From the NCBI GenBank assembly GCA_963514005.1, contig OY740802.1, forward strand, positions 38,998,001 to 39,062,000: DNA of 64,000 bases, in the 5' to 3' direction. This document shows positions 1 through 64,000 of this stretch, piece after piece. The notes under the pieces were generated by a model that had not been told where the DNA came from, did not search any database, and was given only the letters and a program-made list of their open reading frames with translations. How positions within the stretch are numbered: position 1 is the first letter of the stretch; each line of letters opens with the position of its first letter. The DNA is from Raja brachyura. Taxonomy: Eukaryota. The translations under genes and the position numbers were made by a program.

Positions 1-1066
1 AGGAAGCCAGCATCTGCAGTTCCTTCCTAAACGTTCTTTCTGCAGATTGTCAACTGACTCCATATTTTCTGATCTTGTTCATGTTTGATGAGGGTTTACT
101 GATTACCACTTGAAAATCCAGGCAATAACTCCATTATCTTCAGTACCATTGTCTCTTACAATGCAAAATTCAAAAATGTTGATCAAACGTGACCATCCTA
201 TTAAAATCATGCTGACTCTAAGGTTACATCCAGCTAGGATGTCCTCCCAGTTGAACAACCTGTTGATACTAAGATTATGCATTGATGCATTAAAGTGGAT
301 GAGTTGCAGCGGTTTGAGGTATTGTACTTCAAGGCAAAGCTGTCACATTGAGGAGAAAGATGGAGTGTGAAAAGGAAGATATTATTGCCGGTATCTATCA
401 TTTCACGGAAGTCTCTAACATTAGCAGGATGGCTCCCTCCTTTGTTTTGTGAGTAGTTTGCACTGCTGTGAGATCACCTTCAGCTGCATTAAAGGTGCTC
501 TATAAATGCATGGTTGGTGCGCTGCGATACTGCGCGTTGGCTGTCACCATGCCACTTGATTTGACCCATTCTCGAACGGAAATGCCTCGGTGAGTTGTCA
601 GTCTTGAGGGCAGATAGATGTTTATCTAGACCACACTAAAGACAATAAGGTGGCTTTGCTTTTGCCAACTCCCACCATTTCTTGGCAATGTCTTAGTGCT
701 TTTTGATGGATGAACAATCCTAACATGTTCATGCAGCTGTTTTCATTCTCTGCAGTCTATGTGGAGTAGCCAGGGACATTTATGTAACTGTTCTTTAAAC
801 AGACGGTGTCTTGGTGGTTCATAAGCCTCAAAGAGCCTGTGGCTTCCGACTAGGTGGTGTGCAGGGTGTTCTGGTTGTGTGTGTGCGCAGCCGTGTTTCA
901 ATGCTCGCATTCAGCCCTTGTGATATAAATTGCAGCTGTAGATCCTGTTTCCTAAATTCATTAATGGTGAATCCCGCAACTTGCTGCGTTTGTGATGAAG
1001 ATCTGTCCTCCTGGAATGTCTTCGAAGCCTCGCAAAAATGAAATAATGCCGGCGGCTTCCTATAGT

Positions 1067-1284
1067 GTTTAAGAAGGAACTGCAGATGCTGGAAAATCGA
1101 AGGTAGACAAAAATGCTGGAGAAACTCAGCGGGTGCTGCACCATCTATGGAGCGAAGGAAATGGGCAAAGTTTCGGGCCGAAATCCTGAAGGAAATAGGC
1201 AGGGTTTCGGCCCGAAATGTTGCCTATTTCCTTCGCACCATAGATGCTGCAGCACCCACTGAGGTTCCCCCAGCATTTTTTATC
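1067..1284. mobile_element. Palindromic (head-to-head) PLE-derived short element
   Basis: Inverted arms of the gaaggaactgcagatgctgg...gagaaactcag repeat. TSD cggcttccWatagt (1053-1066, 1285-1298). Confidence 0.78.
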
Positions 1285-1389
1285 CGGCTTCCAATAGTCC
1301 TGAGCTGCTTTGAAAGAAAGAATCTGTCTCGCATGACTTGATTAAGCTGTTCTACCACCAGATATGGAGAGTAGCTGTCTGCGCTGTTA

Positions 1390-1875
1390 AGGGCCTATCC
1401 CACCAGCATGCAACTCTATGCGATGATTTGTGCGGAGTTTGTCCCGACATCGCGCGGGGCTCCGAAAAACTGGCTATGTTCAAAAATTCCGCGCGGCAAC
1501 AGCTTGTCGGCTCGTAGTCGCCTCGACGCATGACGCACCGCCTCGACGTCGTGCCTCCGTGACCCTCTCTGTAGATGCCTCCGTGACCCTATATGTGTGT
1601 GGCTCTGTGGCCCTCTGTGTGTGTGCCTCTGTGCCCCTCTCTGTCCTGGCGAACTTACCTTAGACTTCGCTCCAAGTTCGCCTCACTTTGCGCCTCGTTG
1701 CGCCACTCACCCGACCTTCGCGCGGCCCCTGCTGCCGGTTTGGTCGCGCTTGCCGCATGCAGGTGCATGCTGGTGGGAACGGCGATGTACAGGGATCACC
1801 CGACCTCCGCGCGGCCCCCGCTTCTAGTTTGATCGCGCTCATCGCATGGAGTCGGATGCTGGTAGGACAGGCCCT
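1390..1875. mobile_element. PIF/Harbinger-like MITE (AGGGCCTGTCCCAC TIR family)
   Basis: TIRs agggcctatcccaccagcat / atgctggtaggacaggccct, with TTA/TAA flanks. CpG-rich interior with short internal tandem repeats. Confidence 0.75.
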
Positions 1876-3425
1876 TAACTGTATCATTCTTCCCTCTGCC
1901 GGTGGCTTAGAGAGAGAGAGAGAGAGCGGAGGGAAAAGGAGATGGACGTTGCCTGGTTTTGAATCCCAGCCCGTTCTTCTGAAGAATAAAGTTTGGAGTG
2001 TTTCCACCTCGCAAGTGTGGGCGCTTTCCGTAACGCATTAATTGAAGTGCATGTTAAGGGCATCCGTGAACAAAATGCCATGGTGTAATAGTCGATATCA
2101 TACTGCATGTTCCTTCCATTCATTGCCCAGCTATTCCATCCCCCGCCTCCCTTAAAAGGCACAGAATATTTAATTGTGTGGGCTAAATAAATGTCATGTT
2201 GGTTTGCATTTCTTGCTTCTGTTGCTGGGTAATGAACCTGAAGGCACAAAAGCCACTGATTTTTATTTTAATTCCTCCTTGACTAATGATGCTTAAAAAA
2301 TATATATATACCATTGTAATGCAGAAAAATCTCCTATTGCAGCAGTAAAATTGGACGATATTTGCAGTCGGGGCTGATTTTGGCAGTTTCTACCTCTTGC
2401 CCCCTCCATTATCCCGGGGAAATTTCAGATCTTCTTATGCTAACATGGGTGGTCCTTGGATTTGGATGACCTCTACTCCATTTCCATGGGGTTTTAAATG
2501 ACTAATGAGGACAATGAGAGATCTGCAAGTGGAGGAGGAGGTGTGTAATTCAGGAGCAAGCATCCCCCTTGCACTGTGTACATGAAGTGTCCCCAATACG
2601 AGAATTCAGTTCTTACTCGGTGGTCACTGGTTAGGATTCCTGTGAGGCAGCATGGATGTTGCACTTTAATAAAAGGAGGTTTTGAGAACAGACTTTCCCT
2701 TCGTCTACCCGATGATCTCTTGCTGTGCCCGAGCTCAGAGCAGAATATCTGATGTCATCCTGTGTGCTCCCTGGCCTGTCTGACAGTCGATTGGGTGTAG
2801 TCGGGGGTTTCTCCTGGGGGTTTTAACCTGGGAGAGAACATTGTTGTTGGTTCATTTATGCTGCTGCTGGATTTCAGGATTTTGCAGAGACTGGATTTCA
2901 GGATTTCAGAGATTTTGCTAGTGCCACTTCTTGGTTGCTTTTGAGGTACCTGCTGTAAGACCATGCCTCCGGGGGGGGGGGGGGCAGAAAGGCAGGATCA
3001 CTGCCCCATAAACTCAGCTAGAATTAAAGGGCAGGCTCCTTGATACAGTCAACGTTGATTTTCTTGTGATGGCATTCCTGTTGCCTCATTGTTTGGTGTC
3101 GGGTTAATGTAGATATCAAAGCAGAAACCTGACTGCCCAGAGAAAGGTGTTGGTTGTGGGGTGGGGGTCTCATTCTGGTAAGACAAAATCGGAGTTATTT
3201 GCTTGGAATTAAGTTGAGCAAATAATAAGTGTGGCAGTACTGCAAAAGAAAGGGATTCTTCCTGCAAAATGTGTTGATTTGTGCCGGGTTGAGTCAAAGA
3301 GCTGAAAGAGAATCTGTTCAATATTTAGTGTGTAGGAAAGAACTGCAGATGTGGTTTAAATTGGAGGTAGACACAAAATGCTGGAGTAACTCAGCGGGTC
3401 AGATGCTGCCTGACCCACTGAGTTA

Positions 3426-3857
3426 AGGGCCTGTCCCACCAGCTTGCGACTAACGTGGTCGCTTGAGCCGTACGGCCTCACGTGGCCGGTCCCACTTCGA
3501 TCGCCGGACCCGTATGGCGTTGTGCGGAGCTGGTCCCGACATCGCGCGGGGCACCGAAAAACACACTGTTCAAAATTCCGTGTGGCAACGGTCGACGGGC
3601 CCGCAGCCGCATCGAGGCCGCACGCAACGTCTCGACGTCGTATGCAGCGTCAGGATGTCATCACCGCCCAACTCCGTGCGACGTCCAAACTCACTCAGCC
3701 CGCCTCGTGCCCAGCTGATTGGCGAGTATGATGTCGGGACCAGCTCCGCACAACTCCATACGGCTCCGCAGTTCGAAGTGGAACTGGCCCCGCGAGGCCG
3801 TACGGCTCGAGCCACCATGTGTGATCGCGCTCGCCGCAGGCTGGTGGGACAGGCCCT
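3426..3857. mobile_element. PIF/Harbinger-like MITE inserted in a Penelope-derived short repeat
   Basis: TIRs agggcctgtcccaccagc / gctggtgggacaggccct with a TTA TSD at 3423-3425 and 3858-3860. Interrupts the ctgagtta|ccgcagcattttgtg repeat. Internally palindromic. Confidence 0.85.
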
Positions 3858-4384
3858 TTACCGCAGCATTTTGTGTCTACCTTCTGTTCAACATTCACTT
3901 GTTTGCTCCCTTCAGATCTGTTGCAGGCTATGAATGTTGCTCTCAGCACATGCCATTTACAATGGGGATTGGTCATTTGCCCTTTCCAGACAGACAATAA
4001 CTGCGCATGTTTTTTGTGTCCTTTATCTATGTTCCCCAGGCCTCATTATCCTTAGATTAACTGTAGTTTGAATCCTATTGTTTTAGCCTCAGTTTATTGT
4101 GGCACACTGTCCAAGATATTGCAAGTTTGGATATTCTTGGTTTTAGTAACTAACTAACCCACAACACCTAACTCACCTACCCTCCCCCCCCGGGTTCTCT
4201 GTGCCTCACTTGGACTTGCTTCATTTCTCTCCTCCCACCCATATTCCCTCCTCTAACTTCACAATTCACACGACTTCTTTCCCCAACTCGCACCTTTTTT
4301 TTGTCTTTTCATCTCTGGACTTTATCCAACCATTGTCTATCATCAAAAGCCTACCTCGCCTGTATTTGCCAATCACACACCAGT

Positions 4385-4412
4385 CTGAGGAAGGGTCCCA
4401 ACCTGAAACGTC
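4385..4412 (+). ncRNA. Minimal hammerhead ribozyme-like motif (PLE-associated), sense to host gene
   Basis: CUGAGGA-A-GGGU(CCCA)ACCU-GAAAC-GUC. Confidence 0.5.
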
Positions 4413-4432
4413 ACCTGTCCATGTTCTCCAAA

Positions 4433-5093
4433 GATGCTACATGATCTGCTAAGTTACTCCAGCACTTTTTTTTGGGTGAGCTCATTGTCTACTTTGAAAA
4501 TTACCCATTTGTATAACACGAGCTTCTAGCACATCAGGTATTTTGGAGAATACAGTTGAATGGCAAAAATTATTGCACAGACCAGATGGTTGACTTTGAC
4601 TCCGTAACTAGACGTTGAGAGTTTAGGACAGGAAATCCTAATATTCAGAAGTTGGTTTTGAGCAGATTCTTTAAGGAAGGGGAGACAGATAGTGAATAAT
4701 GGATGTCTAAATTGAGATGTTAATAAATTGTCTAAATTGAGATTTAATAAATCCATTCCTCAAAGGGCTGGCAGTGATCAAGTTTAAGATACAAATGTAA
4801 TGGTAATAATGATGATGATCAAAGCAGATGAGAGTTTGGATGCTACATGACCTGCTAAGTTACTCCAGCACTTTTTTTTTAAGGGTGAGCTCATTGTCTA
4901 CTTTGAAAATGACCCATTTTTATAACATGAGCTTCTAGCACATGGGGTATTCTGGAGAATACATTTAAATGGCAAAAAATATTGCACAGACCAGGTGGTG
5001 ACTTTGACTCTGTAACAAGACTTTGAGAGTTCAGGACAGGAAATCCTAATATTCAGAAGTTGGTTTTGTTCAAAGCAGATGAGAGTTTGGATG
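4433..5093 (+). repeat. Local direct duplication (~230 bp)
   Basis: 4433-4660 recurs at 4839-5068. The second copy is bracketed by tcaaagcagatgagagtttggatg at 4819-4842 and 5070-5093. Confidence 0.9.
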
Positions 5094-6982
5094 GTCTGAC
5101 TGGATTGTTGTCCAGGCTAGAAGTGTTGAATGGCCGCCCTCTTGCTCTTGTGTTCCAGCTGTGTGGATATTGGAATGTTTTCTGATTATCTACGTCACAG
5201 TCACTGTTCCAGTTGTTTCAAAACCAATATTGAGGCATGGGCCCAGCACGAGTCCTCTTGATGGGTGTGCTGGCCTGTGTTGTTGTTGACAGCACAGCCT
5301 TGGAGATGCTGGTGCATGTGCTGGAAAAGGTTACATCCTGGGCCAAATTGGCTGAAGTCTGACCTTTTCCCTGTACAAAATGTTCTAGTGAGTTAATAGT
5401 CTAATTATCCTACAGTCAACAATCATAACAGGCCAGCATGACGAGACCTCTGAAGTGCTTGTGGCGATGGGGACTGATTGGCATCCCGCAGTACAATGAC
5501 ACCCTTTCAATTACGGCCATGATTATCTTATTGACAACTCTTGCTTCCTTCCTTCCTTCCCATCTGCTTTGTTCTCAATGAAGCTCGAGATTTTTCAACA
5601 ATTTTGTACCATTTCCAAGAAATAGATTTTGCAGGATGCTTAATTGTTGCAATTGACTCGCGACCTTTGAAGATTGTAGAAGCTTCAGAATGGAGGGGGT
5701 TGGGTGGACTACTCTCGGTCTCCCAGCTAGGTAGGAGGCCATTTGGCCCATCATGCTTGTGTTGGCTTTTTTTGAGTGTGTTGCATAACTCGGTTGCTCC
5801 GATTTCCCATTGGCCTTACAAATTGTTTCCTTTACAAATATTTATGGGGCCTAACGGGAAAGTTACTGTTTGTTGGGATTCACCGTCCTCTGGGGCAATC
5901 ACATGTGCCAGTGTGGCAGGATGCCATTTTTCCCCACATGTCCGCGCTGCCTCTGTGCAAGAACAGTCCGAGTCGACTCCTCTGCCTCTCTCCCCGTAAC
6001 TCTGTGATTTCCTTCAAACCCCTTTCATTGTGTTCCAGATTGCCTCAGCTCACTGTTTTTATCTGTAATGTTTACTAAACCACCTGCCACTCGGAACAAT
6101 TTCTCTTTAATAGTTCCATCACCATCCTTGCCATTAAATGCAGATATCAAAGCAATTGGCCAGAGATATTTCTGGTGTGTATTTGGGATAATTGGGAACT
6201 TATTGTGTGCTGAGCATGCCTGATGGGGAATGAAATGATTGTGGGGGGTATTTGAATAAGCAGGGCTTCCCGGGCAGAGTGATGTGTGGGAAGGATGTCC
6301 AGAACCCAGTTGGCCGATGGCAGTGGACAATCACTTGTGTAGGATGCAGAGTGCTGTGGAGTTTGCTGCGAGTCTGACACTGCACCCACCCTCTCTGCTA
6401 AACCAACCCTTGGTGTGAATCACACCTTCTGGGTGCATTCAGTAGACTAGCTGTGGAATTGAACCACCGCTGCCTTTTACAAACCAGCCCTTGCCTTTGC
6501 TTGTGTATGAAGGAACATGCAAATGTTGGTTTAAACTGAAGATAGACACAAAAAGCCGGAGTAACTCAGCGGGTCAGACAGCATCTCTGGAGAAAAGGAG
6601 TAGGTGACGTTTCGGGCCTCGACTATTCCCATTCCTTTTCTCCAGAGATGCTGTCTGACCTGCTGAGTTACTCCAGTTTTTTGTTACTATCTTTGATGTT
6701 GCTTGACTTGCAGTGAAATGTGTTGGTCCCGGGCATTGCAGGTTCAACTGTTGCAGCAATTCAAACCCGCCTTCCCCTCCCTATCAAATTTCAATTGTGC
6801 AAAGGACATCAACGGACACTGAAAAGGGGTCTCGACCTGACACGTCACCCGTTCCTTGACTTTCGAGGTGCTACCTGTGCCACTGAGTTAATCCAGCATT
6901 TTGTGTCTCTTCGATTTAAACCAGCATCTGCAGGTCTTTCCTGCTGTCCCAGGGCCAGGGACGGGAATGCTCAGCTTCTGAC

Positions 6983-7387
6983 CAAAGATCCTGTAGCAAG
7001 CAAAATAGTCCACTCGACGAAAAAGACGTAGTCTGGTCACGGGCAGAATGGTGGGTAATTTTCGGCCCCATTTCCGTAACCGGCTTCCGTCTCCGCACCA
7101 AAGATCCCGTAGCGGAGCAAAGATAACTAGTGCAGAGATGGAGGCCGGTTACGGAAACATCCTCATAAAGATAAAAGTTCTTTGGTAAAAATCTTCTCCT
7201 CATTTTTAGAATTATAATTTATTAACACAAACTGTTCCCCCGCAACGTATATCACACTGCGAGTCGGGTCGGGTCGAGTTACTGAAATGGATGAAAAAAA
7301 GACCCACGTTCCGCTCTGTTGCGTACTACACGTCAGCCCATTGCATTTAGCAGGAGTGGTCTATCTTGCTCTGCTAGAGGATCTTTG
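6983..7387. mobile_element. hAT-type MITE
   Basis: TIRs caaagatcctgtagcaagcaaaatagtccactc / gagtggtctatcttgctctgctagaggatctttg with a perfect 8-bp TSD cttctgac (6975-6982, 7388-7395). Confidence 0.88.
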
Positions 7388-8042
7388 CTTCTGACAATGC
7401 AAGGTACATTTTGGACAGTGCTCACATGCACGCACAGTATCCAGGTTCATGCATAATGCTGGCAGTCATTAAACTGCACTCCTTGTGGAAGTATCTCCGA
7501 GAAAAGAAAAGTTCCTGAAATTGAATTCCATGATAAATTCCAGACTTTCCGTCTCTGATTCTAAATCCAGACAAATGGTTGACATTTACCGTCTCCACAC
7601 ATGCTGCCTGACCTGAGTGTTTCCAGCCCCTGCAGTTATTCCTCTTGGCTCCCCTTTCTAGGGCAGGCATTCGTTCGTCCCCCGAGCCCGGTCCATTTAT
7701 ATATGTGACTGCAATCAGAGGTGAGTGCAGAGCATTTAGAATAAATGAGAAGATTTGTTGAACTGCTCAATCAGTTTTAGGATGAGCAAGATGTCACTTA
7801 GCCTGTCTGTGTCTTGTGTTTTTCCAGCTGGCTCCATCTTGTTACTCTCCAACGTGTGACTTCTGATTACCGCTAGTATGAGGGGGGAAAGGCTATTTGT
7901 AGAACACTATTTTCATCATATTTTCTGTTCGTCTGTTAAACAGTCTAGCACGTCTATCACGCTGCAGATGTTGCAGTCTTTTGCATCTATACTGCTTAGT
8001 CCGTAAATATATATATTTAAAACTCCAGGCATTTCATTTTCA

Positions 8043-8308
8043 AGGGCCTGTCCCACTGGTGCAATTGTGTTTGGCGACTGCTGGCACCCGTCATAGTCGC
8101 AGCAGGTTGTCGAAAAAGGTACGACTCTTTGGGCGACTACTCGCGACCAAACGGGCGTCAGTCACCCCATGACATGTTGCGAGTAGTCGCCCAAAGAGTC
8201 GTACCTTTTCCTAGTCGCCGCTGGATTTTCAACGTCTCGAAATGTTTCGACGACCTGTGACGGGTGCTGGCAGTCGCCAAAAACAACCGCGTACGTGGGA
8301 CAGGCCCG
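8043..8308. mobile_element. PIF/Harbinger-like MITE
   Basis: agggcctgtcccact ... gtgggacaggccc termini; interior shared with the copies at 11411 and 21333. Confidence 0.75.
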
Positions 8309-9599
8309 ATACTCTAAATCCAGAGGCTGATGTTTCTTCTCCCCTAAACCTGGGTCATCAGGTAAAGTATTTAAGCAGTGACCCATATATTGGCAGCCAA
8401 AAAGCCCATGATCCACACAACAGGATGACTGTCGGTAGAGGGTGTGATTGCAGCCAAGGTATGGGAGCCTGCAATGTGGGCATCCTGAACCTTTTGGTGC
8501 CACTTCACCATTGACAAAACAGCAAGTGGCTTGGCATCCACACAGCAGCCCCAGTTGGGCTGGAAACAATGAGAAAACCTTGAAGGCTAAGGAGTTGCCT
8601 GAATAGATGCTGATATAGATTAGTGAACACACCATTGCTCCTGAAGTTTCCTGTTAGTGGCAGTGGACATGTTGAGAGCGCATTTCGTGTTGTTCATCCG
8701 CATGGTTACCTGAGGTCCACAGCCAGAAGATGCCATGAGAAAACTTACCCAGAGTGTAAAGCGGGGTGGGCTCCACAACGCCAACACTCCAGTGTGTTAC
8801 AGAAAGATCCAGCGGCTTAACAATCTTGAAAATGTTTCTTTGCAAAGTGTTGAGACAATAGTCATCTTGGAACATCAAACTGAAGAGGCGATGCTTCCCA
8901 TTTATTTAGGTGTCACAGATGAGACTGCAGTGGGATGCGAGCTGTCTGCCGTCAACACCATATCTCCCGACTATCTGTCTAGAAATTCATAACCTGTCCT
9001 CTGCAACAAAGATTCCATATGTGAGATCACAGGTGGGCTTTGCAGTGTGCTCAGGCAATGCTTATAAGATTAGAAGGACACAAAAGCATCCACACTTGCA
9101 GTGACATAACCCACATAAGATGTCAGCACGCCTGTAATTTATTTGTGATTTTCTTTAAGTCTTTAACAAACTTGCCAATGTAATAACGATGCCAGTTTTG
9201 TTCTTCAATTGTTTTAGCATTGCTTGTTCTAAGCTAGCAGCCAAAGTTTAAATATTTTGTGTAAGTTCACTGGAATGGAATTGGAGTATGTATGAAGGAA
9301 ACTCGACAATGCAATCCAAATTATTTATCAAAATATACTGACTTCTATGTGAACGGTTTCCACTTGCCCAAATCACCCATCGGGGCACATTCCACTTGAG
9401 CTTGGTGAAAATACTGACCCTGGTCCCCTCTAATTTATTTACATTGACTATCGAGGGATAGAATAAATTTGTAACCTCCCCCTTCTAAATTCCTTTGTTT
9501 TGGAGTTACAAAGATGTATGTCCAAAAACTGGAAGTGGTGGTCTGGGAAGATGAAGTCGAGAAGGCATACCCTTCGATATTAAAGAGTGTGTTTGTAGA

Positions 9600-10110
9600 A
9601 ACATTGGTTGGGTCACATCTGGAGTACTGCATACAGTTCTGGTCACCACACAATAAATAGGGAGGATGTGATTGTACTGGAGTGGGTGCAGAGGAAATGC
9701 ATCAGGTTATGGCCTGGGATGGCCAGTTTCGATTATAAAGAGACTGGATGTTGGGCATGTTTTCTTTGGAATGGTGGAAGTCAACTGGGTGGACCTAATT
9801 GAGATGCAGAAAATAGGAGTAGAAATGAGAAGGGCATAGATGTATGAACCTCATCCCATTGCAAAATTGTTCAGGATTGAGAGCAAAGGTTTAGGGTAAG
9901 GCATAGAGGAAGTCTGGGAACTTTTTCATAGAGTGTGGTTGGAAGCTGAAAGTGGGTGATGGAGGCAGCTACTCGCACTAGACGAACACTTGAATACCCA
10001 AGACCTAGAAGGCTGCAGCTGGGTGCTGGTAAATGGGATCGGAAAAGATATTTGATGGTCAGCATAGAAATCGTGGACTAAAGGGCCTTGTTTCTTTCTA
10101 TGCTGTATGA
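9600..10110 (+). mobile_element. Old, degenerate CR1-clade LINE 3' fragment
   Basis: cacatctggagtactgcatacagttctggtcacc (HLEYCIQFWSP) followed by degenerate downstream ORF2/3' UTR sequence. Confidence 0.65.
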
Positions 10111-11410
10111 TTCAAACTCTACGGGATTGGATTTTGAATGGGATGTGGCGTACTTGCTTGAAGAGAAGTTTAAAAGAATGGATGAAAATCATCGGGAGTT
10201 ATTTGGTCGATAAAACCAATGGCATTCCTCTGTGTTGCAAGATGTGGTTTTATAAATGTGGTTTCCATTACCACAAGTGCCTCGTGATTGGAAAAATATA
10301 TATTTTTTAAACTGCAAAAGATTGAGGGAAGCGAAGGAAAATGGGATTACAGTCCGTGGCTCTGATGTTGAATGATTACAGTGAACGGAATTGGCCTCCT
10401 CCTGTCCTGAAACTATTTGGAATCTGGAAACCATCAGCGTTTGTTGAAATGACGTGATGTTCTTTTTTTTTGGCATTCTTCCTAATGTCTGATCTGGAGT
10501 TCTGAAGCAACTATTGCCTGTATCCAATGTGTGGAAAAATTACACAGGTTTGCAGATGGTCCCAGCTGAAAAGTAGTTTACTTATTCATTTTGAGGGATC
10601 TGGGCAATGTTGAAGAGGCCACCATCCCTAGTTGCCTCTCAAGATAGTGGTGAGTTGTCACCTCTATCCTGTGCAGTCTTTCCGGTGAAGGAGCTATTGC
10701 GTTGAAAGTTAGACTTGTATCATCAGAATAGTGATATATTTCCAAGTCAGAGGGGAGCCTGTGGGTGGTGGTGTTCCTGTGCACTTGCCCTTGGAGGTAG
10801 AGGTTGTTGGTTGGGAATGTAGAAACCTGGATGAGTAACATTTTGTAGATGGCGGGCACTGCAGATACTAAGCAGTGGGGAAGGAAATGGTATCTCACTG
10901 AGGTCCCTTCTGCGACATGCGAGATGTGGCTCTGTATTGATGACTAACAAATGCTTTGTCACACTTTAGAATTTCAGCTGGGATGTTATTTGCTCCTGGG
11001 GCAATGTAGGGAAGAGTGGTCTTGAGGTAATGATGGCACCTCCAATAGGCAGCTCTCTCCCTGGGAATATCGGTTCAGTTTCTGAAGAGGGATCAGAAAT
11101 TACCATTGTCCATGTTAGCTGTGGCTTTTATATGAAATCTACAAATGTTGAGTTTTATTATTTACTTCAGCAGACTATGAAGTCGATTCTTGTTTGTTAT
11201 CTACGCATATCCAGGCTTCTTGAGGTGGTGGATAAGGCACAGATTTTTGGAAAGTAGAAAACGCCTCCGGTGACACTGCCCAGAGTGACAAACCCAAAAA
11301 TATTCCTTGTTCCAGTTTTATTTTTCTGCAGAATAAGATGCAGAATAATCCAATTGCAATGTATTCAAAGACAATACACGTTGTATTGCAATTACATTGG
11401 GCCCTGGTAA

Positions 11411-12313
11411 AGGGCCTCTCCCACGCGCACATTTTTTTTTTTTGGCGACCGCTAGCACCCGTCATAGTTGCAGCAGGTCTCCGAAAATGTTCAACATAAC
11501 CATATAACAATTACAGCACGGAAACAGGCCATCTCGGCCCTTCAAGTCCGTGCCGAACAACTTTTTTCCCTTAGTCCCACCTGCCTGCACTCATACCATA
11601 ACCCTCCATACCCTTCTCATCCATATGCCTATCCAATTTATTTTTAAATGATACCAACGAACCTGCCGCCACCACTTCCACTGGAAGCTCATTCCACACT
11701 GCTACCACTCTCTGAGTAAAGAAGTTCCCCCTCATGTTACCCCTAAACCTCTGTCCCTTAATTCTAAAGTCATGTCCTCTTGTTTGAATCTTCCCTATTC
11801 TCAAAGGGAAAAGCTTGTCCACATCAACTCTGTCTATCCCTCTCATCATTTTGAAGACGTCTATCAAGTCCCCCCTTAACCTTCTGCGCTCCAGAGAATA
11901 AAGACCTAACTTATTCAACCTATCTCTGTAACTTAGCTGTTGAAACCCAGGCAACATTCTAGTAAATCTCCTCTGTACCCTCTCTATTTTGTTGACATCC
12001 TATAATTGGGCGACCAAAATTGTACACCATACTCCAGATTTGGTCTCACCAATGCCTTGTACAATTTTAACATTACATCCCAGCTTCTATACTCAATGCT
12101 CTGATTTATAAAGGCTAGCATACCAAAAGCTTTCTTTACCACCCTATCTATATGAGATTCCACCTTCAAGGAACTATGCACGGTTATTCCCAGATCCCTC
12201 TGTTCAACTGTATTCTTCAATTCCCTACATGTTGAAAATCCAGCGGCGACCAGAAAAAGGTACCACTCTTTGGGCAACTACTTACGACCATACGGGCGTC
12301 ACCCCACGACGTG
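11411..12313. mobile_element. Harbinger-like MITE interrupted by a CR1-clade LINE
   Basis: Starts agggcctctcccac. MITE sequence resumes at 12227 (acatgttgaaaatccagcggcgacc) after the LINE, as shown by comparison with the uninterrupted copy at 21333. Right TIR missing. Confidence 0.75.
11498..12226 (-). mobile_element. 5'-truncated CR1-clade LINE (ORF2 C-terminus and 3' UTR)
   Basis: ORFs 11984-12277 and 11571-11957 (-) read LYKALVRPNLEYGVQFWSP and LGLYSLERRRLRGDLI...TRGH...FFTQRVV.VWNELP, typical of the CR1 ORF2 end. acat is duplicated at both junctions. Confidence 0.9.
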
Positions 12314-12482
12314 TATCCAAGGGGGCTCTCGGGGCTAAATTGTTGAGTGTACTTAAGATGAAGATCTGTTTTTTAAATATTACAAGTTAGTAGAGGGGAG
12401 TGTTGTGGTGATGCACATTTTATTGAATAGACCCGGCACTATAGGCCAAATGGCCAATTGCGGCTTCTAGTCAATTGCAGCT

Positions 12483-12720
12483 TTTCGCACAGAGTGGTGA
12501 ATCTGTGGAATTCTCTGCCACAGAAGGTAGTTGAGGCCAGTTCGTTGGCTATATTTTAGAGGGAGTTAGATGTGGCCCTTGTGGCTAATGGGATCAGGGG
12601 GTATGGAGAGAAGGCAGGTACAGGATACTGAGTTGGATGATCAGCCATGATCATATTGAATGGCGGTGTAGGCTCGAAGGGCCGAATGGCCTACTCCTGC
12701 ACCTACGTTTCTATGTTTCT
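12483..12720 (+). mobile_element. CR1-clade LINE 3' end
   Basis: cagagtggtgaatctgtggaattctctgccacagaaggtagttgaggcc...ggccgaatggcctactcctgcacct followed by a (tttctatg)n-like tail. Confidence 0.8.
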
Positions 12721-15700
12721 AGTCCTTTGGTTCTTGAACTGGTGTCGAACTACATCTATCTTTGAGTCACTTGATCTTTGCTTTGCTTTATCACGAGGTG
12801 TGAGTCTTATTGATTTGATGTGGGATCTCCAGTCATGGGGATTTGATAGCTTGCTTGATTTGTGGTGGCATGTGGAGAGGGCGAGTAATGAATCCTTGAT
12901 TGTTTCGATGTTGTCTCTGGGAGTTGTGTATCAAGCTCTGCCGTTCATTGGCTCGGGCGAGAAAAGCAAAGTCTTGCATTCACTTGCATCCTTATGCGCC
13001 CCTCTTTAGGATAACCAGGATGTTTCACTGCCAGTGAGCTACTGATGTAGGAAACGGCAAAAGTGCAACCCAGCAGGCTTCCACAGGTAGTGAGGTGATC
13101 ACTTGCTCCTAATGTTGTTTGACGGGCTGGGTAATGGGGAGAATTCTCCAGCTCTTTTAAAATAATGTTCTTGCTCCAACTCCCTCTGGTGGGTAGGCAT
13201 CTCATCCGAAGATGGCATCATTTTGCACAGCTTGGATTGTGCTACAAACAGGTTTGCACTTTTTGTCCATTGATGTGTCCACTAGTCCTTCAATTTGAGT
13301 GCCTTGACCAATAACCCCAGATGTTAATTTTACATCACACCACGTTTGCATAAGAATTTGAATCCCTTTATAAAATGAAAAAAATGGTTTTGGCAAAAGT
13401 GATGGTCATGTCGGTCCATCAGACATGTGGCCCCTGATGTTGTTGGTGTTTTGATTGATGGTACGAGCAGAAAGTGGAGATGCCCAGGGCTGTGATGTGG
13501 GTGATCAGGGAGGGGAGACTGGGATTGGCGTAAAAGCCATTGAGATAGGAAAGTTGCCTTTCTCATCTGGCCCACATGTTCTCCCATCCATGTTCTCCAT
13601 AGATGCTGCCTGACCTACTGCCTATTTCCTTCACTCCATAGATGCTGCCTCATCCGCTGAGTTTCTCCAGCATTTTTGTCTACTTTCGATTTTCCAGCAT
13701 CTGCAGTTCCTTCTTAAACACCGAGTTACTCCAACACTTGGTGCCTTACTGACCACCTGCCAGTGCCTTTAGGCTGAACTGGTGGTGATCCAACCACAGT
13801 TGTTTCAAGCTACTAAAGGGCCACAATACTAAGACTCCTTACAGCTGTACGGGAGTACCTTTACCTCTGACCACTCTCAGCAACCAGGAATTGCTCTTGT
13901 GAGGAGCACGTCCTCTACCCTAGCACCCACCGTTGTGGACATTCATGTACCATACTGCCCTACTTTGACAAAAGGAAGCAACTGACAGAAAGGCGTTTTC
14001 TTGTAAATGAGGAAAAAGTGTTTTTCTTTCAGCTCTCTGTGGTGGAATTTCTTACTTCTCTGGTATAAATATTTTCAAATTGTACTCTGCGAAGGACTTA
14101 TTTTGTTCACCATTGTGTAGAGCATACCTCAAATACCCTAAAACAAGTAATAACTCAATTTTGACAAAACTGTCAGTTGCTCCCTTTTGTCAAATTAGGG
14201 CAGGATACGCTTCCCGCTTCCCTCACAAACCCCTTGGGGCCCGTTGCGTTCTAGAACGTAGGTCCAACCAGTTCCTCTCCTCCACCTTGTGGATTAAAAG
14301 CTGGATAAATGAAGAGTCTCAATATGAGAAGTTAACTGTCCATTTCCCTCCACAGTCGCAGCCCGATCCACTGAGTTCCTTCAGCAGCTCGTTTTGCTCC
14401 AGATCTGTAGTGTCTTGTGCTGGCAATATTGGTAAATTGCCTTGATCTGTGACTGGGAGCTGCCTAATCCATGCATGTACTGACAACATAGTAACTAGTC
14501 TACCCAAGTAAAATTGCTTTTTGTGAAATACAGGTTCATACAACAGCTACTGCTACCTATTAGACAGAGTCAGATGCCCTCTGTCTATTTTGAGTGTGAC
14601 TCTATGTCGAAGATCCAGGGGATTTGGTAATGGGGGATAGATCCCTGGAATTATGGGGAGTGGTGGAGTCGGGAGACTGGTACCTGCTAAGGAGACGGGG
14701 GAGGTATGGCAAGATATTCCAGGATTGATTTACGGATTTGGAGCAGGGGAAGAGTGGCTTGCTTGAGTGATGTTGAGGGGCTGGAGACAACACTGGGCTT
14801 TCACTCACAGCCAGGAAGGTGATGGGAAGATTCATTGACACGTGGAGTTGAGATCTGAAATGGATCGGCTCTCACTGGCTGAAGCGGCAGAGAGGAGCGA
14901 TGAAATCTGCTGCTTAAGATTGGGAATGTATCACCCTAGGGGTTTCATCAGCAACAGTTCCTCAGTTGGTAATCTCCTGCACCAACAAGGCCAAGGCCAC
15001 CAGATGGAAGGGGAGGACTCCAATTTCCCTGTGGGTCCAACAGGCTTTGAACATGTTAAGTAGTTTCTTCACTGAGTCATAAACCTGGAGTTTCCTACCA
15101 ACATAAACAGGAGGTTGCAAGAATGCCACAAGTCCTCAAGGCTGAACCTAACCACTTCCTGCTCCATCCTTGGATCCCTCTTGTTGTTTAATCATTGGAT
15201 CTGGGCTATGATTATGACTAACGCATTCCTCCTGTGGTAGAAAATGTTTGACAACCCATGGGGGAAGAGATTTTTCTTTATCCCATTCTTAAATGGCTGC
15301 CTAATTCAGAAAGGGGCCCTGGTTCCTGGATAGCTGCCAAGGGAATCTGACTTGCATTTACTCTGCTCAGGAGTTTGCCCTGATGGTACAACCGAGCATA
15401 CAGCAGTGGATTAAGCGAGGCCCTTGCCATCTATGGGTAGGAAGGAATTCCTGGCATTACCCACTGAATGCCCTTGGGGGAAGGAGGGGAGCTGAAACCC
15501 ATTGTATGGAGTGAGGAATCCACTGAGCCCTGGTCTGAAGATTAGGCCATTATGGTCCATAGAGAGTTAAGTTATGGTGCTCTGGGATTTACAGTATGGT
15601 TTAATTTCTGAGTTCCCATTACTATAACAGGGTAAGTATGCAGTGCCTGAGATAAGCAATTACAAGCAGGATTCTGTGTAGGTGCACTCCTATCTCAATA

Positions 15701-16460
15701 TTCATAGTGCATGCAACTTGGCTTGTATTTACTGCAACATACTCTTTGGATTGGAAATGTTTGCATTTGGGGAAGGATTTGGTGTGGGTAGGGGGAATGG
15801 AGAAGAGGCCACTAATGAACACTATGTTAGTCACACTGTTGAGAGATGCTCTTTTGTTGTATAGCTGATTCAGCCGGTCTCTGAATACTTAAATCGCCTC
15901 CCACGGGCAAGCTGTGAGTTATCCGGGAAAATGATGAACCATTTCCAGTGAGATGCTCTCGGTACGTTGTTTTACCTTTGACACCTGGCCTGCCTTCACA
16001 TATTTATTTGCCTCCTGGTTGATCATCGGGGTATCGTTTTCCTTGCTCTTCAGCACTGACGTTCACACTTGTGAAGATGGACTTGCATTTGTCTCGAACT
16101 TTTCAAGCTCTGGATGTCTCGAGGTGCTTTTTAAAGAGTAGTGGCTGTCGTAAAGTAGTAAATGTGACGACTAATTTGTATGCAGCAAGCTCTTTTTCCC
16201 CCTCCCCTTCATGGACAGTCAAGAGATAATTGATCATAGGCCAGCTCTTGCTCTCCAGGAACATGATGAAACATTTTCCACATGATATAATGGCCAAATT
16301 AAATACTGGGCAGATATCGAGTAAGTTTGCTTTTAAGTTTGAGGAGTATTGGTTAGGTGACTGGGAGGTGGGGTGCAGGTTAAGTTGAGCTCCTGCCAAA
16401 TAGTAACTGAATCCTTTGGAAAGAACTGGTGCTGAATTAGGTTAGTCTATACCTCATGAG

Positions 16461-17337
16461 TAGAGCCAGGATTTTGCCATAAATGCCATGTGCCTTTTCA
16501 TGCCCTTTTTTGATAATTTCACCAAGATAATGCCTTTTCCACGATCGAGTGCCTAAATCAGCTTTTGTTTTTTGCCGTTTTGCTAAAAGGTCGTGCTATT
16601 TTCTCTAGTTGTACCGTGGATACAATGACGGTTTCTATGTTAACATAGTATGAATTACAAGAACATTTTCACCACTGGGGCGAAACCGGGGGAACCGCCT
16701 TCGGTCGTTCATTCATTCGTGCCGCTGCCCGCTGGTTCAGTCTTCTCCAAAATCTACCTATTGCTTGCAATATTACAAACTTCCCGCAAGCTATCACTTG
16801 CCTTGAGAAACTTGGCCAAACATTAGTGAATAACTTGCAGGTTTTCAACAAAGTAACTGACGATATTCGTAAAGTTCCTGGCGATGTAGGTAAAGACATA
16901 CAAGGAAAATGTGAGAGTATGATTTTAGCTAACAAAGATCTTGAAGAAATACAAAACATAGCTAAAGTTCCCAAAGGTAGTTGTAATGCACAAGATATCG
17001 ACATGAATGTAGAGTCTGTAGCTTGTTTTGGGTATGCACCAGTGACCTCAGCTGAGGTATAAAGAGGTTTTTCACCACTGAAGCATATTTTGTCTGACAG
17101 ATGGCATAGTTTAACACCAGATAATTTGAAAATAATTATAGTAATTATGCGCAACCAGGCAACTTTGTTCATATAATGTCGTATACCTTTATTATTATTT
17201 TTAACCATATTTTGGTGGTGGAAACACATGTCTTTTTTATGCCCTTTTTTGTCATTAAATGCCTTTTTTTGTCATTTTAATATACCTTTTTGCCTGCCTA
17301 TTTCAGAGTTTTTTAGTGCCTAAGCATCCTGGCTCTG
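16461..17337 (+). mobile_element. Internally deleted hAT DNA transposon with C-terminal transposase remnant
   Basis: TIRs tagagccaggat / atcctggctctg with a perfect 8-bp TSD ctcatgag (16453-16460, 17338-17345). Translation ...VACFGYAPVTSAEV*RGFSPLKHILSDRWHSLTPDNLKIIIVI resembles the hAT C-terminal dimerisation motif (P.TS..VER.FS). AT-rich. Confidence 0.88.
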
Positions 17338-17848
17338 CTCATGAGAGTGAAGAGTGCATCAGTGTCTGTTCTGATTTTTTTTCTGCCAAGCATCGAGTTG
17401 TTCTCTGCTTCCTGATCTCCCAAAAAGATTTCATGAAATTGCAGGAATTCTGAAATGAAAGTGAAAAATGTTGGGGGTACTCTGTCGTGCAGGCAGCACC
17501 AGCCGGGAAAGAAATGGAGATAAATGTTTAAGGTTGATATAGTGTCCTGTTACAGTCAGTCATATAGTGTAGAGGAAATGATCCTCTACTCTAATGACCC
17601 TTTCTTATCCATGTACCTGTCCAAATGTCCCTCAAATGTTGTCATTATTCCTGCCTCAACTCCTTATTCCATATCCCCACCACCCTCTGTGTGGAAAAGG
17701 TTGTCCCTTGGGTTCCTTTGAAATATTTCAGCGCTCACCTTAAGCCTCTGCCCAATTATCTTCCCGCTGCTGCTGTAAGAGCTGCCATGTTTCTATAGTG
17801 TTTCTGGACTCCATGATCGGTACCACTGAGTCGCAAAGGTTGTATTAA

Positions 17849-18150
17849 ATCCCTGTCCCACGGTACAAGTTCATTCCAAGAGTTCTCCCGAGTTTGCCCT
17901 GATTTGAACTCGGAGATTTACGGTAATGGCCGCTCGTCGGTACTCGGGGCTATCGTGGACATTTTTCATCATGTTGAAAAATCTTCACGAGTCGACCCGT
18001 GCTTACCTGCCGTTAGCGAGTCTTCCGGTGTACCTGCCGTTAGCGCTAAGAGACGTACCTGCTACGTTCATTCTCCTTGGTTACCACGGGTTTGATTTTT
18101 TTAAACTGGGGAGACCTCTTGGAATGAACTCGTACTGTGGGACAGGACTA
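17849..18150. mobile_element. Harbinger-like MITE, second subfamily
   Basis: Long TIRs cctgtcccacggtacaagttcattccaagag / ctcttggaatgaactcgtactgtgggacagg, with TAA flanks. Confidence 0.78.
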
Positions 18151-19905
18151 TAAGGATGTGCCATTCCTGGCTTTGGTGGTATAAGTACACAAAGGGAGTA
18201 CCTCAGTAGGTCAGGCAACATTTCTGCAGTAACATGTACAATTTACTTTGTGAACTGAAGTAAGGTGAGAAACATCCTTGTCATATTTGCCTGAACCTGC
18301 CAAAGCTGATCATCAAAGATTTTTTTGCAATTAACTGGATTTTCCGATGTTATTACCGACAAGCCTGTTGCTGTGTAGCATTGACCTGTGGTTCCTCCTC
18401 GCTTTGCTGGATTTTATTACCATTGCTCATCAGAGTACCACTCCCTTGGAAAAACCAAGCAAGCCACTTCATGCCCCGGTTAATCCAGAGATCCCCTCAA
18501 CTGGCCACTATCAATGGGTTTGGTGAATATTTCATGGCTTTCTCATCCTTGATTTCCATTTATGACTTGTGTCAGATGATTGCAGCCTATATTACTGCAG
18601 GTTTAGTTAAAAGTATAATGGATAAGTAATGAAAAGGCAGACTTCAAAGAGAGATTGTATGGAGTTGGTTGGGCCACCTCGTGTTGCCATTTCTGTGTGC
18701 ACAGATGGGCTAAGGAAGGAACTAAGCTATTTGATCTTGTAGTAAAGATTGAATGGTGACTGAATTTTAAAAAAAGCTTAGAGTAGGGTTACAGTTTGAG
18801 GGCAAACCACGGTCTGCACGACCTGGCGATCTGCCAATATAATCCCTCGTATATTCCCGCTCAAAAGGAGTTGAATACTCCTTGGAGGACAATCTCTTCA
18901 GAGATCCAGAATGCAACCCTGCATGTCCTGCCCTCAAGATTTTGTGTAGGTTGAGGAAGGGGTGCTGTGCAAAAGCATCTATGTTTTCTGACACTCATTT
19001 TGATGGCAATGCAATACTAATACTTGCCCACTGAGCACCTTGTGGTGTCTATATTCAGAACTGTGAGTTTGTGTTCAACCGCCCTCTCTTGTTCGCTGAA
19101 GTTTGACTTTGGTTTTTGCTCCTCTCTGCCAATCTGATATTTATTTTGCAAGAAAGATACAAGTGTGTATATTGTGGGAATGTAGAATTGTAAAATAGTC
19201 TTTGCACGGAAGGCCACTCGGAGCTCTCTAAAAGAACTGTCTAAGTGGATGAGCAGTCTGCATAGTAGAAATCTCCAAGGAAGAACATCAAATAATGCAC
19301 ACATTGCTGCAACGAAGGAGACTGAGTGTGTTTTGTAAAAACCCTTCAAATGCAAATAAGAGATCATTTCTACTGGTTTATGAATCTGTTGCAAAGAACA
19401 TTCATTTTTGTGTGGAGGCTGGAAGAGCATTTGCAGTGTTGAAAGTTTGGAATCAAAATGCTGCTAAAAATGATCAAGATGGAACTGGGCAAATGGTATG
19501 AGAAACAATGCTGTGGAATCTTCTGAAGAGCACACACTGGGGCTAGTACATGGACAACAGCCAGAGTGGCATCCCCCTAAGGAAAATGACATCAATGTTC
19601 ATTTGTCCATGTGATGGAGGCACACTCTCACCACCACGCCCTCCATCCCCTCCCACCCCCCATCACCATCCAGCTGGTGACAGCTCCAATTCTCTCACAA
19701 CTCAGCAGGTTCCAAGCCATTTGTAGTTGGGTTGTGAGGGAAAGGAGAGATCAAACGCTCTGCTACCTTTTAAATAAAGTAGCATTACTGCAGTGACAAA
19801 ACTGCTCCCTAGTGAGCCCACTGCCCTTAATGTGAAGCTGTCCGTGCCGATGAGCGCTTCAGGGATTAGAGTCTCTTTGAGGAAGAGTGTCTTCAGCTCT
19901 GGACA

Positions 19906-19919
19906 GCAGTAGGGGGCGG
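19906..19919 (+). promoter_or_regulatory. Candidate CTCF site
   Basis: gCAGTAGGGGGCGG, one mismatch to the core consensus. Confidence 0.3.
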
Positions 19920-21332
19920 TTACTGAGCCAGCTGTGTTTTCATAAGTTGGATAAGCATATGTGTCACTTTCTGGTGACTTCTGATTTTAATGTTTTTTCA
20001 GCTGGATTTTATAAATCCGTCTTTTAAAATCCAAGAGGTTTAATGCTGTAAAATTGTACTACCCACACGGAGGCCATTGAGCTGTTGAACGCATGCTGGC
20101 CTTAAGCAAGCCATCCTGTCTAATCTTTAGTCCCCAGTTATTGGTCTGTGATCAAGTGTAGTGGCATGTGAACACACATCTTTGTGTTGAAACATGGGGG
20201 GGTGGGTCATTTTAAGGCAGCGACTTCCAGAACCCCTCGGGCCTCTGTTGGAAGGGATTCTCTCCGCCAAAGACAGGGCACGCATAGGCAGCAAATGTTT
20301 GCCCACGATCTTTCTTGGCAACCTAAAACCTGTGTTGTTTTCAAATTTTTCCCAGTCCTTGTGAGTTGTCAAACTTGTTCCCCCTGCATGGACACTGACC
20401 ACCCTGCTGAGTATTGGAAGCACTTTCTCTTCATTATGTCACTGTTTGCTATGTTCATCATCTCATTTCTTGTGGGAACCTTTCATTAAACTTGAGTCAA
20501 TCAGTGGCATGATACTGGAACTATTGCCTATTTGAGTAAAGTAGAAATTGTCCACTTTATCCGTTTCCTATTTCTCCTGGTCCTTTTGTCAATTGTCTTT
20601 TTCACGTTATAATTCTACTGGGGGTGGGGAGGAATGTTCTGTCCAATTTATATTCTGCGGGGATTTCTAATCATTATTTCTCCCGAAACATTGGGCACTT
20701 GGTTGGTTTAACAATTTAATTTAATCATAACAAGACTTGCCACTTTCCAAGTGCTGCTTTCCTTGTGGGGAAAGGTGAGTATGACTAATGCTACAGCGTA
20801 GGAACAGATGGAGAAAGGCAGCATTGAATTGAGGAGCAAAAAAAAAAATCAGTGATATACCCAGCGTGAAGTGACAAGAAAGCTCTAGGCTGCCAAAGTG
20901 CTTGACTATTGTACCGTGACATTGTCCTGCAGTACTCCCAATGGCATCTGGTCCCTTTGAAGTAAGCCCTGGGCACTTTTACAAAAAACCAATGGTCATC
21001 ACCCAAATAAATACTTTAAGATTTTTATTTCTTGATGAAACGGACTGTCACTGGGAATTAAAACACTGTTCCGATGTAGTATGATGGAGTCCACTAGGTT
21101 TTAAACCAACTGACCTTGTTGACATGGTGTGCTCGTACTGAACTTCTGCATGTCATGAGCTTCTCTAACTTTCCCTGTCTCCATTCACCAGGCTTGTAAA
21201 TCACTTGTGGAGATCTTCACGGTCACTTTCACCATTAAATATTCATCCTTGGTGGTGAATTTTCTCTGGACTTTCGCTATTAGTTGAGACTTTCCTATTT
21301 CTGGATCTGATTTCTTTCGTGTGCATTTGTTA

Positions 21333-21584
21333 AAGGCCTGTCCTACTTGGGTGATTTTCTTTCGGCAACTTGCCGGCACCCGTCATAGTCGCAGCAGGTC
21401 GGCGAAAATTTTCAACATGTTGAAGATCCAGCGGCGACCAGAAAAGATATGACTCTTTGGGTGACTACTCACGACCAAACAGGCGTCACCCCGCAACATG
21501 GTGAAATTTTTGGGCGACCTGCTGTGACCATGACGGGTGCTGGCTAGTCGGCGAACAAATTGCGGAGGAAGTGGGACAGGCCCT
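21333..21584. mobile_element. PIF/Harbinger-like MITE
   Basis: aggcctgtcctactt ... aagtgggacaggccct termini; palindromic interior. Confidence 0.78.
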
Positions 21585-21856
21585 TGAGGAGCATGATTTT
21601 TGCATAATATGCATAGTTGGCTTTCATTGGGAAATATTCCTGTTGACTTTGTCCTAAGTACAACTCCACTTTGGTTGATCTCGCAGGTTAAAACAAAGTG
21701 TTGATATTTTGTAAACCCTGTACTTCATTACACCTGTAATCTAAACATTGAGGATAGGGTGCAAGACATGTTTCTGTACATTGACACTTGGCAGCAATCT
21801 GTCCGTGTCAACGCACTCCATATACACCTGCAGTGTAATCTCCCCATCTATTTTTA

Positions 21857-22040
21857 AATGCTGGAGTAACTCAGCGGGACAGGCAGCATCTCTGGAGAGA
21901 AGGAACGGGTGATGTTTCGTGTCGAGACTCTTTTCTTCAGTCTGAAAGAAGGGTCTTGACCCGAAATGTCATCCATTCCTTCTCCCCAGAGATGCTGCCG
22001 GTCCCGCTGAGTTACTCCTGCATTTTTTGTCTATCTTCAA
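21857..22040. mobile_element. Palindromic PLE-derived short element
   Basis: aatgctggagtaactcagcgggacaggcagcatctc...gagatgctgccggtcccgctgagttactcc, with degenerate hammerhead cores back-to-back at the centre. Confidence 0.75.
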
Positions 22041-22162
22041 TTTTCTTGGCCCCGTTCTGGGAGCAGACGTTGGGGCGGATTTGGATCCGCAACGGCCGTG
22101 AGCCCCAGGCCGAGCTCGGCGATCGTTTGCCTGCTTCTGCTACTGTTGGAGGTGAGACGTCT

Positions 22163-22371
22163 TGGGCCTGTCCCACTTTGGCCGTCAGTTACGCGACAGG
22201 CCGGTGGTACGCGAAGATTTTGTTTGCTACAAAATTTCGGAGTGCCGCGTAATACCTCGCACAACTCCATACCCCTCCGCGCATCTCAGTGGGACCGGCC
22301 ACACGATGCCCACATGCCTCAACGCGACCCCGTAATTTATTTGCCAAGGACATGCAAGTGGGACAGGGCCT
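22163..22371. mobile_element. PIF/Harbinger-like MITE (short, related to the 3426 copy)
   Basis: gggcctgtcccactt ... aagtgggacagggcct termini; interior matches the 3426 element in reverse. Confidence 0.7.
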
Positions 22372-22431
22372 TTAGTGTGTGTGTTGCTGTGTGTGTGTGT
22401 GTGTCCATGTGTGTGTGTGTGTGTGTGTGTG

Positions 22432-22590
22432 GTGCCGTTGTGGGTATTGTACAAAATGCCAGACAGCACAATTCCTGTGCAAGGACACAAATCACACACA
22501 CACACATGTGTGCGCGCGTAAGAGGGTGTATGATTTGTGCCCTTGCACAGGAGTTGTGCTGTCTGGCATTTTGTACAATACCCACGGCAC
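22432..22590. repeat. Long inverted repeat (60-bp arms, 26-nt spacer)
   Basis: 22440-22499 is the reverse complement of 22526-22585 with 3 mismatches; gtgccgt/acggcac extend the stem. Confidence 0.93.
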
Positions 22591-23363
22591 TCTCCCCGAG
22601 TTGATTTATATGCTGACTTTATATTTTTCTCCCCAAGGAAAGATGAGAAAGCATCAGCCAAATCAGCCCTGACACAGGCAGCACCCTCTGAGCCAGACTT
22701 GAGGACAAGCACTGATTTTTTAAATTAATTTTTACACAAAAAGTATCTTTTTACATTTCTGCAGCTGAAATGGCATAAATGCAGCTCCCGCATGTTAATG
22801 AGAGAACTGCAGCCTCTGCTTGCCCGAGTGCTTTATCTGTTCTTTGTTACGACTGTCTAGACATGATGCAGGTTCTGCAGGTTTTACCCTTCTGTTGATT
22901 AATTTGTCGAGAAGGAAACCCAGTCGATTTTGCTCATTGAGTGACTCTGTCACTCATTCTCCCACTCCACCTTTTGTGTTTGAGTGTGCGTGTCTGCTCG
23001 CCCTTGTGTTTTAAAAAAAAAACCTCACCCCCCCCACCCCCACCTCTAATAGGGTTCAGCATTTAGATGAGCAAGCAGAATTTTACAAGAGGGGGGTATT
23101 TTCCTGCAGATATTCGGAGAGGAAAAACAACTTAATCTGTGGTGACAATTACATCTGGGAGGACGAGTCTGGGTTTTGTTTGTGGTGTTGATGGGGACAT
23201 GGGTGGAAGGTCACCTTGTGGTGGAGCAAGACTAAATGGTGGTTGTCTCCTCTGTCTGCAAGCAGGAATGCCTTCTCACTGCTGTCTTTCCAATAGTTCA
23301 TATAAAATGTTAGATTCTATATAATTATATGGAGCAAAGATGTAATGCTAAGTTTAGAACTTG

Positions 23364-23660
23364 CAGAATAATGAAAGGTATAGATAGAGTGGATGTGGAG
23401 AGGATGTTTCCACTGGTGGGAGAGTCTAGGACCAGGGGTCGTAGCCTCAGAATTAAAGGGCGCACTTTTAGAAAGGAGGTGAGGAGGAACTTCTTTAGTC
23501 GGAGGGTAATTAATCTATGGAACTCATTGCCACAGAGGGCTGTGGAGGCCAAATCGGTGACTATTTTTAAGACGGCGTAAGACAAATTCGGAGATCAGCC
23601 ATGATTGAGTGGACTCGATGGGCCAAATGGCCTAATTCCACTCCTATAATTTGTGACCTT
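23364..23660 (+). mobile_element. CR1-clade LINE 3' fragment
   Basis: IMKGIDRVDVERMFPLVGESRTRGRSLRIKG...FFSRRVINLWNSLPQ in ORF 23329-23580. Confidence 0.85.
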
Positions 23661-25492
23661 GTGAATTTGTATCCACTTGTATATCGTCTTCTAATGTCGC
23701 AAGAGGTCTGAGCCAGTTGCAGCTTGTCACAATGACCGAGTGCCTGAGTTATCACCTTGCTGCAGACGGCAATTGTCCAGGGATCAAAAGTCGGCCATCA
23801 CTGAGAAAGGTGAAGGATGAGTCGTCTATGTACCAGGGTCCCCCTATAGTTTACTGCTCATCCTTTTTCTAGAGCATTCTATGGCACAGCAGTGAGCCTT
23901 TGGTGCCCTTTGTAGCATGGCCTCTTTAACGTTGTAAAATGTAGGGGCTGCTCACTGCTCCTTGGCTGAAGTGCCATGGGTGGGATGCATACATAATACA
24001 GCGAGATTACTGGCCAGGTAGTTTTGTCCTGAGCCACCGCTGTTTGCCCCACAAGAAAGTACAAGTAGGTGTGTGGGGAAAACGAGGACTTGTCAAAGGG
24101 TTGTGCAGCTCAGAAATAGGCCCTTCTGCCCACCATGCCCACGCCATCCATTGTACCTGTCCATTATGATCACATTCACCCACATTGGGTCTCCAGCCGC
24201 CTTTGCCGTGACTAAGTATTCGTTCAAATGCTGCAGAAATGTCGAGGTCTTTGCCTGCACCAACTCCTCGGGCAGTACTTCCCTGATTGCAACTACTCTC
24301 TGGGTGAAAGTATTCCCCCCTCAGATCACCTCAAACCCTCCTAAAACTCGCCCTCTTGTCTTAGACACCTAGACACTGCCGCCGTGGGGAAAATGATTTT
24401 ACTATCTGCCCTATCCTCCTAATTTTGAAATCCTCTGGCAGTTCTCCCCCATAGCCTCCTGCGCTGCAGGGGAAACAAATCCAGTCTATCTAGTCTCTCC
24501 TTGTAGGTGATACACTCCATCCCAAGTAGCCCTCACTCCAGTGCAGTCCCATCCATCCACTGGTGGGGTGATTCGAACTGCAATCTACTGTAAACTCTCA
24601 GTCAACAGGATAATGAGGGGGAAGGTGCTGGTTACATGTAAATTGGTCAATAAATTAATTTCTGTACATCACCACGTGTATTCTGTGCACAAGCCTTCAA
24701 GTACATTGCCAAACTGCATGCTATCTCCTTGTCCTTGTTTAAATACATCCTGCACTGCAACTTGATACTTTAAAGCTAAACCGTATTAATGTAAAACACA
24801 GCAAAAATCAAATTACTGGCTCATTGTCTCATGAAGTGACACATCTTCAGAGAATGTTGTTGTTAATCAGCATAGAACTGCACTGCCTTGGATATAAAAT
24901 GTCTTTTTAAATTTGCATAACACTTGCGATAAAATTCACTATTTGTACATGTTTTCATAAAAATAAACCCACCATGCGTAGGCGACATGTAGACAATTGC
25001 ACACGGCCTGGCCTGGCTGGCCTCTGCAGCGCAGTGCTCTCAGCTGACAGGAAGCTGTGCATAAACACAATCGCAGAATTGAAATTAGCATTTTTGGGGG
25101 GGAAATGTTGAACATTTAACATTCTTACATTTTTGCTAGTTGCATGTGAATTCTGGATGCGTGAATACTGGAATGGCAGAATCTATTTTGCTTTGTTTAC
25201 ACTTCCAAGTGACCTAAGCTGTTTGCCAACAAAACGTCTGAGATTGTGGCTGCCGTTGTGTTGTCTGAATCGAGGTGTTTTAGGTACAGCAAGGCCCATA
25301 AACAGCGGTAGGAATGTCCAGGGGATCAGTTTTGTGAAGGGATAGGAGTGATGAATATTAACCTGGGCTCTTGGGAAGTGTCCTTGAGGTAATTTAGAAA
25401 ACATATTGCAATTGGTTCTTTGATTGTCCATCTTAGAGGGCAAGGGGGCCTTGAATTATGACCTCATCCAAAAGGTGACTTTTCTGACAACA

Positions 25493-37570: not shown

Positions 37571-39944
37571 TCATAAGTTCAGAAGTCATAGCAGAACAAG
37601 ACCATTCAGCCCATTGAGTCTACTCCGCTACTAAACCGATGGAGACTTGAGTGGTGTTGCTGGCACTCCTGCTCGCAATCACTGATGCCTTTTGCTGGAG
37701 GGTGGCATGGAATTGTAGATCTTACTTCAGGTTACAGAGCAATACTGAGGGCAGTTGATGCACCGCAGTCAGTCACTATCCATTCTTTGAGGCAAATTCA
37801 CCCGGACAACTGTGTGCAGCAGTCTTGAATACGTATTTGTAAGGAATGCACATTGTTCATGATTTTGCACATGGCAATTGAATCCAGATGAGTTGACAAC
37901 AATGTCGTCAGACATCAGGTACTCAGAACCTCGCTATTCAGTTGTTGTTTCTCACTACCTCACATCTGCTGATCTGTCGCTACAGACTAGAAAAATAAAT
38001 GCTTTTATAATCCACTGCAGCCTTTTCTATCTGGAAATCCATGCACAAAAGGACTTCAGGGCACAGTGCTGCATTTAATGACGTCTCGCTGCTGAGTGAA
38101 GTAAAAACCTGTGCACCTTTGCATAGAATTGCACATCTCGTTTCTCCTTTCAAGTATGAAAAGGACTAGATTTTTATTTTCCCCAAATATACCTGGATTC
38201 TTTGAGTTCCTACTGGCATCATTCTTCCCACCCCACCGTCGCTGTCTCCATCCGGCAGTGGGTCGGTAACAGATAACGACATCCTTCTCGGTTCTGCTTC
38301 CCAATTGTTCCTCAGGAGTGTGTGTAAACTTTTTAAAAATTGAATCTGAACCGCGGAGGTAATAAGGGAAATAATGTAGGTCAAATGATAGATGTGAATA
38401 GAATATTAGAGATGGGGCAGGAGGTGGAGTGGTTTTGTTTTTCCAGAGCTTTGGGGCATTGGGATCAGGAGAGAATGCCCCCTGTAGTGCAGCCTTGACT
38501 ACTGGGGATCCATCGAAGGCCAGAACCTGCAGAGTGTAATCCACAGATAAGTCTAGAGGAGGTTTCAACTAACTGGTGACGCTACTGGAGTATGAAAACC
38601 TGTTTTATTTCATATTTGACAGAACCAAATTTGTTATCTTCTGATCTACCTTTCCTTTTTAATAAATGCAGAGTCGAATTTGCTACCACGTGGAGAGGTT
38701 GAAGCTAATAGCACAGATAAACACATGAGGGAGGAAGGAAATAGAGGTATGTGCAGATGGGGTTAGATGAAGCGAGTTGGGAAGAGACTGGTTTGGAGCA
38801 TAAATGACAACATAGACCAGTCGAGCTACATGGCTGTTTCTATGTTGGCCGTTTTATCGAGACCTAGAATATTTACCAATGCTCGATTTGTTCTGGATTT
38901 GAGGGGACAAGAAAGACGTCTTAAGCAAAACAGACAAGCAAACCTTCTATTGTCCTGAACATGAGGGGCCATTTCAAGACCCTCTCCCATGTAGTTCTGA
39001 TGGTCATCTCAGGCTGGCAGAGGAGAGAATAAAATTCCAGGCTCTTCCCATTTATTATTTCAACCTGATTATCGTCAACATGCATTGTTCAAAGTATTCA
39101 GAAGTCTTTAAAATTTTATATATATATATATATTAGAAACTGTCCATTTTTCACCATTTCTCATCGTAAATTAATTGAAAATGCTCAATTAATGCATTTC
39201 TTTCAGCAGATATTTATTTCTGGCCGTGATATTCTTACTCTTGTAGCTTCCATTTGTGTAGTTGTGTCCACAATGACTCTGAGCACTCCAATACAATTCG
39301 ACAAACTGGTGAGCACTGAAGCAGCAAGGATTCTGTTTCCAGGCACATGCCATTAACGGCAGTGAATGGCCAGATTGCTTCTTTTCTTTTGCCGGCGATC
39401 CATTTGAGAGGTTCAACAAAATGTCTTGGCACGCTCTGCCGAGCAAGGAGTTCACACACAGTGCCCTTACCATCCCTCATCAGAACACAATGAGGACTCC
39501 CTTGCCATCTGCAGTGTGCTGATGACATCTACCTGAGTCCCATCAGCTGAGCAGAGCCTGGCTTCAGCAGCTTCCACAAACAGAGCAACAAAAGGGAGGA
39601 ATTTTCACCACCTCCACCGCACTTACTTCACTTCTGAAGTGCTGCCACGAATATGGTGTAAGAAAGGCAACAGTAAATTTGTGCATTAAAAGGATTCCAC
39701 AGACGTGTGTGATTAATAACGAGGTTTTCAGCAAAGTGACCGCATCACCCAGAGACTAGGGGGTCAGTGGGTCAACCATTCGATGAGATGTTAATTTGTG
39801 CTCAGTAATCTTGGATTGCAAAGGAACTGCTTGTGGGAAGTCTCCATGGGTGTCTTCGCCAGTATTAATCCCTTGGTTTATTATTTATGGGGTTGTGCTG
39901 TGTGCAGGTTGCTCTTCGGAAAATATTCACCAGTTGTCTGTGGT

Positions 39945-40186
39945 GGACAAAAATGCTGGAGAAACTCGGCGGGCGAGGCAGCATCCATGGGACGAAGGAA
40001 ATGGGCGACGTTTCGGGTGGAGACCCTTCTTCAGACTGGTGTGGGGGTGGGGGGAGCGGGAAGAAGAAAGGAAGAGGTGGAGGCTGTGGGAGAGTTGGGA
40101 AGGGCAGGGGAAAGAAGGAGAAAGCAGGGACTACCTGAAACTGGAGAAGTCAATGTTCATACCACTGCGGTGTAAACTACCCAATT
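39945..40186 (-). mobile_element. PLE 3' fragment with intact hammerhead-like core
   Basis: Reverse-complement homologue of 49790-50010 (ggagaagtcaatgttcatacc...tgtaaactacccaa). Confidence 0.78.
40007..40034 (-). ncRNA. Minimal hammerhead ribozyme-like motif (PLE-associated)
   Basis: Minus strand reads CUGAAGA-A-GGGU(CUCC)ACCC-GAAAC-GUC: CUGAnGA box, 4-bp stem II, GAAA box and palindromic ACGU/GUC cleavage triplet. Activity not shown. Confidence 0.65.
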
Positions 40187-40247
40187 GCCTGTGTGTTTTG
40201 ATCTAGTCTCTGATTCAGGAGGATGCAAGGTAAATGTAGGTCTGCTG

Positions 40248-40442
40248 AAGATAGACACAAAAAGCTGGAGTAACTCAATGGGTCAGACAGCATCGCTGGA
40301 GAAAAGGAACAGGTGACGTTTTGGGTCGAGTCCCTTCTACAGGTGTGAAGGAGGGTCTCGACCAGAAACGTCACCTGTTCCTTCTCTCCAGAGATGCTGT
40401 CTGACCCATTAAGTTACTCCAGCTTTTTGTTCCTTCCTACAC
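40248..40442. mobile_element. Palindromic PLE-derived short element
   Basis: Inverted arms; 16-bp TSD aaatgtaggtctgctg (40232-40247, 40443-40458). Confidence 0.82.
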
Positions 40443-43400
40443 AAATGTAGGTCTGCTGTTCTTTAGCACTGCACAAGCCCGTAGCATCTCTTTGTTATTC
40501 TGTGTCGAGGTGAGCTTTGATGCAATCGCTGGCACATTGTAATGCAGGTGATAGAATCCAGATACCTCCACCTCTCCAATCAGAAATTAAGTAATGAGCT
40601 GGGTCTGGCCTAACTCCCTGAAGCAGCATGGTCTCCTTGCATTGCATGTGAAGAGCTGGCTGCAGGGGTAAACACTCCCCTCTGTTAGAATGGATCAGTG
40701 AGTGGTGGCTTTGGATAAACGGATTGGAGTTGCACAGTGTAGAATCATTGAACGTAGAATGGACCGTTGCTGGCAAATGGAATTAGCGTAGATGGGCACT
40801 TGCGCTACAGCCTGGACATGAGGGGCCGAAGGGCTGTCTCTGTGCTGGATGACTCTATGGCTCGATTTGCCTCACAGACCATTACGTCTGAGAAATAAAA
40901 AAATAAGGCACCCGGCTTAATCCCACCTTTTGGAGACTGGGTCTGTGGCTTTCCAGATCACAGCTCTGCAAATACATACGTACCCAGGAACTATTTAAGT
41001 ACAGTGGGGGTTACTGCCTGTACCACACTCTCGGGCAGAGTTCCACATACCTCCTACTATATCTTTTAATTTGTGTGTTAAAATACAACACTCACTGCTC
41101 TCCCCTCTAATCTTCCTTCAAATCACATTATATCGATGTTTCCCTTGTATTTGACCCTGGGGCTAAGGAAAATGCCCTTCCTATTCACCGGCTTGACCCC
41201 TTCTTGCTCATTCCCACTCCAAGTGGAGGGGTGACAGTCCAGGGTGGTGATTAGAACCTCCGGCCTATGCACAGAGAGCGCATGGAGGGCTCTGCATAAG
41301 CTCACAAACTGCACACCCGCCCAGCCCAGCCCAGCTGCGGCAGAGTCTACTCTTCCCACATTGGCCTCATTAGCTTACCCACAAAACCCACGGGATTTCT
41401 AAGAAGATGATGGAAGCCCTTCATAATTAATTTTTTTTACATACACTAATTATCTCTCGCTCTCTCTCTCTCCCCTCTTCACCATCCTCTATAAAGAAAA
41501 CAATCCTGGCCTATCCAATCTTAACGACGACAATTTTCCTAAACTAACTGTATCCTAATAAATCTCTAACCGTTCTCCAGCACATTCGTATACCTTCCCT
41601 GTGATGTTATGACCAGACCCCATGCTCCAACTGTGGGCTAACTTCTAGCAGAAACCCCCAACTATGGCATGTTTTTTTATCTGAACTAAGTCATTGGGAA
41701 CAATTATTTGGAGGTGAAGAGTTCTTTGGACTGAATCTTTTGCGTTCCCCCATGTTCCCGACTCCTTCACGGCAATCAAAATGCCAATTAGTAAAATTAT
41801 CGTGCTAGGGTCATAAGAGGCTGTTTCAATTTTCTGAGTTTAACCAGCGCTGTGAAAATCCACCCCTGGAGGTACCTGAGCAGGTTGATGTGCATTTAAA
41901 GGCCCCTCACTCACTAGGATGAAAGAACTATATGCTGTGAATATTATCAAAGCTGTTTTTGTTCCATTGTGCGTTGTTGAATGGTTGGTGCTGCGCGGTG
42001 CTGGCAGGTAAAGTTCCGCTTTCCCTGTCGCCAGCAGGGTGGAATGTTCCCCGAAGCCACTTTAACCCGCGCTGCGTGAAATCTCCCGAATCCTTCGCCG
42101 GAACGCAGCGAGCTGGTCGGAGGAAGTGGCCGCTTGGGGAGACAGAGGATAAATGAATGTGTGGGCCCAGCCAAAAGTGAGTCAGCAGGGAACTGATCGT
42201 CAGAATGTAAATGAGCTCTCTCCGCCGTCGCGCCACGTAGAAAGCCATCATTAACCCAGATTAGATTTTCATAAAACTCAGACAGTTTAAGGTTTTAATA
42301 CCTGATGTTTGCATGCTGCTCAGACAGCTGTGGGAGTGCAGAGTAATGGGATAGTTTTGGGTAAGCTGTGGATGGCTATTGTTTGTCATAACATTTTTAA
42401 TGTTTTGTGCACACAGCCATTGAAAGTCACACTGCTAGAGTGGATTGGGCAGGATTCCAGTCTCTCTCCTTTTCATTCTCTCCTGTAGCCTCTGTCTTTT
42501 TTCCTTCTCTTTCTTTGTCTTTTTTTAATTTATTTCTTTTCCCCTTTTCTCTTCTGTATTTCTATTGCCAAAGTGACTCTGCTAAAACAGAGCTGTTTAA
42601 AAACCCATTCCAGTCGTCAGTAACGTGGGGACCGCAGGAGGAGCAAATTAAACCCATTGCCCAAACTATGCAGTGAGATTATTGGCAGGGTGGAATTGGT
42701 GCAAGTGTGCTTATCTCCAGGAGAAAGATGAAAGGAACACATGGTTGCATGGGCCTGAAGAAGGGCCTCGACCCATTCCTTCTCTCGAGAGATGCGGCCT
42801 GTCCCGCAGAGTTACTCCAGCTTTTTGTGTCGATATGATTACAGCGCTTTGCTTGAAGATCTAAACGTCGATTAAGCTGCATTTGTTGGGTTTTTTCCCT
42901 TTTGTTCCCTCCCAGACTCTGCCCTAGATCTCATAGTGATGAGCACTCTGGAACCCAAACCTCTGGCGATGCTGCCGCCCTTGTCCACACTGACGGGTTT
43001 CACACTCCATGCCACACTTTCTCGCACTCATTAAACATCCAGGCCAGGACCTGAGTTTCCATTCCCACTTCTCCATTGTCCAGACTATTTTTTTTTAAAA
43101 AAAGCTCTAGCTGCAAGGTGGCAAGGATAATCTCAATGCTAGAAATGGGAAACAAAAAAAGGCTTTGGTATTCGAGTCACTCGGCGTCTGAAAGAGCTTG
43201 TGTGTTTGGCAGAAGACAATCGAGGGTGAAGTGAAATTGATACAGTTAGTCACGCAGTATGGGGATGGATGCAAAACAAAATGGTGATACAGGGGTTTAA
43301 AAGCTTGCATTTCCTAAAATATCCCATCTCCGGTAGATAAGCGATGGAAGTTGAGGTGGGGGAGTGGCAATCAGCCAGGCTTCCTCCCACAATCATTGTC

Positions 43401-44685
43401 CTGCTTGGACGGTGTGGACTGGGTAGCCGGAGTGTCCTGGGCAGAACATGCACGCAGGCAACAAACTGTGAGAAAATGAATGATTTAGTTTTGGCGAATT
43501 ATCACGGAGAAAGTGAACATCATTTGGGTTTCAATGAGCTTGTGGAATGTGTACAACTGGCACCCACACAAACCCATCCTCTAACTGCCAACACTGACCC
43601 GGCAAGAACGATCAGCGTGCTTCACACTAGTGGCCGTAACATTGTATAGTGGCGTGGGTTTGCACACTTATGCCTTGCTCTTTGCATCAGTTTCTTTATT
43701 AGACATGAGGAGAGGAAAGGAGTAAGCTAAACTCAATTTCCACAATCCTTTCCAGCCATTCAGAGGAACCCTGACTGCTTTGCAAACTAGTAGACATCTA
43801 TCAAGAGTCCCCAAGGACAAATTACTGGTGAAAAATTGAGCAAGGTCTCCCGCTAATTGAATAGTAATAGTGATTAGCAGCCGCTTTCGTCCAATCGCTC
43901 AATGCTGCTCTTTTATTTTCCCTGTGCAAGAACGTTCCTGGAGAGACTGGGCAGTGCATGTGTGCTCCACGCTATCTTCAGGCACGGTCTTCATTTTGAC
44001 CTTGCCCCTTATCCCTTCCCCCTCTGCCCCGCAATTGAGAATGAGCTGTCTCCGTCGTCAAGGGGATTTTTGCAGAGGATGCTAATGGGTGGGAAACGGT
44101 TGAATTATTGGCCCCTTATGGTTTAGTTTTTTTTTTAAAGACAGCATGATATTAAAATATTTACATAACTTTGTTTTACAATATTGGTCTTGATGATTTT
44201 TGCGCTGGTTGTACATTCCCTCTCGTCACCGCCAGCACTTCATCCTTTTATGGTTACATTTCGAGCAAGTTTGACGAGCTTCATTGGGAATTATCTCCTC
44301 CTTTAACCGTGGGATAATCACCCTGGTCATTCTTCCTTCTCTCCCACTCCCGTCAGCCAGAGGATACAGTAGCTTGGAAGTTCACATCACTTGACAGGGG
44401 AATAGCTCCTTCCCCTCTGTTATTAGGCTTCAGGAGGGTACTGTCCGATTCCCCTCTCCCCATTGGATAGCATGCAAAACAAAGCTTTTCACTGTACCTC
44501 GGTGCACATGACCATCATAAGCCAAAACCTAAAGATAGCGATTGCTAGAATTTGAGGAGAGCCCTCTCCAAACTGGGACTTTTTTGATGTGGTGTCCAAT
44601 CCAAAGTGAGCACTGATCACGGGTGTTTGCACAATTGAATGTCAATGGTACATTATTTGACACGTGTACCGAAGTACAGTGATAA

Positions 44686-44840
44686 TAGACAATAGGTACA
44701 GGAGGAGGCCATTCGGCCCTTCGAGCCAGCACCGCCATTCAATGTGATCATGGCTGATCATCCCCAATTAGTACCCCGCTCCTGCCTTCTCCCCATATCC
44801 CCTGACTCCGCTATTTTTAAGAGCCCTATCTAGCTCTCTC
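44686..44840 (-). mobile_element. CR1-clade LINE 3' UTR fragment
   Basis: Reverse complement of the 12560-12720 tail (ggccattcggcccttcgagcc...atcatggctgatcatcc). Confidence 0.75.
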
Positions 44841-46189
44841 ATTGTTCCCAATCGTCCCCAGACATTGTGTATACAGTTCAGTACGTATCACTTTACATAA
44901 GAACTTAGATGCAGCTTCCATACAAAGGCTTTGGGAAGCTTTATAGGTTTAATTGTTGCGGTGTGTATTGATGAGATGATCCAATGACATTTAAGGTAAT
45001 TCAAGCCAGTTATCTTCAGTGTCACCTGTACTTTGGCTGTAGGAAGTGGCAAGTTATCCAGTACTTGGACACTTACCCACAGAACAAGCAGAGGAAGCCG
45101 TTTTGCCCATCTTTGCCTTGTTGGCTATTTGAAACAGCTAACCCTGGCTCTGACCTTGTTCTCTACTGTAGCCATGGAACTTAATTGAATGCACATCGAA
45201 CTTTCTCTGGATATTACCAGAGTCTGCTTCTGTCACTTTCAGATAACGGACTCATCACTTACATTTTTAATAAGTAGTTGCATCTTTTCCTCTGGTTCTT
45301 GTACTTATTTTCTTAAATCTATGTGCCATGGTTGATAATCCTCCTTTCAATGGAAACAATTTTCAAAACAGTAAAAGCTGCCGTTAGACTTTGGAGATAT
45401 AGCGTGGAAACAGACCCTTTGGCCCGTCGAGTCCATGCCGACCTGCGATGATCCTGTACCCGAGCATTACAAACCTGTACGTCTGTGGAGTGTGGGAGTA
45501 AAATGGAGCACCCAGAGTCACAGGGAGAACATGCAAACTCCATAGAGACAGCACCCGGTCCATGCCAACTATTTCACTCCTGTTACACTAGTCTTATGTT
45601 AAACCTCTTTTTTCCCCCATGGTTCCAAGTTTCCCTCCCACGCACTCACCCATCCATCTCCCTATGTTTTATATTTGTGGTTGTTGCTCATGGGGGGGGG
45701 GGGACATCCTGAAGTGTTTAATATCTGTGGTTATATTTGCTGTGGGAAATGCTGCCAGCCAGCAGTCTGATCTGCTGATATGTGTAAAGGTGAATTTTGA
45801 CCAGGACGCCCACAACTATATAATGAACTGCCGTGCTGCTAGTCTTTAAATCGTATGTTTAAGCCGCGGGAATGTTTAGGGTGGGGTGGGCTGCACTGGT
45901 TGAATGCAGCTCTAGTCTGGGGACTGCCCTACCGACAGAGAGAGGGTCATGAACGGCTTGCTTTCCTGAGTCAGTGTGGCAGCTGAGGGTTACAGCTATA
46001 GTGTGGGCTGTGTTCATGATGGGCCAGGCTCTCTTGGCTCTATCGACTGCTGTCAGGGCACAAGGTGACAATTTAGTCCCACTAAGTATGGCCTTGATTT
46101 GGATTACTCATTGTGCCCGAGGCAGCTGTTCAATCCCCTTGCTATCTGCATTCACGCCGTCGTCTCCAGCCGTCGCTGGGGCTTGCTTC

Positions 46190-46560
46190 TAATATAATGA
46201 TGTGCAAAGCAGCAGCAAATTGTCTGCATCCACCTCCCCCTCCCCCCTCCCCCCCCCCCCCCCCTTGCCAATCTCCAGACGAGCTGACCCAAACTTCAGT
46301 GTCAAAATCCATCATGTGTAGCCCAGGTCAGCCCCCAGCCAGAGCAGCGCTTGGCTACGCTTCATGATGTGAATGCCTGATGTAGTGCTGACTGCCAGAC
46401 TGCCCTCGAGTCCGCCCCCCCTGTCTGTCTGTCTGTCTGTCTGCTGGCCGGCCGGCCTGCTCCCGGCTGTCTCAGCAGTGAAGCCACACGCCTGAGGTGA
46501 CAGCAGCTAAGAACAAGAACGAGATCGTCATTTAGCTTCAGGGAGGGGGTTGATGATGGT
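46190..46560. promoter_or_regulatory. Candidate TGF-beta/SMAD-responsive enhancer or alternative promoter
   Basis: No recognisable interspersed repeat, GC-rich. Contains CCAGAC at ~46275 and ~46395, (GTCT)5 at 46423-46442, then ggccggccggcc and a GC box ccgccccc; lies 2.6 kb upstream of exon 2. Confidence 0.35.
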
Positions 46561-48039
46561 GGGGTGGGGGGGGGAGGGGGGAGAGAGGGGGTGCCTTCTG
46601 ACCATTTTTAACATATTGAAAAATAATTCCTGATTTGAAGAAGGAATATGTTAGTGGGGTCCTTGAAACCCCACTGTGAACTTTTGCTCTGTGCCTGAAG
46701 GAGATGTTCCCCGCTGTACTGCAATGATGCCGCTGAGCGAATCGATGATGCAGGGGGGTAGAGAGAGGGTGAAGTGGAGAGGGGACAGGGTAAAGGCTTA
46801 AACACTGTCACTGGGCTAAGGTGCTTCTGCAATTCCTCGTATGCTTTTACACAGCACCCCACTGAGTTTTGATTTTATGTGTAAGCTACTGGGTTCAAGT
46901 GTGCGTGAATGCGTGTGTATGTAGTGCTCGCCATTTTCCATTCTCCACACATCCCCGCTTGATGAGGACTCTTACAAGCCTCACTGACAACTTCTAGAAA
47001 TGTCACTTTGTTAATGTAATAGCCAAGAGCTGTCTGGACAGGCAGGTTATAAGTTTATTCTTGGTGACTGCCTCATGCATGTGATAGTTTTCCTCCATTT
47101 TGTTCAGCAAAACCTTAGTTTAAATAACCATGAACTGAAATGTCTCTTCCCCAACTCGTTTTACACCCACCACTTCTGAACCATTCCAAAGTAATATGCG
47201 GCGAACACTTTGGAGCTTCAGTCTGACGTTCAGGGGAAGGAAGGCGCTGGTTTGCCAACACGGTGCGATGAAGGACAAAGGCTGGCCTTCCCAGTCACAT
47301 CCAACAAAAGTTAACCCTGTCACATTTAAAGCGCTTTGGTCAAAAGGAGTAGGCGCGTGAAAAGAGAGAAGGTCGGGGAGGAAATTTCTGCATTTGGGCA
47401 ACTATGGGCATGGCTGTCAGTGGGAGAGTAATGAGAATCGGCTAAAGGGTCCCGTTCCCCCACCCCCCTTAACATCAACAATCTGAAGAGATGCTGCATC
47501 TACTGGGGTGAGACCCACAGCCCCTTGCCTTCACACAATAGTTTCTGATGTAGCTCAACTTGCTCCCTACACATCTATCTCCCCCCCCCCCCCCCCCCCC
47601 CCCGTGCCCAAATGCAGAGTGTGGACCCCCTGTATGGGACACCGACCCACAGCCTGCTATTTGTTCACTTGTCCTGGTTCTCCGCAGCTGCCTGCCCTTG
47701 GCCTCTTCGCTTGGGCAGCTCTCACCGTTCACCAAGCTGCCTTGTGGACCAGCAGAGTCACTGCCTCACTGCTCCTGTCAACCAGGTTCGATACCAACCT
47801 CTGCCAATGTCTGCATGATGTTCACACGTTCACCCTGTGACCTTGCGGGACCCCCATGGCTCTCCAGTCTCCTCACACAGCCCAAAGATGTACAAGTTGA
47901 TGGGTTAATTGGTCACTGTAAATTGCCTCTAATGTAGGTTGGTAGTGGGAGAATCAAGGTGGGTTAAAACCTGGTGGGAATAATGAGGACATTAAAGCTG
48001 TGTGTTTGCTGGTCAGTATGGATTCAGTGGCCTGATGAC

Positions 48040-48450
48040 CTGTGCTGTGTGTCTGTGTGTGTGTTGTATGTCTGTGTGCTGTACATCTGTGTGTGTGTGT
48101 GTGTGTTGTATGTCTGTGTGCTGTGTCTCTGTCTGGTCTGTGTGTCTGTGTGCAGTGTGTGTGTTGTACGTCTGTGTCTGTGTCTGTGCTGTATGTCTGT
48201 GTGCATTGTGTCTGTGTCTGGTCTGTGTGCAGTGTGTGTGTTGTACGTCTGTGTCTGTGTCTGTGTGTCTGTGCTGTAAGTCTGTGTGCTGTGTCTCTGT
48301 CTGGTCTGTGTGCAGTGTGTGTGTTGTACGTCTGTGTCTGTGCTGTATGTCTGTGTGCATTGTGTCTGTGTCTGGTCTGTGTCTGTGTGCTGTGTGTCTG
48401 TGCTGTATGTCTGTGTGCATTGTGTCTGTGTCTGGTCTGTGTGTGCTGTA
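48040..48450. repeat. Compound TG/TCTG minisatellite-like array
   Basis: Reiterated units such as gtctggtctgtgtgcagtgtgtgtgttgtacgtctgtgtctgtg and gctgtatgtctgtgtgcattgtgtctgt. Confidence 0.9.
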
Positions 48451-49137
48451 CGCCTCTGACCAACTTCAATAATTCTGCTCTTCCCATTTTTATTTCTAAC
48501 CCATTGTTTTTCTGTAATTATTTCTTCTATTACTTAATCTTTTCCTCCCTTTTTATCCTGTAGATGCTTCAATGTTTTCTGCATCTTAACTGTTTCGTTC
48601 TCCACAAATGCCACCTGACCCATATTTCCAGCATTTCATTTCTGTTTCCCCCCCCCCCAATTTCCACCTGTTCCTGGGATCTGCTGCTCTCATGGACTCC
48701 GAGTCGACCGGTCACACCTTGAGTGATTCTTCGTGCCTTGTCAAAGCCGTTCCGTACCAAACACAGGGCAGACCCTTCCTTGCCAGTCGGTGCTGCACTG
48801 GAATAGTGCCAGACCCATCCCTACCAGTACTGTATTGCGTTGTAAAGTGCCAAACTCATCTCTATCAGGACTGTAGCCAGTGTTGTACAGTGACAGACCT
48901 GTCCCCATGAGGACTGTACCCAGTGTTGTACAGTGACAGACGTATGCCCACCAGTACTGTACTGCTGTGTAAGCAAGGTCCTTGCCGCCAGCTTCGAAGG
49001 TGCTTGTGACATGGGTGGTGCCTTGTGATGAATGGAGAGTTGTTCTCTGGCATGAAGTGTCCATCGGTCGGTGAGCTTTTCCAGGTTTGCTCCCTGCAGC
49101 GTCTCACTCACATTGCCCTTCTCTTTCTGTGTTGCAG

Positions 49138-49292
49138 CTGAGCTGGAGTTTGTGCAGATAATCGTGATAGTGGTGGTGATGATAGTGATGGTGGTGGTGA
49201 TCACCTGCCTCCTCAACCACTACAAACTCTCCACAAGATCGCTAATCACCAGACAGAGCCAAATGCGAAGGCAAGAAGGCAACCTGCAGTCG
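49138..49292 (+). CDS. pmepa1: Internal coding exon (transmembrane exon) of a PMEPA1/LDLRAD4-family gene, most likely pmepa1 exon 2
   Basis: Pyrimidine tract ctctttctgtgttgcag acceptor and gtaag donor at 49293. The exon is 155 nt, phase 1 to phase 0, and translates (x)[51 protein letters not shown]. This matches the recalled PMEPA1 [34 protein letters not shown] segment. Paralog LDLRAD4 is not fully excluded. Confidence 0.9.
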
Positions 49293-49631
49293 GTAAGATG
49301 CCTATCTAAAACCTACACCCCACAGGGACTTTGAACATAACTATCTGTGAACACTGAACCCAGAGTTGAAATCCCAACTGAAGTCAATGAATAGGATACT
49401 CTGTGAACTGAAATATCCCCTTCCTTGCTCGGTCATCCCAGAGCATGGTCAAGAGTGTTAATTGTCGTGTGTGTCTGGACAGGAACAATGACATACTTGA
49501 TGCAGCTTTACTAGCGTATTAACTGCTCAATGCAACAAATGAATACACGATAACACAATAAATTAGGTGCACTATGTAAGCAGAATGTCAGGGTGTCAGG
49601 CAGACGGAGTAAACTTATCCAAAGTCCATAG

Positions 49632-50044
49632 TCCTCCCCTCAGTTCGCAATAACCGACCTGATCTCCCGGTGGCTCAGCACTTCAACTCCCCCTCTCATT
49701 CTGAATCCGACCTTTCTGTCCTGGGCCTCGTCCATGGCCAGAGTGAGTCCCGCTGCAAATTGGAGGAGCAGCACCTCACATTTCGCTTGGGCAGTTTACA
49801 CCCCAGCGGTATGAACATTGATCTCCAATTTCAGGTAGTCCCTCCTTCCTCTCCCGCAGCCTACTATCTCCGCCTCTTCCTTTCTACTTCCCGCCACCCC
49901 CCCTCCCCCACATCAGTCTGAAGGAGGGTCTCAACTCAAAACGTCGCCTATTCCTTCGCTCCATAGATGCTGCCCCACCCGCTGAGTTTCTCCAGCATTT
50001 TTGTCTACCTTCGATTTTTCCAGCATCTGCAGTTCCTTCTTAAA
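49632..50044 (+). mobile_element. Penelope-like element (PLE) 3' fragment: GIY-YIG C-terminus plus terminal repeat
   Basis: PDLPVAQHFNSPSHSESDLSVLGL...KLEEQHLTFRLGSLHPSGMNID is typical of PLE endonuclease ends. It is followed by the same short repeat seen throughout the window. 12-bp TSD caaagtccatag (49620-49631, 50045-50056). Confidence 0.82.
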
Positions 50045-50796
50045 CAAAGTCCATAGCAGCTTGTTGCTGAGGAAGGGCTGTGGTGCAGCTGAAGAACTGC
50101 TTTTTGCAATACAATGCATTTGCGATTATCATCGTAGGGACTCTACCGCCTAATACATACTCAAGGGCCAGCTAATCTGTCCCTAGTGATGTTCATTGGG
50201 GCAAAAATGTTTCACTAGTTGAAGGAGCGATCTCTCATAGTCTGTGTTCGGTTGCACCACCTGGAGCAGCAATGTGAAGCTGCAGCATAGGGCTGGCAAT
50301 GCAGGCTCAGTGCAGGGCTCAGACCGAGAGTGTCGGTGGAACTTCACTCCACAGCATCAGTGTCTGAGGTCAATTCTACCAACAGTTGACGGCAGGCTAC
50401 CTGCCCAAGCACTCTCGGGAGATCAGGGTTCAGGCCCAAACCAGCAAATCACAGTAAGCATTTTGGATGTCTCTCCTGGCCTTTTATAATATGTAGCTGC
50501 CCTGCTCCTCCCCACCCCAGCTCCTGGGGGCCGGTGCACGGGGTAAACTTGCACGCGTGTATGTGTGTGTGTTTTCCGTCTCGCTGCCAGCACTGGAGAG
50601 GGAAGTAAATGTAGAGTTGGTTGCAAGTTTTGGGGTAGAGGTGCTGAGCTACGACTAAGCAATACGATGACCTGCTTTAATGTTTGGGTTGTCATTGCTG
50701 TCGCCACTCTACAGTGCAGACACGTTGGGGAGGGCAGTGAATAACTGCCTGCCTACCTAGACCAACCTATCTGCCTACCTACCTGGTTTCTGGTTG

Positions 50797-51089
50797 TAGA
50801 GATACAGCGCGGACACAGGCCCTTTGGCCCACCAGGTCCGTGCCGACCAGCGATCCCCGCACATTAACACCATCCTACACACACACACACACACCAATTT
50901 TTACATTTACCAAGCCACTTGACCTACAAACCTGTATGCCTTTAGAGTGTGGGAGGAAAACGAAGATCTTGGAGAAAACCCACGCGGGTAAAGGGGACAA
51001 CGTGCAAACTCCACACAGACAGCAACCGCAGTCGGGATGGAACCCGGGTGTGCGGCGCTGTAAGGCAGTAGCTCCACTGCTGTGCCGCC
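50797..51089 (-). mobile_element. tRNA-derived SINE (HE1/V-SINE-like), near full length
   Basis: On the minus strand: tRNA-like head with a B-box-like gggttccatcc, central gtggagtttgcacgtt..ccc domain, and a CR1-like 3' tail (gggccaaagggcctgtgtccgcgctgtatctc). Confidence 0.8.
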
Positions 51090-52831
51090 GGTGCAGTCGA
51101 CGCATACAGCGGTGGGAACGACACCGGAAGGCTTTGCTCTTGCACCGTCTCCACAGTGGCGACTATTATCGCTGATATACATGCGCTGCCGTTCCCAGAG
51201 ACGCGGCTCCACATTGCATCCTCCCCGCTGGCCGGTGTGCCTCTGCAGCAGATGTACTCCCAGCTGCACGTGGAGCTGCTACAGATGGGAGTGGGCAGAT
51301 TTACTCTGTGCAGTATGAAAGTGACCCAGATAGTGAGGCTGCTTGTGTGGAAACAGTCTCACCTCAGTAACCTGAAAGGTACAAATGACCTCCACGTTGA
51401 ACAGTAGATCCTACACGTGAGCACAGTAGGAAATGACAGTTCCATTAATCAGGACTAATGCCTCAGCGGTAGATAGATGAGCAGACCTTGATCTGAATCC
51501 TCGGGCAGGACCAGCAAGTAAGTACCCCATTGTACTGGGAGAGTGAAGGCATGTGAGTTAATGCCCCTGTCACTGGGACAGGGCGCGTACACCTGGCTCA
51601 GATACACCTCACCAACTCCATCTGTCCTCCTGTCTTTGAAGAGACGACACACCACGTCACATCTCCCTGACATTGCTCCTGTGGTATCAGTGTGTTCCTA
51701 AAGTCAAGACCATTTCTACTCTGGAATCTGCAGCACAGCTCTCCTCGCCAGCAAGCAATGTTCAGACTGATACGTCCCTGTTAACTAATCCAAGTTGGCC
51801 ACAGGTCACCCGCCCGACAGTTGCTGTCATCAGTCAGCTGCTGCTGCCTCCCATCCGGTCGGGAGGCAGGGTCGCTGTGAACCTGCCTGGCTTCCACCGA
51901 CCCTGTAGCCCCGGCCCAACGAAACATGGGTCCGGCCAAAGACTGGCTTCACTCCTGACCGGGGAAATGAAGCAGAGTGGGGGGGGATGATGCGACACGT
52001 TCAGTTCCACTCCCGGCCCCGTACTGTACACGGCCCTGTTTCACACAGTGGAGCAGTGCTTGCCCCCAGCTTGGTGTGATCCGTACCCCCCCACAGATCC
52101 AGGGTAAAAGTCGTTCTACCCCTGCAATCTGCGAATGACTCCCGGTCTGGGGCCTTGACAAGAATCGGGGAATCAGGGCAGCATTTAATCCGGGAGCTAT
52201 CTAGACAGGGTTAACTTGTTTTCCCTGCTTTGACTCCTTGAACGACACCAACTCCCATCTTGCAATGTCATTAGCATTTCTTTTCACTGCATTCCCAGAC
52301 TTACACGTGGCACTAGCTTCTATTTGTAACCCTTTCTGAACCACTTTCTCATCGGTTTTAAGTCTTTCAACACTGGCAATGAACCCCAAACTGTGATAAA
52401 TCCCTATTAAACTTCAGCAGCGACGTCTCAAACTTCTGGGTTGGCTTACGAAATATTGGGGTCAGATTTAAACATTAGACTAGATTCTCTTCCAGTCTAA
52501 TTCTTACGTCATTCCAAAGGTATTTTCTGTCGGAGGGTGCGTTTTCTCCAGTCTAGAAATGACTAAACTTGCATTAAAAGTGTGTCACAGGAATTTGTGT
52601 ATCACTTAAGTCTCTGCTATGTAATTTTTAAAAAAAATGAGCGCAGCTGGCCCCAAAATGATCCTTCAAGGAATCTGATTTGTGTTCCCTTTGGAAGAGG
52701 AATGAGTCAGGAAGCATAGGCTCAGACCTGTGTATGATTGGCACCTCCATACTTTGGGGAAATCACCTGTGACTTTGAAAGCTGAGTAGTTGGGAGTTTC
52801 CTGCAATTCCCCAAACCCCCTCGACATGAGT

Positions 52832-52942
52832 GTTAAAGAAGGAACTGCAGATATTGGAAAATCGAGGGTACACAAAATGCTGGAGAAACTCAGTGGGTGC
52901 AGCAACCTGCTGCGCCCGCTGAGTTTCTCCAGCATTTTGTGT
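52832..52942. mobile_element. Palindromic PLE-derived short element
   Basis: Perfect 16-bp TSD ccccctcgacatgagt (52816-52831, 52943-52958). Confidence 0.82.
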
Positions 52943-54146
52943 CCCCCTCGACATGAGTCCTGGCTGAATATTGTACAGAGCACTGGTGGCATTGGATAGA
53001 CACCAAAAGCTGGAGTAACTCAGCGGGACAGGCAGCATCTCTGGAGAGAAGGAATGGGTGATGTTTCGGGTCGAGACCCTACTTCAGACCGACTGGGGAA
53101 ATGAGCCAGAGTTTAAGGAAGATCTGACTTGTTCATTCCTTCTCTCCAGAGACGCTGCCTGTCCCGCTGAGTTGCTCCAGCATTTTGGGTCTATCTTCGG
53201 TATAAACTGGCATTTACATTTCCTTCCCTACCCACAATGGTATGTAACTGCTGCTCCAGTTTGGGGTGCAGCTGAACAACAAGGGCAGGGCATTGTGTCT
53301 TGTAGTGGAGAAGGGTAAGGCAAGCTGACCAACCTGTTACTGGAACAGCAGCCTCCTGTGACCTTGCCTTGAGCTCTCCAGTGGTCCCCCTGCAGTCACC
53401 ATGATTGTGCTTGACATTTCTCGGTGCACCTGCGGTTTTGCTCCCTGCCAGCCGTCCCCTGCCATTCCTGCACAGATGCTTCCCGGCAAGCCTGTGTGAG
53501 TGAGAGTGTGAGCAGGGGGGTGCATATCCATTCATGCTGCATGCAGTTCTTTCTGCTGTGTGTTGTGCTGTGCCGTCTCAGTGGGATCCAGGTGTTGAAG
53601 CTGTGCCTGAAGGTACAGAATGCTCCATTTGAAGCACAATACCCCCCCCCCCCCCCCTTCAAATCTCCAGCCTATAATAAATCCTTGGCAATATCAAGGG
53701 AGTTTCATGCCACCAGAGCCAAAGTCTTTCTCGTGCTGTTTCTGGACGGCACAGGTTACAGCCGTTAGAGCTGCAGCTCATAGAGCTAGTGACCTGGGTT
53801 AAATCCTCACCTCAAACGCTGTCTAGATGGAGTTTGCATGTTTTCCTATGACCATGTGAATTCCCTATGCATGCTCCGGTTTCCTCTCGCATCCCAAAGA
53901 CGGGTGACTCCGAGTCCACAGTAAGGATCATTTGGTTCAGGTGGATGTAAGCAAATCCCATGGTACTGTTGGGGCAGAGGAGCATTGTCGCAGGTGAGCT
54001 GTCCAGTACCTCTCTGCCAGAACACTGACAGACATCAATGCTGCTCTGATCAATGCAAACAGCTGCTTTGTTTCCTACATTTACAATGTCGAATAATTCA
54101 ATGATGTTAAACAACCAGCGGGCATCCAACCTACTAAATAATGCCG

Positions 54147-54573
54147 CGTAACTTAGGTCTTTATTCTTTGGAGCGCAGAAGGTTAAGGGGGGACTTGATT
54201 GAGGTCTTTAAAATGATGAAAGGGATAGACAGAGTTGACATGGATAAGCTTTTCCCATTGAGGGTAGGGAAGATTCAAACAAGAGGGCATGACATGAGAA
54301 TTAAGGGACAGAAGTTTAGGGGTAACATGAGGGGGAACTTCTTTACTCAGAGAGTGGTGGCTGTGTGGAATGATCTTCCAGCAGAAGTGGTGGAGGCAGG
54401 ATCGATTTTAACATTTAAAAGTAAAGTGGATAGGTATATGGACGGGAAGGGAATGGAGGGGTATGGTCTGAGTGCAGGTAGATGGGACTAGGGGAAAATA
54501 AATGGTCGGCACAGACTGGAAGGGCCGAGAAGGCCTGTTTCCATGCTGTAATTGTTAAATGGTTATATAGTTA
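54147..54573 (+). mobile_element. CR1-clade LINE 3' fragment, same family as 11498-12226
   Basis: ORF 54141-54491 LGLYSLERRRLRGDLIEVFKMMKGIDRVD...; 3' tail tggttata-like. Confidence 0.9.
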
Positions 54574-55418
54574 ACTATGTCCTGTTTATAAAAATAAAAA
54601 CATGCAGATGCTGGTGATCCAAAATATAAGATACCCCACAGATCAGGTAGCATCTGTGAGGGGGGCAAAAAGGCTAACGATTCAGGCAAAGGCCTTCTGA
54701 CAGAACTGGGCAAAGTAAGAAAACATGTGTGTTCAATGTTTCAGATGGGAGGGATACTTTATTGTCACATGTGACTGGGCACAGTGAGATTCTTTGCTGC
54801 ATACACAATGTATACAAATAGTAGCCACCTATGGCACTGATAAAGTTACAAAGCACGTTGGCTCCCCCTTTTGTTCCCCCTCCCATTCACCACAGCAGTG
54901 CCCCAGGCCAGGTCCTCCATTGTTCATCCCCCCTCCCCCCCCACAGTGGTCCTCCACGCTCTCATCGACACCACCACGAGACATCGCCACTGACGACGCC
55001 CCACTTCACGCCTCCACGGTGCCGACCTGGGCTCCAGCCGCGGGCTCCGTGGCCCGCTTTGCCCGACCCAGGCTTCTACCCGCGAGGACACAGCGCCTCG
55101 ATAAAGACGTTCGGCTGCGTTCCCAGTCGACGGCCACAGCGGAAGGGCCGAACGAGAATGAGATGAGTGGAAACCAGATAACACAGGCACACACCATTGC
55201 CAAGGTGTGAATAAATAGAGGTCCATGAGGGCAGAAGAAAGAAAGGGAAGTCTCACACTCCTACAGGCAACTTGAACTAACAGAGACTGCTGGAATTGCC
55301 TCAGGAGCGTTCCAATCCATGGCTCAACACAACTCAATAATTCCAGGTAACCAGCCTGTCACATAATGCTGGAGTAACTCAGCGGGTCAGGCAGTACCTG
55401 GAGATAAAAGGAGTAGGT

Positions 55419-55446
55419 GACGTTTCAGGTTGAGACCCTTCTTCAG
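55419..55446 (-). ncRNA. Minimal hammerhead ribozyme-like motif (PLE-associated)
   Basis: Minus strand reads CUGAAGA-A-GGGU(CUCA)ACCU-GAAAC-GUC. Confidence 0.55.
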
Positions 55447-56008
55447 ACAGAATCAGCCTGGGCAGGTTGTGTTAGAACACCCATTCTGGTGAGAATCAAC
55501 AAATTCCGATATTGCGTTCTCCCCACTGATCCTACCTGATCAAATTTCCAGTAACTGGTGTTTTTTGGCTTTTGGTAAAATCTACAGTTTGGTTTGTTTT
55601 CCCCCCTCCTTGCATCTCTCCCTCTATTTGCAGCCTTTGCAGTGGGTCAGCCGTGATTCACAAGTCTCACACCTTCTCTCCACCAACACCACTGCTTATC
55701 CATCTACCTGGAACACTCATCGTTTTTCACTGACCACAGAGGCTGCCTGACCTGCTGAGTATTTCCAGCATTTTCTGGTTAACTTTCTTTCCGTACAGCC
55801 TGCTGAATGTCAGGCTCTGGAGGGAATGTTTTCTAAGTTGCCTCTTGGTAACAATGCCTTTTTTTAGACCGTAGCAGAATAATTCGACTTCGCTAGACTT
55901 GTCACTGAAACATCACACGTTCTTCTGTTAAAACCAGGAACAAACCTAGACGTGTGATGTACATTCTGTGAGAGGCAAGCAGCCTTGGCAAGGTGGCCAA
56001 TTCACAGC

Positions 56009-56543
56009 AAGATTCAAGCTTCAAGAGAGTTTATTGTCATGTGTCCCTGATAGGACAATGAAATTCTTGCTTTGCTTCAGCTTAACAGAACATAGTAGGC
56101 ATGACTACAAAACTGATCAGTGTGCCCATACACCATTATATAAATATATACACACATGAATAAATAAACTGATAAAGTGCAAATAAACAGATAATGGGCT
56201 ATTAATGTTCAAGTTTTGTCTGAGCCAAGTTTAATAGCCTGATGGCTGTGGGGAAGTAGCTATTCCTGAACCTGGTCGTTGCAGTCCTCAGGCTCCTGCA
56301 CCTTCTACCTGAAGGTAGCAAGGAGATGAGTGTGTGGCCAGGATGGTGTGGGTCCTTGTTGATGCTGCCAGCCTTTTTGAGGCAGCGACTGCAATAGATC
56401 CCCTCGATGGAAGGGAGGTCAGAGCCGATGATGGACTAGGCAGTGTTTACTACTTTCTGGAGTCTTTTCCTCTCCAGGTCGCTCAAGTTGCCGAACCAAG
56501 CCACGATGCAACCGGTCAGCAAGCTCTCTACTGTGCACCTGTA
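56009..56543 (-). mobile_element. Rex1/Babar-like LINE 3' fragment
   Basis: tttattgtcatgtg...gaaattcttgcttt tail and agcctgatggctgtggggaagtagct...tactgtgcacctgta ORF2-end pattern. Confidence 0.6.
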
Positions 56544-56683
56544 AAAAGGATCAAAAGACACAAACGCTCATACACTTAGATCGACGGGTAAACTTGGCCC
56601 AAGAATGTACATTCGCACACTCCTGCACTCATCTCTGGCGTAAAGTGTAGTACAAGTGAGGTAGCCATTCCAAGCACAATGCA

Positions 56684-56710
56684 GCTCCCTCCAGTGGCTA
56701 GCGATACTGC
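56684..56710 (-). promoter_or_regulatory. Candidate CTCF site with upstream motif
   Basis: Minus strand GCAGTAT-cgctag-CCACTGGAGGGAGC. Motif match only. Confidence 0.45.
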
Positions 56711-57134
56711 CACCGTATCAAACTGAAGTCTCTCTGTCCACATTGGCAGATCTTGGTTAAACTAAAATTTGTGACACCTTTGCGTTGTCAGTTGAAGGGG
56801 AAGAGGGCAAGGAGATTTTGGATAGGGATCAAGGGGAACGCTGTTGCTTGCCCCTCGCATGCTGAAGAGGAGCAGAGCTCTAGATGAGTGTTGCTAATGA
56901 AGAGGTCAGACATGTTGACATTCACGCGTGTCTGCAGTGTTCTGTCACCTCCAGACGCACTTCCCCGCTCGTCAGCCTCTGGGGATACAGTGTGTATGAA
57001 GGAACTGCAGGTGCTGGTTTAAACCGAAGATAGTCACAAAATGCTGGAGTAACTCAGCCGGCCGGCCGGCCGGGCAGCATCTCTGGAGAGAAGGAATGGG
57101 ATATAGTGCTTGGGGGCGGTACATTGGAGCAATC

Positions 57135-57165
57135 GCACCACCTACTGGACACAGCGTTCATTGCA
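57135..57165 (-). promoter_or_regulatory. Candidate CTCF site with upstream motif
   Basis: Minus strand TGCAATG-aacgctgtgt-CCAGTAGGTGGTGC, compared with consensus CCASYAGRKGGCRS and the TGCARY upstream motif. Motif match only. Confidence 0.5.
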
Positions 57166-59288
57166 GTCACTTCTCAATCCCAGGATCAGCGAGAGGCTCC
57201 TGAGCGCACCTGCTTCCTGTAAAAAAGAATGGCCAAGATTTGTTTGGAATGGGTCAGTGGTTTAAAATCTTTTTGGAGAGTGCCTTTATCAACTTTTGTT
57301 GTTCAGTCGAATATCTCTTCACAGCCCAGACACTTGTAGACGCTGTTGATCAATGGATAGAAGGAGAAAATGCTGTGTGCTTTTCATTTTGACTCCTTAT
57401 CCTTTAGTATGAACATTGCAGCCATTTGCATAGTCTATGAATGTTGCTTTTATTTGTTGCGTGTCTGGCTCTGATGACAATCCATGTATTGAGATAAATA
57501 GAGGGAGTGGAGGAAGGAACTGCAGATGCTGGTTTACATCGAAGATGGACACAAAATGTTGTAACTCAGCGGGACAGGCAGCATCTCTGGATAGAAGGAA
57601 TATGGGTGCCATTTCCGATCCAGGCCCTTCTTCAGACCCAGGTGTCGGCCCCATTCCCTCCTATCCAGAGATGCTGCTTGTCCCGCTGAGTTACTCCAGT
57701 ATTTTGTGTCTAATTAGGGAGGGAGTGACTGGGAATGACAGACACCAGAGTGGGATTAACTGGGGCACAGTGGACACCACAGAATGAAGAGATCCTTCCC
57801 CAGGGAGGGGGTATATTGATCCAATGTACTGTGTTCCTCCTGCGAGAGAACCCTGTATACTATTTTGGAAAGGGCTGTAAATTATTTAATGCCTTTATGC
57901 AACAGCTGAGTTAGAGATGTGGGTGGGAGCGCTGGGAGGCAATTGAATGTTCAATGCTCTTATAAAACAGCTCTGTGGGCTTTGCATTCCTCAATGATAC
58001 ACAGCCTGCAGGATACGCATGGCCACTCACTGCTTCATCCTCACTCCCACGTGGACTTTTCTTAGCGCTAAACCATAAGAACAGAAAATGGGTGCAAAAA
58101 TATACCACTCAGCCTCTCATGCCTGTATATGTATCATGGCTGATCAATGCTGGCCTTGACTCCTCTTCTGTGCCAGTTCCCCATAATCCGCAGGCCTTGC
58201 TTCTGAATTGTCGGCTTTCAAAAATACTTACTCAAATATCTTCAGTTTTCAAAAAGGAATGAACAGATTGGTAATGGTTTCCTATTGTCATGTGTTCTGA
58301 GGTGCAGTGGTAAAACGTTGGTATCCAGGCAGATCATGTCATGCATCAAACCAAAAATACCGGTGTTCAGAATATAGTGTCACAGCTACAGAGAAAGTGC
58401 AGATAAATAAAATGCAAAGGCTGCAACATGATAGATTGGAAAAACCGGAATGAATTCTCAGCGTAGAGAGGTACGTTTAAGCATCTGATAAGAGTGGAGA
58501 AGAAACTATACCCGAATCTGGTGCTACAATACCAAGCTTTCAACCTTTTGTATCTTCTGCCCAACATGATCGGGATGCGAGTGGTCTTTGTTTCTCATCA
58601 TCATAATCATACTTTATTAGCCAAGTATGTTTTGCAACGTACGAGGAATTTGATTTGCCATACGGTCACACCAATAAAAAGCAACAAGACACAAAAAAAT
58701 ACATTTTAACATGAACACCCCCCACAGTGATTCCTCCACATTCCTCACTGTGATGGAAGGCGGGACAAAAACCCCCAGCTGTTGGCTGCTTTCCCAAGGC
58801 AGCATGAGGTGCAGAAGGAGTTGATGAGAGATTGCTGGAGTTGGATTGTAGAACACGTTCACCTCCTTTCCCTCTGCTCACTCTCACACCCTCCTGTCCC
58901 ATGTCCACTATGGGGTATGCTCATCACTTCCTCACTCTACCCTGGGCCTTCTCTGCTGGCTGGGGTGGGAGAGGGAGCAAGAACCTGTCCCTTTCCATCT
59001 GGCCATGGAATGAAGTGGCCTGGGAGAAGTTCACCAATGTTGTTGAACCACACAACTGCTGGATCAGGGCAACGTACAGATTGTAAAGGACAGGCTAAAC
59101 ACTGGGATCGAGCGACGGTGGGGTTTTGCCTGGGGCATTTTTAGGCTTTGTTGTGCCTGTAAAGAATAAGGAATAATTGATTAAAGAAAGTGTGCAGTGT
59201 GAGAGAAGAGAGACAGATTTAGGGCCAACTATTTTGTGGAAGATAATGGGCAAGCTGGACTGTTTGCAACAAATCACCTGTCTGTGCT

Positions 59289-59508
59289 TAAGAAGGAACT
59301 GCAGATGCTGGACAATCGAAGGTAGACAAAAGTGCTGGAGAAACTCAGCGGGTGCGGCAGCATCTATGGAGCGAAGGAAATAGGCAACGTTTCGGGCCGA
59401 GACCCAAGGGTTTCGGCCCGAAACGTTGCCTATTTCCTTCAACGTTGCCTATTTCCTTCGCTCCATAGATGCTGCTGCACCCGCTGATTTTCTCCAGCAC
59501 TTTTATCT
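59289..59508. mobile_element. Palindromic PLE-derived short element
   Basis: Near-perfect inverted arms; 13-bp direct repeat acctgtctgtgct (59276-59288, 59509-59521). Confidence 0.8.
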
Positions 59509-59987
59509 ACCTGTCTGTGCTGCAGTTCAGACCCCAGAGCAGCTAATGAGAGATGGTACAATTTCACTCAGCTTCTGGTTACCCAGTCTGATGCCCAGCC
59601 CGTACCCAAGCAGAAAGTGTTTCAATCCTCAACATCATATTAACCAACATACGACGAGAGAGATGCTTGGAGCACAGTCACTGCTGCTAATCACATCAGA
59701 CAGTTTGCAGGCTGCAAGATTTCACAGTCTTCAATGTGGGAATACGGGATAATCTGTGTTAGGAATATTGATTGAATATTGCTGGATGAATACTGGCCTG
59801 GCCTTGGGAGAGGGAGCTGGGACGGGTGGCCTCCAGACAATTTCCCTGCTCCTGCCCAGCGTTGTACAACCATTCACTGCCACCAAGGAGTAAACAGGAT
59901 CATAATCGCTCGGTCGAAGGGGCATTGTCTATATTCTTCTGCCCTTTGAGGTTTTTAAATTGTCTGAAGAAAGAGTCATAGAAACAT

Positions 59988-60425
59988 AGCATTCCTCACT
60001 ATGATGGAAGGCGAAATAAAGTTCAAGTCCCTTAGCCTTAGTTCTTCCTCGGTCGTAGGCCTCGAGCCTCTGTTGACGGGACGGTCTTGACTCCCGTAGC
60101 CAGCGGTGTTCGGACCCTCCGCGTCGAGGCGATGAACCAGGCAATGTATCCGCTCTGATGTTAAGTCCGCGCCCCGCGGTGGGGCTCACGACAGTCCGAG
60201 GAGGCTCCCAGCTCCAGCGATGGTAGGCCGCAGAGCCCGGAGAATGTGATCCGAAAAATAATCACATCTCCGGCAAGGTAGGAACCCGAAAAAAAGTTTC
60301 CCCCTCCCCCCTCCCCCCACATAAAACAAACCGAAGAACATTAAAACAAAAACTTTTAATAAACTAAAAAATAACAAGAAGTGTGAAAAGACAGACTGCC
60401 GGTAGGGTAGGGCTGCCATCTCCCC
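59988..60425. repeat. Unclassified CpG-rich interspersed repeat
   Basis: cattcctcactRtgatggaaggcg is shared with 58739-58762; CpG-rich relative to flanks. Confidence 0.45.
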
Positions 60426-60833
60426 GGCGACCCTGGGGTCTCTAAGGCAGGAGGCTCTGATCCATGCTCATCTGGTTGGGCATTTCAGCCTGTTAGACTT
60501 CAGCAACTGGGTAATCTGCCGGTCTAAATGATGCTAGTCGAGTGATGCCTGGGTGCTGGGTGTGTTTTGGTCTTGTCCAGGGTGCTAATTCCATCGCGTT
60601 AATGCAGAATATATATTGGAATATTTAACTGTGCAAATGCAAAGCTGGCTGAAGTAATGGTCCCGTTAGCTGTCCCGAGAGCAATTTGTCAACAATCAAT
60701 TGATGGATACATACTCCACTGAAGTATTTTGATGATCCTTTTGCCTAGCTCCATAGATAATTAAGAATGAAGGAATCTTAAGTTAATTCAACAGTGAGTT
60801 TTGGACTCTCAAGCTAGATACAGTTTAATGGTT

Positions 60834-61072
60834 AGGAAGGAACTGCAGATGCGGGTTTACACCAAAGATAGACACAAAATGCTGGAGTAACTCAGCTGGG
60901 TCAGGCAGCATCTCTGGAGAAAAGGAGTAGGTGACATTTCGGGTTGAGGCCCTTTTTCATTCTGCTTGCAGGAGGGAAGTCTGAAGACGAGTCTCGACCC
61001 GAAACGACACCTATTTATTTTCTCCCAAGATGCTGCCTGACCCGCTGAGTTACTCCAGCATTTTGTGTCTAA
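60834..61072. mobile_element. Palindromic PLE-derived short element
   Basis: tagacacaaaatgctggagtaactcagc ... gctgagttactccagcattttgtgtcta. Similar copies also at ~1-33, 3333, 6505, 6820, 13590, 32050, 36290, 42756, 52995, 55363, 56990, 57510, 61782 and 63167. Confidence 0.8.
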
Positions 61073-62089
61073 TTTCAGTTTAGTGGATCACTGACTCTTC
61101 TCCCGAGAGCAGCAGTCTGAGGTGCAGCTGGGAGATGACAGTTTTGAGACCAATCTCAACACTGGCTGCCAGAAGGTAAAGGGCAGGACCATAGATGTCT
61201 GGTGTTCTTGTCATTGCCAGGATGTGCATTGACAAAGCAGTAATACGTAAGGTGCTTCCACTTTGCATGGGCATCTGAGATCAATGTTTGCCACGGGGCA
61301 GCGCATGGGCTTTTGGGGAAGGGGCGATGAGGTGAGTATGTTAATGGGAGGATGCTGAGGAATGTGGAGAACAGGAACTTGTTCAGCCATCTCAACACAG
61401 CAAACCAGCAAGTTGGGTAAGAAGGCATCCAAGACTCTTAGGATGTGCCAGAGGTTCCCAACATCAGTCGGGGCAGTGTTGAGGCGCGGTGTACATTGCG
61501 GGAAGGATATGAGAGCGCTGCAGCACGACAGGGTTATACAACATGGAAACATGCAGCAGTGGTGTGGTGCAGAGCCGGGCAGTTTGAGTGGTCATTGGTG
61601 GGGAACATTGAATTAAGGAGTTTGCGTTTAGTTAATTCTCACGTGTACGGAGGCAGAGTGAAAAGCTTTTGTTGCCTGCTATCCAGTCAGCAAAATGACA
61701 ACACATGATTACAATCATACGATCCACAGTGTACAGATACATGATAATGGGAATAACATGAATAAGGTAAAGTCCGATCATGGAAGGAACTGCAGATGCT
61801 GGTTTACACCAAAGACAGACACAAAATGCTGGAGTAACTCGGCGGGTCAGGCAGCATCTCTGGAGAAAAGGAATAGGTGACATTTTGGGTCGAGACCTTC
61901 TTCAGTCTGATTGCAGGAGAGAAGCCTCCAATGAGGTAGATAGTAGCTCAGGACACACGAGTTGTGGTCGGACGGTACAGTTGCCTCGTGACAGCTGGCA
62001 TAAGCATCAGGGGACCAGAGGCCAAAAGAATGCAGAGGAAGACCAATATCTCGTGGCAGTCAGTAAATCGGCACGAGGCAAGAGGCTGC

Positions 62090-62600
62090 AGCAAAAAAAC
62101 AGACCGTTGGAGGAAGCCAGCGGGCCAGGCAGCATCTGGGGAGGCAGTGGAATGGTCGATGTTTCCAAGGGTGTGGCGGACTTAAATATGGAAGGTTGAA
62201 CAGGGTGGAGAAGGTAGGACCAGGTGGGAGAGGGGATAGGAAAAGTGAAGCATGGGGCGAGAAAACCAGGAATATAAATTGCCGAGAGGGGAGGGGAGGG
62301 CAACGTCTGGGTAATGGGTTGGGGGAGAAGGGATGGAGCAGTAAGCAGACAGAGCGAGATCCTCGATGGACTGGCATAAGTGGGAAAGGAAGAAGGGGAG
62401 TGGATCACCTGAAGTTGGAATATTGATATTCATGGCTGTGGGCTGTGCAGAATGATGTGGTGTTCCTCCAGTTTGTGTTTGTCCTCATTGTGGTAGTGGA
62501 GACGGTCAAGGAGCGATGGGTCGATGGGAAGGGGAGATGAAATGTCATGAATGTGCAAGCCCAAGATGGCCACTGTGGACAGAGCTCTGCACGGCGGATG
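62090..62600 (-). mobile_element. Degenerate PLE 3' fragment
   Basis: cacctgaagttggaatattgatattcat...gtgttcctccagtttg, homologous to the PLE GIY-YIG end on the minus strand. Confidence 0.55.
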
Positions 62601-63532
62601 CCCAGGTCAACACTTGGTCTCAACGATGTTTCTTCTCTATTATGTTCACTGTCCCCACCCCCACATGCCTTCATCTGCCCATCCTCCTCCCCACCCCCAT
62701 CTCACGTACAGTCTGTGCCTGATCCCTCCATCTCACCTCTATACACTGTCTGTCTTCCCTCCTCACTGTGAGTCCTGATGCAGGGCCAATTGCCCATCCT
62801 TTTGTCTCCACAGATGCTGCTCAACCTGCTGGGTTTTCCAGCAGTTTGCGTTTTGCTGCAATAAGTAGAGAGCATGGTGATGTGTATAGAGGCTACACTG
62901 TGATGGAGCCTTTGTTCCCAGTCTGAGAAAGATTGCCATGGATTTTAAATAATGTATCCTGCTGTTCCTGCTGTTCAGCCATCAGAGCAATACCTCATCC
63001 ATGTTCTTCCTATAACATGTCCTCTCATTCCCATCAACTCCACCCAGACTCTCCCACCCACCTGCACAAGGGCTAATTGACAATAGCAACTCGACGCGGC
63101 TAAGATGCACAGGTGCTCTGGGACTGTCAGTGTGCCTGGGGTCAAATGGCCAAGCCAGTCCCACCGGAGATAGACACAAGATGCTGGAGTGATTCAGCGG
63201 GACAGGCAGCAGTTCTGGAGAGAAGGAATGGGTGACGCCTCGACCCGAATCATCACCCATTCCTTCTCCCCAGAGATGCCGCTGTCCCACTGAGTTACTC
63301 TAGCGTTTTGTGTCTATCTTCAACATTAACAGTGAGTGGGAGTGGATCACAGCTCATCTGAGTCGTAAATGGCCAACCCCTTATCTTTGAACTGTGACCC
63401 CCCTGGTTCTGGACTCCCCCAGCATAAGGAGCATGTTTCCTGCATCTAGCCTGATTATTGGATATGTTTCTGCAAGGCTGGGCCCCTGAGTGGAAGGACC
63501 CAACTGACTGCCTCTCTTCTCTTGTCTTCCAG

Positions 63533-64000
63533 CACCAGATATACACGCCCAGGACGACAGACAGGCTGACGGTGCCGTCGTTCCTACACCGTGACCGCTT
63601 CAGCCGCTTCCAGCCCACCTACCCCTACATGCAGCACGAGATCGACCTCCCTCCCACCATCTCGCTGTCGGATGGTGAGGAGCCCCCTCCCTACCAAGGC
63701 CCCTGCACCCTGCAGCTCCGCGACCCCGAGCAGCAGATGGAATTGAACCGGGAGTCGGTGCGGGCTCCCCCGAACAGGACGATCTTTGACAGCGACTTGA
63801 TAGACACGTCGATTTATAACGCTGGACCCTGCCCGCCCAGCTGTAACTCTGGTGTCAGCGCCACCAGCTACAGCAGCAACGGCAGAATGGAGGGACCACC
63901 GCCCACTTACAACGAGGTCATCGGTCACTACCCGGGGTCGACGTTTTTCCAGCATCAGCAGAGTCACGGTGTCCACTCTCTGATGGGTGGAAGCAGACCG
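63533..64000 (+). CDS. pmepa1: Terminal coding exon (partial, runs off window) of pmepa1: cytoplasmic domain with PPPY, PPNR (Smad-interaction) and PPTY motifs
   Basis: Branch-like ctgac, then ctctcttctcttgtcttccag acceptor. Open frame of 156 codons: [144 protein letters not shown]... Absent from the ORF track because there is no stop codon in the window. Confidence 0.92.

Follow-up and report, generated by a model that had tools for sequence, protein, structure and literature searches.

What is the short repeat that recurs throughout a 64,000-nucleotide stretch of the genome of the skate Raja brachyura, and could it still act as a ribozyme? A preliminary description of this stretch, referred to here as the window, held that its commonest short repeat carries minimal hammerhead ribozyme cores, and the repeat does form the largest direct-repeat family of the window, with 21 copies. 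The loose pattern CTGANGA-N5-25-GAAAC matched nine times in the 64-kb window, compared to 1.05 ± 1.01 expected matches, and none of 100 shuffles reached nine. A full descriptor in the style of published minimal hammerheads (core, optional extra base, paired stem II, GAAA, paired positions 15.2-16.2, UH) was passed by exactly three sites, with C3 at 4385 (+), 40034 (-), and 55446 (-), and each of them has a stem I of 2 bp. Among 200 dinucleotide shuffles, 196 contained no site and four contained one, and a stem I of at least 2 bp occurred in none. As the copies in the window are not mutually independent, these shuffles exclude random sequence only, and the real test is homology. The matches to the loose pattern at 8361, 14965, and 59964 were attributed to chance; all of them fail the full descriptor.

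Residues are given below in the hammerhead position numbering. The three sites passing the descriptor are those initially described as intact, a label that applies fully only to the core at 40034, since at 4385 and 55446 a G10.1-U11.1 pair replaces the conserved G-C; even in the canonical core, stem I closes with U-G. Its predicted cleavage position lies between 40007 and 40006 on the minus strand, and it agrees with the consensus in Fig. S3 of PMC4209133. The core at 31456 to 31483 (+), formerly called near-intact, is present but failed the descriptor, with G16.2 changed to U. Every decayed core listed previously was located, and further decayed copies were found at 57635 (-), 42755 (+, with an internal deletion), 36412 (-), 1186/1200, and 59405/59406. 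An extra base between positions 9 and 10.1 is A in 16 of the 18 copies covering this position. The 10.1-11.1 pair is G-C in 14 of 20 copies, G-U in three, and unpaired in three, and the palindromic 15.2-16.2 pair of a helix III without loop is C-G in 13 of 22 copies and U-G in five. A third stem I pair is formed in only 3 of 16 copies. The descriptor and the copy counts thus support the earlier assignment to the minimal type I hammerheads of Penelope-like elements (PLEs), with an extra base after A9 and a palindromic 15.2-16.2 pair, and the estimate of about 2 to 3 bp for stem I can be narrowed to 2 bp in all three passing cores. An Rfam scan of the window gave no hammerhead match at E ≤ 5. 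The use of a contig variant table as proof that position 2.3 is always A was rejected; the change of A11.4 to G, which is common in the window, is absent among the variants listed there. Older, more diverged hammerhead relics are present at 14309, 54704, 62760, and 62165; their flanks hint at a stem I of at least 3 bp in earlier families, with both strands clean in no single copy. The features are collected in Table 1.

Table 1. Hammerhead cores, PLE-derived insertions, and host exons in the window
Feature	Position	Strand	Details
Focal core	40007..40034	-	C3 = 40034; extra A; 4-bp stem II with G10.1-C11.1; GAAA; palindromic C15.2-G16.2; C17 = 40007
Focal core with 2-bp stem I	40005..40036	-	U2.1-G1.1 wobble, G2.2-C1.2; next position A x C
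Descriptor-passing core	4385..4412	+	G10.1-U11.1; on the strand of the host gene
Descriptor-passing core	55419..55446	-	G10.1-U11.1; antisense to the host gene
Focal insertion	39942..40187	-	Last 18 endonuclease codons (40187-40134), stop, 96-nt UTR, hammerhead, 3′ end without tail
5′-truncated PLE insertion	31312..31585	+	Endonuclease end 31312-31368, UTR, core 31456-31483 with G16.2 to U, tail; 10-bp target-site duplication, 31305-31314/31581-31590
Longest PLE piece	49634..50047	+	64 codons of endonuclease C-terminus (49634-49825), UTR, decayed core 49918, tail; 12-bp target-site duplication, 49620-49631/50045-50056
Inverted pair, decayed cores, one-unit insertion	40248..40430		C3 at 40342 (-) and 40345 (+); 16-bp target-site duplication, 40232-40247/40443-40458
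Inverted pair, decayed cores	21856..22037		21940 (-), 21942 (+); fold-back at near-palindrome spanning the 5′ edge of the core
Inverted pair truncated within core	59290..59512		One-arm tail; 13-bp target-site duplication; 19-nt internal tandem duplication
Inverted pair, decayed cores	60835..61070		60961 (-), 60981 (+); one-arm tail
Two adjoining inverted pairs	52831..53227		52831-52951 with 16-bp duplication; 52995-53227 with decayed core 53087
Inverted pair	57512..57711		Minus arm spans decayed core 57635; plus arm begins 1 nt past predicted cleavage site; 9-bp duplication
Two head-to-tail pieces of different subfamilies	13580..13720	+	Each starts within about 1 nt of predicted cleavage site
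Inverted pair 6509-6699 and solo decayed core 6819 (+)	6509..6941		
Nested pieces	32030..32287		Inverted pair 32126-32249 within copy with decayed core 32287 (-)
Solo decayed core	61777..61912	-	C3 at 61905; tail present
Host exon, transmembrane segment	49138..49292	+	Splice-site scan
Host exon with PY motifs, PMEPA1/LDLRAD4 family	63533..64000	+	Runs past window end; Atlas feature scores 0.93 PMEPA1, 0.88 LDLRAD4

Searches with tblastn revealed PLE endonuclease ends at 49634-49825 (E = 3e-27), 31312-31368, and 40187-40134, and a weak, older one at 62583-62433. The preliminary description had a GIY-YIG C-terminus directly attached to the repeat at 31315, 39945, and 49632. Three endonuclease ends are linked to it, but a pyrimidine-rich UTR of about 85 to 100 nt lies between the endonuclease end and the hammerhead (96 nt from the stop codon to C3 in the focal copy), and 39945 is the 3′ end of the element rather than the point of attachment. 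The endonuclease part in the window comprises only the region downstream of the GIY-YIG motif; the motif itself and the RT are both absent from it. A 60-amino-acid piece at 49643-49822 shows 68 to 77% identity to four proteins, every one of them from skates. In the same C-terminal part of the skate homologues, Pfam recognized GIY-YIG with E values of 0.008 to 5e-5, one of three being above the curated cut-off. These homologues align with shark fragments and with RT-endonuclease (RT+EN) proteins of 576 to 894 amino acids, including, for the C-terminal part, RT+EN ORFs of 889 to 894 amino acids, and the piece in the window aligns to the C-terminus of the RT and GIY-YIG proteins P0005 to P0009. 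A zinc-finger-like CX2-5CxxC linker between RT and EN, which marks Neptune and Nematis elements according to PMC8557442, is present in the close skate homologues P0002 and P0003 and in P0006 to P0009; the linker region is not part of the window. We infer the autonomous parent from these relatives, because the 64-kb window holds neither an RT-coding part nor a full-length copy of the skate repeat family. In the insertions 31312-31585 and 49634-50047, duplications of 10 and 12 bp enclose the endonuclease end, the UTR, the hammerhead, and the tail, which must therefore have been inserted together. With the clade assigned from motifs and similarity, we consider it highly probable, taken jointly, that the repeat represents the 3′ end (pseudo-LTR) of an endonuclease-positive, Neptune-like PLE, that its copies arose by truncation, and that they are fossils.

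The C-terminus of P0005, a shark PLE read-through, is a peptide resembling an in-frame translation of the skate hammerhead, hinting that the same motif may occur in sharks. The endonuclease piece at 49644-49742 (+) contains a good splice acceptor and a good donor. All four skate protein matches are unrelated gene models to which a PLE endonuclease end has been fused, and exonization or mis-annotation must therefore be common; such fusions are a hazard for the annotation of skate genes.

A homology test was provided by eight related PLE loci (L001 to L008), all from one assembly, which were found among genome contigs by a protein profile scan with alignment A3. Their hammerheads lie 98 nt (L001 and L003) or 120 nt (L005) downstream of the stop codon, compared to 96 nt in the focal copy, and that of L008 is identical, letter for letter over core and stems, to the Acropora Neptune motif shown in Fig. 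S3 of PMC4209133. Across three families, five of nine pairs change on both sides and none of 500 shuffles reached the covariation score, although the set comprises eight rows with few events, the skate rows being the least decayed ones, and kinship alone can beat such shuffles. In the cross-family alignment pairing was 91%, compared to 13 to 46% in slid controls. Within the skate repeat family (22 rows), by contrast, none of nine pairs showed a compensatory change and only wobble-type changes were seen, as expected for dead copies derived from few parents. The lack of stem II covariation, which had been named beforehand as an argument against a hammerhead, thus applies within the family but not across the three families.

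Could the motif be hammerhead-like merely by chance, its many copies reflecting the amplification of one repeat? All copies in the window stem from few ancestors, so that the shuffle tests overstate their independence, and neither the covariation within the family nor the Rfam scan speaks for a ribozyme. However, the invertebrate homologues keep the motif at the same distance from the endonuclease stop, with stems that differ and are nevertheless paired, which makes this explanation extremely improbable; from positional homology and cross-family covariation, a chance resemblance appears to be already largely refuted. Searches for the DNA motif in metagenome, genome, and viral contigs gave no matches, protein scans of three collections with P0005 yielded no loci, and alignment A3 found none in viral contigs. 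The assembly containing L001 to L008 is titled as a bacterial metagenome-assembled genome (MAG), but must carry eukaryotic contigs, as eight animal-type Penelope loci were found there. L001 has an additional minimal hammerhead at 4739 to which no endonuclease is tied.

The copies in the window range from 25 to over 410 nt in length and have variable 5′ ends; endonuclease-coding sequence is clear in three of them. Their 3′ ends are bimodal, 21 of 42 being located at +80 to +104 and 17 of 42 at +115 to +134 from C3 (rows scoring below 40 were left out, and one piece was counted twice by realignment). Inverted pairs account for 12 insertions; in nine of them a single arm carries a tail, in none do both arms, and all their junctions differ. 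The tail-bearing arm is on the minus strand in eight of nine pairs (p = 0.04), a post hoc observation that is not used as evidence. Target-site duplications of at least 8 bp were present in 7 of 23 insertions (5 of 12 pairs and 2 of 11 solo copies), compared to 3 of 300 random spans; for the focal insertion, none above chance was found. A PLE 3′ end and its flank are locally duplicated at 4433-4480 and 4839-4889, about 406 nt apart. For PLEs, 5′ truncation, 5′ inversion, and a one-sided tail of 30 to 40 bp have been described as signatures (PMC8557442), and the tail length corresponds to the gap between two reverse-transcription start sites (PMC11167929). Towards its 3′ end, the element consists of the endonuclease stop, about 95 nt of UTR, the minimal type I hammerhead, and then either about 65 nt or, with the tail, about 100 nt. 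The protein of the element would prime reverse transcription at one of two sites about 30 to 40 nt apart, and copying towards the 5′ end would usually halt or fold back near the hammerhead, giving rise to short solo or inverted copies.

A hidden Markov model built from eight copies detected 50 pieces in the window at E ≤ 0.01, 26 on the plus and 24 on the minus strand, which together cover 3,908 bases or 6.1% of it; 16 copies in the 64 kb span the core from C3 (7 plus, 9 minus). More than 100,000 sequencing-run contigs were placed on 39750-40550 in each of three runs, and 12,896 in a fourth. In run X1, the summed contig depth was 3.3 million over the hammerhead compared to 6.3 on the flank, and in three runs the ratio of the two was 0.8 to 5 x 10^5, a ratio that is not equivalent to copy number. 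The density in the window, 16 core-spanning copies per 64 kb, corresponds to about 2.5 x 10^5 per Gb, with three passing cores per 64 kb, and agrees with the contig depth ratio in order of magnitude. Contigs of run X7 connect the 5′ edge of one hammerhead (40036-40039) to a position just past another (40004), with 1 to 7 letters in between that mostly equal the natural 3′ flank. These joints suggest that rare head-to-tail hammerhead doublets with a period of about 38 to 41 nt may exist elsewhere in the genomes.

The preliminary description had proposed a non-autonomous ribozyme-bearing family of very high copy number. Such a separate family is not required, because 5′ truncation, 5′ inversion, and an optional, one-sided PLE 3′ tail explain the copies and are all described PLE signatures, and we consider it rather unlikely that the short copies constitute a SINE- or retrozyme-like family of their own which derives from the pseudo-LTR, is transcribed from a point just upstream of the hammerhead, and is mobilized in trans. 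No tRNA head was found, and a tRNA-SINE reading was rejected. Among 39 hand-curated 5′ ends, from which the three endonuclease-bearing copies were left out, 15 fall within -10 to +1 of C3 compared to 5.4 expected, which fits a short self-propagating unit. However, an ordinary PLE transcript whose 5′ pseudo-LTR is copied should give such a pile-up, and so should fold-back at the near-palindrome at the edge of the core. In run X1, the contig depth decreases by a factor of about ten over the 5 nt upstream of C3 (5.0 million at 40019, 0.5 million at 40039), although this drop is in part a consequence of differing upstream sequences among subfamilies. Loose-end consensuses upstream of C3 agree poorly (0.39 to 0.41), the commonest subfamily lacks upstream endonuclease sequence in the window, and PLE-derived retrozymes, including a chondrichthyan one, have been described (bioRxiv 10.64898/2026.07.22.740005). 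Against a family of this kind, no tandem array of hammerhead units was found in the 64-kb window, and the differing junctions of the inverted pairs argue in the same direction.

The 5′ ends also bear on the question of whether the hammerhead was active in the RNA of the element in vivo, so that cleaved RNAs served as templates and many insertions end at the cleavage site. Of the 24 ends downstream of +1, five lie at +27 to +30 around the predicted cleavage site, compared to 1.3 expected (p = 0.008; p = 0.03 with respect to all 39), and both pieces of the chimera at 13580-13720 start there. In Anolis, the PLE hammerhead cleaves when the protein of the element is present (PMC11167929). The sample, however, is small and hand-curated, four of the five ends begin one base late, stem I has only 2 bp, and stalling of reverse transcriptase at a structure or microhomology yields the same pattern. 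Moreover, Anolis RNA-seq reads neither began nor ended at the site, and insertion in vitro proceeded without cleavage (PMC11167929). Use of cleaved templates can therefore be put forward as a tentative lead, for which we see a limited chance of being correct. Less probable still is the wider proposition that skate genomes contain on the order of 10^5 or more hammerhead PLE ends, possibly the densest vertebrate ribozyme-derived repeat, with 5′ ends piling up at the cleavage site. If this were true, the repeats would be a fossil record showing that the PLE hammerhead, even with a stem I of 2 bp, cut the template RNA in vivo, and would settle a step of the PLE cycle left open by in vitro and RNA-seq work.

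The window contains part of a host gene on the plus strand, to which the exons at 49138-49292 and 63533-64000 belong; the former we take to be of the PMEPA1/LDLRAD4 family. A small exon expected between 49292 and 63533 was not found, nor was a first exon in the window, and 1-49137 would be an intron of this gene. The preliminary description had suggested that sense-strand copies could cleave the host pre-mRNA if still active. In folding predictions, the stem I pairing probability was at most 0.01 in all five copies folded at three lengths, and the hammerhead-like fold was 5 to 7 kcal/mol above the minimum. The predicted double-hammerhead folds had -6.5 and -2.3 kcal/mol in the skate compared to -20.9 and -24.7 kcal/mol for invertebrate motifs. 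In the copy at 31456, a rival 6-bp hairpin is predicted to occupy the GAAAC strand, and constrained folding of three copies revealed no consistent distal extension of stem I. At non-CpG catalytic positions, 17 of 206 cells deviate, compared to 15 of 164 at free positions (p = 0.85) and 26 of 132 at CpG positions (p = 0.001); as catalytic positions decay like free ones and CpG positions faster, there is no sign of selection keeping or destroying the core. The core-spanning copies show no strand bias (p = 0.80).

According to PMC4209133, minimal hammerheads showed no in vitro cleavage as single units and poor cleavage as dimers; of nine Xenopus hammerhead dimers, one cleaved (bioRxiv 10.64898/2026.07.22.740005), and cleavage by the Anolis hammerhead needs the protein of the element (PMC11167929). 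In the parent element, the hammerhead would most likely cut the RNA of the element itself, weakly and with assistance from dimerization or a protein. Cleavage of host RNA is unlikely, because stem I has 2 bp and is predicted to be unpaired, two of the three cores have G-U, the canonical core is antisense, and the decay is neutral; the genomic copies appear to be fossils without appreciable cutting of host pre-mRNA. One passing core, at 4385, is on the strand of the gene, and conserved intronic hammerheads are known in amniotes (PMC6155905). However, this core combines G-U at 10.1-11.1 with the 2-bp stem I in a class of hammerheads whose single units were not seen to cleave in vitro. As the window revealed no first exon, the position of this core within the transcript is only putative. 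With the missing strand bias and the neutral decay, an effect on the gene by cleavage at sense-strand intronic copies is very improbable, and the earlier suggestion is not upheld. Inverted pairs should form hairpins in the host pre-mRNA in either orientation.

Several further features were noted in the window. Pfam gave no match for 100 of the 108 stop-to-stop frames of at least 100 amino acids. LINE ORF2 3′ ends, presumably CR1/L2-like, are located at 11574-12277 (-), 54138-54488 (+), and 23314-23577 (+), and the segments 11496-11913 and 54149-54566 show 89% complementarity over 418 nt. Long inverted repeats or GC- or CpG-rich elements unrelated to the PLE are present at 3453-3820, 8112-8210, 22436-22589, and 1500-1900; they are probably MITE-like, and Rfam microRNA matches within them are below the gathering scores. 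Two related copies of a GC-rich repeat (25400-26600 and 27100-27650) contain open frames of up to 237 amino acids without Pfam match, and a 43-nt tandem repeat with 3.7 copies (48805-48962) is located just upstream of the host exon.

Judged by its testable features, the skate motif belongs to the minimal hammerheads known from PLEs, with a stem I at the lower end of their length range. No published report of hammerheads in skate PLEs was found in a search that did not extend to subscription journals and Repbase, where the repeat may well be catalogued. The known association of PLE pseudo-LTRs with minimal hammerheads is thereby extended to a skate-like genome, and its value lies in the scale. 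As the role of the PLE hammerhead is unsettled (PMC8557442, PMC11167929), it is useful that the family size permits computational tests of whether insertions stop at the cleavage site and of whether introns have lost intact cores on their sense strand. Intronic expansion of Penelope-like elements has been reported for the whale shark (bioRxiv 10.1101/443036).

The closest counterparts are the minimal hammerheads of metazoan PLEs (Cervera & de la Pena 2014, PMC4209133). These resemble the skate motif in the core, the extra base after A9, G10.1-C11.1, the palindromic 15.2-16.2 without loop 3, the location in a terminal repeat, and the predominance of single copies of truncated elements with some opposite-strand pairs. 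The skate motif differs in its 2-bp stem I, compared to 3 to 6 bp in most rows of Fig. S3 and 2 bp in a few (Drosophila, Culex, Oikopleura), and its 4-bp stem II is at the short end of the range. No cartilaginous fish is among the 40 species of Fig. S3 or in Table S1. The apparent, extrapolated abundance in the skate is far above the 4,000 motifs given there for the coelacanth and 9,000 for Xenopus; for axolotl, 126,247 canonical hammerheads have been reported (PMC7229834). With the Acropora digitifera Neptune PLE (PMC4209133) and the loci L001 to L005, L007, and L008, the skate element shares 42 to 50% identity in the endonuclease end, the same 28-nt core geometry, a 4-bp stem II, and a 4-nt loop, and its hammerhead lies 96 nt after the stop, compared to 98 to 120 nt; in these invertebrate motifs, however, stem I has 5 to 6 bp or more, and the double-hammerhead fold is predicted to be far more stable. 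The Poseidon PLE of Anolis carolinensis (PAc; Frangieh et al. 2024, PMC11167929) likewise has its hammerhead about 100 to 130 nt upstream of two alternative 3′ ends, but belongs to another PLE clade, and its cleavage was measured and is protein-dependent. Non-LTR retrozymes (PMC7229834; bioRxiv 10.64898/2026.07.22.740005) share the type I hammerhead and are high-copy repeats related to PLE pseudo-LTRs. They form head-to-tail arrays with typically canonical hammerheads, whereas the skate copies are solo or inverted, have variable 5′ ends, and can have endonuclease sequence attached; the skate family or a related one may be among the chondrichthyan retrozymes of the latter report.
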